DNA of 64,000 nt, from positions 2,420 through 66,419 of IMG/VR virus record IMGVR_UViG_3300021254_000035; one strand, given 5' to 3'. Made by a program: the position numbers and the translations under genes. Below the pieces are notes generated by a model that saw nothing but the letters and a program-made list of their open reading frames with translations, was not told the origin of the DNA and did not search any database. Numbering within the stretch: position 1 is the first letter of the stretch; each line of letters begins with the position of its first letter. Below, one piece after another: positions 1 to 64,000 of the stretch. Source of the stretch: a virus (taxonomy: Duplodnaviria; Caudoviricetes).

Positions 1-6
1 AATTTT

Positions 7-2082
7 GTGGAGGAATACACCTTTGCGGATAACCTAGATAGGAGCAACGGCTATTACCTTGACTGGGAAACGGCAGAACCTGTTGCCAACCTTTCCTATT
101 TCATCTCTGGTGCTATCCCTGTCCATAAAGGAGACAAGATTTCCATTAACAATATGCACGAAAGCGGTGGAGTTGCCGCTATTGCCTATGTGGACGTGGT
201 GGAAGGTGTCACAACATACACGCCAGTTGTAAGGTCGAGGACTTCATCAGACACAAACCTTCATTATGAGTACACATTTGAGAAGGACGGGAACTGCGTA
301 ATAAGCGGACACTTTGATTCCCTGCCAGATATAGAGATAAAGGTGTACCGTGCAGCTTACGATAAGACGGCAGGTGTCAACTATGTAAGTGGGTATGTAG
401 GTAATATACTCGACAAGACGGTCAGAAAAGCCATAAACGTAGAGATTGAAATCAGTGATGAGTATGGTAACGGTGCCTATCTTGACAAAAACTACTGCGA
501 ATATGTAGTGTATGAGGACTACTACATATCCAAGCCTATCAACGTATTGAAAGGTGACTATATCTCGATAACTGGCATCAGGTCATCTGGTACAACCGTG
601 CTTGCATACTATGATGAGGTAGATGGCGATCCTGTGTTTACAAACATCCTCAATGGTGTCACTGGCACAAGGAATTATTCTTATGTAAGCAAGAAGGACG
701 GGCAGGTGGTTATCTGCGGTGGAAAGGACAGCCTTGGCGCAACAACCTTCACAATCAGCAGAGTTGTGCTTGAGGAACTTGCTACAAAGGCAGAGCTTGA
801 GGAAGTTCGTGACATGATAATCAACCACTCGTCACCCAAAATCATCAATCCGTATGCAGGTGTGGATTTTGACAGATCTATCCTTTCACAGTCACATGAG
901 CACTGCTATGATGCAAGCAAGGTGGCAAAGGCATACAAGAGAGGAATTAGGGTTATTGCATGTTCCCACTACCTCCCTGCAGCACCGCGTTATCCGTTGA
1001 GCAGTTTCAGTTGGGAGTATCAGGATTACAAGTCAAAGGAAGCTGTTGACAATGGTGACACTGAGACCGTGACAAGAACAATTACAGGTTCAATCCCAAC
1101 CATTACCGTTGACGGACAGACCATCAATACTGATACAATCCCTCAGATTGCCAATGCAGAACACCCGTTTGTAAAAGGGCAGCGTGAGCACTTCAATATC
1201 CTTGGTCTTTTGTGGGCTGAACCAGGACACTCCCTTGCCAATGGCGACACAGCTACAGCAACATGGAAACGTGAACACGCCCTCGTTACACCTCAAATGC
1301 TGAACGGGCTGCTTGAGGATGAAACAAAGTGGCAGTTCGGCAGTCAGTATGTATTCGGAACTATCAACCATACATACAATGTTGCTTGGATAAAGAGTGC
1401 TCTTAACGCTTGTCCGAACATCTTCAAGGCAATGGAAATCTTCAACCAAGGCTATAGCAAGGGATGGAATGACTTGTTCAAAGTTGCCTACGATTCAGTA
1501 CTGAGGGACGGTATAAGGCTTTGGTGTACTTCCGTTGTTGACTGGCAGAACGATTGGGCGCGATGGGATTACTCGACACAGGCAGAAAAAGACGAGTGGG
1601 CTGAGAAATTCAGTGTTCTTACCCAAGAAGAACAAGATGAGTGGAACGAAGCATACGAAGCCCTGCCTCAGAAAGACAAAGATAGATACGGAAGCTATGA
1701 AGCAGTCGGACTGTATTATGAAGAAACAGGAAGATTCAAGTTTGACCGCGGTGCAAACAGAATCCTGCTTCCGAGTAATTACGATTCCCTTTCGCTTGAG
1801 AACAAGGCAAAAGAGGTGGTCAAGGCATACATCGGCGGTAGATACTACCTTGTTGGACTTGGTAACTATTCGATGCAGATCATAAAGGACGGTTCTGACA
1901 TCACCTTCATGGTCAGTGACCTGTGTCCCAAGATCAGGGTGATCAACGGAAGGATGGCTACTGAATATACGAATGTCGATTCAGTGACTTACAACGCAAA
2001 GATTGGCGACAAATACGTTAGATTTGAAGCAGAGTGGAATGATGGAGACTTCGTGTATAGCAATCCTATTTGGATAGAATAA
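7..2082 (+). CDS. Virion/tail-associated protein: two tandem beta-sandwich-like repeats plus C-terminal PHP-family metallo-phosphoesterase; probably 5'-truncated by the window edge
   Basis: 691-aa ORF from a GTG at the window edge. PHP-like metal ligands SQSHEH, SHY, NAEH, HFN, INHT, EIFN, VVDW. Two similar N-terminal units (YYLD..ISGAIPVHKGDKISI / AYLD..ISKPINVLKGDYISI). Confidence 0.6.
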   Translation: MEEYTFADNLDRSNGYYLDWETAEPVANLSYFISGAIPVHKGDKISINNMHESGGVAAIAYVDVVEGVTTYTPVVRSRTSSDTNLHYEYTFEKDGNCVISGHFDSLPDIEIKVYRAAYDKTAGVNYVSGYVGNILDKTVRKAINVEIEISDEYGNGAYLDKNYCEYVVYEDYYISKPINVLKGDYISITGIRSSGTTVLAYYDEVDGDPVFTNILNGVTGTRNYSYVSKKDGQVVICGGKDSLGATTFTISRVVLEELATKAELEEVRDMIINHSSPKIINPYAGVDFDRSILSQSHEHCYDASKVAKAYKRGIRVIACSHYLPAAPRYPLSSFSWEYQDYKSKEAVDNGDTETVTRTITGSIPTITVDGQTINTDTIPQIANAEHPFVKGQREHFNILGLLWAEPGHSLANGDTATATWKREHALVTPQMLNGLLEDETKWQFGSQYVFGTINHTYNVAWIKSALNACPNIFKAMEIFNQGYSKGWNDLFKVAYDSVLRDGIRLWCTSVVDWQNDWARWDYSTQAEKDEWAEKFSVLTQEEQDEWNEAYEALPQKDKDRYGSYEAVGLYYEETGRFKFDRGANRILLPSNYDSLSLENKAKEVVKAYIGGRYYLVGLGNYSMQIIKDGSDITFMVSDLCPKIRVINGRMATEYTNVDSVTYNAKIGDKYVRFEAEWNDGDFVYSNPIWIE

Positions 2083-2090
2083 GCAAAACA

Positions 2091-2660
2091 ATGGAAAAGA
2101 TCTTCGGATATATATTGCATGTTGGGGAGAGGATCAATGCGATCCTACATACAGTACAGGGGTGGATTGCCGCCCTTGTACTTCTAATCGCTAACTACAT
2201 TGCAGGTCACGAGTTTGCAGTAGGTTTAGTAGTTGCCATTACTATAATGGATGCGGTGTGGGGCATTGCCGTGAGCATTAAGCGGGGTAAGTTCGCACTG
2301 AGTGAGCTGGCACGATTGACGGTTGCAAAGCTGGCGGTGTACGGGTGCGCGATGTTCACGTTCATTGGGTGTGACCGGCTGATTGATGCTAACATTACTA
2401 CGGCTGCAGTGGCCATGGCGATTACCTTGGTGGAGTTCTGGAGTTCGTGCGGTAGTATGCTGATAATCTTTCCGAACCTGCCCGTGCTGAGGCTGTTGAA
2501 GAAGGCTTTGATCGGGGAGATAGCGAGCAAGCTGCATATTCCTGAAGAGGAGGTGGAGAAGGTGCTGGCTGAGTTTGAGAGGAAGAGGAGCCGAGGGAAT
2601 GGTGGAGGGAAGAAGAAGACTGCAACACGGTTGCAGCCTACGGAACAAGAAGAAACATAA
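2091..2660 (+). CDS. Holin
   Basis: About three hydrophobic segments, highly basic C-terminal tail, directly upstream of the endolysin candidate. ATG at 2091 preferred over 2070. Confidence 0.75.
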   Translation: MEKIFGYILHVGERINAILHTVQGWIAALVLLIANYIAGHEFAVGLVVAITIMDAVWGIAVSIKRGKFALSELARLTVAKLAVYGCAMFTFIGCDRLIDANITTAAVAMAITLVEFWSSCGSMLIIFPNLPVLRLLKKALIGEIASKLHIPEEEVEKVLAEFERKRSRGNGGGKKKTATRLQPTEQEET

Positions 2661-2667
2661 ATGAAAT

Positions 2668-3156
2668 ATGATACTGAGGGTTGACAGGAAGTACAGGAAG
2701 GGTGCTTACACGATTTCGAATCTGACGATAGACGGGAAGTGGGTGTGCAACACCATTGAAGACAAGGACAGGGGATTGCACAAGAACATGAGCCTGAGTC
2801 AGATAAGGAACATAAAGGTTAAGGATATGACGGCGATACCAGCGGGAAAGTATAAGATTACGATGAACGTGGTGTCGCCAAAATTCTCTAAGAAGAAATA
2901 CTATCTGGATTTCTGCAAGGGGAGATTACCGAGGCTGCTTGATGTTCCCGGGTTCGATGGGATCCTGATCCATGCAGGAAACCTTACTACGGGAAGGGCT
3001 ACGGCAGGGATGAGTTCGGGATGCTTGCTTTTGGGTTACAACACCGAGAAGGGTGCGCTTACGAAGACCAAGGAGTGCTACGAGAAGGTGTATAAGATGC
3101 TTGATGCAGCCAGCAGGAGGAAGGAGGAGATCTTTATTGTGATAGGCAATGGATGA
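2668..3156 (+). CDS. Endolysin candidate (DUF5675-like, L,D-transpeptidase-type fold)
   Basis: TIED..R, TAIPAGKY, LLDVPGFDGILIHAGN and GCLLLG motifs typical of this Bacteroidetes phage lysin family; follows the holin. Confidence 0.75.
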   Translation: MILRVDRKYRKGAYTISNLTIDGKWVCNTIEDKDRGLHKNMSLSQIRNIKVKDMTAIPAGKYKITMNVVSPKFSKKKYYLDFCKGRLPRLLDVPGFDGILIHAGNLTTGRATAGMSSGCLLLGYNTEKGALTKTKECYEKVYKMLDAASRRKEEIFIVIGNG

Positions 3157-3209
3157 GTGGGACGGCGGCAAGGCCACCGTTTACGGAACAATATATAAAC
3201 AGGAAAAGG

Positions 3210-4508
3210 ATGAAGGCTTACAGATTAGGTAATGATATTTACTTCAGGTGGACGATCAGGGGACTGGATGAAGTGAGCGGTACTAAGGTGATCTCGCTGT
3301 ATCATACAGGGAAGAGTGCACCTGAGACGATATCGTATGAGATAGAGGACGATGTGGTGACAGGTGTGTTCCGAGGAAAGGATCAAACTGAGAAAGGTGC
3401 TTACAGGCTCTTGCTGCAGGTGAACAAAGGTGAGGATGGCATGGTGACACTTGACAAGGTTAATGCCTTCGAGTTGTACGGTGTGAGCGCGTTCGGCATC
3501 GTTGCTGGAGAGGATGATGATGCGATACAAACGGCATCGGTTGAACTGGAGAGTGATCTCAGGACAGGAACATCACCTGAAAGTAGTCAAGTGCAGAGTG
3601 ACTGGGAAGAGGACGATCCAGATGATCCGGCATACATCAAGCACAAGCCCAATATGGCTGCTATCCAACAGTGGCTTGCCCAGACTGTGTGCGGAGGTGC
3701 ATACAACAGCACGCTGAAGAGGCTGGAGTTCAAGGATAAGGATAACACGCTTCTCTTTAGCATTGATGCCACAGCGTTCATCAAGGACGGTATGGTGACG
3801 AATGTGGCTATCGTCAACGGGAACCTGGTTATCACCTTCAACACGGACAGCGGTCAGGAGCCTATCAGCATTCCGATAACAGATATATTCAATCCGAACA
3901 ACTATTATACCAAGAATGACATTGACCTGACGTTTGCCACAATCACGTCGATTGCTGACATGGCAACGAAGACATGGGTGAACAATCAGGGATTCCTGAC
4001 TTCTGCGCCAGTGACATCGGTGAACGGACAGACAGGAGCTGTTTCACTTAGTATTCCAGATGTATCAGGCAAGGCAGAAAAGAGTGAGATGAGTGTTGTC
4101 GATGGTACAGGTACTGATTCGGACAAGACCACCATCACCTTGAAGACAGGTACAAGTGCTACTGTATTGAAGAGCCATCAGGACATTAGTGGCAAAGAGG
4201 ACAAGGTGACTATCGAGAGTGCATCAGGAGCCACATTATCAGCCCAAGTAGGTAAATACTACACTCTTTCAAGCGTAGGCACTCTCGCCATTACCTTGCC
4301 AACGATAGCAGCAGGAACCACCAAGGTTCAGACGGTGACATTCTATGTTGCAGCAGGGAGTACTCCTGCCGTGACATTCACTTCTACACACACTATTATC
4401 TATCCAAAGGACTACAAGATAGAAGCCAATGGACTCTATGAGATAAGTGCTGCTTGGAACGGTATAGGCTGGATTATTGGTCAATTAACACTTGAAATAC
4501 CTACTTGA
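3210..4508 (+). CDS. Tail fibre / baseplate-associated protein
   Basis: VQSDWEEDDPDDPAYIKHKP and VTSVNGQTGAV motifs common in phage fibres; Thr/Ser-rich beta C-terminus. ATG 3210 preferred over 3153. Confidence 0.6.
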   Translation: MKAYRLGNDIYFRWTIRGLDEVSGTKVISLYHTGKSAPETISYEIEDDVVTGVFRGKDQTEKGAYRLLLQVNKGEDGMVTLDKVNAFELYGVSAFGIVAGEDDDAIQTASVELESDLRTGTSPESSQVQSDWEEDDPDDPAYIKHKPNMAAIQQWLAQTVCGGAYNSTLKRLEFKDKDNTLLFSIDATAFIKDGMVTNVAIVNGNLVITFNTDSGQEPISIPITDIFNPNNYYTKNDIDLTFATITSIADMATKTWVNNQGFLTSAPVTSVNGQTGAVSLSIPDVSGKAEKSEMSVVDGTGTDSDKTTITLKTGTSATVLKSHQDISGKEDKVTIESASGATLSAQVGKYYTLSSVGTLAITLPTIAAGTTKVQTVTFYVAAGSTPAVTFTSTHTIIYPKDYKIEANGLYEISAAWNGIGWIIGQLTLEIPT

Positions 4509-4509
4509 T

Positions 4510-4701
4510 ATGAAACTGACAAAGGAAGACTACATGAAACTTGGCCTTGAAAGATGTGCCGAGTTGTTGGTGGAGAGAGATAATGAAGCGAAGATAGAAT
4601 ATATTCCATTCTATCCGTATAATCCTACTCCTACTACTCCTTGGTATAAACATCCCTATTTCATACAAGAGTACACAACCACATGTAAAAAGGAGGACTG
4701 A
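4510..4701 (+). CDS. Small hypothetical protein
   Basis: Fills the gap between fibre and LRR genes with tight spacing. Confidence 0.45.
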   Translation: MKLTKEDYMKLGLERCAELLVERDNEAKIEYIPFYPYNPTPTTPWYKHPYFIQEYTTTCKKED

Positions 4702-4703
4702 GT

Positions 4704-5654
4704 ATGGGAATATTGCTGAACAGACGGAGGTATATGGGAGTGGGTGTAAGCCCAGCAGAATACCTTCAATTTGAAGATGACGAGTTTTGGAGGATATGCT
4801 GTATCAATTTTGGCGACCATGATGGGAGTACACCTATTGGTATAACGGCTGAACAATGTGCTGCCGTTACCACATTAAGGTCGGGTTATCATGCAACTTA
4901 TTTTAGCGGTAACACAACCATAGTATCAGCTAATGACCTGAAGTATTTTACAGGTCTTACCGCCCTTACGGAGTACGCCTTCAATGGTTGCTCTAATTTG
5001 GTGTCGGTTATAATTCCAGAAAACGTCACAGCTATACAGGCTGCATCATTCCAAGAATGTCGCATTCTCGAAACTGTGATAATAAATGCACCATCTAAGA
5101 TTACAAGTATCGGTGGTACAGCTTTCTATAATTGCCGAAAACTTGCAGGTTTCACAATCCCGACAAATGTCACCAGTATTGGAAATCAATCATTCCAGAA
5201 CAACTACCTAATGACAAGTATTGACATACCAAGTGGATTGAGTAGTATCAATAATTATGTCTTTAGTGGTTGTACTGGAGTGACCTCAATTAGTGGCTTT
5301 GACCATATTACAAGCATCGGGCAGTATGGATTTGCCAGTCTTGGATATGCTGGCTATGTTGACTTGGATAGTGTTGTGACTGTTGGTTCAAGTGCATTTG
5401 AAAGCGCAAAAATGACATCCTTACATATAGGTGCTAATTGCACGACTATTACTGGTGCTGCCTTCTTTAATATCAAGAGCCTGCAATGGGTTGTCATAGA
5501 TGCAACAACACCTCCAACTCTTACAAGTACCAACGGCTTTGGCAATGCGTCATATCCTATATATGTTCCTGATGCTTCTTATGATAGCTATGTTGCAGCA
5601 AGCAATTGGAGTTCGTATGGTACAAGAATAAAGAAAATAAGCGAAAAACCATAA
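4704..5654 (+). CDS. BspA-type leucine-rich repeat (LRR_5) protein, probable adhesion/receptor-binding virion protein
   Basis: Repeated xIPxxVTxIGxxAFxxCxxL units and the C-cap IYVPDASYDSYVAASNWSSY. Confidence 0.85.
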   Translation: MGILLNRRRYMGVGVSPAEYLQFEDDEFWRICCINFGDHDGSTPIGITAEQCAAVTTLRSGYHATYFSGNTTIVSANDLKYFTGLTALTEYAFNGCSNLVSVIIPENVTAIQAASFQECRILETVIINAPSKITSIGGTAFYNCRKLAGFTIPTNVTSIGNQSFQNNYLMTSIDIPSGLSSINNYVFSGCTGVTSISGFDHITSIGQYGFASLGYAGYVDLDSVVTVGSSAFESAKMTSLHIGANCTTITGAAFFNIKSLQWVVIDATTPPTLTSTNGFGNASYPIYVPDASYDSYVAASNWSSYGTRIKKISEKP

Positions 5655-5655
5655 T

Positions 5656-6186
5656 ATGAAAAGATACTACAATCCCACCGCGAAAGAGTGGTACACTGAA
5701 GGTAATTCAATTACCAAGAACATATCTAACGGAGTGTTCAGTGGCATTCCAAGTGTTGAACAATTAAAGCAATGGGGATTTGAGGAGTACATTGAACCTA
5801 CCCCAACCCCCGAAGAACTCCTTGCAAGAGCAAAGGCTAACAAGATTGCAGAACTTGAAGCCTATGATGCTTCTGATGCTGTCAATAGCTTTAGTGTCAA
5901 TGGGAAGCAGATGTGGCTTGATGCACAGACAAGGCAGCAGCTACGAATCTCATTGGATGCCATGCAGCAGGCAGAGAGGGAGAATGTGACAAAGTGGTTC
6001 GATGGAGTTGAATACACCTACCCGATAGACGTGTGGTATTATATGCTCGGATTGGTGGAGGTGTATGCAAGTGATGCTCTCAATGTGACAGAGAGCCACA
6101 AGGCGGCTATCAATGCACTGGATGATATTGAGGAGGTGGAGGCATACGAGTTCCATCAGAATTATCCTGAGAAGCTGGCCTTCTAA
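5656..6186 (+). CDS. DUF4376-like tail fibre assembly/chaperone protein
   Basis: AKANKIAELEAYDASDAVNSFSVNG..WLD..R and H.AAINAL..IEEVEAYEF pattern; follows the fibre/LRR genes. Confidence 0.6.
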   Translation: MKRYYNPTAKEWYTEGNSITKNISNGVFSGIPSVEQLKQWGFEEYIEPTPTPEELLARAKANKIAELEAYDASDAVNSFSVNGKQMWLDAQTRQQLRISLDAMQQAERENVTKWFDGVEYTYPIDVWYYMLGLVEVYASDALNVTESHKAAINALDDIEEVEAYEFHQNYPEKLAF

Positions 6187-6236
6187 TTATTAAGTAGTTA
6201 TTAAGTAATTATTAAGTTTAACTAAAAATATAGATT

Positions 6237-6497
6237 ATGAAAGGTTGGCTAAATGTATTATTGGCTGTATTGGCAGCAATTTTCGGAGTGATGCAAGAGG
6301 TATGGTTGGGAACTGAGCCTAACTTCTTATCCTTCTTTGCAACTGCAGCAAGCTATGCGGTGTGCTTTACTTTCTGTGCTGAGATTCTAAAGATGGTCTT
6401 TAAGAAAGGTAACGAATGGAACTGGAATGACTTGATCTTCGGAGGACTCTGCGGTATCTTAACGGCAATAGCGGCTACTGCGGTATGCGTATTCTGA
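6237..6497 (+). CDS. Small membrane protein
   Basis: 86 aa with three hydrophobic segments. Confidence 0.6.
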   Translation: MKGWLNVLLAVLAAIFGVMQEVWLGTEPNFLSFFATAASYAVCFTFCAEILKMVFKKGNEWNWNDLIFGGLCGILTAIAATAVCVF

Positions 6498-6742
6498 ATA
6501 GGATAGGAAGCGACAAGTACCTTCATGTTATCTGCTCGCTTCTTCTTACCTTCTTGATAGGAAGGTTTGCAGGGATATGGCTGACGGTCTATGTCAGTGC
6601 CTTAATAGGTATCGTTGTTGCCTATGACCTTGGGATAATCAAGGAGATTTATGACAGGGCGCACGGTGGAAAGATAGATAAAGATGATCTCTGGGCTGAC
6701 TTTGTTGGTTGTGTGATAGGATTCATAATGTTACTTCTATGA
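6485..6742 (+). CDS. Small membrane protein
   Basis: DKYLH..., KEIYD..., DLWAD motifs with three hydrophobic segments; overlaps both neighbours. Confidence 0.6.
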   Translation: MRILNRIGSDKYLHVICSLLLTFLIGRFAGIWLTVYVSALIGIVVAYDLGIIKEIYDRAHGGKIDKDDLWADFVGCVIGFIMLLL

Positions 6743-7278
6743 AAAAGATAATATTCCTACTGGTAGTAGTTCTTCTTACCGGGTGTAACAAATACAAGAA
6801 GGAGAACGAAAGACTTAGAGAGGAGCTTGCCAAGGCGCAGCAGTATGTTCCACTCAAGAAAGATACGATACGAGACACCGTTGAGGTGGTGACTCAGAAA
6901 GTTATCGAGGTGGAGAAGATCAAGGAAGTCCTTTCAAAGGAAGATAAAGCCTTGATTAAGGATTTGGGCATGAAGATAAAGGAACTGGAGGCCTATCAGA
7001 AGACAGGGATAGAGACAAGAGATACCGTTTTTCTCGTTGAGAAGGACTCAACCAAGGACTCTCCCCTAATCTACCACGATGCTTGGACTGACCTTGAGTA
7101 TTCCAACAGGAAACTTGTTTACTCCATGAGGGATTCATTGGCTATAGCACTAAAGAAAGAGTATAAGCACAGGTTCCTGATCTTTAAGTGGGGAACGAAA
7201 GGATATGACGTGAAAACCGTGAACTTTAACCCACATGCAATAATTAAATATAATACGTATGTGAAAAAGAAGAGATAG
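6739..7278 (+). CDS. Lipoprotein, spanin candidate (DUF6549-like)
   Basis: MKKIIFLLVVVLLTGC lipobox followed by a coiled coil; in the lysis neighbourhood. Confidence 0.55.
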   Translation: MKKIIFLLVVVLLTGCNKYKKENERLREELAKAQQYVPLKKDTIRDTVEVVTQKVIEVEKIKEVLSKEDKALIKDLGMKIKELEAYQKTGIETRDTVFLVEKDSTKDSPLIYHDAWTDLEYSNRKLVYSMRDSLAIALKKEYKHRFLIFKWGTKGYDVKTVNFNPHAIIKYNTYVKKKR

Positions 7279-7391
7279 GGTTGATGGCAGGAATATGCCG
7301 CGGCTAAACCGCGACCTGCTGAGAAAGGAAGCAGGAGATACTGCGGTTACAGTGGTACTGGATTACAAGAAAATAAACATAAGAAAGAGAT

Positions 7392-8213
7392 ATGGAGGTA
7401 CAGATTAGTATTATCAGGAAGAAGGTGCTGCATGTGGTGGAGGGTTTGACGGCCACCATGTCGCAGCATAATGGAGGTGCGCCTACCTTTGAAGAGCTTT
7501 GGGCAAGTGTATCGGAAAGCAAGAAGCTTGATATATGGTGGCGTGACGGTATTCTGGATCTGGAAGAGAACCTGATGAAGTGGGCGAGTGCTACATCACA
7601 GCAGTATGATCTGGTGGCTGATGGCACGGACTACACGCTGAACCTTGTGGTGAGTGACCGATGGAGCGACAAGCTGACAGGACTGTTGGGTAACAAGATA
7701 CAGTATTACCTGGCACATGTGGTTGTAGCAGGCTGGCTTGGTGATTTCAGGGAGATCCAGGCACCTAACTATACTGAGCTGGCTGCAAACGACATGAAGA
7801 GTATCCTGAACATTCTTCTCTATCGTGAACTGGATTTCAGTGAGGATGAGCACAGGACTGACAGTGAGCAGGGTGACGGTTCAGGTGTTGAGGCTTCTGC
7901 TCACCGAACGGACAGTTCCCAGAGTGATTCAGGTGTTGAGGCTTCTGCTCACCGAACAGACACTGATCAGGGTGATGGTTCAGGACTTGGCGATGTTGTT
8001 TCTAGAGACAAGGATGATTCTTATGCCGGATGCTGTAGGAAGTCTGCAGACGGAACGAGCAGAGACAAGGACGATGTTTACATCAGACATGATGGTAACA
8101 AAAAGGATTGTGTTGACTATAACGGTGCTGGTGTGATGATTGGCAACAATGCGATGGACAGTCCGCAGGATGTGCTGAGGGAACTGAGATCAAGAAGACA
8201 CTTTGGCTTTTAA
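7392..8213 (+). CDS. Hypothetical virion protein with C-terminal low-complexity tandem repeats
   Basis: 273-aa ORF; HRTDS..GDGSGVEASA repeats. Confidence 0.6.
   Translation: MEVQISIIRKKVLHVVEGLTATMSQHNGGAPTFEELWASVSESKKLDIWWRDGILDLEENLMKWASATSQQYDLVADGTDYTLNLVVSDRWSDKLTGLLGNKIQYYLAHVVVAGWLGDFREIQAPNYTELAANDMKSILNILLYRELDFSEDEHRTDSEQGDGSGVEASAHRTDSSQSDSGVEASAHRTDTDQGDGSGLGDVVSRDKDDSYAGCCRKSADGTSRDKDDVYIRHDGNKKDCVDYNGAGVMIGNNAMDSPQDVLRELRSRRHFGF
7880..7957 (+). repeat. Intragenic tandem repeat, exact 30-nt core at 48-nt period
   Basis: ttcaggtgttgaggcttctgctcaccgaac at 7880-7909 and 7928-7957, with degenerate flanking copies. Confidence 0.9.
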
Positions 8214-8251
8214 GTAGATAGCAAGTAATTATTAACTAAAACTAAAAATAT

Positions 8252-8800
8252 ATGGATCAAGCTATTACAATTGAGATTAGTCTGGAACAGACTTTGAACG
8301 ATATTCTTGCAGAATGCAACCTTATCGGAAAGAACATGGGTGAGGAGGCGAGTGCTCAGCTTCAGGCTGACATTAAGAGTCCCGACAATCCTGAGACGAG
8401 AAGTATTCTGTGCCGTGCGCACACTGAGGCTTTCGGCAATGTGAAGCTGGCATGCCACAGGTATATCACCATGGGTAGAGTGGAGGATGACAACCGGCTG
8501 GAACGACTGGTGAGCAGTGTTGACACAGACCAAGAAACAGGTGAAGTTACTGCAGTGCATTATGAGAAGGTTGAGCTGGTACTGAAGATCCCTGATTTCA
8601 ACATTGCTGTGACGGATGCGCTGAAGAACCATATCCATAAGTACATTGTGGACTATGTGATGTGGCGTTTCCTGCAGAACCAGGCAGATGCGAAGTGTGC
8701 GGAATACAAGAAGCTGGCCGATGAAGAGGACTATCCGAACATTGAGCACGACCTGACCATCAGGAACAGGTTTACACTGAGAAAACCCCATTGGTATTAA
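8252..8800 (+). CDS. Hypothetical virion protein (adaptor-like); may be a distant paralogue of the N-terminal part of 7392-8213
   Basis: 182-aa ORF. LKNHIHKYIVDYVMWRFL resembles LGNKIQYYLAHVVVAGWL. Confidence 0.55.
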   Translation: MDQAITIEISLEQTLNDILAECNLIGKNMGEEASAQLQADIKSPDNPETRSILCRAHTEAFGNVKLACHRYITMGRVEDDNRLERLVSSVDTDQETGEVTAVHYEKVELVLKIPDFNIAVTDALKNHIHKYIVDYVMWRFLQNQADAKCAEYKKLADEEDYPNIEHDLTIRNRFTLRKPHWY

Positions 8801-8821
8801 CAGAACCATGAATGAGATGAG

Positions 8822-8859
8822 AAAAGGGATGTGTCAAGATAGGCACATCCCTTTTTTTT
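8822..8859. terminator. Bidirectional intrinsic terminator
   Basis: AAAAGGGATGTG...CACATCCCTTTT with a T-run, between convergent genes. Confidence 0.85.
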
Positions 8860-8895
8860 GTTGAAGCGGCAAAAACGCTACCTACAGAGAAAGCT

Positions 8896-11760
8896 TTATA
8901 GTTTGGGGAACTTTTCCTTGATGTTGAGGCTGGTTGACAGGTATTGATCGTTGGGTGACATTACGGAGAAGAGAGCTATGCGGAAATAGCGGTAGGAGAG
9001 GGAAGCCAGGTAATAGGAATGATTCTGATTGGTGCGACCGATATAGTGCCATGAACGCAGATCGTTGGAACCGAAAAGGAACATGATTGTTTTCCCTTGC
9101 TGGATCTTGTTGTGTGCAAAGTCGTTGATGAAGTACATGGAGTCGCCAAAGGACAGTGCACGGGTTAAGAGAAGCGTAGGCATCAAACCATCGATGGTAT
9201 TACCCTCCACATCATCTTCATTGTAAGGATACTTGCGATCCAGGCAGAAGACTGAGCCATCGGTGAGCTGAATGTACGGGTGAGGGTAGGAGTTGATGAC
9301 AGACAGCGTTTTCGGCATTATGGCCGTTGACCATGTGCCATCGCTGATGGAATAGATCATAACACACTGAAGATCGTCGTTCACATTGTCGGTTGTCTTT
9401 GACAAGACGATGAGACGGGAGTTTGTAAAGTCGTAGATGATTGTGGCCGTCTGGAAAAACTCAATAGGTGAAGAAGTGAAATCCATCAGTCTTCGGATGA
9501 TAGCTTTGTATGCGCTTTCTTCCTGTGTGTCGCTAGCGTTTGAGGCAAAGTACTGGAAGAGATGTGGTAATGATGCAGCGGTAATACCGCAGCCTACAGA
9601 ACCAAAAAGCATATCGGAGATAGATTCGCAGTTCTGTTCGACAATATATGACATTGCGCGGGCGGTGGCAAAGATGACCTGTTGATCTATCTGGCAGATG
9701 GAGTCGGGATTGGAGCATACTTCACGGCTTACGTTATGGATATCCTGATAAGTTCCTGTAGATGACACATCAAGGATCCATATACCATCACTAGCAAAAG
9801 CAAGGAGTCCGAACTTTCCGATTGCAGTTCCTGAAGACAAGGCACGGGTGTTGGCAGCTATACCGAAAATGGTTCCTGTGCCAACGGTATTGATGCTGTT
9901 GGGTGGGAAATAGTACGGGTTGTTGACATCGGACGTGTAGATCTTATTTGGCATGAGTACTATATCATCAACAGTGTCGGAGTATGTGTCGCTGAGCAGC
10001 GGCAGCGAACTCCTACTCCAGAGACTTTTCACTATAGCACCGTTGAGGCTGTTGTGAGGAGTCATAGGAAGCTCCATGTGCTTGTATGCGCTGTCGGTAT
10101 ATGAATATACATTGATGATCATTTTGACAGCCCTGGCATCGGGATAGAAGAGGAGAGAGCGGCACAGCATCATTATAGACACATCCACACCCGACTGGTA
10201 TTCGGCTTTTACCACCTTTCTTCCGTTATCTGTTTCGAGAACGATATAAACTGAATCGATCCTTACCTTTTCGTAATTATCCTCTTCTACATGATACGGC
10301 ATCTGTCCGTATGCAGGGAGGAATCCGCTGAAGAGTTTTTCGCTGAGTCCATAGGCATTGAGACGGCGGTTATACATATACAATCCTGAGATGGGATTGT
10401 TGTCAGCATTGAACGAGGGAAGCAGGAGGTTATGGGTTTTGTAATCATCAGTCATGCGATCCTGCGTAGTGATGCTGGCCATGGTGGTTGTGTTGACCGG
10501 CACGTTTGTAAACGTCATGCTGAGCTGATCTTCTATCTGGAATGAATGCAGGAGGAAGAATTCAGCACAATTGGCAATGTTTGAGAAATATGATTCGTCT
10601 GATATCTCAGGAATGTCGAATGTTGCAGCACCACGGAAAGTTCTGATAGAATCTTCTTCCACCAGTGCACCGTTTTGCAGGACATCATTGAATGGTGCTG
10701 GCGAAGCCGTCTCAATGATTTTCGAGCTGTCTGTGCGCAGGAACTGAGGACTGACAAAGATATCTATAGACTTGATGATATCAGACCACATTTCGAGTCC
10801 CTGCTTATCAGAGTCGCTTTCCATCCTGTAAGTGAGTTGAACAGCATGAGGATGATAGACCGCGGTGATTTTAGTGACGCGGAATGAAGAATCTCCTTCG
10901 GTTATGTTTATGTTATCACTTAGATCCAAGATTGTTGTACGTTCCTGGTTAGACGTAGCATTGATCATGTTGACAAGAAAAGGATGCGGATGCGCAACAG
11001 GCATAAAGACTGGTGCTGAGTGCATGATGATTGTCTGATTGTCGTACATGCGATATCCGTATCTTACTATGAAAGGAGCGTAGAAGAGCCCGTTCTTAGT
11101 AATCACATCGTGAGCCATGTTGACACAAGCCCATACAGCTTCAGTGATTTTAACTCTTGCCTCTTCGGTCTTTATGGCAACCTTTGTTCCTGAATGAGCA
11201 ATCTCGCAGTCGCTTACATCGACTCCAGTATTATACCATGCATTATACCATTTATCGGTGCTGTCAGCATCGTGATCTACTGTGCTTCGGTCGTATGATT
11301 CAGGCTGGATCTCGCTGAGGCCAAATGTGAGCTTGATGAATGGAGGCTTTTGACCAAGATAGACGTAGGATGATGTCTTCCACAAAGCATAGTGAATACC
11401 ATCTGTGGCCATGATGACCAGCGTGTTCCCAATACTTTCTATCTTGATGACAGATACGCCCGTCCCCAGATTCTTAATCAACCCCTGAGCAGAAGTTGTG
11501 GAGTTGTACCAATAGATCACCTGATTGGTTCCAGCTATGAAATGCCTGTAAGCCGTTGTTTGATGGACATACCACAGCTTGGCTGGGGTGTTGGAATTCG
11601 GAAGCAGTAAAGACTGTCCGATTTCCGTACCGGCAATGATGGACGGACGTACTGCGCCGTTATAGATCTCGGCATTGGCAGACATGGCCAGCGAACCCTG
11701 CGGAGCAGCCAACTCATCTGGAGTTAAGCTAAGTCCTTTGTATCGGATATTCTGATTCAT
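8896..11760 (-). CDS. Tail tubular/nozzle (stabilization) protein
   Basis: 954-aa beta-rich ORF. N-terminal Y.GLS..PDE....G.L..S.N pattern and C-terminal LFGSNDLRSW..YRYFRIAL pattern typical of P22 gp10/T7 gp12-like nozzles in Bacteroidetes phages. Confidence 0.65.
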   Translation of the reverse strand: MNQNIRYKGLSLTPDELAAPQGSLAMSANAEIYNGAVRPSIIAGTEIGQSLLLPNSNTPAKLWYVHQTTAYRHFIAGTNQVIYWYNSTTSAQGLIKNLGTGVSVIKIESIGNTLVIMATDGIHYALWKTSSYVYLGQKPPFIKLTFGLSEIQPESYDRSTVDHDADSTDKWYNAWYNTGVDVSDCEIAHSGTKVAIKTEEARVKITEAVWACVNMAHDVITKNGLFYAPFIVRYGYRMYDNQTIIMHSAPVFMPVAHPHPFLVNMINATSNQERTTILDLSDNINITEGDSSFRVTKITAVYHPHAVQLTYRMESDSDKQGLEMWSDIIKSIDIFVSPQFLRTDSSKIIETASPAPFNDVLQNGALVEEDSIRTFRGAATFDIPEISDESYFSNIANCAEFFLLHSFQIEDQLSMTFTNVPVNTTTMASITTQDRMTDDYKTHNLLLPSFNADNNPISGLYMYNRRLNAYGLSEKLFSGFLPAYGQMPYHVEEDNYEKVRIDSVYIVLETDNGRKVVKAEYQSGVDVSIMMLCRSLLFYPDARAVKMIINVYSYTDSAYKHMELPMTPHNSLNGAIVKSLWSRSSLPLLSDTYSDTVDDIVLMPNKIYTSDVNNPYYFPPNSINTVGTGTIFGIAANTRALSSGTAIGKFGLLAFASDGIWILDVSSTGTYQDIHNVSREVCSNPDSICQIDQQVIFATARAMSYIVEQNCESISDMLFGSVGCGITAASLPHLFQYFASNASDTQEESAYKAIIRRLMDFTSSPIEFFQTATIIYDFTNSRLIVLSKTTDNVNDDLQCVMIYSISDGTWSTAIMPKTLSVINSYPHPYIQLTDGSVFCLDRKYPYNEDDVEGNTIDGLMPTLLLTRALSFGDSMYFINDFAHNKIQQGKTIMFLFGSNDLRSWHYIGRTNQNHSYYLASLSYRYFRIALFSVMSPNDQYLSTSLNIKEKFPKL

Positions 11761-11775
11761 ACGATAAAGTATTAA

Positions 11776-11797
11776 AGGCAGCGACGAAACGCTGCCT
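11776..11797 (-). terminator. Hairpin between the early operon and the nozzle gene
   Basis: AGGCAGCG/CGCTGCCT 8-bp stem, 6-nt loop, weak U-tract on the minus strand. Confidence 0.5.
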
Positions 11798-11805
11798 GTT
11801 GTTAA

Positions 11806-12564
11806 TTATTCGATATTCTTTTTATCGAGCCAGAAGCGGAAGTAGTCGTTTTCTGCATTCTTATAGCGCACCTGTATGAATTCGTGCGTGACGTACATCT
11901 TCATGCGCTGGGTGAGAGGATCGATATGATAGTCGTAGAAGAGGGAGCCAGGTTGTACGCGACCGTCAAAACTGATTTCGTACCAATACCTACGGAAGAG
12001 CCAGAAAGGACGTTTGCGGACATGCTGGACGGTGGTTCCTGTAAGCATCTCAGGCGAGCACGGTGCAATAGACCAGGAGCCATCAATCCAGAGCCATTCG
12101 AATTCACCATCTTCGTTCTGGATCTTTCGTTCGTTCTTGGTAATCTTGGTGATGACACACATATTGGATGTGATAGCCATTGCTATGGAGCCATGGCAGA
12201 GAATTTTATGCACGCCTGGCTTGTCGGGTAGCAGCTCACGTTCCTTGCCGTCTTTATTGAGGATGATTACCGATGTGATCTTTCCCTTACGGAGAGCTTC
12301 GATCTTGAACGGTAGGTCTATCTTCTGTTTGAGACGGGAGATGTATTTCTTCACGTCACGGACATGATCGGCATGAAACACCTTCTGGGGCTGTTTGTCA
12401 GTAGCCGCGGAACGGCCACCTGCTGAAACGTTCTCAGTTTCTTGTTTCTCTGCATCCTGCTTCTGCTGCATGATGCGCTTGTGTGACTGACGAGCCTCGC
12501 GGTTAGATCTCTTGCGGGCATTGCGAGGCCGTTCGGGTGAGTTATGATCGATTTTCTTAGTCAT
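11806..12564 (-). CDS. Hypothetical protein
   Basis: Long ORF; ATG 12564 preferred because it abuts the upstream stop. Confidence 0.55.
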   Translation of the reverse strand: MTKKIDHNSPERPRNARKRSNREARQSHKRIMQQKQDAEKQETENVSAGGRSAATDKQPQKVFHADHVRDVKKYISRLKQKIDLPFKIEALRKGKITSVIILNKDGKERELLPDKPGVHKILCHGSIAMAITSNMCVITKITKNERKIQNEDGEFEWLWIDGSWSIAPCSPEMLTGTTVQHVRKRPFWLFRRYWYEISFDGRVQPGSLFYDYHIDPLTQRMKMYVTHEFIQVRYKNAENDYFRFWLDKKNIE

Positions 12565-13000
12565 ATTGTCTATCTTTAATGAGTTTGTAATGATGTGTGA
12601 AGCACTGATCTTTTGTACGGTCATTGTGATCAAAGAACTTTATACATGGGAGTCCCAGTTCTTTCAGGGCACATCCTGAGCAGACATAGTAGGACAGTAT
12701 TTCTTCCAGCTCTCTTTTTTCATTAAGTTTTCCGATCCTGTTAGCTTGATCGTAAGAGAGATTGAGCAGATAATTGTCGTTCGAGTTGGTTGTGTTGCTC
12801 CTGATTTCCTGAAGCGTCTTTTTGTCTTTGCTTACCAATTTCACCCATCGGCCATAGTAATAGTAGATTCTTCCAGCAACAGGATGCTGTTCCTGCTGGA
12901 GATCGGGCAGTGGAATCTTGAAGCGGCAGATAGCCCAGATGGTTAATCTGTCTTTGATCTGCTGCATGTACTGTTTGATTGATTTCATTTTCATATACAA
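12557..13000 (-). CDS. Hypothetical protein
   Basis: ORF co-oriented in the early operon; CxxC near the C-terminus. Confidence 0.55.
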   Translation of the reverse strand: MYMKMKSIKQYMQQIKDRLTIWAICRFKIPLPDLQQEQHPVAGRIYYYYGRWVKLVSKDKKTLQEIRSNTTNSNDNYLLNLSYDQANRIGKLNEKRELEEILSYYVCSGCALKELGLPCIKFFDHNDRTKDQCFTHHYKLIKDRQYD

Positions 13001-13038
13001 AAATACCTTATTATATAATACACAAAATGTTTATTTTC

Positions 13039-13968
13039 CTATTTGAAGCAGTTTACGAAGGTGTTGCTGAAATTGCGATCGTCGTTAAGAGGGTTGTGAA
13101 TTTTCTTTTCTTCGAGGACTTCAGGGTTCAGGGCTATTGCCTGATCACCGATGTCACGTATTCGGTCGAGGTTTATGCAGTGGCGTTCTATCACCTGAAA
13201 GGCAAGGCGCACTTGTGGTTCATCATCGATGTTGATGGGCTTTCGGGACTTGCACAAAGTATCTACCACTTCCAGCCATGGTGAGAGGACGTATTGCAGG
13301 CGTGCATCATGGAAGAGATATGCCATATCTGTATGCCAGCCGTCGAGGATCTTACGAAAGAATGTATCGTGCATGTTGACGGCATAGCGCAACAGGGCAT
13401 GTGATGTGACAAGCCGAGCTTTGATTTCCTTCTGGGATTCTTGGTAGCGCGTGAGAACCTGCAGGACGGTGAGATAGAAGATGTTCAGATCGTGACGCAG
13501 GGATTCGTAGTGTTCGTCTGAATAGTCGAGCCAGTATTGGGTACGGTCGCCGTTCATGTTACCGGCCATAGTGCGACACACAGCATCATCGTACAGATCG
13601 ATGCGCTGCATGGCCACCTTAGCATTCATCTTTACCTTCTGGCGAAAGAGCTTCTTATCCTTGCACAGCAGATCGTAGGCGGTCTTTGTTTCCATGATGG
13701 CTATGTTGTTGATCGGCGCAATGACACTCCAATACATTGCAGAGAAATGATCCTGAAGGCTGGCGGTTTTCCTGGCTGAGTTGTATAGGGATTCAACTGT
13801 GCCTGTCATACCTTCTTTGCGTTTTTGCATGACAGAATGCACGTTGCTGGATATAGCTGCATGCTGTTCAGCTCTGAGTTGCTGATCTAGCGGTAAGGAT
13901 GCGTTTTGAACTACCTTTGGCAGATTACCTAGGCCGTGGAGTAGGGGATGAGTGTTATGTTGAATCAT
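13039..13968 (-). CDS. Hypothetical helical protein
   Basis: About 309-aa ORF; ATG 13968 lies just after the upstream stop. Confidence 0.6.
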   Translation of the reverse strand: MIQHNTHPLLHGLGNLPKVVQNASLPLDQQLRAEQHAAISSNVHSVMQKRKEGMTGTVESLYNSARKTASLQDHFSAMYWSVIAPINNIAIMETKTAYDLLCKDKKLFRQKVKMNAKVAMQRIDLYDDAVCRTMAGNMNGDRTQYWLDYSDEHYESLRHDLNIFYLTVLQVLTRYQESQKEIKARLVTSHALLRYAVNMHDTFFRKILDGWHTDMAYLFHDARLQYVLSPWLEVVDTLCKSRKPINIDDEPQVRLAFQVIERHCINLDRIRDIGDQAIALNPEVLEEKKIHNPLNDDRNFSNTFVNCFK

Positions 13969-13973
13969 ATTTG

Positions 13974-14465
13974 TTAATATCTGAATTTTGTGAAATGAAT
14001 GATTGCCATGGGCTTTGACAGGTCGTAATTTCGGAACCATGAGATCCAGTCATCAAGAGAAAGACCGTCGTTTCTTGCAAGTACATCAAAAGTCACATGT
14101 CCTCCAGGTAAATATCCAGTCCATCTCTCTTGTGATCCACATCGTTCTCGTACAAGTTCAAGTTTCTGTATGCCTATACCGTCTTCGCGGGTGAGCCGTA
14201 CGATTTCTCGCTGTGTGGATCCCTTGGCATAAGGCGTGCCAACCCACTGACGAATGGAGAGGCAGGCTTCGCCAGCTGCAATCTTCTCGAAGCGTTTAGC
14301 CCAGAAGTCGTAATTAGCACGAATGGTGTGGATCTTCGGGCTGAAGTTGCTACTGTTCTTCAGTGTGGTTGCAGCAAGCACAGCATCTTCGAAGAAGGTT
14401 GGCAATGGAAATTTGTTGTGCCCCTTCGGGAATACTTTCGAAAGTGTTAGATAATATGTTATCAT
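13974..14465 (-). CDS. Hypothetical protein, possibly ASCH/PUA-like
   Basis: KIHTIR...LSIRQWVG.PY...Q and LARNDGLSLDDWISWF motifs. Confidence 0.5.
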   Translation of the reverse strand: MITYYLTLSKVFPKGHNKFPLPTFFEDAVLAATTLKNSSNFSPKIHTIRANYDFWAKRFEKIAAGEACLSIRQWVGTPYAKGSTQREIVRLTREDGIGIQKLELVRERCGSQERWTGYLPGGHVTFDVLARNDGLSLDDWISWFRNYDLSKPMAIIHFTKFRY

Positions 14466-14785
14466 TGCTTTGCATCCTCCTGTAACTTATTAAGTTCTCT
14501 TTTCAACTGCTTAATGTGATTTTTCAAAACCCTAATGGCTGATGGGTAACTGATATTATATACTCTCGATCCTCTTTCTTTATCGAAAGAACCACCCTCG
14601 AAATATGGAATATTGATCGTGATGCTTCCATGTGGGTGATATGAATTGTCACGAAGAATATCATGTGATGTTCCCTTTTCTTTTTCCATCATCTCTTTCA
14701 TGTCACTAATCAACTTCTCTACTGTCTCTATCTGTGAATAGTGATTGTAGATTTCTCTTGCTATTTCTTTTGTAATCATAATCAT
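14462..14785 (-). CDS. Hypothetical protein
   Basis: ORF with 4-nt overlap coupling; AT-rich. Confidence 0.55.
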   Translation of the reverse strand: MIMITKEIAREIYNHYSQIETVEKLISDMKEMMEKEKGTSHDILRDNSYHPHGSITINIPYFEGGSFDKERGSRVYNISYPSAIRVLKNHIKQLKRELNKLQEDAKQ

Positions 14786-15172
14786 TTATCGTTTTAATAA
14801 ATAAGTACCGTCTTCTAACTCATCTCCTATATAATCTGTAATAAGAGCATTAAAGGAATCAATAGTACAAACCTGTTTAGCAATATCCAAAGAAAACTTT
14901 GTACCTCCAGCATTGTTCCAAGTATGTATAGCTACTATATAATCATGATTAACACAACCTATATTACAAGGAAATACCTCTACCATAGAATCCTCTTCCA
15001 TATCATGACAAATATAGAGATGTTTTCTATAGACAGGTAGTTTATTCAATTTAGCTATATTACAACCATAGTAATGGAAATTTGAAGAATTAATCTTTTC
15101 ATAGCCATTATCTTCCCAAAAGTTAGGGCTTTCTTTTAGTATCCATCCGAAGAAAGGATTATTTTGTTTCAT
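14786..15172 (-). CDS. Hypothetical protein
   Basis: AT-rich ORF abutting the next gene. Confidence 0.55.
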   Translation of the reverse strand: MKQNNPFFGWILKESPNFWEDNGYEKINSSNFHYYGCNIAKLNKLPVYRKHLYICHDMEEDSMVEVFPCNIGCVNHDYIVAIHTWNNAGGTKFSLDIAKQVCTIDSFNALITDYIGDELEDGTYLLKR

Positions 15173-15188
15173 AACTCAATCTCCTAAA

Positions 15189-15509
15189 TTAGTTTTCCTT
15201 TCTATTTATATTAAACTCCACAGCCCACTGGTTTTCAATTCTAGCACCACGGCTTGCTTGCCATCCGTTGAGGCTGTATATGAGATCACAGCGGGATAGA
15301 AGCCAGAGATCGTAGAGTAATGTTAGCTTGTAACCAATGATCTTGTAAAGCCACGGGAAGCGACAAGTCCATACACGGGTAGGATTAACAACCCTGTATC
15401 CTCTCGCTTTAAGCATGTCCTCAGCCAGGGCAAACGACTCCATGTATTTTTCCCTTGCTATGCCGGTCATCTGACCGCTGATGTAAACTTTCTGCTTTTT
15501 CATGGGCAT
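15189..15509 (-). CDS. DUF4406 family protein (nucleoside 2-deoxyribosyltransferase-like fold)
   Basis: KVYISGQMTG...VVNP...LSRCDLIYSLNGWQASRGARIE. Confidence 0.8.
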   Translation of the reverse strand: MPMKKQKVYISGQMTGIAREKYMESFALAEDMLKARGYRVVNPTRVWTCRFPWLYKIIGYKLTLLYDLWLLSRCDLIYSLNGWQASRGARIENQWAVEFNINRKEN

Positions 15510-15513
15510 ATTA

Positions 15514-16128
15514 TTAGTAAGCTTTGAACAGATCCCGAACATGGAGAACGTTCCAGATGAGCTGATCTACATCGGATAGAGCTTCATGAGGATTCCAGTT
15601 GGGATTCTTCGGGATGAGGCTGTAGGGATCTTCTACATCGGGACGGATGAGGCCGAGGGTTGTATGAATGAATGTCCTGGCATCTCTCAGTTCGTGATGG
15701 GACCAAGGTGCTTTCCACCCAAGACACTTGTGATAAGCATGTTTGAGAATAGGAATATCAAAGTCAGTTCCCTGGCACCAGATGAGGATCTTGTTGTTAG
15801 GTGACGTCGCACGGACCTGATCAATAAACTTAGTGAGGCTATCCAAGGCCTTGCAGATTGGTATGCTCAGGCCTGACATTAATTCATATGGAGCCTTGGC
15901 ATCATCCGATTGTTGCTCCCACCAACGTACGGTGTCCATGTCGAAGTGCATGCCTTCCATGGCACAGGATGCTGCATTAACCAGACAGGAGAACTTAGAA
16001 TCTTCATCCTTTTGTGCTCCACCTGAGAACGTGAATACTCTTGCAGCGATACTGATGATAGCTGCTGTAGGTTGCGTTGACAGCGTTTCGATGTCAAGCG
16101 CAATGTTAGGTATTTCGGTTTTGTTCAT
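15514..16128 (-). CDS. 3'-5' exonuclease (DEDD, exonuclease VIII/Rv2179c-like)
   Basis: LDIETLST..AAIISIAA, WCQGTDFDIPIL, RDART and H.ALSD motifs. Confidence 0.85.
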   Translation of the reverse strand: MNKTEIPNIALDIETLSTQPTAAIISIAARVFTFSGGAQKDEDSKFSCLVNAASCAMEGMHFDMDTVRWWEQQSDDAKAPYELMSGLSIPICKALDSLTKFIDQVRATSPNNKILIWCQGTDFDIPILKHAYHKCLGWKAPWSHHELRDARTFIHTTLGLIRPDVEDPYSLIPKNPNWNPHEALSDVDQLIWNVLHVRDLFKAY

Positions 16129-16149
16129 ATTATGATGTTTTGTTATTAC

Positions 16150-16269
16150 TTAATTGTCTGCGTACCTAAACAGGAATCCGCAGTACGGACACCTATACAT
16201 CTCGCCTTCTTCGTCCAATGCCTTGGCAATGTCGAGTTTGACTTCGTTGTTACATTTCACGCACTTCAT
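16150..16269 (-). CDS. 39-aa zinc-ribbon protein (absent from the ORF track)
   Basis: Hand-translated: MKCVKCNNEVKLDIAKALDEEGEMYRCPYCGFLFRYADN; two CxxC pairs. Confidence 0.7.
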   Translation of the reverse strand: MKCVKCNNEVKLDIAKALDEEGEMYRCPYCGFLFRYADN

Positions 16270-16306
16270 ATCTTACCCTCCTTTCATATTCAGTATCTTT
16301 GCCATA

Positions 16307-16627
16307 CTATAATGATTTTAACAATTCTTCTTTTGTGTGAAAAATTTCAGATGCCACTTTGTGACTAAAAGTGCCAATTCCATAGTAAGTGTCATTGTCA
16401 TTCAATTTAAGAACTCTGTAGGAAACAAACTTTTCGTACATATGTTCATCAAAATAAGACTTTAACTTTCTGACGATGTTCTTACATTTTTCAGACCAAG
16501 AAAGATTAGCCTCTTCCTTAAATACAACATCAACTTCATAGACAATACCTCTTGTCGGTTTATTTTCATACATAAACCACACTACATCTTCTACACTAAA
16601 CTTTGTTTCAAATGCTTCTATTATCAT
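16307..16627 (-). CDS. Hypothetical protein
   Basis: ETKFSVEDVVWFM...EIFHTKEELLKSL, a common small phage protein pattern. Confidence 0.6.
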   Translation of the reverse strand: MIIEAFETKFSVEDVVWFMYENKPTRGIVYEVDVVFKEEANLSWSEKCKNIVRKLKSYFDEHMYEKFVSYRVLKLNDNDTYYGIGTFSHKVASEIFHTKEELLKSL

Positions 16628-16629
16628 AA

Positions 16630-18324
16630 CTACTTCTCCTTTAGTTTCTTCAACTGTTCCAATACACTAAATAGTGTTGCTTGAAAGTCCTTTGGGTTAA
16701 TCTTTCCATTAAAGACCTCTTCAAGAATCGTAATATCTGTTTCACTCGGCTTCCAAGTGCTCTGAGGAGCTACCCTGTTTTTAAGTGATTCTAACCAATC
16801 CCATTTCTTTCGGCAATCCCTCTTTAAGTCAGATACTATATCTTGATGGCCATACTTGTCATTACATAATTCCTTATGCTCCTCTTCACAACAACGTATA
16901 AGCCAGTCTATCATATTAATATCCTCTTCACTCCACTCTTGTTTAGGTTGTGGCTGTACCCTATCTTGAAGGGATTTGAGCCAATCAATACCACATTTAC
17001 AATCTTCCGCATAACACGTTTCTTTGAATGTTGACAACCATCCTTCAAGAAGACCAACAACTCGTTTTCTTTCCCTCTCATCATCTTCACTCCACTCCTG
17101 TTTTGGTTGTATTCTGTCCTTGATGGATTTAAGCCAACGCATTTGTAACTCTACTCGATAATTTGGCATCTGAAGCTGATATTTCTTTAAGTTCTTAACT
17201 ATATCCTCTACCATATCTGAATCCTCCTCACTCCACTTTTGCTTTGGTTGAGGTATGAGGGATTTAAGCCAGGTAATCCATGCACTAATATTCTTATACT
17301 TAGGGTCGTTGGAGTATTTCTCGGCTCTGTTTTTGCAAAAGTCAAGAAGTTCTTTCCTCACCTTCTCATCCTCATATGTTAAAGAATTGCCGTTTTCTTC
17401 ACATGTTTTATTTTCATGTTGAGAAATAGTAGATTCTTTAACTTCAGCTTGCTTTTCAAGATGCTTAATAAGGTGTTTATCACATGAAATATCAACACCG
17501 TTATCTCTTGCACACATACCCCAAATATGCCCATTGTATTCAAATGAAATTCCATTATAAGGATCTGGGTGCTTCTCTCCCTGCCTTTCAAGCCAAGCAA
17601 TATTTTTATCAATATCTGCTTTGCCATATTGATTATAGGTGTCAAGACTTCTTGCATATTCAAGTACCTGTATTGTGCTTCTGCGTCTTACATCATCTTC
17701 TTTACTTGTATTTGTAGGAAACATATTCTCATAACTTGAACCATTAAAAAATTCTCGTTTTAAGTCTTGGTAAAGACGAGTAATAACGTCTTCTTTGTGT
17801 TCATCATATTGGTTTGTAATATATGCTAAACAATATAAAACATCCATTTCTTCCTTAGATGGTTTCCAACTTGTTTCTTTACTTTGTTTTCCAAGCCAAG
17901 CAAGCCATTTGTTTCCTACTATTTCGTCCTCAACCTCCATTCGGATAAATCGAATAATTTCTTTCCTTGTCTTCTCATCCTCGGACTCAATAGTGTCGTT
18001 ATATCCTTTTGTTGTACCGCCACTGAATACTGACTGAATAGCTTTGATACATTCTCCGTGTTTTATACAAAGTATCTTCTCGACGCTTTCTTTAATTCGT
18101 AAAAGCGAACCTTTACAGGTAGAAACAAGAGCGTAACCACTAATAATTCCACCACTGTAATTAAGATGCTGTATGGAAGCATTCCTTGTGTCATAACTGC
18201 ACCTGCCACCATTGTACATGAAGATATAAAATTTGCATTCATCTTCCTCAATAATCTCGTGTTCACCCATCTCATTTGTCAAGAGATTGTAAGTGTAAAT
18301 ATACTTTTTCTCTTTCATAAACAC
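16630..18324 (-). CDS. Repeat-array protein with EWSEED...WL(K/E)S(L/I) modules
   Basis: At least seven modules bounded by (W)SEED/EDE..R and W..WL..Q/WLKSL, plus two WKPS elements; AT-rich. Confidence 0.7.
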   Translation of the reverse strand: MFMKEKKYIYTYNLLTNEMGEHEIIEEDECKFYIFMYNGGRCSYDTRNASIQHLNYSGGIISGYALVSTCKGSLLRIKESVEKILCIKHGECIKAIQSVFSGGTTKGYNDTIESEDEKTRKEIIRFIRMEVEDEIVGNKWLAWLGKQSKETSWKPSKEEMDVLYCLAYITNQYDEHKEDVITRLYQDLKREFFNGSSYENMFPTNTSKEDDVRRRSTIQVLEYARSLDTYNQYGKADIDKNIAWLERQGEKHPDPYNGISFEYNGHIWGMCARDNGVDISCDKHLIKHLEKQAEVKESTISQHENKTCEENGNSLTYEDEKVRKELLDFCKNRAEKYSNDPKYKNISAWITWLKSLIPQPKQKWSEEDSDMVEDIVKNLKKYQLQMPNYRVELQMRWLKSIKDRIQPKQEWSEDDERERKRVVGLLEGWLSTFKETCYAEDCKCGIDWLKSLQDRVQPQPKQEWSEEDINMIDWLIRCCEEEHKELCNDKYGHQDIVSDLKRDCRKKWDWLESLKNRVAPQSTWKPSETDITILEEVFNGKINPKDFQATLFSVLEQLKKLKEK

Positions 18325-18340
18325 TAAATATTATTGTTCG

Positions 18341-18517
18341 TTAAATAGGTTGTTCTCCCTTGGAATTGATTACCTGACTCACACGGCTGATCTCATCATC
18401 AATGATCTTCTCCAGAGTCTTCGCTTGCTGTAGTGCAGTCTGGGATCGAGTCTTGAAATAGTTCTTCTGCGCCTGGCGCAGCTGAACAACGGTATCGTAG
18501 AATTGCTTTGGTGTCAT
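18341..18517 (-). CDS. 58-aa hypothetical protein (absent from the ORF track)
   Basis: Hand-translated: MTPKQFYDTVVQLRQAQKNYFKTRSQTALQQAKTLEKIIDDEISRVSQVINSKGEQPI. Confidence 0.65.
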   Translation of the reverse strand: MTPKQFYDTVVQLRQAQKNYFKTRSQTALQQAKTLEKIIDDEISRVSQVINSKGEQPI

Positions 18518-18548
18518 ACTGCTTTTCTTTTAAGTGTATTAATTCTTA

Positions 18549-19466
18549 TCAAATCTTTTCTATTCCGAAGTAGTCCATGAGGAACTGCTTGCAATCAATC
18601 TTGCCAAACATATTTTCGATAGCATTGTGGAAATCGTCGTAGCTGGAGAAGAACACATTGCGCACAAACACCTCGTAGTGAGACTTGAATTTCTTCTTGG
18701 TTTTCTTCAGATTGTGAGTGTTCCACCATATCTCGCCATTGCGTAGCCAGAACTTCACCAGACGGGGATTCGCCTTGAAGTCTGCCAACCCTCGGTCTGA
18801 CTTCTGCGGACAGCCCATGCAACCGAGCCGACACTTGGGGCAGAAGTTGCCGTCCTTGTCGTAGTACAGCGGATGGCACTTGATGCCTCGCTGACGGATG
18901 AACTCGGCCACGTCTGCGTCAGTCCAATGCAGAATAGGCAGGAACACTTCGACGTGCTGTTCCTTCGAGTAGAGTCGGCACACCGTCGGCTCTTTGTACA
19001 GCTTGGCTCGCTTGGTCGATTCGGAGCGTCGGATGCCTTGCACGGAGCGGTCGAGTATCTTGTATTCCTTTAATTGGGTACAGCAGAACCGCCGAATGAA
19101 GTTCGGGAATCCCTTCTCCTGAATGACTTGCGCAAACGACTTGCGCCTAACTACCTCCACGCCGTTCTCCATGCAGTGCTTGATGGTGCCCGGTGGGTCG
19201 ATGGTCGTATTCTTGTAGATGGCTCGGTATTTGATGCCCGCCATTCGTGCAAGTTCCAGTATCACGTCCGAATCCTTGCCGCCGCTGTACGACACCTCAA
19301 TAGGCTGGTCGCTGTCAGCAGCAGCCGTGCGCAACAACCACAACGCCATTTCGATTTTCTTCTCCAGCGGTTCGTCTTCCGGCTTTATCTTCTTTGTCCG
19401 TTTCTTCTTCGGCTTGCCCTGCTGGGGTAGGTCGTCGAATAGGTCAAGTTGTACGTATTCGTTCAT
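18549..19466 (-). CDS. PAPS reductase family (PP-loop) protein
   Basis: SYSGGKDS, RRFCC, GIRRSES..RA, PILHWT and RLGCMGCP motifs; visibly more GC-rich than its flanks. Confidence 0.85.
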   Translation of the reverse strand: MNEYVQLDLFDDLPQQGKPKKKRTKKIKPEDEPLEKKIEMALWLLRTAAADSDQPIEVSYSGGKDSDVILELARMAGIKYRAIYKNTTIDPPGTIKHCMENGVEVVRRKSFAQVIQEKGFPNFIRRFCCTQLKEYKILDRSVQGIRRSESTKRAKLYKEPTVCRLYSKEQHVEVFLPILHWTDADVAEFIRQRGIKCHPLYYDKDGNFCPKCRLGCMGCPQKSDRGLADFKANPRLVKFWLRNGEIWWNTHNLKKTKKKFKSHYEVFVRNVFFSSYDDFHNAIENMFGKIDCKQFLMDYFGIEKI

Positions 19467-19516
19467 GAGATATACATTTTCAATCAAATCCTTTCTCTTT
19501 GAGTAGCTTGGAAGAA

Positions 19517-19816
19517 TCACTTTTCTTTTCCTAATTCAAACCAACTTTCTTTTTCTTCCACTTCCTCCTTAACGAAGTCAATGTACTCCACACTGATCCT
19601 GTCAGCATCCACATCTTCCCTTAACAGCTTTCTTAGCTTTGCTGGAGGGAATACTTGCTTCCATCTGAGAGGACAGAAAACGGTGTAGTTTGCACCTTTC
19701 TCCGTAAGGTCATCAATTCTGTATGGAAAGCCATAACTCGATACAAAGCCTGATGTTTCCATTTTGAACTTTTTGAGTTCTTCGAGGCTATTGATGTTTA
19801 TTTTTCTCATTTTCAT
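19517..19816 (-). CDS. Hypothetical protein
   Basis: Start MKMRKININ at 19816 preferred; the upstream extension of the tracked ORF crosses structured RNA. Confidence 0.5.
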   Translation of the reverse strand: MKMRKININSLEELKKFKMETSGFVSSYGFPYRIDDLTEKGANYTVFCPLRWKQVFPPAKLRKLLREDVDADRISVEYIDFVKEEVEEKESWFELGKEK

Positions 19817-19836
19817 CACTTTTTTTTCGTTAATAT

Positions 19837-19935
19837 AAAGGTCTGAATACGGCAAAAGGGAACACCTATGTACTAATCGCGAAATTTCCACTGGCTGATA
19901 CCTTTTGATGCGCAATCCGCTTGTTTCAGACCTTT
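19837..19935 (-). ncRNA. Structured RNA element immediately 3' of tRNA-like RNA 1
   Basis: AAAGGTCTGAA/TTCAGACCTTT 11-bp closing stem, with an inner CAAAAGG/CCTTTTG stem. Confidence 0.5.
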
Positions 19936-19936
19936 G

Positions 19937-20052
19937 TGGAGAGGAGTGGATTCGAACCACCGACCCTTGGACTTACTATAAGGTCTTCTCGGGATATGTA
20001 CACTACCCGTGCCTTATATCGCCATCGCTCTTCCCGGCTGAGCTACCTCCCC
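19937..20052 (-). ncRNA. tRNA-like RNA 1 with an extended anticodon arm (116 nt)
   Basis: Acceptor GGGGAGG/CCTCTCC + A; D arm GCTC-AGCCGGGAA-GAGC; T arm GGTGG-TTCGAAT-CCACT. Anticodon loop replaced by stacked stems TATAAGG/CCTTATA and CGGG/CCCG with a 12-nt loop. Confidence 0.75.
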
Positions 20053-20479
20053 GTTTGCCCCATAAGTCTCGCATATATGCCAATTCTATTCGCTTGGTTA
20101 GGATATACAGGTATCTCTCCATTGCTTCGAGCTGATTGAGGAGTGCTGTCTGTTCCATATCTGGCAGTTTGCGGAATTCCTGTGAGAAGGAGAATTTGCG
20201 TCCTTTAAGATATCTTTGGCTTACTTCTTCTTTCTCGATCAGCATTCGGTCGTAGAAATTCTCAGAAGGTTTGTAGGCACGCTCAAATACTTCCTTTGGT
20301 GACCATGAGCGGTAGTTGTCACCATTCTCACCGTATTCTACCAGATAACCGGGTGTGATGTCACGATTCTCGACGGATGGAATGTCAATGTGACGGTTAA
20401 GTACTTTCTCGGCCTCGCCAAGAGTCATCGGACAAGCCTTTACGGTCTTAGTCCCTGTGAATTGTTTCATTGTGTTCAT
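20003..20479 (-). CDS. Two-domain small phage protein (GTK..KA.PM/GYLVEY/SWSPKEVFE domain plus crAss001_48-like helical hairpin)
   Basis: Motifs recognised by eye; the last 16 codons overlap tRNA-like RNA 1. Confidence 0.65.
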   Translation of the reverse strand: MNTMKQFTGTKTVKACPMTLGEAEKVLNRHIDIPSVENRDITPGYLVEYGENGDNYRSWSPKEVFERAYKPSENFYDRMLIEKEEVSQRYLKGRKFSFSQEFRKLPDMEQTALLNQLEAMERYLYILTKRIELAYMRDLWGKRGGSSAGKSDGDIRHG

Positions 20480-20481
20480 AA

Positions 20482-20658
20482 TTATTGTTTTGAATTGTTG
20501 TTTGTTTCCTTATAATTACCATTACATAATTCAATCAGCTTCGGTCTCTCCCATTCGTCGAACCTGTCACAGAAATAGAATCCGTTACCGAAGCCTTCTG
20601 GCCATGTTTCACAGAACACCCAGTGGATACAGTTCTTGCAAAAGTTAACCTGTGCCAT
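20482..20658 (-). CDS. 58-aa Cys/aromatic-rich protein (absent from the ORF track)
   Basis: Hand-translated MAQVNFCKNCIHWVFCETWPEGFGNGFYFCDRFDEW...; starts immediately after the upstream stop. Confidence 0.5.
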   Translation of the reverse strand: MAQVNFCKNCIHWVFCETWPEGFGNGFYFCDRFDEWERPKLIELCNGNYKETNNNSKQ

Positions 20659-20895
20659 CTATATCTCTATTTTCTCGCCAGTGACCGCACTGATTTTCAC
20701 CAGCACGTTCAGGGTTGTGTTACTGTTGCGATTGATGATCTCCTTCAACTGCGACGTTGAGAGCTGCAGCAGGTTTGCCAGCTGTTGGCGCGACAGGTGC
20801 CGACGGTTCATGTATTTCAGCAACACTGTTGATACGCGAGTGCGTATCTCCAGCTGCCGCTGCTCAAAGCCGTAGTTATCGGTGATCTTTGTCAT
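20659..20895 (-). CDS. XRE-family HTH regulator
   Basis: LSRQQLANLLQLSTSQLKEIIN.NSNTTLNVLVKIS. Confidence 0.8.
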   Translation of the reverse strand: MTKITDNYGFEQRQLEIRTRVSTVLLKYMNRRHLSRQQLANLLQLSTSQLKEIINRNSNTTLNVLVKISAVTGEKIEI

Positions 20896-20897
20896 AG

Positions 20898-21344
20898 TCA
20901 GGATATCTGGTATTCGAAAACATCCATTATCTTAGTCTCTTCAACCTTGGCGATCACATAGTCTATCATCGTGCCGGACATTACCTCCACAATGTTTTGC
21001 CTGGCATTCTCAAACGATGAGGCTTGAACAAGGTAGTACACGTTGGTACGCTTCTCCTTCTCGCTCTTCTCATCCATGGTGATGAACTGGAGCCTTGCCT
21101 TATACCACTTGTCGGCAGCTGCTTCATCAGAGAAGAAGATCTCCTTATACACTGCAGGGTTGATGTTCGCTACGTCGAACTCACCGCTGATGTACGACTT
21201 CATCTCTTCAATGATGCGTGCTTCAGCTTCTGTGAAGCTCAGTGCATCCACCACGTAAGTTTCTCTCACTTTCTTCTGACTGTTCTCAAGCGTCTTCTCG
21301 TACTGGATGATGCATTCTTTCCATGTTGATGTTCTTGTTCTCAT
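20898..21344 (-). CDS. DUF4494-like protein
   Basis: ETYVVDALSFTEAEARIIEEM, KWYKARLQFIT.DEKS and LVQASS motifs. Confidence 0.75.
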   Translation of the reverse strand: MRTRTSTWKECIIQYEKTLENSQKKVRETYVVDALSFTEAEARIIEEMKSYISGEFDVANINPAVYKEIFFSDEAAADKWYKARLQFITMDEKSEKEKRTNVYYLVQASSFENARQNIVEVMSGTMIDYVIAKVEETKIMDVFEYQIS

Positions 21345-21547
21345 TGCTTTGTTGTTTTATTAATTTGTTTATATAGTTCCTTTAACTTCAAAAACTTCTT
21401 TTTTGTGGTCAGTCCCAAAATATCATTCGGAAACGATTCTTTCAGGAACTTATAACGTTCAAGTGCCTCCTTATAGTTCGCACAGGGTGACTCCAAATGA
21501 TCAGGATTACCCCAGTGGAACTCATCGTATATCACATATTCTGCCAT
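21341..21547 (-). CDS. Hypothetical protein
   Basis: Coupled ORF in the early operon. Confidence 0.5.
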   Translation of the reverse strand: MAEYVIYDEFHWGNPDHLESPCANYKEALERYKFLKESFPNDILGLTTKKKFLKLKELYKQINKTTKQ

Positions 21548-21549
21548 GG

Positions 21550-22140
21550 TTACCCCTTTGCTATTCTTCTAAGTGTTCTCTTGTTGTGGTCTGTGACTGG
21601 ATCTGAAACGAAGACCTTACCGACATTTATCTTCACTGATTCAGGAACATGTTTCATGTAGTCTTTCACAACAGCAATAAACTGATCAAGCGAGCGCACA
21701 AGTTCATAACGGTTTCCTGAAGCCTCGTAGAACTTCTGGAACTCCTTCTGAGCTGGTGACTGGTTATTGGTCTTTCCATATTTTAGTTCAATACCAAGGT
21801 TACAGAAAAAGATATCATCTCCAGAAAACCCCATTGATATTTCATTACAGGATAAAAAAGCCTTTTCTGGATAAAATGCAGGTAGTGCAAGAATAAGATC
21901 GGGAACACCTGGAACCACGCCGCCTGCGGCATCGATTGCAATGCGCCTTGATCTCGTTGAAGACTCGTTCTTTGCATGGAAGAGGAGCTTGGTAAATGCA
22001 GGGTACTGCATGCGAAACCATGTTACGCACTGGATCTGCAGGCTAGATTCTCTCTGTACCTTACGTACTGGCTGTCTTGTGTCGTTGTTGCTGCAAGCCG
22101 CCTTTCGGTCGAGCATGCTGATGATATCTTCGTTATACAT
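21550..22140 (-). CDS. VRR-NUC family nuclease (resolvase-like)
   Basis: ESSLQIQCVTWFRMQYP, GVVPGVPDL, IELK and QSPAQKEFQ motifs. Confidence 0.8.
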   Translation of the reverse strand: MYNEDIISMLDRKAACSNNDTRQPVRKVQRESSLQIQCVTWFRMQYPAFTKLLFHAKNESSTRSRRIAIDAAGGVVPGVPDLILALPAFYPEKAFLSCNEISMGFSGDDIFFCNLGIELKYGKTNNQSPAQKEFQKFYEASGNRYELVRSLDQFIAVVKDYMKHVPESVKINVGKVFVSDPVTDHNKRTLRRIAKG

Positions 22141-22141
22141 A

Positions 22142-23233
22142 TTAATGGCGATTTAGAATGTTGTTGATGTATGATATATCTTGTTGTGTCACCTTGACAT
22201 CTGGATTATGCTGAGGCTTTGGTGGTGGAGTAGGAGGTGAGGACTGCGGTTGAGGAGGTTGCCAGTTGATTCCATATTGCCTTAACGTGCCCGATTTCCA
22301 TGCATTGACCACCGTTTTATAGACTGATGATGTTGGATCCTCTTCGGCCAGACGGATGTTTCCTAACCAACGATTTCTCGTTTCTTCGTATTTGCGCTGT
22401 TCAGCAGCTTGGCGTTCCTCCTTGGTTGGTACGGTGAAATCCGTTGTTTCCACATGCTGAGGCTTTGTTTTCTTGGCAGCTGGCTTTGAAGAGTAGTAAC
22501 CTGAGAGGATGCGCTCGTAGTTTGCCGTTGTGAAGATCCACAAGATATCTGGTGTCCATCCGCTGGGTGCTGCTCCAGTGAGCCATGCTGATTGTTTGAG
22601 CTGCTTGAAAACTGTATCCAGTGATCCGCGTCCAAACATTTCCAGACACTGCCTGATTGCAAGTCTCGCATTGAGTGTTAACCGCTGGCAAGGACGGAAG
22701 ACGCTTTCAAAGTCAGCGTTGTATCTCCTCTTGATATTAGCGTATTCTTCTTCGCTTATAAGCAAATCCTCGCGCGTGTGAGTGTGTAATATATTATCTT
22801 CTTGTATTCTTATATTCTTACTATGTTGTTGCTCGAATGTTAGTTGATTGTTATCCGTTTGTTGTTCGTTTGTTGATTCACTCTCAAAAAGGGTGTTGTT
22901 TCCTTGGTAAACGTCATATTTACAAATAGTTATCAACGTAAAAGCGTTTGTTGAACTAACAAGAATCTCTCCAGTGCGAGTGAGCCGTTTTACGATTGTC
23001 CGCATCTGCTGGATGCTTATCTTCTCATTCTTACTGCTACCGCTAAGATTTTCAGTGAGATCCTTCAAGGAGGTGACAAGTGATCCACGACGCACAGGAA
23101 TACCACGATACTCTGAATCCTGCGTGTTGGCATTGATGATGAGCCAAAGCATCACCTTCAACATGTTTCCGTCCTGGAACCATCCCCAGTCTTGTATCTT
23201 GCGATAGAGTTTCACGTAACCTTTCTTTTGCAT
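22142..23233 (-). CDS. Replication initiator (lambda O-like)
   Basis: GYVKLYRK.QDW.WF...LWLIINAN..RGS.VTS..L winged-helix N-terminus; WTPDILWIF.TANYERILSGYY C-terminal motif. Confidence 0.75.
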   Translation of the reverse strand: MQKKGYVKLYRKIQDWGWFQDGNMLKVMLWLIINANTQDSEYRGIPVRRGSLVTSLKDLTENLSGSSKNEKISIQQMRTIVKRLTRTGEILVSSTNAFTLITICKYDVYQGNNTLFESESTNEQQTDNNQLTFEQQHSKNIRIQEDNILHTHTREDLLISEEEYANIKRRYNADFESVFRPCQRLTLNARLAIRQCLEMFGRGSLDTVFKQLKQSAWLTGAAPSGWTPDILWIFTTANYERILSGYYSSKPAAKKTKPQHVETTDFTVPTKEERQAAEQRKYEETRNRWLGNIRLAEEDPTSSVYKTVVNAWKSGTLRQYGINWQPPQPQSSPPTPPPKPQHNPDVKVTQQDISYINNILNRH

Positions 23234-23337
23234 GGAGGTATAACTGAATGTTCAACGTATCGTCCAAGAGATTTACACCATCTGCCGTTTATGGCGTTTG
23301 TACCATTCGGGCAAATCATACACTCCCTGTTACACAT
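23212..23337 (-). CDS. Small Cys-rich protein
   Basis: MCNRECMICPNGTNAINGRWC..YVEH...PPC; start 23337 overlaps the upstream stop. Confidence 0.55.
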   Translation of the reverse strand: MCNRECMICPNGTNAINGRWCKSLGRYVEHSVIPPCKRKVT

Positions 23338-23515
23338 TATCGTATCGTCTTTTGGGATTCTCGCGTTGCTCTTCAATATGCTTGCGCACGCCAAAGTGTA
23401 TCAGGAGTATCACTGCAAGTATGCCGATGGCAGTACCTTGCAAACCGTCGATTGTTGCGCTCATGAGGCTGAGCATGGCCGTAGTTGCGATTGTCTTCAT
23501 ATCTTCTTTCTTCAT
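23330..23515 (-). CDS. Small membrane protein
   Basis: MKKEDMKTIATT..., with a hydrophobic segment; starts 13 nt after tRNA-like RNA 2. Confidence 0.5.
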   Translation of the reverse strand: MKKEDMKTIATTAMLSLMSATIDGLQGTAIGILAVILLIHFGVRKHIEEQRENPKRRYDNV

Positions 23516-23527
23516 TGGTCTTATTTG

Positions 23528-23657
23528 TCCCCCTGGTCGGAATCGAACCGAATCCTCCGAAATGCATGTTCCCTGAAAACAATCACTAAACCTCAAATAT
23601 CAAACATGACACATCTTTAACCATTTCGGTGCTCTTGCCAAAGAGCTTTTCAGAGGG
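23528..23657 (-). ncRNA. tRNA-like RNA 2 with an extended anticodon arm (130 nt)
   Basis: Acceptor CCCTCTG/CAGGGGG + A; D arm GCTC-TTTGGCAA-GAGC; 8-bp stem CCGAAATG/CATTTCGG enclosing a 57-nt insert; T arm TCGG-TTCGATT-CCGA. Confidence 0.75.
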
Positions 23658-23660
23658 AGG

Positions 23661-23718
23661 TAAAAAAGAGGCACAGGTTAAGATAAAAAGATTGGATTAT
23701 TGAGAATGCTGTGCCTCT
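23661..23718 (-). terminator. Large-loop terminator/attenuator upstream of tRNA-like RNA 2
   Basis: AGAGGCACAG/CTGTGCCTCT 10-bp stem, 32-nt loop, followed by a T-run on the minus strand. Confidence 0.65.
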
Positions 23719-23819
23719 ATGGTTTACGGTTTTCACAAACCACATCGCCAAAAACTAACCTAAATATGAGTTTTATAAATAATAAGTACGCACACGCCTG
23801 TGCTTGCGATAATAAAAAG

Positions 23820-24038
23820 TTATACTACTCGGTGTTTTGAAATGTATTTATCCAGATCGTCCTTTCGGATCAGCGCGAGCCCACCTACCTTGTACCAAGG
23901 AAACTTTGCATCATTGCACAACGTCTTAACATAATCAACAGATGTACCAAGATAATTGGCAGCATCTTTTCGAGTGAACCAGACCTTGTTGATGGCCTGT
24001 GTCTTGGCTATAGTCAGGATGGGGTATTTCATGATCAA
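23820..24038 (-). CDS. xis: Excisionase-like HTH_17 protein
   Basis: WFTRKDAANYLGTSVDYVKTL....FPWYKVGGLALIRKDDLDKYI. Confidence 0.7.
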   Translation of the reverse strand: MIMKYPILTIAKTQAINKVWFTRKDAANYLGTSVDYVKTLCNDAKFPWYKVGGLALIRKDDLDKYISKHRVV

Positions 24039-24047
24039 AAGAGTTGA

Positions 24048-24245
24048 TTAATCAGATAAGATAATTTTCATTGTTTCTACGCCACCGTATGTGGAAAGAG
24101 CCAGCCGACGAATCTGCTGAGCGTTCTCTGAGTCCGATTTGAATGCCAGGGCATTCCACACTGTTGACTTTGCTACGCCTACTGCTTTGGCTAGTAATTC
24201 AACATTTTTTGGCGGGATTTGAATAATTTTTTTCTTTCTTGCCAT
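24048..24245 (-). CDS. cro: Cro-like regulator
   Basis: 65-aa HTH (LLAKAVGVAKSTVWNAL), divergent from the repressor. Confidence 0.7.
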   Translation of the reverse strand: MARKKKIIQIPPKNVELLAKAVGVAKSTVWNALAFKSDSENAQQIRRLALSTYGGVETMKIILSD

Positions 24246-24264
24246 AGATTTCGAATATTATTAT

Positions 24265-24272
24265 TATATTTG
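24265..24272 (+). promoter_or_regulatory. Bacteroidetes -7 box (TAnnTTTG) for the repressor transcript
   Basis: TATATTTG in the AT-rich cro/cI intergenic region. Confidence 0.55.
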
Positions 24273-24328
24273 CAGTCCGCAATCACTTTTAGAGTAGTTG
24301 TAGAGCGGTTTAGGATTGATTTATGTTG

Positions 24329-24336
24329 CAAATATA
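24329..24336 (-). promoter_or_regulatory. Bacteroidetes -7 box for the leftward early transcript
   Basis: CAAATATA on plus (TATATTTG on minus); adjacent inverted repeat ATAGTCA (24334) / TGACTAT (24364) is a candidate operator. Confidence 0.55.
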
Positions 24337-24428
24337 GTCATTATTACCGAATGATGGTATTTTTGACTATGTTATTTATACATTGTTATGAGATATTTGG
24401 AGATATTAAGAATTAAAATGACGTAATT

Positions 24429-25163
24429 TTGCAGATGGATGACTTTAATATGAAGATAATTGATGATACTGCAAACGAAAAGATCCTTCAGGATGAAGAA
24501 AGAAGGAAGAGAATAGGCAGGCTTATAGAAATGGAAGGCTTGTCCCAAAGGAAGTTTGCGCTTAAAATTGGAGAGAATTATGGTAATTTCAACAAAATAA
24601 TGTTAGGTGCAAGGAAGGTTCCAAACAGTCTTCCTGCTAAAATCGCAGAGGTCTTTACTGAAGTTAGGCTTAACTGGCTGTTGTATGGAGAAGGCGAGAT
24701 GTATAAAGGTGACCAGCATCTAGCTGAAGCTCAGGCTTTGAAAAGGCACATGGATCAGCTACCCACAAGACCGCGATTACCTAAGAGCATGTCAGAAGGC
24801 CATATCGAACAGTATTACGGGAATGGAAAGAAAAGGGTTCTTTGCCAAGAGGAACCTATTGTAACCCAGTTCTCAGACTACGATTTTAGTTTGATCATGA
24901 AGAACAATCGTATGTCGCCAAAGTATGAAAGAGGTGACGAGATTTTCTTTAAGAAGGCTTCGTTCCCAGAATGGGGTAATGATTTTCTGTTGGATACCGA
25001 CGATGGCCCAAAATTCAAGCGTATTTTTGAAGCCACCAATAAAAAGGGTGAAGAATGTGTGAGATGTGCTTCATACAACAGTGAGGAGTTTCCTGACTTC
25101 TTGATCAAAAGAGATCTTGTTCACGAGTATTACAGGTGTGTTGGTGTGTTGAGGATATTATAA
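24429..25163 (+). CDS. cI: CI-like repressor (HTH plus S24 peptidase-like domain)
   Basis: LSQRKFALKIGENYGNFNKIMLG..NWLLYGEGEM; C-terminal NNRMSPKYERGD...FKR. Start uncertain (24435 or 24450 likely). Confidence 0.8.
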   Translation: MQMDDFNMKIIDDTANEKILQDEERRKRIGRLIEMEGLSQRKFALKIGENYGNFNKIMLGARKVPNSLPAKIAEVFTEVRLNWLLYGEGEMYKGDQHLAEAQALKRHMDQLPTRPRLPKSMSEGHIEQYYGNGKKRVLCQEEPIVTQFSDYDFSLIMKNNRMSPKYERGDEIFFKKASFPEWGNDFLLDTDDGPKFKRIFEATNKKGEECVRCASYNSEEFPDFLIKRDLVHEYYRCVGVLRIL

Positions 25164-25192
25164 GAAACAAAACTATTTATAACGTTTATTTT

Positions 25193-26104
25193 ATGAGAAG
25201 AAGCGTATTTTTGATCATTGTATTTTGCATGCACGTATTTTGCTATGCACAATGCTGGCTTGGCGTGTTGAAAAATGATGCCAATATGTTTTCGGAGGCT
25301 TCATCTGAAAGTGATTTTATTATTCGGGTTAAAGATAATTCTTCAGTATTGTTTGACAAAAACACACACAAGAACGGATTTTATTATGTGTATTCAGTAG
25401 ATGATAAACTTTACGGTTATATCAACGCACGTAATATCAAATTGGTCAAAGAATTTGATTGTGATGACTCTGAGTCAATCATCGAATCTATAGAAACGGA
25501 ACATGAGGAGGATGAATCTGTCTATGATGAAGTGAATAGTAACGATCAAGAAGACGAAAGTGAACCTATTATTGATTCTGACAATGACATAGATACACAC
25601 GTTGGCGAACTATGGATTGGATATGCAAAAAGAGATGTTAATCTACGTACTTCACCATCAACAAACAATGTACCGTTAACAACAATTCCAGCTGGTAGTG
25701 TGTTGGCGTTTGATATAACCTCACTAAAAAATGGGTTTTATTACGTCTGCTACATAGACAAAGATATGTTTGGTTATGTGTCACAGCAATACATAGGAAA
25801 AAACAGAGTAATAAATGAAGAGTATGTTGAGCTAAACGAGTCTTCTGAAGAAGACTACTCTGATTGTGATCCAGAACTCCATATTAAGAATGATGCAAAT
25901 GTTAATATGACATTAAGGGTAAACAACAAAGTGAACTACCCATTCAAAGCACATGAAGAAAGAACGATAACAGTTCCAGCTGGTACCGTTTCTTTGAGAG
26001 CATCGTCGCCGGGTGTAATACCATTTAATGGTACGTCAAAAGTAGAGAAAGGTTATATATACGATCATGTATTTTACCTAAAAACGATTAGAATGAGAAA
26101 ATGA
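25193..26104 (+). CDS. Exported protein with two SH3b-like domains and an acidic linker (lysogenic cargo)
   Basis: Signal peptide MRRSVFLIIVFCMHVFCYA; NLRTSPST..GFYYV..FGYVS repeats; AT-rich. Confidence 0.65.
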   Translation: MRRSVFLIIVFCMHVFCYAQCWLGVLKNDANMFSEASSESDFIIRVKDNSSVLFDKNTHKNGFYYVYSVDDKLYGYINARNIKLVKEFDCDDSESIIESIETEHEEDESVYDEVNSNDQEDESEPIIDSDNDIDTHVGELWIGYAKRDVNLRTSPSTNNVPLTTIPAGSVLAFDITSLKNGFYYVCYIDKDMFGYVSQQYIGKNRVINEEYVELNESSEEDYSDCDPELHIKNDANVNMTLRVNNKVNYPFKAHEERTITVPAGTVSLRASSPGVIPFNGTSKVEKGYIYDHVFYLKTIRMRK

Positions 26105-26424
26105 ACACAAGAAATCTTATTATCGTGTTGATTGTCTTTGTCGGAATATTTTTGATAACCATTATGCTCAAAACGAACAATCAAGAAAGAGCGACGATAA
26201 CAAAAAGTATATTCAATCCATATGTTTTTATGGATGGAGCCGATGTTATTCATTCTAATGCAAATTGCATTGGAATTGCTAAACCTACAAAAGACTTTAA
26301 GGTATTACCATTTATGGCTGATTCTGTCACTAAAGACAATCTCAGTAAGATTTGTTCACGATGTATTACAGAAGACCAATTCACATACCTTATTGAAAGA
26401 GCAGATAGCAACTCAATAAAATAA
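26101..26424 (+). CDS. Membrane-anchored protein with a putative metal-binding C-terminus
   Basis: N-terminal TM helix; H...C...CSRC. Confidence 0.55.
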   Translation: MNTRNLIIVLIVFVGIFLITIMLKTNNQERATITKSIFNPYVFMDGADVIHSNANCIGIAKPTKDFKVLPFMADSVTKDNLSKICSRCITEDQFTYLIERADSNSIK

Positions 26425-26446
26425 ATCACTATCACAGAAAATTACA

Positions 26447-26629
26447 ATGAATATAAATATTTTCCGCGCCACCCGGTCAAAGATCAGAAAAGCTCTCAGT
26501 GATTTTCATCCTGAACAATGGAACACAGAAGAGTTTCAGGGAATAGACCGTGATACGTATGTCATGCACTGTATCAGTTATAATTTGCTTAGTGATGGTA
26601 ATGAACATATCTTTTTTCTGCAAAGATAG
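26447..26629 (+). CDS. Small hypothetical protein
   Basis: 60-aa ORF co-oriented with the cargo genes. Confidence 0.35.
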   Translation: MNINIFRATRSKIRKALSDFHPEQWNTEEFQGIDRDTYVMHCISYNLLSDGNEHIFFLQR

Positions 26630-26747
26630 TATCATAGGGAATAAAAGCCCGACGATAAACCGTCCAATTACAGCTATTGAATATTTTGATATTATTATAT
26701 TAATTGTTATATTTGCATAAGGAAATGAGTAAAGAAAACGATTCTAG

Positions 26748-27006
26748 TTAGTAATTTGTTTACCAAAAAACAGAGTGAGTTAATAAATATCTGAAAACCA
26801 AATAAATATGAGCGGTATAAGTAATTCCCAAGCCGAGGGTCGCGGGTTCGAGTCCCGTTTACCGCTCTATATTGATAATCAGTTAGTTAGAGAGTTGTTC
26901 TAATGAGTTATCAGTGGAAATAATCAAGAATTTGAGATAAAAATTGGTGTTATAAAGGGGTTATTTGGGGTTATTCGGAAGGCGTTTGTTTAGTAGATTG
27001 TTTACC
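26748..27006 (+). repeat. Candidate integrase arm-type sites flanking the attP core
   Basis: TTAGTAATTTGTTTACC (26748-26764) and TTAGTAGATTGTTTACC (26990-27006), 15/17 identical direct repeat. Confidence 0.6.
26825..26867 (+). mobile_element. attP core: 3' half of tRNA-Gly(CCC)
   Basis: TT-CCC-AA-GCCGA-GGGTC-GCGGG-TTCGAGT-CCCGT-TTACCGC-TC: anticodon loop through acceptor 3' strand, no D arm, just upstream of the integrase. Confidence 0.85.
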
Positions 27007-27050
27007 TGTACCCTAAGAATCCATTTTGTTTAGTAAACAGTTAATGAATT

Positions 27051-28253
27051 ATGAAGATTCATATTTTGATAGATAATCAGCATGTGCATGAAGATGGTAC
27101 TCATGACCTATATTTCAACATCACAGCAGATGATGGAAAGAGATTCAGGATCAAGACGGATATCAGATGCACCCAGAAGCCAACAGGTTTGTTGTTCCCA
27201 AGAACAGAAAGGAATAGTGTTGCCAAGTCGGCACGACTGAGAGATCTCTATGACTTAGCTGAGGCTTTTGGTCTAGAAAACCCACACATGAGAAGTGACA
27301 GACTGAAAAACGAGATATCCATCATCATTAAAGGTAAAGGTGTTCATTCCAAAAGAGAGGGGAAGGTGTTTGCCGATTATGTTCTGGAGTTTGCAGAGAC
27401 AAAGGATAACTCCAGCACAAAGATCCTATATGAGCTTACATATAATAAGGTGAGGGAATATGATCCATCTGCCACCTTTGCAACAATGGATGAGGTGTGG
27501 CTGGAAGACTTTGAAAGGTACTACAGGAAAGCTGGCATGAGTATCAACGGTGTTGCTCAGCAGCTGAGAAACATCAGAGCCGTATTCAATTACTGCAGGA
27601 AGAGGAAATATACAAAGGAATATCCGTTCCTAAACTACAAAATAAAGGAGGAAAGGACTCCAGTTGACAGCCTGAGTGTTGAGCAGCTGAGGCAGCTTCG
27701 TGATTATCCAGTAGAAGCCTGGCAGAGAATCTACCGAGATCTATTCATGTTATCCTTCTACTTAGGCGGCATTAATGCTGGAGACTTACTTTTGTGCAAG
27801 AGCCTGAAGAATGGAAGGTTTGTCGAAAAGCGAAGAAAGACCGGAGAACTTATCGATGTACCTGTGTGCGATGAGGCTTTAGAAATCATTGAAAGATGGA
27901 AAGGGAAGAACTATCTACTGTGTGTAATGGATGGATACAAGGACTACCATGACTTTACCGCCAGATGGAACAGAGCTTTGAAGAAGATTGGCACGTCAGA
28001 AATCGTTCCTGACAAGACGGGGAAAAGAAGGAAGATTCTTTACCATCCTTTGTTTCCTGATATCACTACCTATACCGCACGCTACACATTTGCAAGCCTT
28101 GCAGCGAATGATTTGGAGATTCCATCAGAAACGATTGGCAAGTGCCTTGCTCATGCCTGGACTAAGAGCACTGTGACAGCAAGATACATAAGTGATGACC
28201 GAAGGAAGGTGGATAAAGCCTTTGAGAAAGTGATAAGATACGTAAGAGGATAA
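27051..28253 (+). CDS. int: Tyrosine integrase
   Basis: SAM-like domain (NGVAQQLRNIRAVFN) and catalytic region KRRKTG..TTYTARYTFAS..LAH..TARYI; next to attP. Confidence 0.9.
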   Translation: MKIHILIDNQHVHEDGTHDLYFNITADDGKRFRIKTDIRCTQKPTGLLFPRTERNSVAKSARLRDLYDLAEAFGLENPHMRSDRLKNEISIIIKGKGVHSKREGKVFADYVLEFAETKDNSSTKILYELTYNKVREYDPSATFATMDEVWLEDFERYYRKAGMSINGVAQQLRNIRAVFNYCRKRKYTKEYPFLNYKIKEERTPVDSLSVEQLRQLRDYPVEAWQRIYRDLFMLSFYLGGINAGDLLLCKSLKNGRFVEKRRKTGELIDVPVCDEALEIIERWKGKNYLLCVMDGYKDYHDFTARWNRALKKIGTSEIVPDKTGKRRKILYHPLFPDITTYTARYTFASLAANDLEIPSETIGKCLAHAWTKSTVTARYISDDRRKVDKAFEKVIRYVRG

Positions 28254-28314
28254 ATACTATAATAGTTTAGAATTGGTATTGTAATCATATTATTGAGGTC
28301 AACAATATGATATT

Positions 28315-28355
28315 AATAACGGGTGATGAAGTCAGGTTCTTTCTCACCCGTTATT
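28315..28355. terminator. Terminator between convergent int and small-terminase candidate
   Basis: AATAACGGGTGA/TCACCCGTTATT 12-bp inverted repeat. Confidence 0.6.
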
Positions 28356-28739
28356 GATAATGTTCAGCGTCTGTGCGTCGATCTTGATATCTGCTTTATC
28401 GTATTTTCCGTTCATATCTTTGATGTATTGTTCTGTAGATATGTCACGATGAATGTCTGCATTGATCGTTGTGTTTGAGTATCTAGGAACAACAAATGGA
28501 AGGAAATGCGCCATAGCTGCAGCCCTGTCGCTTGGATCTTTGATATTGTCTATAGTCTTACCAATGTCTTCCAGCCTTGGCAGCAGCTGTTCTTCGAGTA
28601 TCTTTCGGATACTCTTTGTAACCTTGTTTTTAGATCCTTTTTGTCGGCCACCTATTTTCTTGTGACCTTTTTGGAACCCTTTTGGAGATTGAACAGACTT
28701 ATCAGCGTTCAATTGAGTCTCATTTTTCTTTCTTGGCAT
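28344..28739 (-). CDS. Terminase small subunit candidate
   Basis: GFQKGHKKIGGRQKGSKNKVT motif typical of small terminase/gp3-like proteins. Confidence 0.6.
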   Translation of the reverse strand: MPRKKNETQLNADKSVQSPKGFQKGHKKIGGRQKGSKNKVTKSIRKILEEQLLPRLEDIGKTIDNIKDPSDRAAAMAHFLPFVVPRYSNTTINADIHRDISTEQYIKDMNGKYDKADIKIDAQTLNIINNG

Positions 28740-28805
28740 AGATTCATGTCTTTGATTTGCCGACAAAGATAAGAGTTATCCGCTTAAATTCCTAATTTAA
28801 GATTG

Positions 28806-28847
28806 GGAAATTTATCATTAGAGCGCGTTTTGGTTGGTTTATCTTTG
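28806..28847 (+). promoter_or_regulatory. Late-type promoter A (ejection protein operon)
   Basis: GGAAATTTATCA-N22-TATCTTTG. Confidence 0.7.
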
Positions 28848-28878
28848 TCTTTGTAATTAATTACAAAAATATTCGAAT

Positions 28879-29406
28879 ATGGGAATGATAGGTGGTATGG
28901 CCGGGGCTGCAGGAGCTGGCACGGCTTCGATTATCGGTGGAATTCTAAGCTCCAGGGCTGCAAACAAGGGCTACAAAGAAGCCTTGCAGCAGTATAATGA
29001 TCGGCTTGATCAGATACGTGCTCATCGTAACAATCTATATTATCAAGATCCGACGCAGAGCGCAGAGAGTCAAGCAGCTGTAACCAATGCTCGTGAACTG
29101 TTGAATGAGCAGGCCAAAAGAACAGCTGGAATAAATGCTGTTGCTGGAGGAACAGACGAGTCGGTTGCTTTACAAAAGGAAGCAACTGCAAGAGCTGTTG
29201 GCAATATGCTGCAGCAGCAAGCAGTTGAAGGAGCTGCAAAGAAAGAAGGGATATGGGACACTGCAGATCAGCAGATCAACCAGTTTTCCAATTATATTGC
29301 TCAGACCAAGCTGAACAAGGGGCTTGCAAAGGCCAAAGCCCTATCAGACACAGCGCAAGGAATTGCTAAGTCGCAGATTGAATTCGGAAAGTCAATGCCG
29401 TGGTAA
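28879..29406 (+). CDS. Internal virion/ejection protein 1
   Basis: Gly/Ala-rich N-terminus and Ala/Gln-rich helices; first gene of the operon. Confidence 0.6.
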   Translation: MGMIGGMAGAAGAGTASIIGGILSSRAANKGYKEALQQYNDRLDQIRAHRNNLYYQDPTQSAESQAAVTNARELLNEQAKRTAGINAVAGGTDESVALQKEATARAVGNMLQQQAVEGAAKKEGIWDTADQQINQFSNYIAQTKLNKGLAKAKALSDTAQGIAKSQIEFGKSMPW

Positions 29407-29420
29407 AAAAGGAGGTGACT

Positions 29421-30623
29421 ATGGCATATTTAGAGAGAAGATACAGAGCTGCGGCAATGCCACAGCCTACAGAACAAGATGCAGGGGAAGTGGTAAAGCC
29501 AGATGGCGATCCGACTAAGCCAACCACTATCACCCAAGAGCAGCTTGATGACATATTAGGCAGGAATGGTTCGTACACAGAAGAGTTCCAGCCGCATGCA
29601 AGACCTGTGGGAGAACAGTTTAAGGCACAGAAATCAATGGATCTTGCAGGAGCTGGAGGAACGGGTGTAGCGGTACAACCGCAGGCTACTGAACAGAATG
29701 CAGGAGCCGTTGTTCAGCCTGTAGGAAACAAGGCAGGAACAGGATCCAGACCATACCTTGCAGATTGGAGCCAGGGGTTTGATACGGTGATGTTTGGAAG
29801 GCCTGCAGTGGAAGGCCAAGAAGAGGTAAAGGCAAAAGATATTCCCATTACTCAGGCCATTGTTGATTATAACCGATGGGCAAAAGAGAATAATGGAGAG
29901 AAGCTTGATCCATTTACTCTATATCCGCTTTTTACCCAATACAACGATGTCACGAAGAGTATTGCTGACAACAAGAAAGCTGAGAAACGCAAGCAGATGG
30001 AGGATATGTTTGAGCAGCTTGGTTATCTTCTTACAAACACTGGCAACTTTGTAGGTGCCGCACTTGGTGCGCCCGCACCAGCTAACGCCCCTGATAGTGT
30101 AGAGCTTACCGAAAGGCAGCGTAAACTTCGGGAATATGCTGATGCACAACGCAAGGCCACAGCCAGGGATTATCTTGCCTATCTTAGACAGCGTGATGCA
30201 GACGAACGTGAAGCGGCGATGTTACAAGAAAAGCTCAAATACGCACAGCAACAAGCACTCTATCTTGCCAACAAAGACAAGAGGGAAGATGCTTACAATA
30301 ATTCCAGGATCAAAAAGACCGATGCTGATAGGGCAGCTGTAGAAGCTTTGACTCCTGAGCGCGTGAAAACCGAACAAGGGAAACAAGGCATTCAGCAAAG
30401 TACGATCAAAAAGAATAACGCTTATGCTGTAAAGGCATCAAGTGGCAGTAGCTCTAGAAGATCGAGTGGTGGAAGTTCCAGAAGATCAAGCGGTGTTCCT
30501 GAAGGTTATGAAAAGGTAACCGAGAAAACTGGTGATAGAAAGAACAGTCGCACTGTGACCTACACGCAGAAGCGTACAGGCAAAGGAAAACCTTACGGAA
30601 AGAGTAAGGGTAGAGGATATTAA
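29421..30623 (+). CDS. Internal virion/ejection protein 2
   Basis: Coiled-coil protein with a basic Ser-rich tail, directly before the giant gene. Confidence 0.55.
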   Translation: MAYLERRYRAAAMPQPTEQDAGEVVKPDGDPTKPTTITQEQLDDILGRNGSYTEEFQPHARPVGEQFKAQKSMDLAGAGGTGVAVQPQATEQNAGAVVQPVGNKAGTGSRPYLADWSQGFDTVMFGRPAVEGQEEVKAKDIPITQAIVDYNRWAKENNGEKLDPFTLYPLFTQYNDVTKSIADNKKAEKRKQMEDMFEQLGYLLTNTGNFVGAALGAPAPANAPDSVELTERQRKLREYADAQRKATARDYLAYLRQRDADEREAAMLQEKLKYAQQQALYLANKDKREDAYNNSRIKKTDADRAAVEALTPERVKTEQGKQGIQQSTIKKNNAYAVKASSGSSSRRSSGGSSRRSSGVPEGYEKVTEKTGDRKNSRTVTYTQKRTGKGKPYGKSKGRGY

Positions 30624-30649
30624 CACATAAAACCGAATAAGAATCCAAT

Positions 30650-33600
30650 ATGAACAACGATAATCTACGTAACCTTTACAAAACGTTTGAAAAAGAAGGC
30701 TATGAGATGCCTTCATACGAAGACTTTGAGAAAGACATGCAGGACGATAACAATCTGCATGATGCGTGGGAAACCCTCAAAGGTGATGGTTACGAACCTC
30801 CAGAGTATGACACCTTCAAGACCGATATGGGATTTGGTGCCGCGCCAGAAGCGCAGCCTGCTGAAACCGTATCAGTTTCAGGGCAGGGAACGCCACAAGT
30901 GAACTATAGTCAAGCTGTGTATGATCGTTACGAAAACCAGGTGCCAAAGCGTACAGGTAACAATGATGCGGTAGTGCAATCGCTTGATGAGATAGCCGCT
31001 GAGATGGAACGTGAGAAGCCTGGTAGTAGTAAGCCTGGATTCTTTGAAGGAATGAGTTTTGAAGGAATGGGTAAGCAGCTAAAGGAAGGTGGAAAGAATG
31101 TCATTGGCAAAATCCTAGGCTTCTTCGACAACAAACAAGATAAGGGATCGATAGGAAATATGGAAGCCGCTGCCATGCCTACGGAGGAACAGATGGTGCA
31201 GCATGGTGGAAGTATTGGTTATCAAGCTGGAGAATCAGTAGGAACTTTGGCAGACACAGCTGGTACTGGTGCTGTTGTTGGTAATGTGATACAAAAGAAC
31301 GCACAGCCTGCATTCTATGAAGAACAACAGCAGAGAGTTGATCCTGCAAAGCCACTTGTTGAACAGGAGTTAATGAATGATGACAGAGGCTTTGGTGAGT
31401 TCATGCAGCAGGGAATAGATCGTTTCAGAAAAGGTCAACAAGAAACAGATCCTACTTTAGACGATGAAGGTAATCAATTGCAAATACCTTTGTACAATCA
31501 AGAAGCAGCTCTTAGAGGTGATATCCAGCGCATTGATGCTGATGTGATGAGGAAGTTCAACGAAGAGCTTGCAAGTAACAAACAACAGGCTGGCGAATAC
31601 ATGCGCAACACACCTGGTAATCCATTTGCACCTACTGAAGTAAACTTGATGAATATCGGAAGGGAAGCCAACAAAATAGCGGATCCTTCAAAAGCCATCG
31701 AGTCAGCCATCAAGTATGCTGATGAACAGACAAAGGACATGCCTGATGAGGTGAGATACCAAGTGATTGAAAGCCTGTTAGGGCAGATGGAAGAGCAGCT
31801 GATTAATGAGCGTATTCCTTCAGGAACTGCAGAATATGTATTCTGGAGAGGATTCAAGGACAGTGACCTTGGCAGGATTATGTCATCGGTTGTTGATACC
31901 AACTACGAGAAATACCTTGATCAAGTTGCTGCATCCCGTTACAAGGCAGGATTCTGGGAAAATCTGGGTAAGGGAGCAGTAACACTGGCCAGTGACATGT
32001 GGGAATATGTACTTCCCGCAGGAGCTGCAGGAAAAGCAGGTAAATGGGCAGGGGGAAAGATCTCAGGAAGGATCATGAACGACCTTATTCGTAGAGGCGT
32101 TCCCAAGTCGCAGGCTGCAAGGATAGCTGAGCGATTGACAGCCAATAGTGTAGGTAAGAGTATTCTGCAGCATGGAGCCAGCAATGCAGTGACCTTTGGT
32201 ACTGCAGGAGCCATCAGTGGAGCTGTTGAGGGATTGACAGAGCCTGCAACGGTTGACGGAATGAGTATTGAGCGTGCGCGTATGGAGAGAGATATGCACA
32301 TGCCCGATCCAATATTTGGAGTTGACCAGCATGATGCCCTTGATGCTAAGATCAAAGAAGCTGAAGCCGAACAGTACAGTGCCAAGAATCTGTTTGGTAA
32401 GATATTTGAACGTGCCGCATGGGGTGTTGGTACTGGTGTGGCCACCAGCTTTGGTGCACCTCTAGGTGAGATCATCGGCCATGGCCGTGGTGTGGCAGGT
32501 AAGATTCTTGGTGATGCCACCCGCTTAGGAGTGAACGCTACCGCCATGACTGGAGTAGGTGCATTGGAGCAAGCTACCACTCCTGGAGCGCAGCCGTTGA
32601 CATTTGAAGATTTGTTGCTGGCTGAGGCTAACAACCTTCTTACCTTTGGAGCATTAGAGGCAAGAGGTATCTACAACCGAGCAAAGAACTATCGCAACAT
32701 CCAGCAGTTTGAGAAAGCATACGACATTACAGATGCTGACAAGGCGAAAATGAAGGATCTTGGCTATGGTGACATGCTTGATGCTGTTGAGCAGCTGACA
32801 ACTGGTAAGACTGCAGGAGCGCAACCGGCAGAAAAGAAACCGAATGTCATCACAAGGCTTGTGAACGGTGAGCGGGTGTCGGAAGTGAAGATGCCACAAA
32901 CCAAAGAATCCAGCGGAGTTGATCAAGTGGAGTCACAGAACCTGAAGAATGGTTTGCAGCAGCTTGTGAATGACTACAACGCTGGTAGGATCAGCGAGGA
33001 AGAAGCCCGTAAATGGTATGGGCTGATTACTGGTGACTATTCACAGCAGTTACAGCCGATAACAGGTGTTTCCCAACGTACAGACATTTCTCCTGAAGGG
33101 AAAGTGCAGCACTTTGTTGACTATCTCGATGCTCAGGGCAGAAGAGTACGTACGGTTGAGGCAAAGACCGAAGAGGAGGCCAAGCAGCTGTCGGATGACT
33201 ACCGCCAAGAAGCACAGCTTAACCAAATTTCCGCTTTGGAGGATATGGTGACGGATAAGGATGTTCAGGAGCATTTTGCCGAAACAGTGCGCAGAGACTT
33301 CGGTGGATCGTCAGGTTCCGAAACTGAAGGAACGGAAACAATAAGTACAGGTGGAGTACGTGAGAAGATCGACCGTCTTAATGATCTTCGTGCCAGGAAG
33401 AAACTGCATGAGATGGGTGAAGGTAAGGCACTGACCGCCGAAGAAGAACGGATGCTTGAAGAAGGATTAAGTACCTATGAGCGTGATGTAGCCAACATCT
33501 TCGGACGAGAGGATCAGTTGCAAGAAGCATTGCAGAAGCAAGCTGAAGGCGGTGATCTGTTACCATACGAAGAATCGTTGATCCAGTCGGCACAGAATAT

Positions 33601-36600
33601 ATACAGGAATCATGCTGGCCATAGCAAGGCAGCAAGTGACTTTGCCCGTGAGTTTGAGAAGCGCAACGGTATGGAAGAAGGAACGCTTTCACAGATCTTG
33701 GAAAAGAAAGATCGTAGTGAGGCAGAGCAGAAAGCCGTTGATGACTATGTTACCGACTTGCAGGAATATCTGAGACCGAGAACGGAGCAGGTAGAGATTG
33801 AAGAAGCTGGAAATCCCACAACTAATGCGACGGAAAGCGTGGTTGATATGGCACCAGGTGTAGAACCGCCAACTGAAACGCCCGCTGGAGATGCAGCACA
33901 AACAGCAGTTGCTAGTGAGGCATACAGCAAAGGCCAAGCAGCTGTGCAGGCTAATGACGCTGCAGCCATGAGAAACATCGGCTATGAGATGCAGAAGGCC
34001 GACGCGAGAATGTCTAAACTGTTTACCGATGATGAAGCCAAGGCTATTTATGATGCTGTTGAGAGTGGTGATGAGGAAGCTTTGGCTACTGTAACACAGA
34101 AGCATACTGAACCAGCTAAGCTGGATGCTATTGAGAAATTAAAGGAAGCCCATGATGCCATGAGAGGTATTGAGGATGCTATCAATGATTCATACATTGG
34201 TAATGATGAGGCTATCCGCGCAGAGATTGAGCCTTATCAGAACGAGCAAGGGGAGATTGTGTTCTTGAAGCTATCAAACGGCAGCTCTGTGTATTATGTT
34301 TCTGGTGACCTTAACAATGCTTATGGTACTGTTATGGTTGCCTATACGGGCGAAGATGGATCTGTTCGCCATGCTCAGGTTCCAGTCAAAGAGATTACTG
34401 AGACAGGCACACCTGTAGGTATCGATGACTACGTTCAGGTTCGAGCCGAGATGGATAGAAAAGTGGATGATGAGCGATACAAAGGTATTATCAGCGGCAC
34501 AGAACTTAGAAAGGGTAATCAAGTTGAGCTTACAATGGGTAATACAACTGGTGTGTTTACCGTAGATGGGTTCTTTAGTAATGGTGATGTGCAACTGAGA
34601 GATGAAAACGGTGGTGTCATACGCATGACTAAGGATGAGGCTTTGGAAATGATGCAGGCCACCGAAGATAAGCGCATTAATCAAGATTTGGCTGATGAGC
34701 AGGCAGCATACAAGGAGGCTGAGCGAGTTAGGCAGGAGGAAGAAAAAGCCCGTTTGGAAGCCCAGCGGAAGTTTGAAGAGGAACGCCGAGGGAAGATTGC
34801 CGAGATCCAGAAGACTGTTGTTGATGAAGCTGCGGCACGACCACAGCCTACTGAACAAAATGAAGAGGCTACTAAGTGGAACGGGCTGGCCATTGCCGAT
34901 GTTGCCGATGCTGAAGGTGTGAGGAAGTATCTGCTTGACAAATATGAGAGCGAGGCCGATGCAGACACATTCATGAATGAGCAGCGAAGGATCCTGAAAA
35001 GTCACCAGCGCGATGAGATTCAACCTGAGATAGACAAGATTCGCAAGCAGCTTGATGATTATACAACAGGTAAGGTTGAGCTTAGTGATGAAGAGCTGAC
35101 CGGCTTAATCACTCAGTTGTCCGGGTGGGAAACTGAGCAGAACCGTTTGAACGGTGTAGCTGAAGCCTTGAAGGATATCTCTGATGCTTTGCCAAAGACA
35201 TACGCTGAGCGTAATGCAGATGTCTTGAAGAATTCTACTCCTTATGAGCAGCGAATGGCCGAGTTATCCAAGGCAAGGACAAACGAAGACAAGGTACGTA
35301 TTGCCAGAAAGCTGTATGGCAATGATCCTGATGTTGGTACATTGTTTGATGATCTTGATGTTCCTGCAGATGCGACGGAGCTTGTATCGATGTTCCTGAA
35401 ACCGAGAGTGCTGAGATGGGAAGGTGTTGATCAGGGAGGTGTTCACCTGAGAGGTGTTGAAGACGAGCTGGGTAAGCACATGAAGCGAGGTGTTGGACGC
35501 AACGTTGACAGTAACAACATCAATACATTCCTTGCCGCCAAGGGTGAAGGTAAGACTGTTGACGAGTTTGTTCACGACATTTGGGAATCGCCAGAGAACC
35601 ACCCTGTTGGAGCGGAAGAGAAACGCTTTGACGATACTGAAATCCGAAATGCACTTATTAACCTTCTTCTCTCTGCCAAGAATCCGACTGAGATCAGAGA
35701 TTTGATTATTGATGGAAGGATTGCCGAAGCAGAAAGGATTTTGAAAGAAGTTCAGGACAGAGAAGAAGAGTATGAAATGCAGTCGTGGGCTGAGTCTTAC
35801 CATCTCCCTGCATCGGAAAGAGAAAGCTATGAGAGTGAATTGTTACGTGTCGGTGAAGAATATTCTTCGCTCAGTGATGATGATATTCAGAAAATTAATG
35901 CTATCTTTGCAGAACAAAACGAGTTAAGAGATGAACAAAATCGAAGAAGCCAAGAAATGGATCGCCAGCCTATCGTCGCAGGAGCTGGTGGAGAAGGTTC
36001 AGGAGGCCAAGCAGAAGTACAGCGACAAGGTGCCGAAGCTGATGTTACGAAAAATCAAGGAAGGCAAGTCAACAGAGAAGGAGAAAACCTTACAGATGGC
36101 ACAGCTGTTCCTGGTTCAGATGTGGCTGGAGGAGCACAAGGAGAATTTGAGCGATCAATAGACGAGCTTGGAAGGATAGAAGAAGAGTGGAACGATAAGA
36201 TTTTAGACTACGTTTCGCAGCACTATCCGACGCAGGCTGTTGTATCAGCGCAGACTAATTCGCCCAAGGGCAAGGCTGAACGCAAGGCCATGCTGGAAGA
36301 TCCTGTTTATCAAGAAATGGTACGCCAGCAAAAGGAGGCGTTGGATGCAGCCGACAAGAAGGTTACGGAAGCATACAAGAAAGAGGAGGAAAAGCAAGCT
36401 AACTTGAAGCCTAAGACGGAGTTAGAAGATAATCAAAACTACTCCAACGAAGAACGAAAAGCACTACAGTATGTTGATGGTGAGAGTATCGACGAATACG
36501 TGAAGCGTAACGATGGTATTGCCATGAAGGAAAAGTTGGAAGAAATGTATCTTCGTGGCAAGTATGGTGATCAGTGGAATACGATTGAAGAACTGTTCAG

Positions 36601-39600
36601 TAACAAACTGACAAATGAGAATGCCTATGATATGGGCGTGCGTGCTGGCAGCATGGTTGAGGACAATCATGAAGGCTATGCACTATTGAACCTCCTAAAC
36701 AACATTCCTGTTGATGCAGTGCTGCCATTCTATGATGGCGTGAGCAGTTTTACCGCAAGGCTTGCAAGAGCAATCAACGAGACCAACACAAACCCGACGG
36801 ACGGCCAGAAGGAAGCTGGTAATTACAAGAAGGGACATTTGCAGTTTGGTGGTTACAACTTTACGGTTGAGAACCCAAAGGGTAGTGTGCGCAGTGGTAA
36901 GGATGCCAGCGGCAAGCCGTGGAGCATTACCATGCACAACACATACGGTTATCTGACCGGCAAAGGAAACCTTGGCAAGGATGGTGACCATCTGGATGTG
37001 TTTATCAATGACGATGCAGATCTCGACAACTGGAACGGGAATGTGTTCGTAGTTGATCAGGTGAACAGTGACGGCAGCTTTGATGAGCATAAGATCATGT
37101 ACGGCTTCGACAACGAGGTTGATGCTCTCAGGAACTACCTGATGAACTACAGTAGGCCATGGCATGGCATGGGTAACATTACAGGTGTTGACAAGGCCAC
37201 CTTTGACAAGTGGGTTGAATCAAGCAACCGTAAACAGAAGCCGTTTGCCGAAACAAGGTTTGGTGACAACAGGGATGTTGTGGAGAAGGTGATGGATGGC
37301 ATTGAGAAGAAGAAGGAAGTTGCTGATCTGAGCGAACCAAAGATTGAGAACAATCATCCTTCTTCAAAAGTTATACAAGGTCTTGAAGATATAACTGTAG
37401 AGGATTTTCTTGAAGGTGTACGTGGAGATATAGAAAGCATTCTTAGTGATAACGATCTTTCGGATATTGTTACCATTAAGGGTTTAGCTCTTCATGGAAG
37501 TCGTATGCGTGGTGATGCAAGAGAAGATTCCGATATTGATGTTGTGGTGGAATATGAAGGAGACATCAGTGAGGATGGGCTATTTAATATTCTCAGCGAT
37601 GCCGATTTGGCTGTCAATGGTATTCCTGTAGATATTAATCCGATTACCAAAGGAAAAAGCGGTACACTAGAGCAATATATGGAGCAAAGCCGTAAGTATG
37701 ATGAAGAAATAGCTAAGAAAAGACAAAAGACAGAACAATCTAAATATCAATTATCATCTGAAACAGATTCAGAAGGAAACAGATTTTTTGAGAAAGAAGG
37801 ATCAATAGATTTGTGGACACTTCCAAAACTCTTTGCAAAGGCAAGACGGCAAGATGCCCCAATACGTTTAACAGAACGCAACCTTCAACACATTATTGAC
37901 GAACATCACAAAGAAATCGGTAATACAGATGATGTGCTTGCATTCCTTGATAATATATTTAATAACGCTCCTGTGCTCAGAAAAGCTAGAGGAAGAGGAA
38001 TGTTTGTGGTTGTTGAGCAGGAAAAAACTGATAAAGCAGCCATTATTAAGTTGATGCCAAGCGAAAATGGCGATTATTACAACGTTGAAACAGCTGGCTA
38101 TTACCGAAAGAATAAGTGGAAGGAATATGAAGATGTGATTGCTGATCTGCGCGAACCAGATCAATCAGATGCCGTTACCGATGTCTCTAAGCCCCAAACT
38201 TCCAATCAAAACGGCAGGAAGTCGATTAACGCTGAGACGCAAACTTCATCTTCTGAGGGCAAAGATAAGAAAAATATCGATACGCTCCAAGAAAAAGGGA
38301 ATAAAAATGCGAAAAAGAATGAAAACAAGATTGAGGATGTTGGCGAAGTGATTGCAGGTGCCAGGAAAGACATGCGCCGAAAGATTGCCGAGAGTATAGA
38401 CAGTGCCACCGAGAAGACACTGATTGACCTTCCATTCTCGAAAGCCTATAAGAAGCCAGACTTGAAGAAAGCTGTTGAAGAAGGTGCGCTCAGGGAAGAG
38501 GATGCCACCTTCTATGATGCATTCTTCTCTACCATGGTCAACCCAAGCAAGCCCAAGGTAGTACAGTCGGAACTTCGAATGAAGAAGTGGAAGCCTGACT
38601 ACAAAACAAAGGTTGAGAGATGGGCTGAGGCTACTCATGAAGCCCTGCAGGTTTTGAAGGAGTTTGTTGAAGCCACAGAGGAACAGCGTGATGAGATCAT
38701 CAGAAAGGCACTAGAAAACAAATATCCGATGCGTGATGTTGAGCTGGCTGAGATTGAGAAGCGCAAGGAATGGAACAAAGACCGTGACTTCAAAGCTGGC
38801 GACAAGACCACACCCAATCCGTTGTGGGTGACATACGAGGTAATGAAGCAGCTTGACTACAAGCCAGGAGAGAAGCTTGATATTCCTTATGGACTCCTGA
38901 AGGCCGACGCACACGGTACGGGATATTACCTGTATAACGCCAAGAACGAGACAAACTACAATTTCCATCCGCAGAGTGTAGAAGATGGAATATCGGATAT
39001 CGTATGGCTTGCAAAGCTAAAGCGAGGTGATGCTGATATTCAACATCCTATCAGCTCTTTCAGTACACCATCTACCAAGAGCGAGACAGGTGAGACTGGT
39101 CGCTACAGAGTTATTTGGGGAGGATCTAACATCAAGACAAGAGACTTTGACAACAAGAAAGAGGCAGATGAGTTTGCCGCCAGCAGAAAGCAACAGTCAC
39201 TTGTTTCACCCATTCGAGAGGTGGTACGTCGTTTCGGTTACAAGGTTGTTTTCCGTAACCCACTGACTAATGACAAGATCGTTGTAGATGATCAGGAATT
39301 TGACACTAAGAATGAGGCACAAGCCTATCTGGAAGACAACTATGATGAGCTGAACGAGAAGCTGAATAATATTCTTTCAGAACAGAGGAAGGATAAAAAG
39401 AGAACGGAACTTAAAGCAGATGACCTGGTATTCGTGTCCATGGTTAGAGGAAACGATAACAAATGGACATACGGTGTGATCATGGATAAGAAGTACGCCA
39501 ACTACTATGGTATGCCTCGCGTTCTCAAAGAAGGCTTTGCAACCCGTGATGAGGCTAAGAAGTATGCTGAAAGCATTAAGGATGAGGTTTTCAGTACCTA

Positions 39601-42600
39601 TAAGAACTATAAGACAAAGCAGAAGAACATTGTCTATTTTGATACTGGTGAGAATTCCAGACTTGGTGAGGATTACCGAGGCGGCAAGGATGTGAGTGCA
39701 GAGGATTTCATGAACACATTCGGATTCAGGGGTGTGCAGTTTGGTAACTGGACAAACCAGGCAGACCGCCAGATGGCCGTTAACCAAGCTTATGATGCTT
39801 TCCTTGACTTAGCTAAGCTTATAGGTGTATCTCCACAGGCACTGAGTCTGAACGGTGAGTTAGGTATTGCATTTGGTGCAAGAGGTGCTGGAGGCTTTGC
39901 CGCCCACTATGAACCAGGAGAGATTGTCATCAACCTGACTAAGACACAAGGTGCAGGCAGTCTTGCACATGAATGGTGGCACGCCCTGGACAACTACTTT
40001 GCAAGAGCAGCTGGAGAGAAGGGAGGCATGGTTACTGATGACTCCAGACTGGAGATGCGTCCGGAGCTTCGAGATGCATATAACACATTGACCAGACAAG
40101 TTGCAGCAAGCAAGTATTTTGCACGTTCAAAAGCCAAAGGCGACTACTGGGGACGTATGCATGAGGTTACAGCCCGATTGTTAGCCGAATGGGTAGATCA
40201 GGAACTGAAGAAACGTGGTGAGTTGAACACTTTCCTTTCGCGAGGTGCGAACACTGAACGAACGATGGAGAATAACTATCTTTTCTATGAGGTGATGCAA
40301 AAGATCGCAGGAAAGGAAGTAATGCCATTTGAAGAGTTCAAAAAGACCGACGAAGCCATGAGTGGATCGCCTTATCCATCAAAAGCTGAAGTTGACAGCT
40401 TTGCTGATGCCATGCGCAACATCTTTGACGTGATGCAGGAGCGAAAAGATGAAGAAACGGGTAATATAATGCTTTATGAGCCTGATTTTGAGTATAATGC
40501 TCAGGAACCGAGACCACGCAGAAGGAACCCGAAGGTGGTAAGCCATATAGAAGGTAACCTGTTCCCTGAAGAGAAAGAAGGCGAGTTGTTTGATGATAAG
40601 AAGGCCGCGGCAAAACCGCAGCCTACCAAGAAGCCAGAAAGCAAGCTGGAGAAGTTGAGTGATAAGCAGCTGTTGGAAGGTATCGGACAGAACGCTAACA
40701 GCAAGGACTGGGATCTGTATATCGATGAGTATGACAAGAGACACCGAGATGAGTACCAGGATGCTTTGGCCGCATACTCAGACATGCTGGAGAAAGAAAA
40801 CGTCAGTTTGGAAGATGCCTATGGCATGTATGCTGATGTGGCAGCCAAGTGGAACGACAAGGGCTTTGCAAGTGATGAGCGCAGTAAGCTGATGGCTCAG
40901 GTGGATGCACTGGAGGAATATGTTGACCGGCTGGAGAGCGAAGCTATTGAGCGTGAGGAAGCCGAAGAGGAAGAAGCCGCTGCAAAGCAGCAGCCTGCAG
41001 AGAAAAAGGCACGTTATGAAGAGGATAAGACTGATGTAAGAGCGCATGGTTACGACTTGACCAAGATCAGGCTAAGAGAGCTTGGTGAAGGTGAGGTCAG
41101 CCATGTGGAGAGACGTTATGTTGAGAACGGCTCATTCTCGTTTACAGGCGGTGAACATATTGAAAGTGCCGCCGATGTAGCCTACATTTTCAGGCAGCTA
41201 GAAGATGCAGCCGTAGAAAACTCCTTTATGGTGTTGATCAAGGATGGTGTTCCTACGGTTATCCATCTTGCAATCGGTTCATATAATGCTGTTCATGCAC
41301 CCATCGAGCAAGCTTTTGCAGCATACAAGGAGATTGATCCCGACAATGTTATTTTCCTACATAACCATCCAAGTGGGAACTTGGTAGCTAGCCGAGAAGA
41401 CCTTGCATTGCAGAAGAAGGTGGAGGCCATGTTTGGTAGAAAGGCTCTTCCTGGCATTATCATTAATACAAAAAGTGGTAAGTATGCAGAATTCAACAGC
41501 GAAGGGAGCAATCAAATTGGTTTGCGTCCAAAATCTGTTGATAAGGATATTCCTGTACGTGTATTCAATTTCTCCAAGCAGGTGTTTGCAAAGGACTGGA
41601 ACCCAGAGACAGCTTTTGAAGGTAGCGACTCGCGGAGCATGGCTGCATTCGTGAGCAGTCACAGACTTGGGGATCACAACAAGATGAGTCTGATTGTGAT
41701 GGATCAAGCTGGTCATATCACTGGTAATATCTTCCTTCCATGGACTACCACCAACGAAATAAGCAAACAAGCCAATGCGCTGCAGATTGCCACCTATGTC
41801 AATCAGATGGGTGGAAGATATGCTCTTATTTACGGTAATACGACAGTTACTGACAGCAAAGACATCAAGATATTGAAAACAAACCTTGATGGATACAATG
41901 TTAAACTTCGTGACGTTATGACCATTGAAGGCAGTGCACATGATAAAGGTTTGCTTTTTGAGCCTGATGTGGTGTATAAGGGCAGTGCCAAGGACATGAT
42001 GGAAGCTGTAGGAAAGCAATATCATGGAAAGGAAATGGTGTTCTTAGACAAGACTCATGGCGAGGAGCAGCTGTTGAAGGATCTTGGTATGTATGACGAA
42101 GTGACCAAAATGAAGGGATCACCTGAATATGATGCCATCATGGAGCATTTACGTAAGAATCTTGGAAAAGCAGGTGCTTCTTATAACCGAGATACGAAAA
42201 AAATATATATCTTTGCACCAGAAATGACTTCTTCTTATGCAGAAGAGGCATATTTCCATGAGAATATCCATGCCATTCTTGATGATTGGTATGGAGATGG
42301 CAAGAGAACGATTGCGGAACGGTTCTGGAACGTCATGCCAGATGACGGTAAGGTTAATAAGGCATACGTTAAAGAAAAGAGTACCGATAAATCAGAGTAC
42401 GCAGAGGAGGCATTTGCCTATTGGCTGAGCCGTTCAATGCAGGACGGTGATGTTGCAGACTTCCTCAATTATTTTGACGAAGCAGATAAAGAGAGAATTA
42501 ACAATATTCTTAAAACATTTGGCTATGACGCAGAAAAAGAATCAGAAAGAAGAGTTCGTTTGCGGAGGAATCAACATGTTTCGGAGGCTCAAAGCGGATA

Positions 42601-45600
42601 TTCAGAAACTGACGAAGGGTTATCAAGATCGGAAAGCGAAGGAAGCGGAGCAGGAGTAAAGAGCGGTACATTGGCCTACATTAAAGATGTAACCTTGCCA
42701 TCCGAATCCAGCACTTCGGCACAAGGAGACCAATATACTAAACCTGCTGGGGTTGACTCTTCTGAAGGCAAAGATAAGAAAAATAGTGATACGCTCCAAG
42801 AAAAACCCCAAAAATATGATTATGGGGAGATAAACACTGGCGAAAAGGAACGCGAAGCAAAGGAGCTGGCTACAAAGGCAGTGATGCAAGTGCTTGATAA
42901 TTCTGGTGTGAGCTACCATGAGGTAAGCCAGGCTGAGGCTATGGCTGTGCTTCGTAAGACGCAGGCACTCCGTGAAGGTCGTTCGTTCCATGTGGATACC
43001 CCTGTATTTGTGAGCAATGCATTGAAAGCTGTTGAGGGTATCAGGCAGGAAAAGGCCACGCCTGAGCAGTGGCTGGCCATGATTCAGAAGAACGGCGGCT
43101 TGAAGGCCGGAGAAGATAAATGGCTTGGCCTGAGTGACTGGCTGAAGGAACAGGCGAGCGCAAAACGCTCACTTACAAAAAATGAAGTGCTGGATTATAT
43201 TCGTGAGAATCAGATACAGGTCGAGGAAACAAACTACAAAGAGTACTTCGATGTTGATGACAATCCTCAGATGCAGAAGTTCCGCAAGGAGTTCGATGGT
43301 CTTGTTGAAAAGTATGAGAGCGAGAAAAACGCCGTTGAGCAAGAAGCAAACACGTTCAACGACGAGATGTATCAAAAGTATGGAGGAGGCTGGGCAAACG
43401 ATCCTGAAAGGCTTAACGAGGAAGATAGAAAGCGAAACGACGACATGGTTGAACGTTGGAACAACATGAATGACAGTGATCCTCATGATCTTGCTTTCCG
43501 GGAAATGGTTGATAATTACGGAGACGATTTCGAAATGGCCTTTGAGGTGAACTACGGTAACGGGAATCTGGAGCCTCAGATGGATATGTATGATGAAGAG
43601 ATTTCAGATGCAGCCAAACATTTCCTTCAGTTTGAAGATGAACCCATTAATTCCACTCGTTTGAGTTACACAACTGAAGGATTAGAGAACAAGAAGGAGA
43701 TTGCCCTAACCGTTCCAACTATTGATCCGTACAACGAAAGCGACAATATTCACTTTGGCGATGCCGGAGGTGGACGTGCTGTTGCGTGGATTAGGTTTGG
43801 TGAAACAACACTACCTGAAGATGGAGGCGAAAAGAGAAGGGCTGCAGAAGCGATTGAGGCTGATAATGCCAAATGGTATGCTGCCCATCAAGATTTTGCC
43901 CGATACGGAATTGGTGATGCCGACGGATCCTTATCGAAGGAAAGTGAAGAGCGTAACGAGCGTCAACGTAAGGCGTTCGCAGAAGCCTATGCCGTTCCAC
44001 AAACCCGCAAGGTGCTCGTGATAGATGAGATTCAAAGCAAGAGGCATCAAGACGCACGAGAGAAGGGCTACATAAGCGATGATGCGAAATCCAGGTTGGA
44101 AGAAGCACGCAAAAATGTAGATTTTGCTCAGCAGGAATACGACAACTATGTCGTCATGCTGAAGAAGCAGCACAAAGGAGAAGCGTTTGAGGATTTCTAT
44201 TCCGATTTGCCAGTCCTGCAAAGAGAAATGGTTGACAGTCTTGAACAGGATGTATATAAAGCATCAGAGGAGTTTGAAAAAGCATCAGAAGCAGCAAACA
44301 GCGTCCCCGACGCCCCGTTTGAGAAGAACTGGCATGAACTGGCCATGAAGCGTATGCTCCGCTATGCTGCTGAGAACGGCTACGACAAGATAGCCTGGAC
44401 TACCGGCGACCAGCAGGCTGAGAGGTATAATATCGGCAACGTCGTGGAAAAGATCATATCCTATGACTATCCTGAGGTGAATGATCCTGACGGACGCAAA
44501 ACCAAGAAGATTGAGGTGCGCTTGAAAGATGGTGAGACAATGACAATGCGTGTTGGTCAGAACGGTAAGGTAATAGAGGGACGAAGTGACACCGAGGGTA
44601 AGGATCTGACGGATGTTGTTGGCAAAGAACTTGCCAAGCGAATCATGGACGGCGAAGGAAAAGATGGTACGATTTTCGATGCCAACAAGGATCTTCCAGC
44701 CAAGGTAATTGAAGGTGAAGGTCTCCGAATCGGTGGCGAGGGCATGAAGGGTTTCTATGACCAGATGATACCGAGATTTATGGATAAGTACGGAAAGAAG
44801 TGGGGTGTGAAGACTGGTGAAGTGGAGCTTCCTGGACTTGCTCCCGCTGGAAAGTACTCTTCAAAAACGGCCAAGATGTGGGCTATTGATGTTACTCCAG
44901 AGATGAAGGAGAGCGTGATGCAGGGACAACCTATGTTCAGTGTCGCAGGCAAGGAGCCAATGGTTACCTCAGAGGGAGTTGTATATGGATATACGGACGG
45001 TAAGGATATCTATTTGACAGATGAGGGAATTAATCCTGAGACTCCAGCACATGAGTATGGTCATCTTTGGGTGAAAGCCATCAAGAAGAACAGACCTGAT
45101 CTTTGGGAGAACATCAAGGATCTGATGAGAGAAGATGAGGTCTCTCAAAAGATCTACCAGAAACTGCTTGGTGACAATAACTACAATCAGATCCATGGTG
45201 ATGAAGATGAGCTTTACGAGGAGGTGCTTACCAACATGGGAGGTGCAAAGAACCGCGAAAGGTTTGAGCAGGCTGCAAGGGAAGTTCTTGATGAAGCTGA
45301 GGGCATGGATGAGACCATGAAGATTGCAAATGTGATCAGCAAGATTCGTCGTGCTTTCCGTAAGCTGTGGGACTGGATTGGTAAAGACTTGTTTGGAATT
45401 AAGAAGTTCAAGAGCGTTGACGAGGTTACCGACAGGATGATGTATGATTTTGTTGAGGGTACGGACGTGAAGACTGGAGTTGAGGATGCTGTAATAAAGC
45501 AGCCTACAGAACCAAGAAATGTTTCTTTCCAGGCAGGTAAGGGAAAGCCAAGGCAGAAGAAAGGCGAAGGCATGGCTTCGTACTTCAACCGACTGAGAGA

Positions 45601-48600
45601 GTGGGAGAGAAGGAAGATGGCCGAAGAGGATGAAAGTGATCCTATGCCTATCATGCCCGACACTGAAGGTATTGAAGACTTTGAGGAGCTTAAACGTATT
45701 CAAGACGAATACCGAAAGCTGTACCAGGAATGGGAAGTGAGACACGGTATTGCTGATTTGGAGAATGCTGATCTTGGTCTTTATGATGTAGCAACAGGGA
45801 AAAAGGATGTATCACAGCCTACCGAAGAAGAACAGTTGCTGGATCAAGAGATTGATGCCAGGGTATTGCAAGACATCGGTAATGCTGTTGGCTTTAACAC
45901 AACTCCAGAAGGAGCACGCAAACAGGTGAAGTATGCTGTTATTAACAGAAGAAAGAATCTGGAAAGTGCGAGTGCCGAAGATGCCATATTTATTCACGAC
46001 CTGACAAAACGACTCGATGATATAGCTAAGAACATATCCTCACAGGGAGGAGAAAAGGTTACGGGCAAGATGCTGAGGGAAGCTTTACCCGACATCATTG
46101 AAGGTACATACGGCTATGATATTGTGAAGGCTGACAACGGTGAATGGATCAGGATGGATCACAGAGCCGCTATGCCTATTCAAATGACACCATCTTTGCA
46201 GAAGGTTCTTGATGATATCAAGGACTGGTATGATGAATTCTATCATGTTCTGGAGGATGCAGGATTGAGAGGCAATGCTGGATATATTGCCGAGGGCTAT
46301 GTGAACCACATCTGGGATAAGGAAAAGAGTGATCCGAAGGCATGGAAGGAGTATGTTGAGAACTATCAGCGTACAAAAAGCCCGAATATGAAGAAGAGAG
46401 AGATTCCGACGTATGCTGAAGGTATTGCTGTTGGGTTGGTTCCAAAGTTCACTGACATCACCGATATCATGTCATACTATTCAAGGAGCAACAACGAAGC
46501 TGTTGCCAACAGAAAATTCCTTGATGATCTGGCTTGTATCAATATTGATGAGCTGAATAAGGATGGCGAGGTAGTGAGATCATTGCCTTTGATTACTAAC
46601 GTTGAGCCGTACCATTTGGATAAGGAATCATATACTAAGCCATACGATGTTCCTGGAGTGGGTGATGTGTGGGTACATAAAGCAGCAAAGCAGCGTTTTG
46701 CCAGCGTGTTCGGTACGATGAGAACAGCGGATATTCCTGACTGGGTTCATAGTCTTGGCAAAGGTTGGGACGTTATTGGTGGCACAGCTAAGAAGATACA
46801 GCTGAGCTTTAGCGGTTTCCATGCAGGAGCCTTGACGGAGGTTGCTTTGGCACAGATGCGTCCTGACAAAGGCATGAGGGCATTGATGGAGTACGTCGTA
46901 CTGGACAGCATCAAGAAAGGCACTTTGCCAGCTTACGCCCATCCAGAGGACTTTAAGCTTGCTGCAAAACATCTGGTCAACCTTGGTGCTACCGCCGACT
47001 ATGCAGCTGCAGACGTGAACATGATTACCGAGAAGCTGAGGAACTTTGTACGAGATCTTGCCAATGAGCAGAACTTGGCAAAGAAAGGTATAGGAAAGGC
47101 CATGACACCTGTAGCAGCGATGCTTGACTTTATGAACAAGGGAATGGACACTGTTCTTTGGAACTATATCCATGATGGTTTCAAGATTGCCTGTTTCAAG
47201 ATGTTTGCTGAGCAGGTTGAGAAGAGACTGAACAAGATTTATGGGCAGAATGGGCTTGATGGGCAGAATGGGCTGAGTAAGGAAGAGATGAGAGAACAGT
47301 TACTTGATGAGGCTGGACAGTATGTCAACGACACGTTTGGCGGTCAGTATTGGGAACTGTTGGGTGTCACACCGGCACAACTCAAATGGATGCGCAGAGC
47401 CTTGCTTTCACCCGACTGGCTGGTGAGCACACAGCGTCATTTCTTGGCAAACTTCGGAATCGGCAGCTTGTATAATGAAGGTGGGTTCCTGGAGTATATG
47501 AGATACAACGCCGACAACTTGAAACGAGCTTTTGGTGTGGACATACCAAGGAATGAGTTAAGAAGGTTTAGGAGCAAGAACGCCAAGCAGTGTTACATCT
47601 TGGGCGTATGTGTATTCTTCTATAGCCTGATGAACGCCATCAATGCCATTGTAAGAAAGTCTGATGAGGACAATGAACGCATGAAGGCAGAGGAAATCAG
47701 AAAGACTGATCCAAACTACCGTTCACCCTACGAGCTTGCTTATCCTGAAGGCATGAAGTGGTATGACTATACCATGTATGGCAATACGATTGGTCAACAG
47801 ACACACCTTCTTCTTGGTCGGTACAAGGATGGAACCGAATGGTATGCACGATGGGGTAAGCAGTTCAGGGAATTCCCAGAGTTGTTCATGGGACGGCATG
47901 GTGTTGAGTTCCCAGCCCCGATGATCGAGCGCATGATGGGTAAATCAAATCCAATGATCAGCTACATCCGCGACGGTCTTGGCACCTTGGATGTTCACGG
48001 TTTTGACATTCCGTATCAAGAGAAAGAAACTGTTGAGAAATACGGCAAGGAGATAGCTTTCCTGTCAATGACTGCCAAGCATTTCCTTCCGTTCAGTGTT
48101 CCTACGCAAGCAGACAAGGAATTCAAGACATGGGATTTGGTTATGCCTAGTCAGAAGGGATTCACTCGCTGGAAGGCCGTTGATTTCTTCAAGACCTACA
48201 TCAATGCTGGTGATATGCACGGAATAGAACGCACATACCATGCAGCTGTGATGAACAACCTGAATGCTGAGGAGTGCCTGCAAGCAGCTATAGCAAGCGT
48301 GAAGGCCACCCAGAAGAAGGAGCTGGTTGATGGTGTTACTGATCTTCCAAGTGCATTCGAGGCATTTGACAATGCTAAGACATTGAAGGAAAGACAACTG
48401 ATGCGAAAGAAGATCATCCAGTATATGACCGGTGAAGACTACAGGGCATTTACCATGGCTGATGCAAGAGAGAAAGCATTATCATTCTGGGAAGGTGATA
48501 AGGAACAGACAATCACAAAGGATAATGACAAGTACATCATGCAGGCCACAGCTGAAGATATCCGTGATGACTATAAGATGGATGCCCTATACAAGAAGAG

Positions 48601-48838
48601 CAACGAACGGCTGAAGCAGCTGCATGAGATTGAAGATGCAGGAAAGGACACGCGCCGTTGGGAGAATTCCTTTGGAGAGTGGATAGATATCCATGATATG
48701 CTACTTGATTACCGCCGCGACATCAAGGATATGAAGAAAGATCTTGATGGAAGTAATGACAAGGAGGTTATGGATAAGATCAGGAAGCTCAGGAAGGAAG
48801 TGATGACAAGAATAGACAACATGGATAAAGCTGAATAA
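30650..48838 (+). CDS. Giant polyvalent internal virion protein (6062 aa)
   Basis: Recognisable domains (approx. nt): inorganic pyrophosphatase-like GNYKKGH..ENPKGS.R..DGDHLDVF (36800-37250); Pol-beta nucleotidyltransferase HGSRMRG..DSDID (37480-37700); PBECR/RelE-like RNase (37760-38130); LPD5-like KIEDVGEVIAGARKD (from 38325); LPD1 zincin HEWWH (39640-40450); JAB/RadC HNHPSG plus a degenerate copy (41100-41930); zincins HENIH and HEYGH; DEIQS domain (43000-44930). Confidence 0.85.
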   Translation: MNNDNLRNLYKTFEKEGYEMPSYEDFEKDMQDDNNLHDAWETLKGDGYEPPEYDTFKTDMGFGAAPEAQPAETVSVSGQGTPQVNYSQAVYDRYENQVPKRTGNNDAVVQSLDEIAAEMEREKPGSSKPGFFEGMSFEGMGKQLKEGGKNVIGKILGFFDNKQDKGSIGNMEAAAMPTEEQMVQHGGSIGYQAGESVGTLADTAGTGAVVGNVIQKNAQPAFYEEQQQRVDPAKPLVEQELMNDDRGFGEFMQQGIDRFRKGQQETDPTLDDEGNQLQIPLYNQEAALRGDIQRIDADVMRKFNEELASNKQQAGEYMRNTPGNPFAPTEVNLMNIGREANKIADPSKAIESAIKYADEQTKDMPDEVRYQVIESLLGQMEEQLINERIPSGTAEYVFWRGFKDSDLGRIMSSVVDTNYEKYLDQVAASRYKAGFWENLGKGAVTLASDMWEYVLPAGAAGKAGKWAGGKISGRIMNDLIRRGVPKSQAARIAERLTANSVGKSILQHGASNAVTFGTAGAISGAVEGLTEPATVDGMSIERARMERDMHMPDPIFGVDQHDALDAKIKEAEAEQYSAKNLFGKIFERAAWGVGTGVATSFGAPLGEIIGHGRGVAGKILGDATRLGVNATAMTGVGALEQATTPGAQPLTFEDLLLAEANNLLTFGALEARGIYNRAKNYRNIQQFEKAYDITDADKAKMKDLGYGDMLDAVEQLTTGKTAGAQPAEKKPNVITRLVNGERVSEVKMPQTKESSGVDQVESQNLKNGLQQLVNDYNAGRISEEEARKWYGLITGDYSQQLQPITGVSQRTDISPEGKVQHFVDYLDAQGRRVRTVEAKTEEEAKQLSDDYRQEAQLNQISALEDMVTDKDVQEHFAETVRRDFGGSSGSETEGTETISTGGVREKIDRLNDLRARKKLHEMGEGKALTAEEERMLEEGLSTYERDVANIFGREDQLQEALQKQAEGGDLLPYEESLIQSAQNIYRNHAGHSKAASDFAREFEKRNGMEEGTLSQILEKKDRSEAEQKAVDDYVTDLQEYLRPRTEQVEIEEAGNPTTNATESVVDMAPGVEPPTETPAGDAAQTAVASEAYSKGQAAVQANDAAAMRNIGYEMQKADARMSKLFTDDEAKAIYDAVESGDEEALATVTQKHTEPAKLDAIEKLKEAHDAMRGIEDAINDSYIGNDEAIRAEIEPYQNEQGEIVFLKLSNGSSVYYVSGDLNNAYGTVMVAYTGEDGSVRHAQVPVKEITETGTPVGIDDYVQVRAEMDRKVDDERYKGIISGTELRKGNQVELTMGNTTGVFTVDGFFSNGDVQLRDENGGVIRMTKDEALEMMQATEDKRINQDLADEQAAYKEAERVRQEEEKARLEAQRKFEEERRGKIAEIQKTVVDEAAARPQPTEQNEEATKWNGLAIADVADAEGVRKYLLDKYESEADADTFMNEQRRILKSHQRDEIQPEIDKIRKQLDDYTTGKVELSDEELTGLITQLSGWETEQNRLNGVAEALKDISDALPKTYAERNADVLKNSTPYEQRMAELSKARTNEDKVRIARKLYGNDPDVGTLFDDLDVPADATELVSMFLKPRVLRWEGVDQGGVHLRGVEDELGKHMKRGVGRNVDSNNINTFLAAKGEGKTVDEFVHDIWESPENHPVGAEEKRFDDTEIRNALINLLLSAKNPTEIRDLIIDGRIAEAERILKEVQDREEEYEMQSWAESYHLPASERESYESELLRVGEEYSSLSDDDIQKINAIFAEQNELRDEQNRRSQEMDRQPIVAGAGGEGSGGQAEVQRQGAEADVTKNQGRQVNREGENLTDGTAVPGSDVAGGAQGEFERSIDELGRIEEEWNDKILDYVSQHYPTQAVVSAQTNSPKGKAERKAMLEDPVYQEMVRQQKEALDAADKKVTEAYKKEEEKQANLKPKTELEDNQNYSNEERKALQYVDGESIDEYVKRNDGIAMKEKLEEMYLRGKYGDQWNTIEELFSNKLTNENAYDMGVRAGSMVEDNHEGYALLNLLNNIPVDAVLPFYDGVSSFTARLARAINETNTNPTDGQKEAGNYKKGHLQFGGYNFTVENPKGSVRSGKDASGKPWSITMHNTYGYLTGKGNLGKDGDHLDVFINDDADLDNWNGNVFVVDQVNSDGSFDEHKIMYGFDNEVDALRNYLMNYSRPWHGMGNITGVDKATFDKWVESSNRKQKPFAETRFGDNRDVVEKVMDGIEKKKEVADLSEPKIENNHPSSKVIQGLEDITVEDFLEGVRGDIESILSDNDLSDIVTIKGLALHGSRMRGDAREDSDIDVVVEYEGDISEDGLFNILSDADLAVNGIPVDINPITKGKSGTLEQYMEQSRKYDEEIAKKRQKTEQSKYQLSSETDSEGNRFFEKEGSIDLWTLPKLFAKARRQDAPIRLTERNLQHIIDEHHKEIGNTDDVLAFLDNIFNNAPVLRKARGRGMFVVVEQEKTDKAAIIKLMPSENGDYYNVETAGYYRKNKWKEYEDVIADLREPDQSDAVTDVSKPQTSNQNGRKSINAETQTSSSEGKDKKNIDTLQEKGNKNAKKNENKIEDVGEVIAGARKDMRRKIAESIDSATEKTLIDLPFSKAYKKPDLKKAVEEGALREEDATFYDAFFSTMVNPSKPKVVQSELRMKKWKPDYKTKVERWAEATHEALQVLKEFVEATEEQRDEIIRKALENKYPMRDVELAEIEKRKEWNKDRDFKAGDKTTPNPLWVTYEVMKQLDYKPGEKLDIPYGLLKADAHGTGYYLYNAKNETNYNFHPQSVEDGISDIVWLAKLKRGDADIQHPISSFSTPSTKSETGETGRYRVIWGGSNIKTRDFDNKKEADEFAASRKQQSLVSPIREVVRRFGYKVVFRNPLTNDKIVVDDQEFDTKNEAQAYLEDNYDELNEKLNNILSEQRKDKKRTELKADDLVFVSMVRGNDNKWTYGVIMDKKYANYYGMPRVLKEGFATRDEAKKYAESIKDEVFSTYKNYKTKQKNIVYFDTGENSRLGEDYRGGKDVSAEDFMNTFGFRGVQFGNWTNQADRQMAVNQAYDAFLDLAKLIGVSPQALSLNGELGIAFGARGAGGFAAHYEPGEIVINLTKTQGAGSLAHEWWHALDNYFARAAGEKGGMVTDDSRLEMRPELRDAYNTLTRQVAASKYFARSKAKGDYWGRMHEVTARLLAEWVDQELKKRGELNTFLSRGANTERTMENNYLFYEVMQKIAGKEVMPFEEFKKTDEAMSGSPYPSKAEVDSFADAMRNIFDVMQERKDEETGNIMLYEPDFEYNAQEPRPRRRNPKVVSHIEGNLFPEEKEGELFDDKKAAAKPQPTKKPESKLEKLSDKQLLEGIGQNANSKDWDLYIDEYDKRHRDEYQDALAAYSDMLEKENVSLEDAYGMYADVAAKWNDKGFASDERSKLMAQVDALEEYVDRLESEAIEREEAEEEEAAAKQQPAEKKARYEEDKTDVRAHGYDLTKIRLRELGEGEVSHVERRYVENGSFSFTGGEHIESAADVAYIFRQLEDAAVENSFMVLIKDGVPTVIHLAIGSYNAVHAPIEQAFAAYKEIDPDNVIFLHNHPSGNLVASREDLALQKKVEAMFGRKALPGIIINTKSGKYAEFNSEGSNQIGLRPKSVDKDIPVRVFNFSKQVFAKDWNPETAFEGSDSRSMAAFVSSHRLGDHNKMSLIVMDQAGHITGNIFLPWTTTNEISKQANALQIATYVNQMGGRYALIYGNTTVTDSKDIKILKTNLDGYNVKLRDVMTIEGSAHDKGLLFEPDVVYKGSAKDMMEAVGKQYHGKEMVFLDKTHGEEQLLKDLGMYDEVTKMKGSPEYDAIMEHLRKNLGKAGASYNRDTKKIYIFAPEMTSSYAEEAYFHENIHAILDDWYGDGKRTIAERFWNVMPDDGKVNKAYVKEKSTDKSEYAEEAFAYWLSRSMQDGDVADFLNYFDEADKERINNILKTFGYDAEKESERRVRLRRNQHVSEAQSGYSETDEGLSRSESEGSGAGVKSGTLAYIKDVTLPSESSTSAQGDQYTKPAGVDSSEGKDKKNSDTLQEKPQKYDYGEINTGEKEREAKELATKAVMQVLDNSGVSYHEVSQAEAMAVLRKTQALREGRSFHVDTPVFVSNALKAVEGIRQEKATPEQWLAMIQKNGGLKAGEDKWLGLSDWLKEQASAKRSLTKNEVLDYIRENQIQVEETNYKEYFDVDDNPQMQKFRKEFDGLVEKYESEKNAVEQEANTFNDEMYQKYGGGWANDPERLNEEDRKRNDDMVERWNNMNDSDPHDLAFREMVDNYGDDFEMAFEVNYGNGNLEPQMDMYDEEISDAAKHFLQFEDEPINSTRLSYTTEGLENKKEIALTVPTIDPYNESDNIHFGDAGGGRAVAWIRFGETTLPEDGGEKRRAAEAIEADNAKWYAAHQDFARYGIGDADGSLSKESEERNERQRKAFAEAYAVPQTRKVLVIDEIQSKRHQDAREKGYISDDAKSRLEEARKNVDFAQQEYDNYVVMLKKQHKGEAFEDFYSDLPVLQREMVDSLEQDVYKASEEFEKASEAANSVPDAPFEKNWHELAMKRMLRYAAENGYDKIAWTTGDQQAERYNIGNVVEKIISYDYPEVNDPDGRKTKKIEVRLKDGETMTMRVGQNGKVIEGRSDTEGKDLTDVVGKELAKRIMDGEGKDGTIFDANKDLPAKVIEGEGLRIGGEGMKGFYDQMIPRFMDKYGKKWGVKTGEVELPGLAPAGKYSSKTAKMWAIDVTPEMKESVMQGQPMFSVAGKEPMVTSEGVVYGYTDGKDIYLTDEGINPETPAHEYGHLWVKAIKKNRPDLWENIKDLMREDEVSQKIYQKLLGDNNYNQIHGDEDELYEEVLTNMGGAKNRERFEQAAREVLDEAEGMDETMKIANVISKIRRAFRKLWDWIGKDLFGIKKFKSVDEVTDRMMYDFVEGTDVKTGVEDAVIKQPTEPRNVSFQAGKGKPRQKKGEGMASYFNRLREWERRKMAEEDESDPMPIMPDTEGIEDFEELKRIQDEYRKLYQEWEVRHGIADLENADLGLYDVATGKKDVSQPTEEEQLLDQEIDARVLQDIGNAVGFNTTPEGARKQVKYAVINRRKNLESASAEDAIFIHDLTKRLDDIAKNISSQGGEKVTGKMLREALPDIIEGTYGYDIVKADNGEWIRMDHRAAMPIQMTPSLQKVLDDIKDWYDEFYHVLEDAGLRGNAGYIAEGYVNHIWDKEKSDPKAWKEYVENYQRTKSPNMKKREIPTYAEGIAVGLVPKFTDITDIMSYYSRSNNEAVANRKFLDDLACINIDELNKDGEVVRSLPLITNVEPYHLDKESYTKPYDVPGVGDVWVHKAAKQRFASVFGTMRTADIPDWVHSLGKGWDVIGGTAKKIQLSFSGFHAGALTEVALAQMRPDKGMRALMEYVVLDSIKKGTLPAYAHPEDFKLAAKHLVNLGATADYAAADVNMITEKLRNFVRDLANEQNLAKKGIGKAMTPVAAMLDFMNKGMDTVLWNYIHDGFKIACFKMFAEQVEKRLNKIYGQNGLDGQNGLSKEEMREQLLDEAGQYVNDTFGGQYWELLGVTPAQLKWMRRALLSPDWLVSTQRHFLANFGIGSLYNEGGFLEYMRYNADNLKRAFGVDIPRNELRRFRSKNAKQCYILGVCVFFYSLMNAINAIVRKSDEDNERMKAEEIRKTDPNYRSPYELAYPEGMKWYDYTMYGNTIGQQTHLLLGRYKDGTEWYARWGKQFREFPELFMGRHGVEFPAPMIERMMGKSNPMISYIRDGLGTLDVHGFDIPYQEKETVEKYGKEIAFLSMTAKHFLPFSVPTQADKEFKTWDLVMPSQKGFTRWKAVDFFKTYINAGDMHGIERTYHAAVMNNLNAEECLQAAIASVKATQKKELVDGVTDLPSAFEAFDNAKTLKERQLMRKKIIQYMTGEDYRAFTMADAREKALSFWEGDKEQTITKDNDKYIMQATAEDIRDDYKMDALYKKSNERLKQLHEIEDAGKDTRRWENSFGEWIDIHDMLLDYRRDIKDMKKDLDGSNDKEVMDKIRKLRKEVMTRIDNMDKAE
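35931..36161 (+). CDS. Overprinted 76-aa helical protein nested out of frame in the giant gene
   Basis: K/E/L-rich amphipathic sequence; TATCTTTG -7 box about 20 nt upstream; the main frame here reads as a G/R/Q-rich linker. Confidence 0.55.
   Translation: MNKIEEAKKWIASLSSQELVEKVQEAKQKYSDKVPKLMLRKIKEGKSTEKEKTLQMAQLFLVQMWLEEHKENLSDQ
38250..38295 (-). promoter_or_regulatory. Embedded antisense promoter, copy 1 (46-nt repeat)
   Basis: Minus strand CTTG-N20-TATCTTTG; 43/46 identical to 42759-42804. Confidence 0.6.
42525..42659 (+). CDS. Overprinted 44-aa protein nested out of frame in the giant gene
   Basis: MTQKKNQKEEFVCGGINMFRRLKADIQKLTKGYQDRKAKEAEQE; main frame is an R/S/G linker; upstream AACATTTG is an imperfect -7 box. 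Confidence 0.4.
   Translation: MTQKKNQKEEFVCGGINMFRRLKADIQKLTKGYQDRKAKEAEQE
42759..42804 (-). promoter_or_regulatory. Embedded antisense promoter, copy 2 (46-nt repeat)
   Basis: Minus strand CTTG-N20-TATCTTTG; near-identical to 38250-38295. Confidence 0.6.
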
Positions 48839-48840
48839 GA

Positions 48841-48876
48841 AAGAGGGGCTGACACGCTTTGTTGCCAGCCCCTCTT
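48841..48876. terminator. Bidirectional terminator
   Basis: AAGAGGGGCTG/CAGCCCCTCTT 11-bp stem between convergent operons. Confidence 0.8.
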
Positions 48877-48901
48877 GAATACCAACACGGCAAAGTGATG
48901 G

Positions 48902-49180
48902 TTATAGCTTCCTTAGCAGCTTGTGTCCAATCCAAATAAGTCCGTCTGTGAGAAAGTTACCAGAGATGTTTGCCAGCAGATCTGAAGCGAACGGATATTT
49001 ACCTATCTTGCGGGACACATCATCGATCTTCGCGTTCTGTGCGCTCAGAGCCTGCATAATCTCATCCCTGCTCTTGTCTTGCATGGTGAGCATGACAAAC
49101 GTTCTCTTCTCCTCTTCGCTCATCTTATCGTAGAACTGTTCAAGGAGTTTTCTTCTCATCAGCTCACGGTATCCGCTCAT
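48902..49180 (-). CDS. Cassette gene 7: small helical protein with hydrophobic C-terminus
   Basis: ORF coupled to the upstream gene by a 4-nt overlap. Confidence 0.65.
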   Translation of the reverse strand: MSGYRELMRRKLLEQFYDKMSEEEKRTFVMLTMQDKSRDEIMQALSAQNAKIDDVSRKIGKYPFASDLLANISGNFLTDGLIWIGHKLLRKL

Positions 49181-49659
49181 ACGTTGAAGTAGTGACGGAT
49201 ATCAAACACTCCATCTGCGTCTGTCAGCTTGTCAACAGCCAAGTCGTGTACGAACTTGAACAGATTGTTTGCATCGACGTACTTTGACATTGTGCCGGAG
49301 CTGTCGGACATCAACATGTTCATCGTTACCCAAAGAGCGCAGGAGTTGTAGCAAGGCTTCTCCTCCAGTGCGAATCCGCTCTGCTCCATGGCGTTCTTCC
49401 ATTGATCACGGTTCCAGGGAGCCTTCGGATCCATCTTTGCCACGATGGTTTCTGCCTCCTTCGGCGTGAGATAGTTATCCCAGCGAATGCTTTCAAGGCG
49501 TTCAATATACTCCTCAGCCTTTGCAGGACTGATTTGGATCATGTCTTCCATCATGGATGACATTACTCGCCCGAAAGCCTTCATGTTTTCGGGATTCTTA
49601 CTGTTGGCCATGTACTCGTACAGGCTCCAGTACTTCTGTTTCATTTCCTGTGCGTTCAT
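49177..49659 (-). CDS. Cassette gene 6: helical protein resembling the DUF7841-type gut-phage family
   Basis: YN..ALWVTMNM..SD...LAVDKL.D.DG pattern. Confidence 0.6.
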   Translation of the reverse strand: MNAQEMKQKYWSLYEYMANSKNPENMKAFGRVMSSMMEDMIQISPAKAEEYIERLESIRWDNYLTPKEAETIVAKMDPKAPWNRDQWKNAMEQSGFALEEKPCYNSCALWVTMNMLMSDSSGTMSKYVDANNLFKFVHDLAVDKLTDADGVFDIRHYFNV

Positions 49660-49695
49660 TTTCTTTTCGTTTTAGTCGGTGTTTTTGCAGGTTTG

Positions 49696-50058
49696 CTACA
49701 ATTCGGACACGGAGCCTGCGGAATCACTGCATTCTGGATCTGCGGGAGCCGAGCCGTCATTACCTGTTGTGACAATCTTCTCATATAACTTCATGAATAA
49801 TGTGTCAATGAATGATTCAAATAGTTCAAGCCATACGGCCAGATAAGAGCATAGGAAGGATACGGCGCACATCGATGGTATAGTTGCAACACGGTTGCAA
49901 CATACTGAACAGTATGCGAGAACGAACCAGAAGGTGCTACACTTGGGGCAGTTCACTATCCATAGAGTGCGATGTATTGCATTTTCTATGGCACTAATCA
50001 ATCCGAGGTGGTTCATTGTTACGCAAGTGAACACGATGCACGCAATATCCATCCACAT
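49696..50058 (-). CDS. Cassette gene 5: membrane protein with CPKC motif
   Basis: Three hydrophobic segments; NHLG and CPKCSTFW. Confidence 0.7.
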   Translation of the reverse strand: MWMDIACIVFTCVTMNHLGLISAIENAIHRTLWIVNCPKCSTFWFVLAYCSVCCNRVATIPSMCAVSFLCSYLAVWLELFESFIDTLFMKLYEKIVTTGNDGSAPADPECSDSAGSVSEL

Positions 50059-50059
50059 C

Positions 50060-50500
50060 CTAAGCAGTCGTTACGTTAAGCGTTGTCGTTACGGCAATGC
50101 AGTTGGTGGTGGTGTCACATGGCTTCGCGTTTGTAGGTGCAGCCACACTGTTTCCGATGGCCAGTGTGGGTACGGCAGCAGACGAACACGGAACGCAAAT
50201 GGTACAATAGATGTTCTCTGTACGTGGACACACATTGCAGTTACATCCGCAAACGAAAGGCAGATAGGTTACGCTTCCGCTGACAAGCACTTCCTGACAG
50301 AAGGATCCGTTCCCCACATCGACAGGAACGCCGATTGCCTTTGCTTTGAGATCGGCAGTGACGGGGAAAGCCTCGTTAATACATAGTTTACGGTTACCAC
50401 AAGTGTAGTGGTCGAGAGCCAGCAGGTAGCTGGCATTAGCGGCCGTGCCGCCTGGAATCGTAGTAAGAGATACTACGAAGGTTTTTCCGTTGTTGTTCAT
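50060..50500 (-). CDS. Cassette gene 4: Cys-rich beta-sandwich-like protein
   Basis: CGCNCNVCP and CTICVPC; Thr/Val-rich. Confidence 0.7.
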   Translation of the reverse strand: MNNNGKTFVVSLTTIPGGTAANASYLLALDHYTCGNRKLCINEAFPVTADLKAKAIGVPVDVGNGSFCQEVLVSGSVTYLPFVCGCNCNVCPRTENIYCTICVPCSSAAVPTLAIGNSVAAPTNAKPCDTTTNCIAVTTTLNVTTA

Positions 50501-50643
50501 AATTCATTGTGTTTGTGATGTTATTATTTTGGGGTTCTATTGTATTACGCCTACCCCTTGTTGCGTTGTATTTTATTGCCCGCTGGAGAAACAGCGGGAA
50601 GGGTGGCAGATTACGCTAGAGAAACAGCGGGCACTGGGGCTGA

Positions 50644-50886
50644 TCAGGCTGGGGAAGAAGCGGGAATGGTGGAAGGTGTCGGTATAGATTCTGAAGGAGC
50701 GAAGAGAACTGCATCCGTGTTCTGCATGGCCTCTATTTTCTCCGTAAGGACTTTCACCTGGTTGCTTAACTGCTCCAGCTGTCTCATGTTGCTGTAAGCT
50801 AACTGTGATGCACAGAACTGTCGCTGGTATGCTATACAGTTCATGCAGTTACCTGTACATCTCTGTGGATTATTGTTTTCTGGCAT
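50644..50886 (-). CDS. Cassette gene 3: CxxxCxxC protein with coiled coil
   Basis: CTGNCMNC...C, then LEQLSNQVKVLTEKIEAM. Confidence 0.65.
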   Translation of the reverse strand: MPENNNPQRCTGNCMNCIAYQRQFCASQLAYSNMRQLEQLSNQVKVLTEKIEAMQNTDAVLFAPSESIPTPSTIPASSPA

Positions 50887-50892
50887 GATGAC

Positions 50893-51102
50893 TTATTGTT
50901 TGAAGAATTTGATAATTTGTGATGCAATAAAGGGACTTTCGTTGAGCTTTGCCACCGCCTCTGCTATCTTGTTCCCTGAGACCATGGCACCGTGCTGTCC
51001 CATTATGTTTATAAACTGGATAATGGCCTTACGTCCACGCTCTGCCTCCTGATCGCTGTCTGCGTAGATGTTGAAGGAGATCTGTCTGATATTCTGATCC
51101 AT
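50893..51102 (-). CDS. Cassette gene 2b: small alpha/beta protein
   Basis: 69-aa ORF with tight spacing. Confidence 0.65.
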   Translation of the reverse strand: MDQNIRQISFNIYADSDQEAERGRKAIIQFINIMGQHGAMVSGNKIAEAVAKLNESPFIASQIIKFFKQ

Positions 51103-51164
51103 ACTGTTGCCGTGTTATGTTTACACAATTATTGTTGAAAAATTTGCGCAATTTTATCAAATAA

Positions 51165-51524
51165 TTATTCGTTGATCGGTGGAAGCGGTGCTGCCGTTTC
51201 CATATTCGAAACAGGCAGTGCGCCCTTATTCTTGATAATAGAATAGACAAGCTGGTATCCCTGCACCAGTTCTTCCTGGTTCTCTTTCAGCCATCCATAG
51301 ATTCCAGAAGCACCGTCTTTCATCTGCTGCATGAATGTGGGTGGAACGGGATCGAAGTCAGGCAGGTTCAGATTCTTGTTGTAGAAGTCGAACATCTCCT
51401 GTGCTTTGGCAAGATCACCCTTGTTGTAGTACATGGCCACCTGTAAGAGTTGTGCCTTTGATGTAGGGACGTAGTTCTGAATGAATTCCATTTTCTTCTT
51501 TTTAGCATTGTTGAACCATTTCAT
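51165..51524 (-). CDS. Cassette gene 2a: hypothetical protein
   Basis: PTSKAQLLQVAMYYNKGDL.KAQEMFDFY..LPDFDP; start at 51524 or 51491. Confidence 0.65.
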   Translation of the reverse strand: MKWFNNAKKKKMEFIQNYVPTSKAQLLQVAMYYNKGDLAKAQEMFDFYNKNLNLPDFDPVPPTFMQQMKDGASGIYGWLKENQEELVQGYQLVYSIIKNKGALPVSNMETAAPLPPINE

Positions 51525-51550
51525 TTGCCGTGTTTGTTTTGGGAAAGGAA

Positions 51551-51569
51551 GCTGCGGCATTGCCGCAGC
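51551..51569. other. Intergenic perfect hairpin after the first cassette gene
   Basis: GCTGCGGC-ATT-GCCGCAGC. Confidence 0.6.
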
Positions 51570-51591
51570 CTACCTGAACTGTTTGATGCGT

Positions 51592-52089
51592 TTAGTCGTT
51601 GTCGCAACCACAACCACATCCGCACTTGAACGGACGAGCCGGTGACATGAGTTCGACCTTCTGGGCGTTCTCACTGTAACGGCCTGTCATGAGACCGGCG
51701 ATCACCTGCTGCACCACGTCCTGTGTGACGGTCTGGCTCTGTGATCCCTGTTGGCTACCGCTGAGTGTATCATTGATGGTTGTCGTGATGTTCACGTCAC
51801 CTGCGATACGCTCTGCACGCTCTCCTGCAATGCTCTGAGCATTCAGTTTCACCAGTTCCCGGAGGTCATCGTGCTGAGACTTTGCCACCTCCTTTGCTTC
51901 ATGCGCCTTCGCTCCAGCCCATGCACCGGCAGCTACTGCAGCTACGGCCGCACCGACACCAACAGCGAGTGCACCGATGGCAGTACCGCTGGCACGTTTG
52001 GACTGCATGTGTCCGACCTTGAACTGCTCATAAGGCGACATGCCTTCCTTCTCAAGAGCTTTCATCGAAAGATAATCGTTCATTTCCAT
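51592..52089 (-). CDS. Cassette gene 1: Gly/Ala-rich TM hairpin, coiled coil and CGCGCGC tail
   Basis: GTAIGALAVGVGAAVAAVAAGAWAGA; ends FKCGCGCGCDND; preceded by TATCTTTG (52149-52156, minus). Confidence 0.75.
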   Translation of the reverse strand: MEMNDYLSMKALEKEGMSPYEQFKVGHMQSKRASGTAIGALAVGVGAAVAAVAAGAWAGAKAHEAKEVAKSQHDDLRELVKLNAQSIAGERAERIAGDVNITTTINDTLSGSQQGSQSQTVTQDVVQQVIAGLMTGRYSENAQKVELMSPARPFKCGCGCGCDND

Positions 52090-52190
52090 AGAAATACTGT
52101 GTTTGAGTTGTTAATAAATATAGGTTCTGTCATTGCGCTTTGACGTTGCAAAGATAGGGGAGATTGCGGTAATACCGAAATATACGTGAC

Positions 52191-52436
52191 TTATTCGGAT
52201 GCAGTGATTTTGCAGTCGGCTTCGAATCGTTTGATGATGTAGTAGAACTGTCGTTCTGAGATGTGATATTTCTGGGAGAGAAGGGCAGCGGCAAAGGAAA
52301 CCTTCTGTTTGTTGTTGATGATCTGCCTGTATTCCTCGTACATGGCCAGGTATCGGATGTCGCTGATGTTGATGCAGGACTTTTGCAGCGATTCAAGAAT
52401 TTTTCGTGACAGGATTAAAATTTCGACTACTTTCAT
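52191..52436 (-). CDS. Small HTH regulator (Mor-like)
   Basis: LLSQKYHISERQFYYIIKRF C-terminal HTH. Confidence 0.65.
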   Translation of the reverse strand: MKVVEILILSRKILESLQKSCINISDIRYLAMYEEYRQIINNKQKVSFAAALLSQKYHISERQFYYIIKRFEADCKITASE

Positions 52437-52467
52437 TGGAGAAATGGATTAAAATGTTTAACTTTGC

Positions 52468-52575
52468 AGTCTCTCACCACATATAAAGACACGATGATCC
52501 GTACAGTGGCATAGAGGATATTGATCCCCTGGCTTGCCGCTGTGCGGATATATTGTGAATATGTGGTGAGAGACT
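52468..52575 (+). ncRNA. Rod-shaped ncRNA (108 nt)
   Basis: Begins right after TAACTTTG (52459-52466). Stems of 17, 7, 15 and 7 bp, with G-U pairs that favour the plus strand. Confidence 0.7.
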
Positions 52576-52625
52576 ATTTACAATGCCGGGGGATTTTTCT
52601 TACCCGACAGCCTTGTTTCATTATA

Positions 52626-52650
52626 AAAACGGAGCGTTTCGCAACGCTCC
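52626..52650 (-). terminator. Intrinsic terminator
   Basis: GGAGCG/CGCTCC stem followed by a T-run on the minus strand. Confidence 0.6.
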
Positions 52651-52763
52651 AGTTTGATGACTCTAATAACTTAAAATTAACCAATGAAAATATATCAAGT
52701 CCATGAAAAAGAATCAGGTGGACTGTATAGGGTGTTGCCGTGATACAGCAACATACGTTAACA

Positions 52764-53198
52764 TTACAGATAAGGATCGGATACCTTTTTCTTGGCACGC
52801 TCCTGTGTGTACTTCTTGATCTGTTCAAGACGTTTGTTCATGGACTCCTGTTCCGACTCCTGTTTTTCCTCGCTCTTATCATAGAGCTTGCGGATGATCT
52901 CCTCGGCAGTCCACTTCCAATCATACAGCTTCAGGACGTTACCAGCAACGATACACAGATCGTAGTCGGTGTTTTCTGCTTTGTCTTCGGCAGGAATAAG
53001 CTTCCCATAGGGAACCTCATTTTCTTTGAGCAGTTTCTCGATCTCCTCCTTGCTGTGATCGTGCAGATGGATATCAACACCGATTTTCATCTTGTCGAAT
53101 GAGGCAAGTGCCTCCTTAGCATATCCGACAAGGACGAGATTACCTTTATCGTCTTTTGTTACGACGGTATTCTCCCATAATTTGATTTTCTTTGCCAT
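52764..53198 (-). CDS. Hypothetical protein, possibly a degenerate HAD-like fold
   Basis: AKEALASF..IDIHL..EEIEKLLKENEVPY resembles part of a HAD core; catalytic DxD not evident. Confidence 0.5.
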   Translation of the reverse strand: MAKKIKLWENTVVTKDDKGNLVLVGYAKEALASFDKMKIGVDIHLHDHSKEEIEKLLKENEVPYGKLIPAEDKAENTDYDLCIVAGNVLKLYDWKWTAEEIIRKLYDKSEEKQESEQESMNKRLEQIKKYTQERAKKKVSDPYL

Positions 53199-53219
53199 AA
53201 TCTATTGTTTTGTTCATCA

Positions 53220-53261
53220 CAAAATTACACATCCCTTATCAACTCAGGATGATAAATTTCC
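53220..53261 (-). promoter_or_regulatory. Late-type promoter B-prime
   Basis: Minus strand GGAAATTTATCA-N22-TAATTTTG. Confidence 0.65.
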
Positions 53262-53282
53262 TTATTTGGATGTGGCCGATTG

Positions 53283-53324
53283 GGAAATTTATCATGAGAG
53301 CGAAAGCGCGTTGGATTATCTTTG
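53283..53324 (+). promoter_or_regulatory. Late-type promoter B (portal)
   Basis: GGAAATTTATCA-N22-TATCTTTG. Confidence 0.7.
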
Positions 53325-53348
53325 CTTTGTAATTACAAAGAATCGGAT

Positions 53349-55418
53349 ATGGTATTGACAAACAACGGTGTCGAAAACCCAGTATCAGGAGCCTACGAGG
53401 AGGGTATGGACTCCCTGCGCTGGATGGAGCACAAGATATTCTCATCGGACAGCTACTACTCGCAGCTACTGCGCGAGGCAGCACATTACTATGATGACCT
53501 TGAACCCATGCGAAAGAAATGGATTCGGGCTAACGACTATTTCATGGGTAGGCAGCTGAACGACAAAGTTGTTTGGAACGGAAGAACGATTACCGTTGAG
53601 AAGTACCTCCAGTTGAAGGGACTCCCTGCATTCCAGAACGACATTATCAGTGACAAGGTGCTGACCTTGAAAGGTCTGCTAAGACAGGAGAACATGGCCG
53701 CTACCTGCAAGAGCACCGATGCCAACGAGGACATGTTTGCAGCCATATTCAGCGAGTTCCTTCGTAAAAATGACAACCTTAACCGTCGGCAGAACCTGAA
53801 TGCGGAATTCTTCCAGGAGTTCTGCATCTATGCTTTCCTTTCAGCCAAGGTGAACTTCACGGAGGTTGACGGACGTGAGGATGTGTACATAGAGAAGAAG
53901 GACATATACAAGCTTGCTTTCCCTGTGTTCGAGAAAAGCGATCTGAGCGACATCAATTTCATTGCTGAGGCTCATGATATGTACTGGAGTGAGTTGCTGA
54001 AGACTTTCTGCAGGGACAAGAACGGCAATGCCAGCAAGTCGGCAGAGAATGAGCTGAAGGATATCTACACCCGTCAGGGTAACATCATGCACAGCAGGCG
54101 ACCGACAGGCGACCGACAAGTGGATTCAGGAGATGATTTCCTTCATAGCAGTGTGATTGGCAAGTACAGAGTCATAGAGATCTGGAAGAAAGAGCGCAAA
54201 AGATCGTTATGGTATCATGACTATGCCACGGCAGACGCTGGATACCGCCCGCTCAGCGACAAGAAGGAAATCGATGCGGAGAATGCCCGCAGGATGGCCG
54301 ACAACATCCGCAAGGACGAGAACGGCATGCCTATCCTTGACGAGAACGGAAACGAGACCTACTACATTGCACCTGAAGACGTGCAGCTGATCCAGTATAA
54401 GGAACGTATCGAAGAATTCTGGTATTACCGATTCCTGAGTCCGAACGGCTATCTGCTCAGTGAAGGAGTAAGCCCATACCGCGTACTACGCAACGGTTAC
54501 GGATTCCACTACCATCCTTATGTGTTCCTGGCATATCCCTGCATCAACGGCGAGACGCGCAGCTTTATTGACCGCACCATCGACAAGCAGCGTGCAACGA
54601 ACCACTACATGATTATGTTCGACGAGATGCTTGGTAACAGCATTAAGGCCATGGCAATTGATGTGAAGAGCGAAACACCCAAGCAGCCGTTGGAAGAGAT
54701 GATAGCTCAAAGTACGAAGCCCAATGGAGTTATCCTTTACGACGGATCGAAAGGCGAGAAGCCAAGTGCCATTCAGGGAACGAACATTCCTGCAGGTCTG
54801 GAATGGATGATCCAGTCCAATCAAAGCATGGTGGTGAGTCAGACAGGTGTTCAGGGAGCTTTACAAGGTGTACACAGGAACACCAGCGGCAAGCAGTACC
54901 AGATGGAGCGTGAGAGTGCGAGCACTACTGTAGCGGACTATATCGGTGCCTTCTATGACTTCTGTCTTCGTGTGAGCAAGGTTCAGCTTTGGATGATCCA
55001 GCAGTTCTACGACAGCAACCGCAGTGTGAAGCTGACCGGCGAGGACTACAAGACCTACTACAATCCCGACACGATGGAAGACGTGAACACCGATCTTGAC
55101 ATGGAGATGGATGCCAACAGTGCCGTGATGCGTGAGGCAAACAACGATATGCTGTGGCAGCTCATGCTCCAGAACCGAATAGACCTGGAAACGATGCTTG
55201 ATTGTGGCGCATTCAGTAACACGGCAAGACTAAAGAAGCGTATTCAGGAATTCAAGGCCAAGCAACAAGCTGATGCTGCAGCCATGGGTGCATTGCCCGA
55301 AGGAGGAGCCGTCAGACCAGCTGACGGTAGTGGAAGCCACTTGATGCCTTCGAATGGCAATACACAAAATGCACCCAAACCACAGCCCACGGTGATGAGC
55401 GGTGGAGTGGGTGGATAA
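53349..55418 (+). CDS. Portal protein (P22-like)
   Basis: About 690 aa. DYF.G.Q, N.I.DKV..L.G, HYHPYVF and L+DRTID.QR..N motifs; QTGVQGALQG; Q/A-rich barrel-like C-terminus. Confidence 0.8.
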   Translation: MVLTNNGVENPVSGAYEEGMDSLRWMEHKIFSSDSYYSQLLREAAHYYDDLEPMRKKWIRANDYFMGRQLNDKVVWNGRTITVEKYLQLKGLPAFQNDIISDKVLTLKGLLRQENMAATCKSTDANEDMFAAIFSEFLRKNDNLNRRQNLNAEFFQEFCIYAFLSAKVNFTEVDGREDVYIEKKDIYKLAFPVFEKSDLSDINFIAEAHDMYWSELLKTFCRDKNGNASKSAENELKDIYTRQGNIMHSRRPTGDRQVDSGDDFLHSSVIGKYRVIEIWKKERKRSLWYHDYATADAGYRPLSDKKEIDAENARRMADNIRKDENGMPILDENGNETYYIAPEDVQLIQYKERIEEFWYYRFLSPNGYLLSEGVSPYRVLRNGYGFHYHPYVFLAYPCINGETRSFIDRTIDKQRATNHYMIMFDEMLGNSIKAMAIDVKSETPKQPLEEMIAQSTKPNGVILYDGSKGEKPSAIQGTNIPAGLEWMIQSNQSMVVSQTGVQGALQGVHRNTSGKQYQMERESASTTVADYIGAFYDFCLRVSKVQLWMIQQFYDSNRSVKLTGEDYKTYYNPDTMEDVNTDLDMEMDANSAVMREANNDMLWQLMLQNRIDLETMLDCGAFSNTARLKKRIQEFKAKQQADAAAMGALPEGGAVRPADGSGSHLMPSNGNTQNAPKPQPTVMSGGVGG

Positions 55419-55457
55419 GAGAAAGATTGCCGTGATACGGTAATACACATAACACAA

Positions 55458-55910
55458 TTAAGCTTTGAAGGCGTTGAGCTTTCGCATGGGTTCCGAAAGA
55501 CGCGACATGTAGAAGCGCAGCCACTGATTATATTTCTGTGTGCGAAGTTGGTTATCTTCGCTGCATCCAATGGCATTGCTCTGGGAAGGCGTGTAGTAGA
55601 AACACTCGCGTTTCATATCCTCCACCTTCATGGTACGCTTAGCCTTGATTTTGTGTGAACGCTGCAGGTACTCCATTGACAAAGGATTACCTTTTGTTCC
55701 CTCCTTGTGAACAATCGGAATGAACGTCATGGAGTTTTCATCAAACCACATGTAGAATCGTGCACCTCGGATCTCCTTGAATGCCTTCACGCACTCCTTC
55801 ACGCCCCTTCGCCACATTCTGGTAGCGCGAAAGGTTTCTTTCCTTGTGATGTAGAACTTCCAGATGCGGAAGTAAAATTTTCTGATGCTTTTCTTAATTG
55901 TTTTGTTCAT
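55458..55910 (-). CDS. Basic hypothetical protein
   Basis: 150-aa ORF downstream of terL; MKRECFYYT. Confidence 0.6.
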   Translation of the reverse strand: MNKTIKKSIRKFYFRIWKFYITRKETFRATRMWRRGVKECVKAFKEIRGARFYMWFDENSMTFIPIVHKEGTKGNPLSMEYLQRSHKIKAKRTMKVEDMKRECFYYTPSQSNAIGCSEDNQLRTQKYNQWLRFYMSRLSEPMRKLNAFKA

Positions 55911-55961
55911 TGTTATATTAATTTAATAGGGTTAATGGGCATTATAAGCTTCATGGGGTGA

Positions 55962-58130
55962 TTAGAGGATACCGATCTCTGTAGGTGTTGTTTCGGTAAG
56001 ACGGCGGTTGATTTCAGCCAGCTTCTCTTCATCCGTCTTCTGATGCTGGATGTACGGTTTGTCCATATCGAGGCGTGAGACAAACAAGGCTATAGCACGC
56101 GCCATGATACGATCATCGTGATAGCCAGGAGCAGCACCATAGACACCTTTATCAGCATAGAAGAGATAGTATCCCATCTCAGTGAGAGCTTCCTTCTCAG
56201 ACTCAATGTAGTCACCTTCTCGGACGATCTTCACCAAGTGCTTAATGAGTGCAGGTTTTGTTGACTGATTGGTGTTGAAGCCCCACTTTGTTTCCTTTTG
56301 TCGGTGTTTGAGCAGCTTGGACTTATTACCTGAGTAGAGATTGCTATACAGCGGCAACAGGATAGGGAAGAAGAGCTGGGACACATCACCTTCAGTATTG
56401 TTCATCTTGGAGTAGGCAGTGTTGTTTTCGACAACGAGATAAGCATTGCAGTAGAAGCTTGCCAGCTGAGCACATTTCATTGCCAGCTGATCAGGATCAC
56501 AGTGTCCGTGCCACTCTGCCACCACTTTTTCCACACCTCCGTACATCAAATCGTATCGATCGAGCACCACAATGTCATGATAGTCGGAAGTCTTGTGCGA
56601 CCCACCCACATCAACTGAAATGATATAGCGGTTTACAACAACCTCGGTAGTGTCAGGGTACTCCCACACCTTCAAGTTTCCACCCCTTGTTTCCACCAGA
56701 CGGATATTGCACATGCACGGCGGCAGCTTCAATGAAGAGTATTCATCCTGTACGGGAATATCAGGTATTGAAGAGTCACCCTCGATATCTCCAACAAAGA
56801 TAGGATCGTCGCATCCCTTCTCCAGCTCATCCACCTTATAGGAGTCGAAGACGATATTTCCTGAGTTACGGAACGCCTCGATATCGTCAGAAGGATATTC
56901 CTGCTGCATATCGTCGAGCGATGTCATGTCGGCAAGAGCAGTGATATACCACTTGATGCCTTCGAGTGTTGCACCCTTCTGGAATAGCCACCAGAAATAA
57001 TCACCGTGATTCTTCTTGTCGTTTCGGTTACGCCAGAGTTCGATGGCGAAGTTTGCTCGCTCATCCTCAGTCATCGGTATGAGGTACGTCTCGATCTCAA
57101 ACCACGGAACGAATACCGGTACATATGAAGACTTACCTTCCTTGGCCTCCTTCCATGCATCATAGAACGCATTCTTTCCGTTTGGAGTTGATTCACGTAC
57201 GATGAACGTATAAGCAGCTACCTTGCTGATGGAAGAGATGACAGAGCGGACGATATCCTTTGGATGCCATTGTTCGGTATCTGGGAAGAACGCCTCTTCG
57301 GTGATGTGCGCCATGGCTACGTCGGTAGAACGAGCCGACTCAGGGTTACGCGCCGATCCAGTCTGTATGTCGCATGATCTCGGCACCATGCGCTTGATGT
57401 TCTGCGTTGTTCCCTTCCCCTCGAATTTCTTCAAGTTCTCTGGGTAGTCATCACCAAGATCGAAGAAGAGCCAGTCGGGTACGTTATCGATCAGCTTCTG
57501 GTACATGGCGAAGACGTTTGTAGCAGATGTTGACTGGTGACCTACGATGTTTGAGTTCCAGTTGGTCTTCCAGAATATCTGAATCCATCCCATATAGATA
57601 TCGGTGAGCGTAGATCCACCCCATTGGCGACATTTGAGCAGGATGACACGGATGGGTTTACCATGAAGACGCATATCCTCGAAGATACGCGCCAGCTTCA
57701 GCTGTGCGGGACGCAACAGGAAAGGAATATCCTCTCCTCCCTCCTTGTTCTTGATCTTGGCGTAGCATCCCGCAAAGAAATAGAAATCGTATTTGCAGCG
57801 CAGACGGATGTAATGGCGCACCACCGTTTCGTACTGATCATCGTAGTCACCATCTTCAGGCAAGTATTTCTGGATATACCCGTAGAATGAGTGACAGTTG
57901 AACAATGCAAGGATGAAATCTTCGCTCAGCATCTCTACAGGGATGAACTGAGGCCGACCGTCGAGAAAGTCAGCAATACGAAGCTCACACCTTAGTCCAG
58001 GCGAATTCTCGCCAGTGACAGGATTATACGTCTTTTGGAGCACATCAAGCCTTTGCTGATTCTCCTCCAACATCTGTTGAAGGAATCCAGTGGGCATATC
58101 TGCTTGTTTGCTTATGGATATGGTAGGCAT
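55962..58130 (-). CDS. terL: Terminase large subunit
   Basis: ILLKCRQWGGST Walker A region, AHITEEAFF Walker B, RESTPNG, YIISVDVGG nuclease and HDDRIMARAI. Confidence 0.9.
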   Translation of the reverse strand: MPTISISKQADMPTGFLQQMLEENQQRLDVLQKTYNPVTGENSPGLRCELRIADFLDGRPQFIPVEMLSEDFILALFNCHSFYGYIQKYLPEDGDYDDQYETVVRHYIRLRCKYDFYFFAGCYAKIKNKEGGEDIPFLLRPAQLKLARIFEDMRLHGKPIRVILLKCRQWGGSTLTDIYMGWIQIFWKTNWNSNIVGHQSTSATNVFAMYQKLIDNVPDWLFFDLGDDYPENLKKFEGKGTTQNIKRMVPRSCDIQTGSARNPESARSTDVAMAHITEEAFFPDTEQWHPKDIVRSVISSISKVAAYTFIVRESTPNGKNAFYDAWKEAKEGKSSYVPVFVPWFEIETYLIPMTEDERANFAIELWRNRNDKKNHGDYFWWLFQKGATLEGIKWYITALADMTSLDDMQQEYPSDDIEAFRNSGNIVFDSYKVDELEKGCDDPIFVGDIEGDSSIPDIPVQDEYSSLKLPPCMCNIRLVETRGGNLKVWEYPDTTEVVVNRYIISVDVGGSHKTSDYHDIVVLDRYDLMYGGVEKVVAEWHGHCDPDQLAMKCAQLASFYCNAYLVVENNTAYSKMNNTEGDVSQLFFPILLPLYSNLYSGNKSKLLKHRQKETKWGFNTNQSTKPALIKHLVKIVREGDYIESEKEALTEMGYYLFYADKGVYGAAPGYHDDRIMARAIALFVSRLDMDKPYIQHQKTDEEKLAEINRRLTETTPTEIGIL

Positions 58131-58155
58131 AATGGGCTTGATGGGCTTAATAGGT

Positions 58156-58686
58156 TTAATGGGAATTTGTATTCAAAAATGAGGAGAGGTAGCGTAGTTC
58201 ACGTTCTGCATAGCTGTAAAGACAGCCTGAGATGAATGCAAGCAGGTGGTATGATGCAGCCATGTTCGGTATAACAAAGCCCAGTGCGAGGACTAAGGCA
58301 ATCTGAAAGATCATTGTTTTGTATGATGAAGACATCCGAAGGTGACGGTTGCGGTGATACCGCAACATACAGGACGTGATGAAACCCGTGAAGAAGAAAA
58401 TGACGACAGACATACCCACCACTGGATGAGAAGGCTGAATGTATGGAAGGAATGAGATGATGACTGATGCCAGATATGCAGCGATGCACCTATGTACGTT
58501 GATTACCCTGTTGAGTATGATGAGGCTGAAAGCATTGAGCAGCCAGTGGATGATGTTTGCGTGCGCGAACATATATATAAAATGTGTGAGGCATGATGAT
58601 TCATGTGACACGGCCATTGCTGAAGCTAACGGTATCAGCAAAAGCATGACAAGTACGGAAGCGGTGGTTGCGTATAGCTTATTCAT
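58156..58686 (-). CDS. Rhomboid-family intramembrane serine protease
   Basis: YMFAHANIIHWLLN loop motif, GMS catalytic Ser in a TM helix, SYHLLAFISG catalytic His; about five to six TM segments. Confidence 0.75.
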   Translation of the reverse strand: MNKLYATTASVLVMLLLIPLASAMAVSHESSCLTHFIYMFAHANIIHWLLNAFSLIILNRVINVHRCIAAYLASVIISFLPYIQPSHPVVGMSVVIFFFTGFITSCMLRYHRNRHLRMSSSYKTMIFQIALVLALGFVIPNMAASYHLLAFISGCLYSYAERELRYLSSFLNTNSH

Positions 58687-59122
58687 GATCGACAGTCTTA
58701 GATTTAATGTCGTACTGGTAAATATTCAGTCTTCGGCAGAGATACCTTTGCAGCGTTTCCGGACTGAGACCTATGAATGGGGCAGGCTGTTCGAGAGCAA
58801 GATCCACGATGTGCGACATGGAGTGTCCAGCATTCTCCCGTTTGCGTGAAAGGTGTCGGAAGGTGTCATAGAGCGCATTATACAATGTTCTTTTCCGTTT
58901 GTTTCGGAATTTTCTCGGTTTCCCGTTCATTTTATCCTGAATGAAACGTAAAGCCCACTCCTCTGAGATGTAGAACCTTGAAGCTGACATATTCGCCGCC
59001 AGCCTACATATACGCTCTATAGTGGCTGGTGTTCCGACAATTTTCTTCGCTTCGTTATAAAGACGGATGATTTCGTTATCCCTTTCCTTGTTTACCTGTG
59101 AAATCGAGTTTACATGTCTCAT
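58679..59122 (-). CDS. Basic, probably DNA-binding hypothetical protein
   Basis: SASRFYISEEWA...ALEQPAPFIGLSP motif pair; ATG 59122 preferred. Confidence 0.6.
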   Translation of the reverse strand: MRHVNSISQVNKERDNEIIRLYNEAKKIVGTPATIERICRLAANMSASRFYISEEWALRFIQDKMNGKPRKFRNKRKRTLYNALYDTFRHLSRKRENAGHSMSHIVDLALEQPAPFIGLSPETLQRYLCRRLNIYQYDIKSKTVDHE

Positions 59123-59168
59123 AGCTTTGCCGTTACTGAAAGATTTTTGCAAAGATAATAGTAGAATG

Positions 59169-59210
59169 GGAAAAATATCAGCGATAAAGTGTCCATTAAT
59201 AATAATTTTG
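59169..59210 (+). promoter_or_regulatory. Late-type promoter C (scaffold/capsid operon)
   Basis: GGAAAAATATCA-N22-TAATTTTG; a divergent TATCTTTG on minus at 59150-59157. Confidence 0.65.
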
Positions 59211-59234
59211 TGACAGGTTTCAAATAATAACGAG

Positions 59235-59999
59235 ATGGCAACAGAAAATACCAAGAAAACAGGGCGTGAGAAGCTGCTTGAACGGCTTCGCGGACGCAAT
59301 CCTGAGCTGAATACTGAAGATGATGAGGCCGTGAGCGGTCAGATCTCTTCAGACTATGACCAGATGGATCAGCGTGAGCAGGAGCGTGAAAAATTCAAGG
59401 AGATGCTTTCTTCGAACCCTTATGCCGCACCGATTATCACTGGTTTGGCAACAGGCAAGAACGATGACGGTACGGACTTCGATCTGGCTGAATGGTTTAT
59501 CGACAACGAGCCTGACATGCTGATTGATATGATTGAAGGCAATCCAAAGACGAAGGAACGCTACACCAAGATGCGTGATGAGCGCAAAAAGAAGGCCGAG
59601 GAAGATGCTGCTTTTGATGCTGAGGCTGATCAGCGTTTGCAGGCTATGGATGCTGAACTTGATGCTGCAGCTGCAGAAGCTGGCTACAAACCCGAAGACA
59701 CTCGTGATTTGATGGAGTGGTTGTTTGGCAAGGACGGCTTAATTGCCCGTGCCAAGAACTTCGATCTGAAAAAAGACGATTTCCTGCAGATTATCCGTAT
59801 CAAAGACCGCGACAAGGATATCGAGAAGGCCACGAATGACGGCTATGTGAGAGGTAAGAACGAGAAGATTGACGTTACCCAGCACAAGAGAGGTCAGCGC
59901 AACAAGCTGCCTGTTATAGGTGGTGGTGGCGGTCAGCCAAGTTCTCAGGAGAAGGATCCTATGCTGGAGAACCTGAGCCGTATGAAGGATATTTATTAA
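59235..59999 (+). CDS. Capsid scaffolding protein
   Basis: Acidic coiled coil immediately upstream of the capsid gene; GYVRGKNEKI and G-rich C-terminus. Confidence 0.7.
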   Translation: MATENTKKTGREKLLERLRGRNPELNTEDDEAVSGQISSDYDQMDQREQEREKFKEMLSSNPYAAPIITGLATGKNDDGTDFDLAEWFIDNEPDMLIDMIEGNPKTKERYTKMRDERKKKAEEDAAFDAEADQRLQAMDAELDAAAAEAGYKPEDTRDLMEWLFGKDGLIARAKNFDLKKDDFLQIIRIKDRDKDIEKATNDGYVRGKNEKIDVTQHKRGQRNKLPVIGGGGGQPSSQEKDPMLENLSRMKDIY

Positions 60000-60027
60000 G
60001 AGAGTATTCATCAATTTATTATAAGCT

Positions 60028-61725
60028 ATGTGTAAAAGATTCAAGAAATGGTTTGGATTCGTTACCGTTATCATGGTGACCATCCTTACAGGTGGTGGTT
60101 ATGCTATGGCTGCTACCTTACAAGACAATCCCGATGCACCAGCATTGGCAGACCGTATTGAGGATATTCCTGGCGGTGGTGCGAGTGTGCAGAATCCCGC
60201 GAACCGCGAAGGTGGTCAGTGGCATGCAGACAGCGAAGAGATGCAGACTGGTAAGTACAACAATGCGGAGTACTATCGTAAGCAGATTGACAACGTGATC
60301 TGCGAGATGAAGCTGGAAAGCTGTCCTATTGATCAGATTCTGCGAGCCAAGAAGTCATCGAGACATGCTGTTTCAATGATTATCAAGTACTATCGTATTG
60401 GCCAGCGTCCTATTACGACAACTCTGAAGACTGCCATCAATGCCACTAACAACGGATATGGTAACAGTATCGAGCCGGTTAACGCCAAGTGCTTTGACTC
60501 AATGGATACCATTATCTTCCCGAAGGTACAGGGTTATCTGGCTGACGGTGTAACCCGCGATCCGAATCATCCGCTGATGGTTTATGTTGTAGGTAGAACA
60601 GATGCAGGTCAGCCGATCGTTATTGCCGTGAACGGTTCAAAGAGCAACGGTACTAACTGCTTTGACTTACCCGACATTGCAGCAGGTGAAGTGATGCTTC
60701 GTCTTGGCCGTGCAGCAGGTGAGCGCGACGTAAAGACAGGTAGCTACTACACCATGCCTGAGCCAAGCGAGCAGTACTGCCAGCGTTTCATCATGCAGGT
60801 GGAGCAGTCGAAGATTGAGCAGCTGATGAAGACTGAGGTCAGCTGGGACTTCTTGAAGCAGGAGCGTACCGCCATGGACGATATGCGCAACGGTATGGAG
60901 CGCAGTGGTCTGTTTGGCAAGAAGGGCGTGACCAGCTGGAGTGACCGCGGTCAGATCTACTTCACAGGTGGTATCTACTATGAGGCAGGCAAGGATCTGG
61001 AGATTGGCCACTGGGCAAAGAAGATTGACGAGGCAGGCAATGCCATCCAGCAGGCTGTTCAGGATAAGGATGACAACGGACATCTGTTGTATAACGCAAC
61101 TGTGACCACTGGAGGTACGGCAGCCACAGTAGTTGTTTACAAGGATGGTACAGCATGGAAGTCTGCAGCAGACGGGACAACAGTAACTCCTGATACAGGA
61201 ACCACACCGACCCCGAAGACATCAAACAAGTACGTATATGAATACGTGATTACCCAGAAGGAGCTTGTCCGATTCATTAACGATGTGATCAAGGATGCAG
61301 GTAATGGCAGTCGTACAAAGCTGTTCTTCGTTGACAACCTGATTTATCAGGCACTGTCGAACCTGAAGGCCGACAACCGACTGATTGCATTCCGTGAAGA
61401 GAAGGATTACGAGAACTGGAAGCTTGACTTCGAGAGCTTCAGCTCTATGGGTACGAAGATCCTGATCTATCGTCACGATGCCTTCAACTACATGAAGATG
61501 GACGGTATGGGCTTCTGCCTTGATCCGCGTTATCTGGAGAAGTGGGTATTCATGGACTGGGATCGCAACGATTACGACCTGCGCAACCTGTTCATCCGCA
61601 ACTCAGATGCAGTTGTGATGACCGAGTATTCAGCATGGACATTACAGTTCCCGAATGCACACGCAAGAGTGAGCCGTCCTGAGTTTGATCTCGACGGTGT
61701 TACCGATGAGCTGCAGGCTGCTTAG
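60028..61725 (+). CDS. Major capsid protein with a hydrophobic N-terminal leader
   Basis: Follows the scaffold gene. NYCQ/YCQRFIMQVEQS-type motif, DDMRNGMERSGLFG, FTGGIY, VMTEYSAWTL; strong terminator after it. Confidence 0.8.
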   Translation: MCKRFKKWFGFVTVIMVTILTGGGYAMAATLQDNPDAPALADRIEDIPGGGASVQNPANREGGQWHADSEEMQTGKYNNAEYYRKQIDNVICEMKLESCPIDQILRAKKSSRHAVSMIIKYYRIGQRPITTTLKTAINATNNGYGNSIEPVNAKCFDSMDTIIFPKVQGYLADGVTRDPNHPLMVYVVGRTDAGQPIVIAVNGSKSNGTNCFDLPDIAAGEVMLRLGRAAGERDVKTGSYYTMPEPSEQYCQRFIMQVEQSKIEQLMKTEVSWDFLKQERTAMDDMRNGMERSGLFGKKGVTSWSDRGQIYFTGGIYYEAGKDLEIGHWAKKIDEAGNAIQQAVQDKDDNGHLLYNATVTTGGTAATVVVYKDGTAWKSAADGTTVTPDTGTTPTPKTSNKYVYEYVITQKELVRFINDVIKDAGNGSRTKLFFVDNLIYQALSNLKADNRLIAFREEKDYENWKLDFESFSSMGTKILIYRHDAFNYMKMDGMGFCLDPRYLEKWVFMDWDRNDYDLRNLFIRNSDAVVMTEYSAWTLQFPNAHARVSRPEFDLDGVTDELQAA

Positions 61726-61755
61726 TAATTTTGTCATAAATTTAGTTAGTTAACG

Positions 61756-61802
61756 AGGCGGGTTCCCCGGCAACATGACGGATGCCTGGATCCCGCCTTT
61801 TT
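61756..61802 (+). terminator. Intrinsic terminator after the capsid gene
   Basis: AGGCGGG...CCCGCCT followed by a T-run. Confidence 0.7.
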
Positions 61803-61821
61803 CTTAACAGACAGAAAGCCT

Positions 61822-62241
61822 ATGATTTTCATATCAGACTCGATGCTGGTTTTCCAGGTGATGGTGGGGAATGTCAACAAGGTTGTTGAGTTCTCTGAGC
61901 GTAGTCCTGAAGGACTGGCCACCTTTAGCTGTGACCAGGATGACGTGATTGAAGCCATCCGCAGGCACAAATTCTACCGTATCGGCAAGATCAGGGAGTA
62001 TGAGCCTCGCGGTAAGAACCAAGCAAAAGCCGCTGCCATTCCAGCTGCAAAAGCAACGGAAGCAGAGACAGCTGAGAACAGCGGTGAGCAGGTAATGGAA
62101 TTCTCAGGTTTCAGTCAGCTGAAGAGCTACCTTCGTAAGACGTTCAAGGATGATCCAAAAACGAAAACGTTGAAGACACCGAAACAAACGGCTGACTATG
62201 CAGCATCGAAGGGTATAACCTACAGGTTTACTGAATCGTAA
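61822..62241 (+). CDS. Hypothetical head-associated protein
   Basis: 139-aa ORF; ADYAASKGITY C-terminus. Confidence 0.55.
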   Translation: MIFISDSMLVFQVMVGNVNKVVEFSERSPEGLATFSCDQDDVIEAIRRHKFYRIGKIREYEPRGKNQAKAAAIPAAKATEAETAENSGEQVMEFSGFSQLKSYLRKTFKDDPKTKTLKTPKQTADYAASKGITYRFTES

Positions 62242-62259
62242 TAAGTTGGAGGCAGGTGT

Positions 62260-62916
62260 ATGCAGATAAACATCCAAGACATGATCAGGAAGGTTCGCAT
62301 TGCCATTGACGAACAAGTTCCAGTAGATACCGAAAGCGATTTTACGGAGCGTCTCGATGAAGAGATTCGTCATGCATTGCGTACCGCCAGCATCCAGCTG
62401 TGTGGTGAACTTCCACTGGATATGCTTCTGCCTACCACTTTAGCTAATGCCGACATTGTATCGCATGTGATGAACAGCGACGGAACGGGGATGATATCGA
62501 TTCCGCATAATTTTCTTCGTCTGGTTAAGTTCAAGCTAAACTCATGGGTGCAGTCGGTGAGACAGCTGACAGATCCGCTGAGCAACGAGGGACGCATGCA
62601 GGCCTCCCCATGGACACGAGGGACACCTGAGAAGCCGAAAGCCATGCTTGGAGAGACACGCAACGGCTACAGGATGATGGAGTATTACACTGCAGGAAAA
62701 GTGAATGATGCTTACGACCATACGGTGGAGTGTTTCTGCTATGTAGGTTCGCCCTCAGAGATTGGCAGCACAATGGATCTTCCGATTAAAGAAGGCTGCA
62801 TACCGTTGATTATCTACCGAGCAGCAGGAATTGTGATGGAAGGTAAGCAGAACGGTGACCTGGCAGACAGGTTCTATAAGTTATCAACAGCCTACGCCGT
62901 TGATGCTAATCAGTAA
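62260..62916 (+). CDS. Head-tail adaptor / tail tubular protein A-like
   Basis: IPHNFLRLVKFKLNSW, TRGTPEKP and LIIYRAAG.V motifs; position after the capsid gene. Confidence 0.6.
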   Translation: MQINIQDMIRKVRIAIDEQVPVDTESDFTERLDEEIRHALRTASIQLCGELPLDMLLPTTLANADIVSHVMNSDGTGMISIPHNFLRLVKFKLNSWVQSVRQLTDPLSNEGRMQASPWTRGTPEKPKAMLGETRNGYRMMEYYTAGKVNDAYDHTVECFCYVGSPSEIGSTMDLPIKEGCIPLIIYRAAGIVMEGKQNGDLADRFYKLSTAYAVDANQ

Positions 62917-62939
62917 CAACAACAGAAAAAAGAAACAAA

Positions 62940-64000
62940 ATGGAGATATTGGCAATTGTAGCAGGTAACGACTTTCGCCTGCGCATTCCCATCGTAAAGC
63001 ATGTGGTGGAAGTATCGGGAGATGTGGTTGATGAGCCTTTTGATGCTGAGACCGTTGATATGATGGGTGTTTTCCTAGAACGAGCCGACGGCTGTACTCG
63101 ACAGCTGCCTTGGCGCGTGGATGAGGAGCACGAAGGCAGTATTATTGCAGATGTGCGTGCACCGATTGCGATCGGTACCTACGGTCTGGTGATTGCGGGA
63201 ATACGTCAGAACAGACAGTTCCGTTCGAAGGAACGTCGCCAAATCAAGATCGTTGACAATAACGAGCGTGCCAATATCACACCTACCTTCTATGACGGCT
63301 GGGATGCCTACTCGCTTGATACCATGTATATTCTCGATGCGAGAGGCAGGGACGGTCTGAGTGCCTACGAGATTGCCGTGCTGCATGGATTCGTGGGAAC
63401 CGAAGAGGAATGGCTGAAAGCATTGGCCATCCGTAGAATCTACAAATCCAGTTCGCAGGGACTTATAGATACATATACCATTATTTATAGCAATATGGCC
63501 ACCAGTACCTTTACCGTGACCAATGGAGAGAGTGCCTACCAGATAGCTGTCAGGTTAGGACTTTTCTCAGGAACGGAAGAGGAGTTCATCCAGTGGCTGA
63601 GAATCCCGACCATCCTAACTGATCTTTGCGTAAAAACCAAGCATATTGATGATGAGGCTGTGACGGAAGACAAGCTGGATGAAGACCTTTTGAATCAGAT
63701 CCGTTCAGCTGGAGCACATGGGTATGCACTTGCGAAGGAGTTTGGTGACAGTACGCTTATCGGTGTGTGCCAGAAAGCACTGACAAAGGCGTTCGATAAG
63801 GTGTATGGGATTCTGGAGGAACTGTCGGGCAATGTGTACAGGGGTATCAGTATGGTTGTGACACCAAGCTACTTCATATCTGAGGACGGATGTAATGCTC
63901 ATATCACAGCTAGTACGGTTGAAACCAACGGCGTGTTCGAGCGCATTGCATTCTTGGTGAACGGCGAGCTTGTTGCTGAGGCTGAGGCTGTGGAGAGCTT
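62940..64000 (+). CDS. Tail fibre/appendage protein, 3'-incomplete (absent from the ORF track)
   Basis: Open frame from ATG 62940 (MEILAIVAGNDFRLRIP) to the window end; two G.SAY.IAV..GF.GTEEE(W/F) repeats. Confidence 0.75.
   Translation, partial: MEILAIVAGNDFRLRIPIVKHVVEVSGDVVDEPFDAETVDMMGVFLERADGCTRQLPWRVDEEHEGSIIADVRAPIAIGTYGLVIAGIRQNRQFRSKERRQIKIVDNNERANITPTFYDGWDAYSLDTMYILDARGRDGLSAYEIAVLHGFVGTEEEWLKALAIRRIYKSSSQGLIDTYTIIYSNMATSTFTVTNGESAYQIAVRLGLFSGTEEEFIQWLRIPTILTDLCVKTKHIDDEAVTEDKLDEDLLNQIRSAGAHGYALAKEFGDSTLIGVCQKALTKAFDKVYGILEELSGNVYRGISMVVTPSYFISEDGCNAHITASTVETNGVFERIAFLVNGELVAEAEAVES

Follow-up and report, generated by a model that had tools for sequence, protein, structure and literature searches.

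A tRNA-shaped gene with an enlarged anticodon region occupies a strain-variable slot beside a Sequestin-family gene in a temperate phage

Is a phage gene that has the body of a tRNA and lacks a canonical anticodon loop a tRNA gene in decay, a tRNA gene interrupted by an intron, a DNA element whose RNA shape is incidental, or the gene for an RNA that uses the tRNA frame without decoding? The question is raised by RNA1, a 116-nt gene in the window (the whole stretch of 64,000 nt analysed here), which comes from a 66-kb IMG/VR virus record rated complete. The CI-like repressor, the integrase with a tRNA 3' fragment upstream and the DnaD-like replication gene encoded in the window mark the phage as temperate (Table 1). 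Near-identical phage DNA was found in bovine and sheep gut runs and the nearest prophage relatives sit in Prevotellaceae genomes; the phage comes from ruminant guts and its host is probably a member of the Prevotellaceae. The fragment just upstream of the integrase joins a T arm (GCGGG-TTCGAGT-CCCGT) to an 8-bp helix like that of an acceptor, has neither a D nor an anticodon arm, and is probably the attP copy of the 3' end of a host tRNA. More than a quarter of the genome is taken up by a single 6062-aa ORF of the polyvalent-protein type (30650-48838, plus strand).

The tRNA shape of RNA1 lies beyond chance. On the minus strand, read from 20052 to 19937, the Rfam tRNA model RF00005 matches it over model positions 1-71 with 42.6 bits, against a gathering score of 29 and with an E-value of 1.1e-5 for the whole window, so the tRNA-like gene is real. 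The canonical acceptor, D and T arms of the original prediction were all recovered: a 7-bp acceptor (GGGGAGG/CCTCTCC) that includes a G3.U70 wobble, a 4-bp D stem (GCTC/GAGC) with a 9-nt D loop that has GG inside it, a T arm (GGTGG/CCACT) whose loop, TTCGAAT, is of the TTCRA type, and a 5-nt variable loop (GGGTC). It is at the anticodon position that RNA1 departs from the model, for there the alignment holds 51 nt in place of the expected 9, an excess of 42 nt. CAAA stands directly 3' of the discriminator, so CCA is not encoded. RNA1 shares the ending A-CAAA with RNA2, a second tRNA-shaped gene, and the two do lie in one early leftward operon, as had been proposed. The shared ending is not a mark of design: a genuine Prevotellaceae tRNA-Met gene has an A-CAAA trailer too, and we therefore take it as the sign of an ordinary tRNA gene end.

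Table 1. Features of the RNA1 locus and of its surroundings in the window.
Feature	Position	Strand	Basis or remark
RNA1, 116-nt tRNA-shaped gene	19937-20052	minus	Rfam RF00005 and sequence reading
RNA1 acceptor stem	20046-20052 with 19938-19944	minus	sequence reading
RNA1 D arm	20027-20043	minus	sequence reading
RNA1 T arm	19945-19961	minus	sequence reading
RNA1 discriminator A	19937	minus	sequence reading
RNA1 anticodon-position region	19967-20025	minus	weak closing stem UGG/CCA and 51-nt cargo
Strain-variable cassette, 234 bp	19828-20061		RNA1, 9-nt leader GGGGCAAAC and 99-nt element
99-nt element	19837-19935	minus	11-bp perfect terminal inverted repeats (AAAGGTCTGAA); between RNA1 and conserved trailer
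Downstream 99-aa gene	19517-19816	minus	no known family; conserved right flank of slot
Sequestin-family gene	20003-20479	minus	PF21825, anti-Thoeris 3'cADPR sponge family; Pfam E 2.6e-11
RNA2, second tRNA-shaped gene	23528-23657	minus	early leftward operon; Rfam does not reach RNA2
CI-like repressor	24429-25163		
Mini tRNA-like piece	26810-26870	plus	just upstream of integrase
Integrase	27051-28253	plus	

The complementary blocks TATAAGG/CCTTATA and CGGG/CCCG and the 12-nt loop sequence TAGTGTACATAT, from which an extended anticodon arm had been proposed, are all present in the insert, but the single arm built from them does not exceed chance. With that arm RNA1 folds at -32.2 kcal/mol, or at -34.3 kcal/mol at best when the stem at the anticodon position is forced; the minimum free energy structure, at -38.0 kcal/mol, has two separate hairpins, which leaves the proposed arm 4-6 kcal/mol worse. 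Compared with shuffled sequences, the whole of RNA1 has a z of -1.25 and the cargo alone a z of -0.85. The stem at the anticodon position has only three pairs and is bordered by A.A and C.U, and a single extended arm in RNA1 is a possible structure on these folding models. The word TAGTG, to which the same prediction had drawn attention, does occur in the 12-nt loop of RNA1 and in RNA2; by our estimate it is not significant once all possible words are allowed for, and TTTAGTG likewise fell short after multiple-word correction. No homologue of the cargo was found in IMG/VR, GenBank phages or 201 Prevotellaceae genomes. For the RNA1 body or cargo, exact-pattern scans of IMG/VR, a pattern search of genome contigs and blastn against GenBank phages gave no match, and the sole BLAST match in the 201 Prevotellaceae genomes was to 27 nt of the 5' half of a host tRNA-Met. 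Within the phage, the cargo has no antisense target with a complementarity of at least 10 nt, and its single match of 13 nt in the same sense, at 41392, is about what chance would give.

RNA1 does not have the 5-bp anticodon stem, the 7-nt loop, the U33 and the purine 37 of a decoding tRNA. ARAGORN found no tRNA in the window when run without introns and no tmRNA when asked for one, and with introns allowed it offered only a poor 'Tyr(ata)' model for RNA1. Could RNA1 nevertheless decode after removal of its insert? Such an intron, lost by some route as has been proposed for the 'enigmatic introns' that Lak megaphages carry in tRNA-Tyr(GTA) and other tRNAs (PMC6784885), would leave a product with a Tyr(GUA)-like arm, and we consider it unlikely. 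Every contiguous segment was deleted in turn, and the remainder had to offer a 5-bp stem in which 4 or more positions pair, a loop of 7 nt that has both U33 and purine 37, and a variable loop of 4-5 nt. Under these strict rules there was no solution for RNA1, for RNA2 or for the related RNAs L205, L333, L346, L320 and L100; two other relatives, L349 (loop UUUGGAA) and L226, did give canonical arms after one excision, as an intron would have it. Relaxed rules allow 42 nt to be removed from RNA1, which leaves ATGGA-TAGTAAG-TCCAA and earns 111 points from ARAGORN as tRNA-Tyr(GTA). This best excision, however, carries A33 in place of the near-universal U33 together with an A27.A43 mismatch, and a score of 111 is not special because every RNA tested except RNA2 reaches 105-120 after some deletion. 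The 3' 25 nt of RNA1, which make up a T arm and acceptor strand of the bacterial tRNA-Tyr type, are those of a true tRNA-Tyr in 106 of 120 metagenome matches and so speak for an intron; its 5' half, by contrast, is a class I body, unlike the class II tRNA-Tyr of bacteria, and for L205, whose body is the same, no Tyr solution exists. Nor did a splicing route come into view. An archaeal-type intron was rejected, as the folds inspected have no bulge-helix-bulge and place internal loops of CGA/GUAAGU and CA/AGAAGA around a 7-bp helix. A group I intron or small self-cleaving ribozyme was rejected too: no such match, or any further one, was found by Rfam in the RNA1 region at E up to 10, the insert of 42 nt is too small when group I introns need about 200 nt or more, and at E up to 1 the inserts of the relatives matched neither a ribozyme nor a group I intron. 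No RtcB gene was found in the phage.

The acceptor stem also fits a Tyr decoder poorly, since G3.U70 would bring alanine charging by AlaRS. This enzyme ignores the anticodon, and the identity set of G3.U70 and A73 needs none; RNAs with that set could therefore still be charged, as tmRNA is. RNA1 has both in its 7-bp acceptor helix, and they occur in six of the seven RNAs that share the RNA1 body, compared with none of 105 genuine tRNA-Tyr genes with the same 3' strand, all of which have A3-U70. RNA1 may thus be a substrate for charging with alanine, to judge from its G3.U70 and A73. The exception among the seven is L349, which has G3-C70, so alanine identity is a lead and not a rule of the family. 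No single type of host tRNA stands out as the parent of RNA1, with Met, Pro and Ala about equal, and tRNA-Ala genes were not found in three MAGs.

What sets the locus apart is that the content of this position changes from strain to strain. DNA contigs of four other ruminant samples, runs X2-X4 among them, match both flanks of the RNA1 cassette and break exactly at 19827 and 20062, and in runs X3 and X4 the 234 bp are replaced by 592 other letters. We surveyed this slot in contigs fetched via variants of the Sequestin gene: L344, L349, L352, L354 and L205 all lose similarity to the window at 20062, and both the leader (CACAGCGGTGGGGCAA.C, a hairpin) and the trailer (…AAAAACAAAGT.ATG) are shared by the slot relatives. 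Between these ends lies a tRNA-like gene of 106 nt in L205, of 195 nt in L349 and of 234 nt in L352/L353. The closest relatives of the window, L344/L345 (97% identical over 4.4 kb), have an extra 95-aa gene and a normal 72-nt tRNA-Gln(UUG) in the slot, and L354/L355 retain the first 25 nt of the tRNA-like gene only, joined to the 3' half of the 99-nt element in what is a deletion relic. Elsewhere in L344, at 7951-8025, there is a near-threshold match to the Flavo-1 RNA motif (37 bits against a cut-off of 42) that has no counterpart in the window. In IMG/VR the nearest relative, G001, shows only patchy relatedness and lacks a tRNA-like gene, and 80 IMG/VR loci around Sequestin homologues hold normal tRNAs only, save for an odd 87-nt one in L002/L004. 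The latter gene (454-540), from more distant Sequestin-carrying phages, scores 35-37 bits in Rfam and has a long extra arm and a 6-8-nt loop with CTTATAG, a heptamer also present in the centre of RNA1.

A slot with such contents could be a place where tRNA genes die. It is a real possibility, though on balance not a probable one, that RNA1 is a once-working phage tRNA whose anticodon arm was scrambled by indels and rearrangements and of which nothing useful is left, except perhaps a site at which RNase P/Z separates cistrons; a relic kept for cutting alone is the middle case. The normal tRNA-Gln(UUG) at the same place in the closest relatives and the relic in L354/L355 both agree with decay, as do the deletion upstream and the inverted-repeat insertion downstream of RNA1 in the window's cassette, a cargo that folds no better than shuffles behind a weak closing stem, and the restriction of that cargo to this genome within the databases searched. 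RNase P requires the acceptor-T domain only, which would account for a centre that runs free inside a conserved body. The body itself, on the other hand, is free of damage. RNA1 and L205 are identical at 25 of 25 positions at the start (the 9-nt leader and the 16-nt 5' end) and over the last 32 of 32 nt, which makes 57 of 57, around D loops and centres that are unrelated. The neighbouring Sequestin genes of the same two phages are 92.4% identical over 422 nt, and at this rate of difference (7.6%) about four changes would be expected in 57 nt, where none is seen. Identical ends around a swapped centre could, however, result from recent recombination and not from selection.

Other relatives tell against decay in a different way. 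L349 differs from RNA1 at six stem positions and retains all pairing, with the G-C pair 50:64 turned into A-U and the rest being G-C/G.U swaps, and the stem changes of L352 keep pairing throughout as well. Across six RNAs with the RNA1 body, three of them (L226, L320 and L154) from unrelated metagenomes, 99% of stem cells are paired, against 52-64% when the partners are slid; the body stems have two compensatory pairs, several GC/GU changes in either direction and no broken pair. The conserved body suggests that the tRNA shape is under selection or that the ends were exchanged very recently, in a sample that is small, with about four lineages at the RNA1 locus. Decay, moreover, predicts shrinkage and scattered point changes, not repeated gains of 35-160 nt in one arm, and the same pattern is seen in two slots of these phages.

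At the RNA1 locus the constant body carries unrelated centres in RNA1, L205, L349 and L352. No significant similarity links the centres of RNA1, L205 and L349 (z below 2). In L349 and L352 the inserts have the same inner flanks, and each RNA folds into a long rod whose apical core differs between the two; weak as it is in RNA1, the extended anticodon arm is thus a typical feature of the family. The original prediction would have been undermined by homologues that have a normal loop and leave the insert as a unique disruption. The closest relatives do have a normal tRNA in the slot, but it is a different tRNA, and most relatives with the RNA1 body carry inserts, the exception being the distant L154 of normal length (about 70 nt); the insert is therefore not a unique disruption. 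The verdict of design over decay holds in part. The body recurs with other centres, its stems keep pairing and excision fails to restore a decoding arm, but the relic in L354/L355, the cargo with no homologue and a fold at the level of chance stand against it. Should RNA1 be no more than a tRNA in decay, the locus still documents a fast turnover of phage tRNA genes beside anti-defence genes.

The second of the two slots holds RNA2, which has an 8-bp stem at the anticodon position and an insert of about 57 nt. RNA2 is 98.7% identical in L344/L345, where both of the two changes turn U-A into U.G in predicted stems, and in other relatives its position is taken by other insert-bearing tRNA shapes, those of L333 (113 nt) and of L346 and L352 (146 nt). 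Since L344/L345 carry RNA2 as well as the normal tRNA-Gln, odd and normal forms coexist. Unrelated metagenomes gave two further RNAs. L100 (6999-7111 of an IMG/VR contig, 113 nt) has the T arm and acceptor strand of RNA1 with A3-U70 and the ending A-CAAA, and L320 (804-913) combines an RNA1-type T arm and acceptor strand with an extra D-loop hairpin, which is palindromic, and an enlarged anticodon arm. A covariance model of the RNA1 body matched ordinary host tRNAs in every genome and is therefore not specific; its one long insert-bearing match, L362, is a 194-nt tRNA-shaped gene in Prevotellaceae genome G057 (contig 35, 93891-94084; GGCGCGG…CCGCGCC) with an insert of about 120 nt in the anticodon arm.

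The slot lies in an accessory, anti-defence neighbourhood. The family PF21825, now named Sequestin, has been shown to sponge the Thoeris signal 3'cADPR (bioRxiv 10.1101/2025.07.12.664507), and the window's gene would, by its membership of that family, have an anti-defence role. RNA1 overlaps the end of this ORF by about 16 codons and the stop, much as had been noticed from the outset. The 19-residue tail of the ORF (WGKRGG…RHG; 20003-20061, minus strand) is the translation of the RNA1 leader and 5' half, and in the tail alignment the relatives of the protein end in another, conserved tail (…SVRTIESCRATMAGRDDAPLAQC.GTV). The window form arose by deletion of the usual Sequestin tail and of a spacer, as a consequence of which the ORF now reads through the 5' half of RNA1. 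A cut by RNase P at 20052 would leave a Sequestin mRNA without a stop codon. On the other side of RNA1, the 99-nt element is present as a single copy in the window; L205 and L344 lack it. It could be a small piece of DNA that is mobile or recombines readily. With such an element next door, sharp cassette boundaries, and palindromes in inserts or loops (TGTACA in RNA1, TGTATACA in the D loop of L320), one may ask if the insert of RNA1 is itself a small mobile or recombination-prone DNA, or a protein-binding site with TGTACA at its heart. We regard this as highly improbable: the cargo has no second copy in the window or in the databases searched and no visible terminal repeats or target duplication around it, and a DNA element leaves the conserved tRNA body unexplained.

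Our tentative preference, held with a little less than even confidence, is that RNA1 is the gene for a non-decoding, tRNA-scaffolded RNA that is matured by tRNA enzymes. We favour it because the body is intact and conserved, because one arm has repeatedly gained new sequence, because this is seen in two slots and because excision fails; the fold that is no better than shuffles, the arm that is not the minimum free energy structure, the 3-bp closing stem, the relic and the deletion-derived arrangement of the window count against it. RNA1 would then be one of a small family of RNAs whose genes occupy a 'tRNA slot' immediately after the Sequestin gene in temperate, Prevotellaceae-type ruminant-gut phages, a family that would keep the tRNA body intact (acceptor, D and T arms, elbow) and exchange the anticodon arm for a phage-specific centre of about 35 to 160 nt. 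It would be transcribed within the early leftward operon, excised by the RNase P and RNase Z of the host and given its CCA, as a tRNA is. A scan for sigma-70-type promoters and terminators, a type of scan that does not extend to Bacteroidota promoters, gave nothing above shuffles. No RNA run turned up for a 6-kb stretch of the phage, and the metatranscriptomes of the source sample contain next to none of its sequence words. The mature RNA would read no codons and might act through the variable centre that its stable tRNA frame presents, or else by mimicking a tRNA body. An ambitious version of this scaffold reading, which we think has a low probability, makes the body a plug-in frame, chargeable with alanine and matured by the host, whose swappable cargos are exchanged by recombination at the constant ends and act in the conflict between phage and host, for example as RNA decoys or sponges; its place beside an anti-Thoeris sponge gene would thereby be explained. 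A decoy for anticodon nucleases is an unlikely role because RNA1 has no anticodon loop, and service as a processing signal is a possible one.

How does RNA1 compare with known systems? The tRNA genes of Lak megaphages, whose hosts are of the Prevotella type, contain the 'enigmatic introns' already mentioned (Devoto et al. 2019, PMC6784885). The Lak genes resemble RNA1 in that they are enlarged by tens to about 100 nt at the anticodon region, follow no known splicing route and were found from sequence only. For the Lak A1 tRNA-Tyr in its Table S6, removal of the insert restores a normal anticodon arm, whereas in RNA1 and most of its relatives it does not, and the Lak case as described there is unlike that of one body with unrelated centres at one locus. 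In phage T4, rnaC (species 1, 139 nt) and rnaD (species 2, 119 nt) are annotated as stable RNAs in AF158101. They are, like RNA1, small phage RNAs with no assigned function, and in rnaC a T arm of the tRNA type (CCGGG-TTCGAAT-CCCGG) is combined with an end that resembles an acceptor. Both T4 RNAs fail the Rfam tRNA model, unlike RNA1 with its complete D arm, T arm and acceptor; they bear no obvious relation to RNA1 in sequence, as judged by eye, and are encoded with tRNA genes in the tRNA cluster of a lytic coliphage.

RNA1 resembles tmRNA in the tRNA shape of its acceptor and T arm, in G3.U70 and in the large stretch of non-tRNA sequence that stands where a tRNA has its anticodon arm. The tRNA-like domain of tmRNA is charged with alanine without an anticodon. 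RNA1 differs in having no tag reading frame, pseudoknots or reduction of the D arm, and is far smaller. Closest in architecture is the 'tRNA scaffold' that Ponchon and Dardel reportedly engineered in 2007, in which a foreign RNA placed in the anticodon stem is said to be processed by the tRNA enzymes of the cell and to be stable; the scaffold is man-made, and the body of RNA1 may serve such a purpose in nature. In YrlA RNAs the molecule ends at the anticodon side and the acceptor is closed. These bacterial Y RNAs, which act with Ro60 and occur in some phages, join a tRNA-like module to a protein-binding helix (Chen et al. 2014, PMC4201824). In RNA1 no Ro-binding helix motif was seen by eye, and the 66-kb genome has no TROVE/Ro60 gene (PF05731), of which the host could have a copy. 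Beyond the Lak 'enigmatic introns' we found no literature on phage tRNA-scaffold RNAs with variable centres other than mentions in general terms, such as that of 'tRNA or tRNA-like' candidates in phages (PMC10690425).

New here is the picture at the level of the locus: one body with unrelated centres fills a single slot that in sister strains is taken by a normal tRNA or by a relic. The place of this slot beside an anti-defence gene and the alanine type of the acceptor are new as well. If RNA1 is made and is stable, phages have long used the tRNA frame to let the cell process and protect an arbitrary RNA, in the manner that engineers devised in 2007. A constant body with unrelated centres beside a counter-defence gene would then point to a class of accessory factors that are made of RNA and escape standard annotation: tRNA finders reject such RNAs and Rfam files them as tRNA. 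The tRNA 'introns' of the Lak megaphages and the 50-year-old stable RNAs of T4 would, if this is true, be seen in a new light.

Follow-up and report, generated by a model that had tools for sequence, protein, structure and literature searches.

A conserved small gene, putatively encoding a partner protein, overprinted on the giant polyvalent gene of a temperate phage

A small open reading frame lies within an 18-kb polyvalent gene

The giant gene considered here belongs to a complete temperate phage of 66 kb from the ruminant gut, of which we analysed a stretch of 64,000 nucleotides (hereafter the window). The giant protein matches InPase, Polbeta/NTP_transf_2, LPD1, and RadC in Pfam, and these domains make its gene a member of the polyvalent class described in phages and conjugative elements (Iyer et al. 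2017, PMC5512222). Its PHROG matches, to DarB-like antirestriction and other polyvalent families, are all in the C-terminal two thirds, and no PHROG family was found in the first 2000 aa. A short ORF lies wholly within this gene, on the same strand and in another frame, an arrangement shared by 14 other loci (Table 1). The ORF is the one that the original prediction described from the sequence, with the same length and N-terminus. It had been placed upstream of a block of pyrophosphatase, nucleotidyltransferase, and RNase domains. The first two are indeed encoded downstream: the InPase (PF18823) at giant-protein residues 2052-2190 and a Pol-beta-type nucleotidyltransferase (PF18765/PF01909) at residues about 2270-2344. 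No RNase family was found in the giant protein at Pfam's threshold.

Table 1. Positions of the embedded gene, its host gene, and the associated features in the window
Feature	Positions	Strand	Description
Giant polyvalent protein gene (main frame)	30650-48838	+	Single open frame, 6062 aa, ~18 kb
Main-frame segment encoding conserved helices	35765-35908	+	Giant-protein residues about 1706-1753; predicted binding site of the small protein
A/T-rich, weakly folded island	35901-35950	+	Candidate internal translation-initiation region, -30 to +20 of the ATG
TATCTTTG box	35902-35909	+	Matches TAnnTTTG; candidate -7 element, 29 nt before the ATG
Main-frame linker	35930-36163	+	Giant-protein residues about 1761-1838; translation G/E/Q/A/R-rich, 14% hydrophobic
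Embedded small gene	35931-36161	+	ATG to TAG, 76 aa, frame +1 of the giant ORF
Downstream InPase and nucleotidyltransferase domains (main frame)	36803-37681	+	Pfam matches; context only

On the window sequence alone, the small ORF is unremarkable and no more than chance would give. The giant gene contains five longer +1-frame ORFs (99, 95, 83, 79, and 77 aa), and when codons were resampled with the main-frame protein held fixed, the +1 frame was open in 5.7% of the trials (P = 0.057). The sixth rank and this P value are what speaks for a chance ORF under no selection; this reading can practically be dismissed, as every comparative result given below contradicts it (frame conservation, codon positions, the control ORF, and the free-standing homologue). 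The small ORF had also been said to have the helical composition of a real protein, unlike the other off-frame ORFs, and inspection of the compositions agrees: the remaining long +1 ORFs of the giant gene are rich in R, S, T, C, and L, start mostly at TTG or GTG, and have the look of off-frame translations. It is the comparative evidence that is decisive.

Amino-acid constraint sits in the small frame

We compared 16 distinct loci, including that of the window. All have the ATG at the same or an adjacent codon and an open +1 frame, and in 15 of them the giant frame spans the small one. Most relatives were found with patterns derived from the small protein, which biases the set towards intact copies; the codon-position and frame comparisons are independent of this bias. 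Two short contigs deviate: the first helix is missing from L018/L019 and the ATG from L020. The small proteins of the relatives are 40-82% identical. When every frame was aligned on its own optimum, conservation was higher in the +1 frame than in the main frame in 27 out of 28 pairs. The +1, main, and third frames had identities of 0.54, 0.44, and 0.46 and BLOSUM scores per residue of 2.62, 1.69, and 1.84, respectively.

Variability by codon position points to the same frame. The pairwise nucleotide differences at main-frame positions 1, 2, and 3 are 0.45, 0.41, and 0.29 in the overlap, 0.375, 0.31, and 0.62 in the upstream flank, and 0.31, 0.26, and 0.57 in the downstream flank. Within the overlap, variability is highest at the third codon position of the small frame, and the main-frame third position is the least variable. 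This pattern does not depend on the frame used to guide the alignment, and its bootstrap intervals do not overlap those of the flanks. The variability of the main-frame third position begins to drop ~30-45 nt 5' of the ATG. The sole indel separating the window from L001 and L002 measures 15 nt and is in frame. Among the differences listed between near-identical strains, one SNP falls in 35807-36183 (36053 A>G), and it is silent in the small frame and changes N to D in the main frame. The X2 contig has 21 flank differences among those listed, mostly at main-frame third positions. A control +1 ORF at 35490-35705 is broken throughout, with 2-5 stops in each relative.

Comparative sequence analysis thus shows a real protein-coding gene, belonging to a new family of about 70-96 aa, in which purifying selection acts on the amino acids of the small frame and not on those of the main frame. 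The overprinted gene of the original prediction is borne out by the purifying selection on the +1 frame and by the broken control ORF. The question it turned on, which of the two frames is conserved, is answered in the same way by the pairwise comparisons and by the codon positions.

The giant frame is kept open as a linker

The main frame over the same bases had been described as a G/R/Q-rich pseudo-linker, and its composition and poor conservation (no better than that of the third frame, which carries stops) fit this description. None of the 15 embedded loci has a main-frame stop across the small gene, and when the small protein was held fixed and its codons were resampled, the probability of an open main frame was ≤0.002 in each of the 12 loci analysed. 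Because the main frame stays open beyond chance, this is true dual coding. At the level of sequence, these results show that selection maintains both frames, and that the overlapped main frame need only stay open and hydrophilic, as a disordered linker. This linker joins the conserved N-terminal ~1750 residues to a variable effector array.

The small gene also occurs free-standing and in cassette-like contexts

One homologue of the small protein (P0006, in locus L015) is encoded outside any giant gene, with 51% identity over 72 aa (E 1e-22). It begins at the same initiating Met with no upstream frame, its -1 frame has 7 stops within the small gene, and the surrounding DNA is unrelated and has a GC content of 35%. 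A neighbour of this homologue with a DUF4298 domain was considered as kin of the giant protein's upstream domain and found to be unrelated (hhalign probability of 0.4%). In another locus, L014, the giant gene is split just 5' of the small gene by two main-frame stops, a TAA and a TAG. Stop-codon recoding was rejected for this locus because the two stops are different and none occurs elsewhere in its 8 kb. Both loci fit the proposal that a small gene was absorbed by the giant one. Since the small frame is the better conserved of the two and has a free-standing homologue, the giant frame probably overgrew a pre-existing small gene, and not the reverse.

Homology between relatives stops abruptly just past the stop of the small ORF, and the modules downstream differ. 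The InPase is directly 3' of the small gene in L005, and different modules are found in L001, L002, and the L012 group. In L005, the homology with the window begins within about 10 nt of the TATCTTTG box, directly after an unrelated CRISPR array, the repeat of which has no exact match among the genome contigs or viral contigs searched and so points to no host. L005 and L018 resemble cassettes in which the first segment is that of the small gene, and in these two loci, as in L015, the small gene occurs without the upstream helices in cis.

Such junctions and cassettes are also expected if conservation acts on the nucleic acid, as a recombination anchor for the exchange of effector cassettes downstream or as a cis-acting RNA, the +1 ORF then being a by-product, never translated, of a linker that is hydrophilic and devoid of NTN codons. 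Recombination by cassettes has been suggested for polyvalent loci (PMC5512222), and a hydrophobic-poor linker leaves the +1 frame open in 6-49% of the resamplings. Yet constraint of this sort does not produce the period-3 pattern of the +1 frame, its conservative replacements and in-frame indels, or its conserved ATG and stop region. It also leaves unexplained the confident predicted fold (see below) and a 51%-identical homologue in unrelated DNA. We regard it as very improbable as a substitute for coding, and the DNA may well have an anchoring role in addition to its coding one.

Translation probably starts at the conserved AUG

The ATG lies in an A/T-rich island, with a GC content of 0.26-0.38 against 0.46-0.55 for the loci. 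In fold energy, the island ranks within the weakest 0-11% of 50-nt windows at every one of the 15 embedded loci, and its median rank over 16 loci, including the free-standing L015, is 2.7%. A conserved ATG in such a weakly folded island fits internal translation initiation from any transcript. We infer that the small protein is likely made by independent initiation at this codon, and not by frameshifting; an AUG in an A/U-rich, unstructured island would be readable whether the transcript is the giant mRNA or an internal one.

Programmed ribosomal frameshifting into the +1 frame would instead yield a truncated giant protein (~1760 aa N-terminal) with a four-helix tail. Phages use programmed frameshifts elsewhere, as in the tail chaperone G/GT. 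Here, both frames are on one strand, and the bundle is predicted to pack on helices encoded upstream, as a C-terminal domain would. However, the ATG is kept at the start of the homology in 16 loci, while the main frame places different residues there (D, Y, N, E). A +1-frame stop 1-6 codons before the ATG leaves almost no room for a shift in most loci, no conserved slippery motif was seen in the loci compared, and the free-standing homologue begins at the same Met where there is no frame to shift from. Frameshifting is thus a highly unlikely source of the protein.

The original prediction gave the gene its own promoter and made its product an antidote to, or a regulator of, the toxic pyrophosphatase, nucleotidyltransferase, and RNase domains. 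Promoters of the Bacteroidota type have a TTTG at -33 and a TAnnTTTG at -7. The proposed -7 box is where it was claimed to be; it stands 29 nt before the ATG in the window and in L001, L002, and L005, and 35 nt before it in L009. In the subclade of the window, L001, and L002, the ~80 nt 5' of the ATG are almost identical, including at main-frame synonymous sites. The start of the L005 homology beside the box also agrees with a promoter, as does a mild enrichment of TAnnTTTG in the window (55 observed versus 40 +/- 6.5 expected). Against it, the box is present in only 5 of the 13 loci checked and absent from the other 8, it is common by chance (there are six on the + strand of the giant gene alone), and its DNA encodes a conserved main-frame motif, A-I-F-A-E. 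No TTTG was found in the window at 19-21 nt upstream of the -7 box. A scan of 35500-36500 for sigma-70 promoters and terminators found no terminator and a single promoter-like site, which is at the level of chance. No RNA run was listed that contains the stretch, and two metatranscriptome runs from what is likely the source sample contain next to none of the words sampled from it. The small gene's own promoter is therefore a candidate only.

The antidote role is disfavoured by the relatives, which keep the small protein next to completely different downstream domains. A specific antidote would co-vary with its toxin, and no co-variation with one toxin domain was found. Searches among antitoxin, immunity, and defence families (Pfam, PHROGs, PADLOC, PDB sequences) gave nothing significant for the small protein, and the complex modelled below places it on conserved upstream helices instead. 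An internal promoter driving an antidote or regulator is, on these grounds, improbable, if less so than frameshifting.

The small protein is predicted to bind helices encoded just upstream

AlphaFold predicts a confident four-helix fold for the small protein (pLDDT 87.9, pTM 0.74). Foldseek found no match to it at E ≤ 0.001 in PDB and BFVD, and ESM Atlas gave no usable match. The best hits of a wide VIA-align search (Z of 5.2; SspE, a complex II subunit, MavE) are within the noise for helical bundles. Sequence searches in Pfam, PHROGs, PADLOC, and PDB gave chance-level matches only, including those to DNA-binding families: phrog_13041 (E 0.011), the ParB-like phrog_1033 (E 0.0022, in one member), and a GeBP-like DNA-binding domain (E 0.012). 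None of the searches run returned a family or fold match hinting at a biochemical function. There was also no match in a distant DNA search with 35450-36649 against GenBank phages and PLSDB plasmids, nor in tblastn searches of the small protein against phages and of the free-standing homologue against plasmids. Nothing was found in a metagenome scan with the upstream main-frame alignment or in a genome-contig scan with the small-protein alignment. An ORF nested in a longer one is passed over by gene callers, and of 1.84 billion representative proteins only eight are called members of this family, all of them from fragments or from loci with a broken giant frame.

We modelled the small protein together with the main-frame segment upstream. 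The complex scored an ipSAE of 0.68 (0.60-0.69 between runs) against 0.00 for the best of 3 controls, a score that is the model's own confidence and derives from shallow alignments of 12 and 15 rows. This mark was reached by 58 out of 80 solved complexes and by 2 out of 110 mismatched pairs. The pLDDT of the partner is at least 82, and at least 84% of the contacts are common to the runs. The predicted interface involves chain-1 residues 76-123, including W83, Y87, I119, N120, I122, and F123, which all fall in columns of the 12-sequence alignment that are invariant or nearly so. The upstream domain folded alone has a pTM of 0.31, too poor for a fold search.

The model supports, and does not demonstrate, binding to the conserved upstream-encoded helices. 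Against it stand the three contexts (L005, L015, and L018) in which the small gene is found with no such helices in cis. The small protein would be a four-helix bundle that recognises the helices encoded immediately before it, with their W..YH and I-N-x-I-[FI]-A-E motifs. We put the likelihood that it folds and binds in this way a little below even. It would then be a dedicated, cis-encoded partner of the conserved part of the polyvalent protein. It could act, for example, in assembly or as a stabilising cap beside the linker where the effector array begins, and would not be an antidote to any single effector domain.

Discussion

Considered together, the results show a real dual-coded gene and make it probable that it is independently initiated, with a product that is a putative partner of the giant protein's conserved part. 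More speculatively, the linkers of giant phage polyvalent proteins could be a hiding place for dedicated partner genes, a reading that is rather unlikely as a whole. The embedded protein would then be made from the same mRNA and join the helices that immediately precede its start, perhaps as they are being translated. The resulting composite domain may mark or control the junction between a conserved delivery part and a swappable effector array, and thereby affect its processing, packaging, or release. The DNA, doubly constrained and hence highly conserved, may also serve as a homology anchor for cassette exchange.

A close architectural parallel is given by the spanin genes Rz/Rz1 of phage lambda, where a small gene lies wholly inside a larger one, on the same strand and in the +1 frame, and two real products bind each other. 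The embedded, same-strand, +1 arrangement is alike, and mutual binding is here a prediction. There is no relation in sequence or fold, and the function is not lysis. Furthermore, our small gene sits in a polyvalent gene of 18 kb and overlaps a part of it that encodes a disordered linker; its frame is better conserved than that of the host, and it has a free-standing homologue. Another precedent is comS, which codes for a regulatory protein of 46 aa from an internal start, out of frame within srfAB, an NRPS gene of Bacillus subtilis. Both are short genes lying out of frame within a giant gene of many modules, with an internal start that is deduced in our case. Yet comS overlaps a folded domain, whereas the host frame is here a linker, and both frames are conserved over many diverged relatives. 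In the overprinted genes of small viruses, such as B/K/E of phiX174, one of the two products is compositionally odd or disordered, and genome-size pressure is the usual explanation of the overlaps. Our locus also draws two frames from one stretch, one with an odd, disordered product, but this product is the segment of the long frame and not the short gene, and the phage has 66 kb.

The locus is a clean example, with good statistical support, of a long stretch coding twice on the same strand in a large dsDNA phage, where genome compression is not an obvious driver. A term search of the description of the polyvalent proteins (PMC5512222) returned no mention of overlapping genes, frameshifts, or linkers in polyvalent genes, and no paper describing genes nested in polyvalent genes was found. 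Our results suggest that partners can be concealed in what look like linkers of polyvalent anti-defence proteins, with a bearing on how these giant proteins assemble, are processed, and exchange cassettes to diversify. A direct hypothesis, cheap to test, follows from the complex predicted with the segment that adjoins the small gene upstream.

A small gene in the +1 frame of a giant polyvalent gene

The 66,419-base virus record, rated complete by CheckV, encodes an integrase, a DnaD-like loader, a portal, and a large terminase within the 64 kb of the window, and sheep and bovine gut metagenomes contain DNA near-identical to it. The protein encoded by its giant gene has InPase, Pol-beta-type nucleotidyltransferase, LPD1, and RadC domains and matches DarB-like polyvalent PHROGs, and is thus a polyvalent protein sensu Iyer et al. 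2017 (PMC5512222). Its first ~2000 residues match no Pfam or PHROG family and are the part conserved among relatives.

The original prediction of a small overprinted ORF was accurate in position, frame, size, upstream TAnnTTTG box, and main-frame composition: the main frame here is rich in G/E/Q/A/R, with 14% hydrophobic residues. In this sequence alone, the ORF is no more than expected by chance. The giant gene has five longer +1-frame ORFs (99, 95, 83, 79, and 77 aa), and a linker without hydrophobic residues leaves the +1 frame open by default because +1 stops require T at main-frame codon position 2. With the main-frame protein fixed and codons redrawn according to the usage of the gene itself, the +1 frame remained open in 5.7% of the trials for the window and in 6–49% for its relatives. 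The real-protein helical composition said to distinguish this ORF from other off-frame ORFs was apparent on inspection, as an impression only. The phage encodes a single copy of the small gene.

Features of the window and of relative loci (window coordinates unless a locus is named)
Feature	Position	Strand	Description
Giant gene	30650-48838	+	one uninterrupted frame, 6062 aa
Conserved first part of giant gene	30650-36650	+	first ~2000 residues
Control ORF	35490-35705		+1 frame, 71 aa
TAnnTTTG box	35902-35909		TATCTTTG
Small gene	35931-36161	+	ATG to TAG, 76 aa, frame +1 of giant frame
End of homology between relatives	36141-36170		within a few codons of small-gene stop
Strain insertions	36382-36388		3 nt (GAG or GAA)
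CRISPR array	L005:1-361		also in L006
Split-gene stops	L014:3907-3942		main-frame TAA and TAG
Free-standing locus	L015:663-2566		preceded by DUF4298 gene
Deviant copy	L018/L019:211-369		first helix absent
Deviant copy	L020:673-831		N-terminal homology without ATG

The small frame is conserved among relatives

Using a main-frame segment as bait, we retrieved two IMG/VR relatives (L001 and L002), ~49% identical in the main frame; in both, the +1 ORF is kept and starts at the same ATG. With the small protein as query, we added L007, L009, L010, L012, L023, L024, and L025. Called proteins of the family are only eight among 1.84 billion representatives, on contigs L005/L006 and L013-L020. In 16 distinct loci, the window included, an ATG at the homologous or an adjacent codon opens a frame of 69–96 codons, which carries a conserved L-E-E-H-K motif shortly before its end in every case; none of these loci has the stops in this frame that would speak against a gene. 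The giant frame (>1600 codons where the contig allows) crosses the small one in 15 of the 16. Two copies deviate. The one in L018/L019 is located where a downstream-module gene begins. In L020, the upstream gene is in yet another frame, possibly because of a frameshift or misassembly of this low-coverage contig.

The original prediction called for establishing which frame is conserved. We compared every pair of eight sequences over the same nucleotides in three frames, each aligned on its own optimum. The small frame was the better conserved in 27 of 28 pairs, with a mean identity of 0.54 and a BLOSUM62 score of 2.62 per residue. The main frame (0.44 and 1.69) was no better conserved over the overlap than the third frame (0.46 and 1.84), which has stops. 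Codon-position periodicity, computed as pairwise nucleotide variability at main-frame positions in 15 loci, gave a similar picture. The flanks behave like ordinary coding sequence and vary most at position 3 (0.375/0.31/0.62 for positions 1/2/3 upstream of the ATG; 0.31/0.26/0.57 downstream, in the subgroup with a common module). Within the overlap (0.45/0.41/0.29), the maximum is at the third position of the small frame and the minimum at its second, which is the main-frame third. Bootstrap intervals are separate (0.24–0.35 versus 0.59–0.65), and the result is unchanged whether the small or the main frame guides the alignment. In a sliding window, main-frame third-position variability drops from 30–45 nt upstream of the ATG.

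Other comparisons agree. The only overlap indel between the window and L001/L002 is of 15 nt, in frame, and the adjoining control ORF has 2–5 stops in every relative. In contigs 95–99% identical to the window from three other studies, the one difference listed in 35807-36183 is 36053 A>G, silent in the small frame (Lys41) and changing Asn to Asp in the main frame. The contig of one near-identical strain (X2) has 21 listed flank differences, mostly at main-frame third positions, so that 1 of 22 differences falls within a quarter of the length (binomial P ~0.015). Close strains also carry 3-nt insertions in the E/K-rich main-frame stretch just downstream, which is ordinary in-frame length variation.

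The main frame is maintained as well. No embedded locus has a main-frame stop within the small gene, whereas holding the small protein and resampling its codons left the main frame open in ≤0.2% of the trials per locus (12 loci). Since both frames are maintained, this is true dual coding. The frame, periodicity, indel, control, and homologue tests thus support the original prediction that a real gene is overprinted on a main-frame pseudo-linker, which we regard as very probable.

Free-standing and split states

The 2.6-kb contig L015 (35% GC) carries a 96-aa free-standing homologue that shares 51% identity with the embedded L009 copy over 72 aa (E 1e-22), with seven stops in the -1 frame within the small gene. 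Members of the family can thus be ordinary genes. The L015 gene is flanked by a DUF4298 gene (E 2.5e-26) and a convergent gene, whose 425-aa product has a zincin-like HExxH motif, C-terminal zinc ribbons, and a weak SprT-like match. In L014, a 71-kb contig, the giant gene is split, because main-frame TAA and TAG codons lie 94 and 61 nt upstream of the small-gene ATG. Gene callers report three genes there, the small one between genes of >1325 aa and at least 5219 aa. This fits the idea of an absorbed gene put forward in the original prediction; two large genes would then have fused across a once separate gene in another frame.

Known examples of a small gene nested in a larger one, on the same strand and in the +1 frame, are lambda Rz/Rz1, comS in srfAB, and phiX174, and the present arrangement is of this kind. 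We found neither this family nor such genes in polyvalent-protein linkers in the literature searched, and a term search of the founding paper on polyvalent proteins (PMC5512222) gave no mention of overlap, frameshift, or linker. Nor did we find a copy in GenBank phages or PLSDB plasmids.

Expression of the small gene

The ATG is kept while the overlapping main-frame residue varies (D, Y, N, E; always xAT then G), a +1-frame stop lies 1–6 codons upstream in most loci, and we saw no conserved slippery motif among the loci. These features favour independent initiation over frameshifting. The 50-nt stretch that surrounds the ATG is A/T-rich (GC 0.26–0.38 in loci of 0.46–0.55), and its predicted fold ranks among the weakest 0–11% of windows in every embedded locus (median rank 2.7% over 16 loci, including the free-standing one), as would be usual for a start site.

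That the gene has its own promoter, as originally proposed, is possible but less likely than not. The box occurs in five of the loci checked (position -29 in the window, L001, L002, and L005; position -35 in L009) and is absent from the other eight; a conserved main-frame motif encodes it, and six such boxes occur on the + strand of the giant gene. On the other side, the 80 nt upstream of the ATG are nearly identical in the window/L001/L002 subclade, synonymous sites included, and the homology of L005 to the window starts at most ~10 nt from the box, straight after a CRISPR array; both points are suggestive only.

Across the window, TAnnTTTG occurs 55 times (40 ± 6.5 expected; 1 of 100 shuffles reaches 55), a mild enrichment consistent with a Bacteroidota host. 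The CRISPR array is directly upstream of the small gene in two short ENA contigs, each from a different sample. The array consists of five repeats of 36 nt (GTTG start, CAAC end; the last degenerate) and 30-nt spacers, and ends ~50 nt before the ATG; these contigs lack the upstream part of the giant gene. No exact copy of the repeat was found in genome_contigs or viral_contigs. The array may be phage-borne or element-borne, adjoining an orphan cassette of small gene and InPase.

Possible functions

AlphaFold2 (15-row alignment) predicts four helices in the small protein (residues 3–13, 16–33, 36–44, and 49–70; pLDDT 87.9, pTM 0.74). No relative by family or fold emerged: Pfam, PHROGs, PADLOC, and PDB sequences gave only chance-level matches, Foldseek against PDB and BFVD nothing at E ≤ 0.001, VIA-align a best Z of 5.2, within noise for helical bundles, and the ESM Atlas no usable match.

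The small gene is always at the end of the conserved helical region of the giant protein, and the modules that follow differ: InPase directly in L005, and unrelated ones in L001, L002, and the L012/L014/L016/L017/L024 group. A toxin-specific antidote should co-vary with its module and the small protein does not, making the antidote role suggested by the original prediction very improbable.

Our leading functional hypothesis, held tentatively, is that the small protein is a partner of the conserved helices encoded upstream. We modelled it with the 130 conserved residues that the main frame encodes immediately upstream (alignment A6), which folded alone give long helices without packing (pTM 0.31). 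The complex reached an ipSAE of 0.68 (three runs, 0.60–0.69), against 0.00 for the best of three controls, with a partner pLDDT of ≥82 and ≥84% of the contacts common to the runs. Of 80 solved complexes, 58 reach this mark, as do 2 of 110 mismatched pairs; these counts apply only roughly here because we used our own alignments. The predicted interface joins helices 2 and 4 of the small protein to giant-protein residues ~1706–1753, including W83 and Y87 (model chain numbering) and an I-N-x-I-F motif, which are among the best conserved A6 columns. The model thus supports a putative binding, which would also account for the conservation of the main-frame motif immediately ahead of the ATG. Evidence against it comes from L005, L015, and L018, where the small gene is present but the upstream helices are missing in cis.

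Homology between relatives (L001, L002, L005, and L012) stops within a few codons of the small-gene stop, at what looks like a cassette-exchange breakpoint; such exchange has been proposed at polyvalent loci (PMC5512222). The doubly constrained overlap is the most conserved DNA of the region, exactly where downstream cassettes change, and from this conservation and position it may also serve as a recombination anchor.

Follow-up and report, generated by a model that had tools for sequence, protein, structure and literature searches.

A signal-peptide-like leader on the major capsid protein of gut Bacteroidales phages and a rhomboid protease in their terminase operon hint at a membrane step in head assembly

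The shell proteins of tailed phages are soluble and cytoplasmic, and the head maturation proteases known to us are soluble enzymes packed inside the prohead. HK97 gp4, acting on the delta domain of gp5, and T4 gp21, acting on gp23, are of this kind and cut after the shell has assembled; the propeptides of their major capsid proteins (MCPs) are soluble scaffold-like domains. A precedent for a tailed-phage head started at a membrane comes from T4, where initiation of the prohead is membrane-bound via the portal gp20 with gp40 and the head starts on the inner membrane to be released later, yet it is the portal and not the MCP that contacts the membrane, and release proceeds without intramembrane proteolysis. 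Intramembrane cleavage itself is exemplified by the rhomboids GlpG of E. coli and H. influenzae (MEROPS S54, PF01694; PDB 2NR9, 2IC8), with a six-helix core and a periplasm-facing active site, and by Providencia stuartii AarA, whose substrate TatA is N-out and is activated when AarA trims 8 residues from its N-terminus, cutting at small residues where the membrane helix reaches the periplasm. Here we describe a phage in which a rhomboid gene stands beside the head genes and the MCP begins with a leader resembling a signal peptide, a pairing that hints at a membrane step in the building of a tailed-phage head.

The source is a 66-kb tailed phage of gut Bacteroidales whose record (66,419 bp) is rated 100% complete by CheckV. 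The window, to which all coordinates refer, is the whole stretch of 64,000 nucleotides analysed, and its open reading frames were confirmed where an earlier note on this DNA had placed them. On the minus strand a terS-like gene, the rhomboid gene and the gene of the large terminase subunit (terL) follow one another, with the scaffold-like and MCP genes across a divergent region. The possibly terS-like product (58679..59122, minus strand) is a small soluble protein of about 147 residues counted from the Met at 59122. Its match to phrog_27246 begins at residue 60 of the longest open reading frame, and it resembles the gene preceding the rhomboid in the related locus L183 (E 6e-7) and, weakly, the gene directly before terL in the rhomboid-free locus L091 (E 0.008). 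The end of this gene overlaps the start of the rhomboid gene (58156..58686, minus strand, 176 residues) by 8 nt, and terL (55962..58130, minus strand, 722 residues; phrog_2, E 3.3e-22) starts 25 nt past the rhomboid stop. Placement of the rhomboid between the terS-like gene and terL is retained at MCP identities down to about 30%. In L183 the rhomboid adjoins toxin-antitoxin genes and not terL.

Across the divergent region, 59235..59999 (plus strand) encodes an acidic protein of 254 residues (phrog_22323, E 1.4e-20), which we infer from position and composition to be the scaffold; its place before the MCP gene is conserved, for example in the Bacteroides phages BF1-TP2 and BKO1-TP3. It ends 28 nt before the start of the MCP precursor (60028..61725, plus strand, 565 residues), an SU10-type protein by its matches to PF17236 SU10_MCP (51.7 bits, cut-off 24.1) and phrog_26635 (E 1.7e-70). 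The portal protein is encoded at 53322..55418 on the plus strand (PF16510 P22_portal, E 1.3e-33), and genes for a P22-type portal and an SU10-type adaptor recur in related loci. The earlier note had seen no HK97-type prohead protease in the window, and this extends to the complete phage: Peptidase_S78, ClpP, S49 and S77 had no match anywhere in the whole 66,419-bp record. P22- and T7-like phages, which rely on scaffolds, normally lack such a protease, and the source phage has a scaffold-like gene.

The rhomboid in the terL operon proved to be intact, as the same note had proposed. It matches PF01694 (37.7 bits, cut-off 22.6) and its motif residues H47 (58546-58548), N51 (58534-58536), S93 (58408-58410) and H147 (58246-58248, all minus strand) are, with H42, G91 and G101, invariant both among 53 unique phage copies and throughout an alignment of 25 sequences spanning 18-55% identity; G154 is invariant across the 53 copies and at least 90% conserved in the alignment. 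Invariance of the catalytic residues at such identities implies selection for proteolysis. A profile of the phage copies matches GlpG 2NR9 (best E 2.2e-6), and the AlphaFold2 model (pLDDT 92.1, pTM 0.87) placed GlpG and iRhom structures in all of the first 38 ranks of a Foldseek search, with probabilities of 0.99-1.00, TM-scores of 0.50-0.65 (0.55-0.65 for GlpG) and E-values no better than 4e-3. As modelled, the product is an integral membrane protein with a GlpG-like six-helix fold and all catalytic residues present, with HxxxN, GxS and His on helices 2, 4 and 6, respectively, as in GlpG. Mean counts of Lys plus Arg over 64 copies (N-end 1.5, loop 2 1.8, loop 4 2.4 and C-end 2.4, against 0.1, 0.1 and 0.03 in loops 1, 3 and 5) predict, by the positive-inside rule, an active site at the periplasmic face. 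Unlike GlpG, the phage enzyme is encoded in a packaging operon; it is only about 11-18% identical to GlpG, and differs from it in having no cytoplasmic domain and a shorter loop 1. In profile searches the phage rhomboids score 77-185 bits, as compared with less than 60 for cellular rhomboids.

The MCP begins MCKRFKKWFGFVTVIMVTILTGGGYAMA|ATLQD. Its leader (residues 1-28; 60028..60111, plus strand) consists in order of the basic end CKRFKK, the hydrophobic helix WFGFVTVIMVTIL, TGGG and YAMA, with a predicted cut after A28. Between leader and capsid core lies an acidic, Gly/Pro-rich hydrophilic linker (about residues 29-84; 60112..60279, plus strand), which in a relative of 98% identity carries a net charge of -5. 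The core matches SU10-type MCPs from residue 85, where the PF17236 alignment begins, whereas leader and linker fall outside the Pfam model; an AlphaFold2 model of the MCP, built from 11 sequences, was poor (pLDDT 43.8). The leader as first read from this one phage, with its basic region, hydrophobic helix, GGG and AxA-type site, is borne out in about 190 distinct relatives. It is kept in 120 metagenomic homologues (49-98% identity) and in three isolated Bacteroides phages (32-37% identity), and 193 distinct sequences give a median length of 28 residues and the consensus GG-S-[AS]-[YF]-A-[ML]-A|[DE] at the leader end. Small residues recur around the site, with A at -3 in 77% and G at -7 in 75%; the Ala at -1 was imposed by the rule used to pick the site, and is hence no independent finding. 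The net charge is +3.3 ahead of the hydrophobic stretch and -3.2 over the 20 residues past the site.

That the leader is an annotation artefact, the real start being Met27 (60106), is scarcely credible. An ATG does stand two codons ahead of the predicted cut in the source phage. However, many relatives have I, L, V or A in place of the 'AMA' Met, so 'MA' cannot be a general start, and at identities as low as about 30% the frame upstream is still open, its basic end and hydrophobic stretch intact. Leader codons vary synonymously at the third base and the amino-acid changes are only conservative hydrophobic ones, while the upstream ATG, 28 nt past the scaffold gene stop, is placed as in other members. 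This evidence from alignments and codons confirms the leader as translated and not a mis-called start, and disposes of the concern that the true start might lie downstream of the hydrophobic segment.

The leader appears in 109 of the 127 full-length cluster representatives of the MCP family, and by this sequence comparison goes back to the root of a large family of Bacteroidota phage MCPs. More distant MCPs that start MA-IAGLRGTGDW and still score against a profile built from the family are without it. A check of whether leader and rhomboid co-occur, suggested in the earlier note, came out one-sided. The rhomboid always accompanies a leader-bearing MCP: the two stood together in 82/82 loci of the source phage's clade in a first search (counting loci with enough DNA, and with the rhomboid of one locus found only by a whole-record search), and again in the rhomboid-positive loci of later searches, in further clades and in the three isolated Bacteroides phages; a rhomboid with a leaderless MCP was found nowhere among the loci sampled. 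The reverse does not hold. Rhomboid-positive lineages make up 76 of 150 non-redundant loci, all within one 81-tip clade (support 99), while 66 non-redundant lineages, complete genomes included, have a longer leader and no rhomboid within about 10 kb. When rhomboid-free lineages were tested over the whole record, 0/23 reached the family cut-off (six of the 23 are at least 90% complete), and no other conserved multi-helix membrane protein was found near the MCP in rhomboid-free loci. By these distributions the leader long predates the rhomboid and is far more widely distributed; since rhomboid-free lineages keep it, it works without a phage rhomboid.

The form of the leader follows the rhomboid state across the clade. 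Leaders within the 81-tip clade are mostly compact, and the two rhomboid-free sublineages there have long, outgroup-like ones; the end of the hydrophobic region and the core are a median of 67 residues apart in rhomboid-positive lineages and 27 in rhomboid-negative ones, and in relatives the leader reaches 40-50 hydrophobic or small residues. Mapped on the MCP tree, the rhomboid state requires no more than three changes, so that only about three gains or losses underlie the pattern; co-inheritance alone could explain the pairing, and an independent-pairs test, with one or two informative pairs, gave no significance. The pattern is statistically inseparable from shared ancestry.

Besides the rhomboid itself, only two proteins with a membrane-like segment are conserved in the seven whole rhomboid-positive genomes: the MCP and a Gly-rich protein of 175 residues (28879..29406, plus strand) with a Gly/Ala-rich N-terminal segment. 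As the sole other conserved membrane-like protein, the latter is an alternative candidate substrate. A survey of the DNA within about 7-10 kb of the MCP gene, covering 24 diverse loci, left the MCP as the sole conserved membrane-like protein. The single-helix membrane protein of 165 residues at 51592..52089 (minus strand), named in the earlier note as another possible substrate, fell away, having no match at E 0.01 in 17 related phage records in a search run without a positive control.

The leader follows the pattern of Sec signal peptides (a basic end, a hydrophobic stretch and a polar end with small residues), and its site reads as a textbook A-x-A site of signal peptidase I (LepB), with A at -3 and -1, GG at -7/-8 past the hydrophobic stretch and a length of 28. 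Because the site fits this enzyme, the host could cut the leader. It departs from Sec signal peptides in its cargo, a capsid protein that must end in the cytoplasm, and in the 40-50 residues of the relatives' leaders. The same site has rhomboid-type features, namely a helix break, Ala at P1 and Tyr/Phe at P4, and such P1 and P4 residues match the published recognition motif of bacterial rhomboids. Its P2' residue is Asp or Thr; bacterial rhomboids prefer a hydrophobic P2', which counts against a rhomboid cut here. The charge asymmetry predicts, by the positive-inside rule, that the leader inserts N-in, and the predicted cut, where such a helix meets the periplasm, fits the predicted periplasm-facing active site of the rhomboid. 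N-in insertion would, however, carry the 537-residue capsid domain into the periplasm, and unless translocation were aborted this could not be reconciled with the packaging of DNA in the cytoplasm. The proposed link between leader and rhomboid is only partly supported: it gains from the placement of the rhomboid in the head module and from the conservation of both partners, and loses from the many rhomboid-free lineages that keep the leader, from a site that also suits signal peptidase I and from a topology that puts the capsid domain outside the cytoplasm.

Our leading reading, held tentatively, is that the rhomboid cleaves the leader and frees the MCP for assembly. The MCP would be synthesised as a precursor whose 28-residue signal-peptide-like leader brings the nascent protein to the cytoplasmic membrane. 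The six-helix rhomboid, expressed together with terS and terL, would cut near the periplasmic end of the helix, at or near [Y/F]-A-[M/L]-A|[D/E] past the GG helix break, and release an MCP with a long acidic linker for assembly with scaffold and portal. Membrane insertion of the leader, its cleavage and the rhomboid as the cutting enzyme are all steps that we infer, as is a capsid domain that stays in or returns to the cytoplasm; possibly leader and linker alone enter the membrane in looped form, and cleavage lets the chain slide back. In rhomboid-free relatives with long leaders a host enzyme would cut, or the leader would stay uncut. The scheme resembles HK97 gp4 and T4 gp21 in that a phage protease among the head genes would remove an N-terminal MCP propeptide, and differs from them in that the protease is membrane-embedded, the propeptide is a membrane helix and a separate scaffold-like gene is present. 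A six-helix integral membrane protein cannot be packed in the shell as in HK97, and with protease and propeptide both in the membrane any cut would come before or outside shell closure. Compared with AarA and TatA, the phage leader is predicted to be N-in, cleavage would take off the entire helix, the substrate would be a capsid protein, and an acidic or polar residue stands at P2' in place of a hydrophobic one. A wider proposition, that this Bacteroidota phage family builds HK97-type shells from membrane-anchored MCP precursors and that the gut Bacteroidales branch uses its own rhomboid for their release or maturation, is one we consider doubtful at present.

Two other accounts of the rhomboid, both unlikely in our view, draw on the same observations. 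The slightly more probable holds that it cuts another membrane protein (the Gly-rich 175-residue protein, a fast-changing lysis protein, or a host protein in host takeover, exclusion of other phages or counter-defence) and that its pairing with the MCP reflects shared ancestry. About three gain or loss events would indeed produce the pattern, the product of 28879-29406 is a second conserved membrane-like protein, genes at 2070-2660, 6237-6742 and 6709-7278 encode holin-like and spanin-like products, the leader works elsewhere without a rhomboid, and the toxin-antitoxin neighbourhood of the rhomboid in L183 also fits. But rhomboid-free genomes have the Gly-rich protein just as regularly (3/3, as against 7/7 rhomboid-positive ones), the 165-residue protein is not conserved, the rhomboid keeps its terS-like/terL placement down to an MCP identity of about 30%, and the form of the leader changes along with the rhomboid state. 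In the other account, rather unlikely, host signal peptidase I removes the leader throughout the family and the rhomboid assists, for example by degrading leftover leader peptides or cutting stalled precursors. The canonical A-x-A site past a helix break, the typical signal-peptide length and the action of both enzymes at the periplasmic face all agree with this, as do the many complete rhomboid-free phages with leader-bearing MCPs, in which a host enzyme or no cleavage must suffice. Yet the leaders of rhomboid-free phages are long and often do not end in a clean A-x-A, and the compact leaders with a rhomboid and long ones without are left unexplained; rhomboids are not, to our knowledge, signal-peptide peptidases, and the topology problem is the same.

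It is quite improbable that the leader is simply retained on the MCP as a hydrophobic N-terminal helix, where it might keep assembling shells on the membrane until lysis, form bundles within the shell or retain lipid in the particle. Its ancestry in the family speaks for retention, as does the fact that most phages with an MCP of this family encode no protease at all. Against it, hundreds of exposed hydrophobic helices per shell are hard to fit in an HK97-type lattice, a conserved small-residue motif followed by a hydrophilic linker resembles a processing site, and we know of no tailed phage with a shell bearing hydrophobic helices.

In the literature searched, neither a membrane-type leader on a Bacteroidota phage MCP nor a head-module rhomboid in the gut branch is described; virion proteomics for members of the MCP family was not found there, and the paper on the three isolates (BF1-TP2, BKO1-TP3 and BS-TP4) does not mention a rhomboid. 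These phages are in culture, which makes the proposal directly testable. The leader-bearing MCP group is large and abundant among Bacteroidota phages and, if the link to the rhomboid is not real, the leader itself still wants explanation. If the rhomboid does cut the MCP, the enzyme would belong to a new class of protease in capsid maturation, and a viral rhomboid would for the first time have a known natural substrate. A real link would also mean a new route of capsid assembly and a rare defined substrate of a bacterial-type rhomboid, and would offer a natural system in which to study the cytoplasmic retention of a protein that carries a strong export signal.

The major capsid protein (MCP) of the window (565 aa; 60028-61725, + strand; PF17236 SU10_MCP, 51.7 bits) does carry the signal-peptide-like leader described in the earlier note. 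Nearly all of 120 metagenomic homologues, with 49-98% identity, open with a motif resembling MKKFKKWFGF-(hydrophobic)-LSGG-x-AYA-[M/I/L/V/A]-A, after which come acidic residues. Across 193 distinct sequences the leader has a median length of 28 residues and a consensus of G(-8) G(-7) S(-6) [A/S](-5) [Y/F](-4) A(-3) [M/L](-2) A(-1) | [D/E](+1), numbered from the predicted cut. The net charge is +3.3 ahead of the hydrophobic stretch and -3.2 over the 20 residues past the site, where an acidic Gly/Pro-rich linker leads to the Pfam core from residue 85. A lipoprotein signal was ruled out by the absence of a conserved Cys after the site and a Tat signal by the absence of a twin-Arg. An AlphaFold2 model of the full-length MCP, built from an alignment of only 11 sequences, was not of usable quality (pLDDT 43.8). 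A wrong start call, with the true start downstream of the hydrophobic segment at Met27, would make the leader spurious, and we consider this extremely improbable. The residue at -2 is often other than Met, so an 'MA' start cannot be general. In addition the leader DNA of 33 distinct sequences from one subclade shows many silent third-base changes, with substitutions at the protein level staying among I/V/L/M/F. The Met27 start was rejected on these two grounds.

Directly upstream of the MCP gene is a scaffold-like acidic protein (59235-59999, +; phrog_22323), divergent from the rhomboid/terL side. There, all on the - strand, lie a small phrog_27246 protein (58679-59122), overlapping at its end with the start of the 176-aa rhomboid (58156-58686; PF01694, 37.7 bits), terL (55962-58130; phrog_2) and a 150-aa gene (55458-55910); the portal (PF16510) occupies 53322-55418 on the + strand. 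The record holding the 64-kb window (66,419 bp) is rated 100% complete by CheckV and contains no Peptidase_S78, ClpP, S49 or S77, so that the lack of an HK97-type prohead protease seen earlier holds for the complete record; such an absence is nothing out of the ordinary for a scaffold-using phage of the P22 or T7 type. The gene order, including the rhomboid and the leader-bearing MCP, is kept in the isolated temperate Bacteroides phages BF1-TP2 and BKO1-TP3, and tblastn gave matches to both proteins in a further isolate, BS-TP4. Among cultured phages the MCP matched only three Bacteroides phages by tblastn and the rhomboid two of these three. The MCPs of the isolated phages share just 32-37% identity with that of the window, and the paper describing them does not mention the rhomboid. 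At 6283-6789 of L183, a phage contig of 9.7 kb, the small protein and the rhomboid are again paired, but HicA/HicB and YafQ-type toxin-antitoxin genes come next in place of terL, which is thus not always the neighbour of the rhomboid. Elsewhere in the window a single ORF of 6062 aa (30650-48838, +) probably encodes a huge multi-domain virion protein that is injected; its BKO1-TP3 homologue is annotated as 'DarB-like antirestriction' and that of the related locus L180 has LPD3, ART-PolyVal, MuF_C and LPD38 domains. The tail/lysis region holds a BspA-type leucine-rich-repeat protein (4704-5654, +; PF13306, E 1.4e-43) that may serve in receptor binding or in interaction with the host.

The rhomboid is intact, as had been read from its motifs. 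All 53 unique phage copies and all members of a 25-sequence alignment (18-55% identity) share H42, H47, N51, G91, S93, G101 and H147; G154 does not vary among the 53 copies either, and in the alignment its conservation is 90% or more. A profile of the phage copies matched GlpG chains in the PDB (best 2NR9, E 2.2e-6), and the top 38 Foldseek matches of the AlphaFold2 model (pLDDT 92.1) were GlpG or iRhom. Lys and Arg counts in 64 copies point to the canonical topology with the active site predicted at the periplasmic face. Phage mini-rhomboids scored 77-185 bits in profile searches and cellular rhomboids below 60, so that no close cellular donor is visible, and recent capture of a host rhomboid was rejected. 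A phage-type rhomboid truncated to 139 aa, ending after helix 4, was found at 8001-8420 of L181 and L182 between GH97 and melibiase-type genes, a bacterial chromosomal context; this protein appears in 72 index blocks, belongs to a cluster of 89 member sequences and is probably a fixed prophage remnant.

A profile search over 1.84 billion cluster representatives gave 535 MCP relatives, and a hydrophobic N-terminal leader was present in 109 of the 127 full-length MCPs among the best 150. IMG/VR loci were fetched for several MCP subclades. Leader form was scored in each, and so was the rhomboid, by means of a profile that had been iterated over the full set of loci. The 150 non-redundant loci with enough flanking DNA comprised 66 with a long leader and no rhomboid, 65 with a short leader and a rhomboid, 8 with neither leader nor rhomboid, and none with a short leader and no rhomboid. 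The other 11 were rhomboid-positive loci labelled 'long' by an automatic hydrophobic-span measure that is noisy, some of them, in our reading, because longest-ORF starts overshoot. L015, an apparent exception in the clade of the window, has a rhomboid elsewhere in its genome. Searches of whole records bore out the absences: none of 23 records of rhomboid-free relatives (six with a completeness of 90% or more, some carrying terminal repeats) held a rhomboid reaching the Pfam cut-off. Near the MCP genes of rhomboid-free relatives there was no conserved multi-helix protein either, and another phage membrane protease in these relatives was rejected. Genome bins holding the rhomboid-free long-leader clade were mostly Bacteroidota. 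Leaderless MCPs of greater divergence (about 45, with the start MA-IAGLRGTGDW) had no rhomboid nearby. Several 'leaderless' cluster representatives of one subclade seem to be called from a start too far downstream, an observation that covers L084-L086, L087-L093 and representatives like P0166 and P0186; in related contigs the upstream frame is open and encodes a hydrophobic segment, and automatic annotation may trim the leaders there. One 10.1-kb IMG/VR contig, L087, carries a single MCP gene twice in inverted orientation (298-1782, +; 8325-9809, -), probably an assembly artefact.

On a tree rooted on the leaderless group all rhomboid-positive rows fell in one 81-tip clade (support 99). Two sublineages within it (L084/L090/L091/L092 and L256) are rhomboid-free and have long leaders like the outgroups. 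In the first locus sample the median hydrophobic span was 15 residues followed by about 67 hydrophilic ones in rhomboid-positive lineages, and about 41 followed by about 27 in rhomboid-negative lineages. Leader form and rhomboid state thus appear to have shifted in step, about three times. As the rhomboid changed state only three times and just one or two independent pairs were informative, statistical co-evolution was not significant, and the pairing, though suggestive, is inseparable from shared ancestry.

The earlier note had proposed that procapsids are membrane-tethered and are released or matured by rhomboid cleavage of the MCP leader. This finds partial support: in the loci sampled the rhomboid occurs only together with a leader; the leader, however, is older and functions in most of the MCP family with no phage rhomboid present. 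We regard cleavage of the leader by the rhomboid as the leading reading, though short of probable. The charge asymmetry predicts N-in insertion, in which residues past the helix would face the periplasm; this would suit the active site of the rhomboid yet would also export the capsid domain. One may speculate that a loop made up of just the leader and the long disordered linker would enter and that the chain would slip back after the cut. Bacterial rhomboids prefer a hydrophobic P2' residue, whereas P2' of the leader site is acidic or polar, which counts against the proposal. As a signal peptidase I site the same stretch could hardly be better; cleavage by the host signal peptidase I, with the rhomboid in a supporting role, seems unlikely to us. 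A complex prediction that paired the rhomboid with residues 1-70 of the MCP, each supplied as an alignment and run without controls, scored 0.02 (mark 0.32) and speaks neither for nor against binding. In HK97-type capsids the N-terminus lies inside the shell. If this applies here, a membrane-tethered N-terminus would be incompatible with a closed shell, and any cut would precede or accompany assembly instead of being a late 'maturation'. That the leader is retained on the MCP we hold to be improbable.

The rhomboid could also act on something other than the MCP leader, such as lysis proteins or host membrane proteins, which we judge rather unlikely. In 24 diverse rhomboid-positive loci, over about 7-10 kb around the MCP, the rhomboid and the MCP were the only conserved proteins with membrane-like segments. 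Seven whole rhomboid-positive genomes added a third such family, a 175-aa protein (28879-29406, +) with a Gly/Ala-rich 'glycine-zipper'-like N-terminal segment, encoded two genes upstream of the 6062-aa ORF; it was present in 10/10 whole genomes compared, these seven and three rhomboid-free ones. Lysis proteins were too variable for BLAST tracking. The 165-aa protein at 51592-52089 (-), which has a Gly/Ala-rich membrane helix, a C-terminal CGCGCGC repeat and no family match, had been offered as an alternative substrate; it matched 0/17 related records in a search made without a positive control and was dropped as a conserved substrate.

A literature search found no paper on a leader-bearing HK97-type MCP or a capsid-linked phage rhomboid. 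The original observation of these two proteins together is confirmed and extended: the leader is a family-wide trait of Bacteroidota phage MCPs, and one large gut-associated branch has the rhomboid fixed in its head module.
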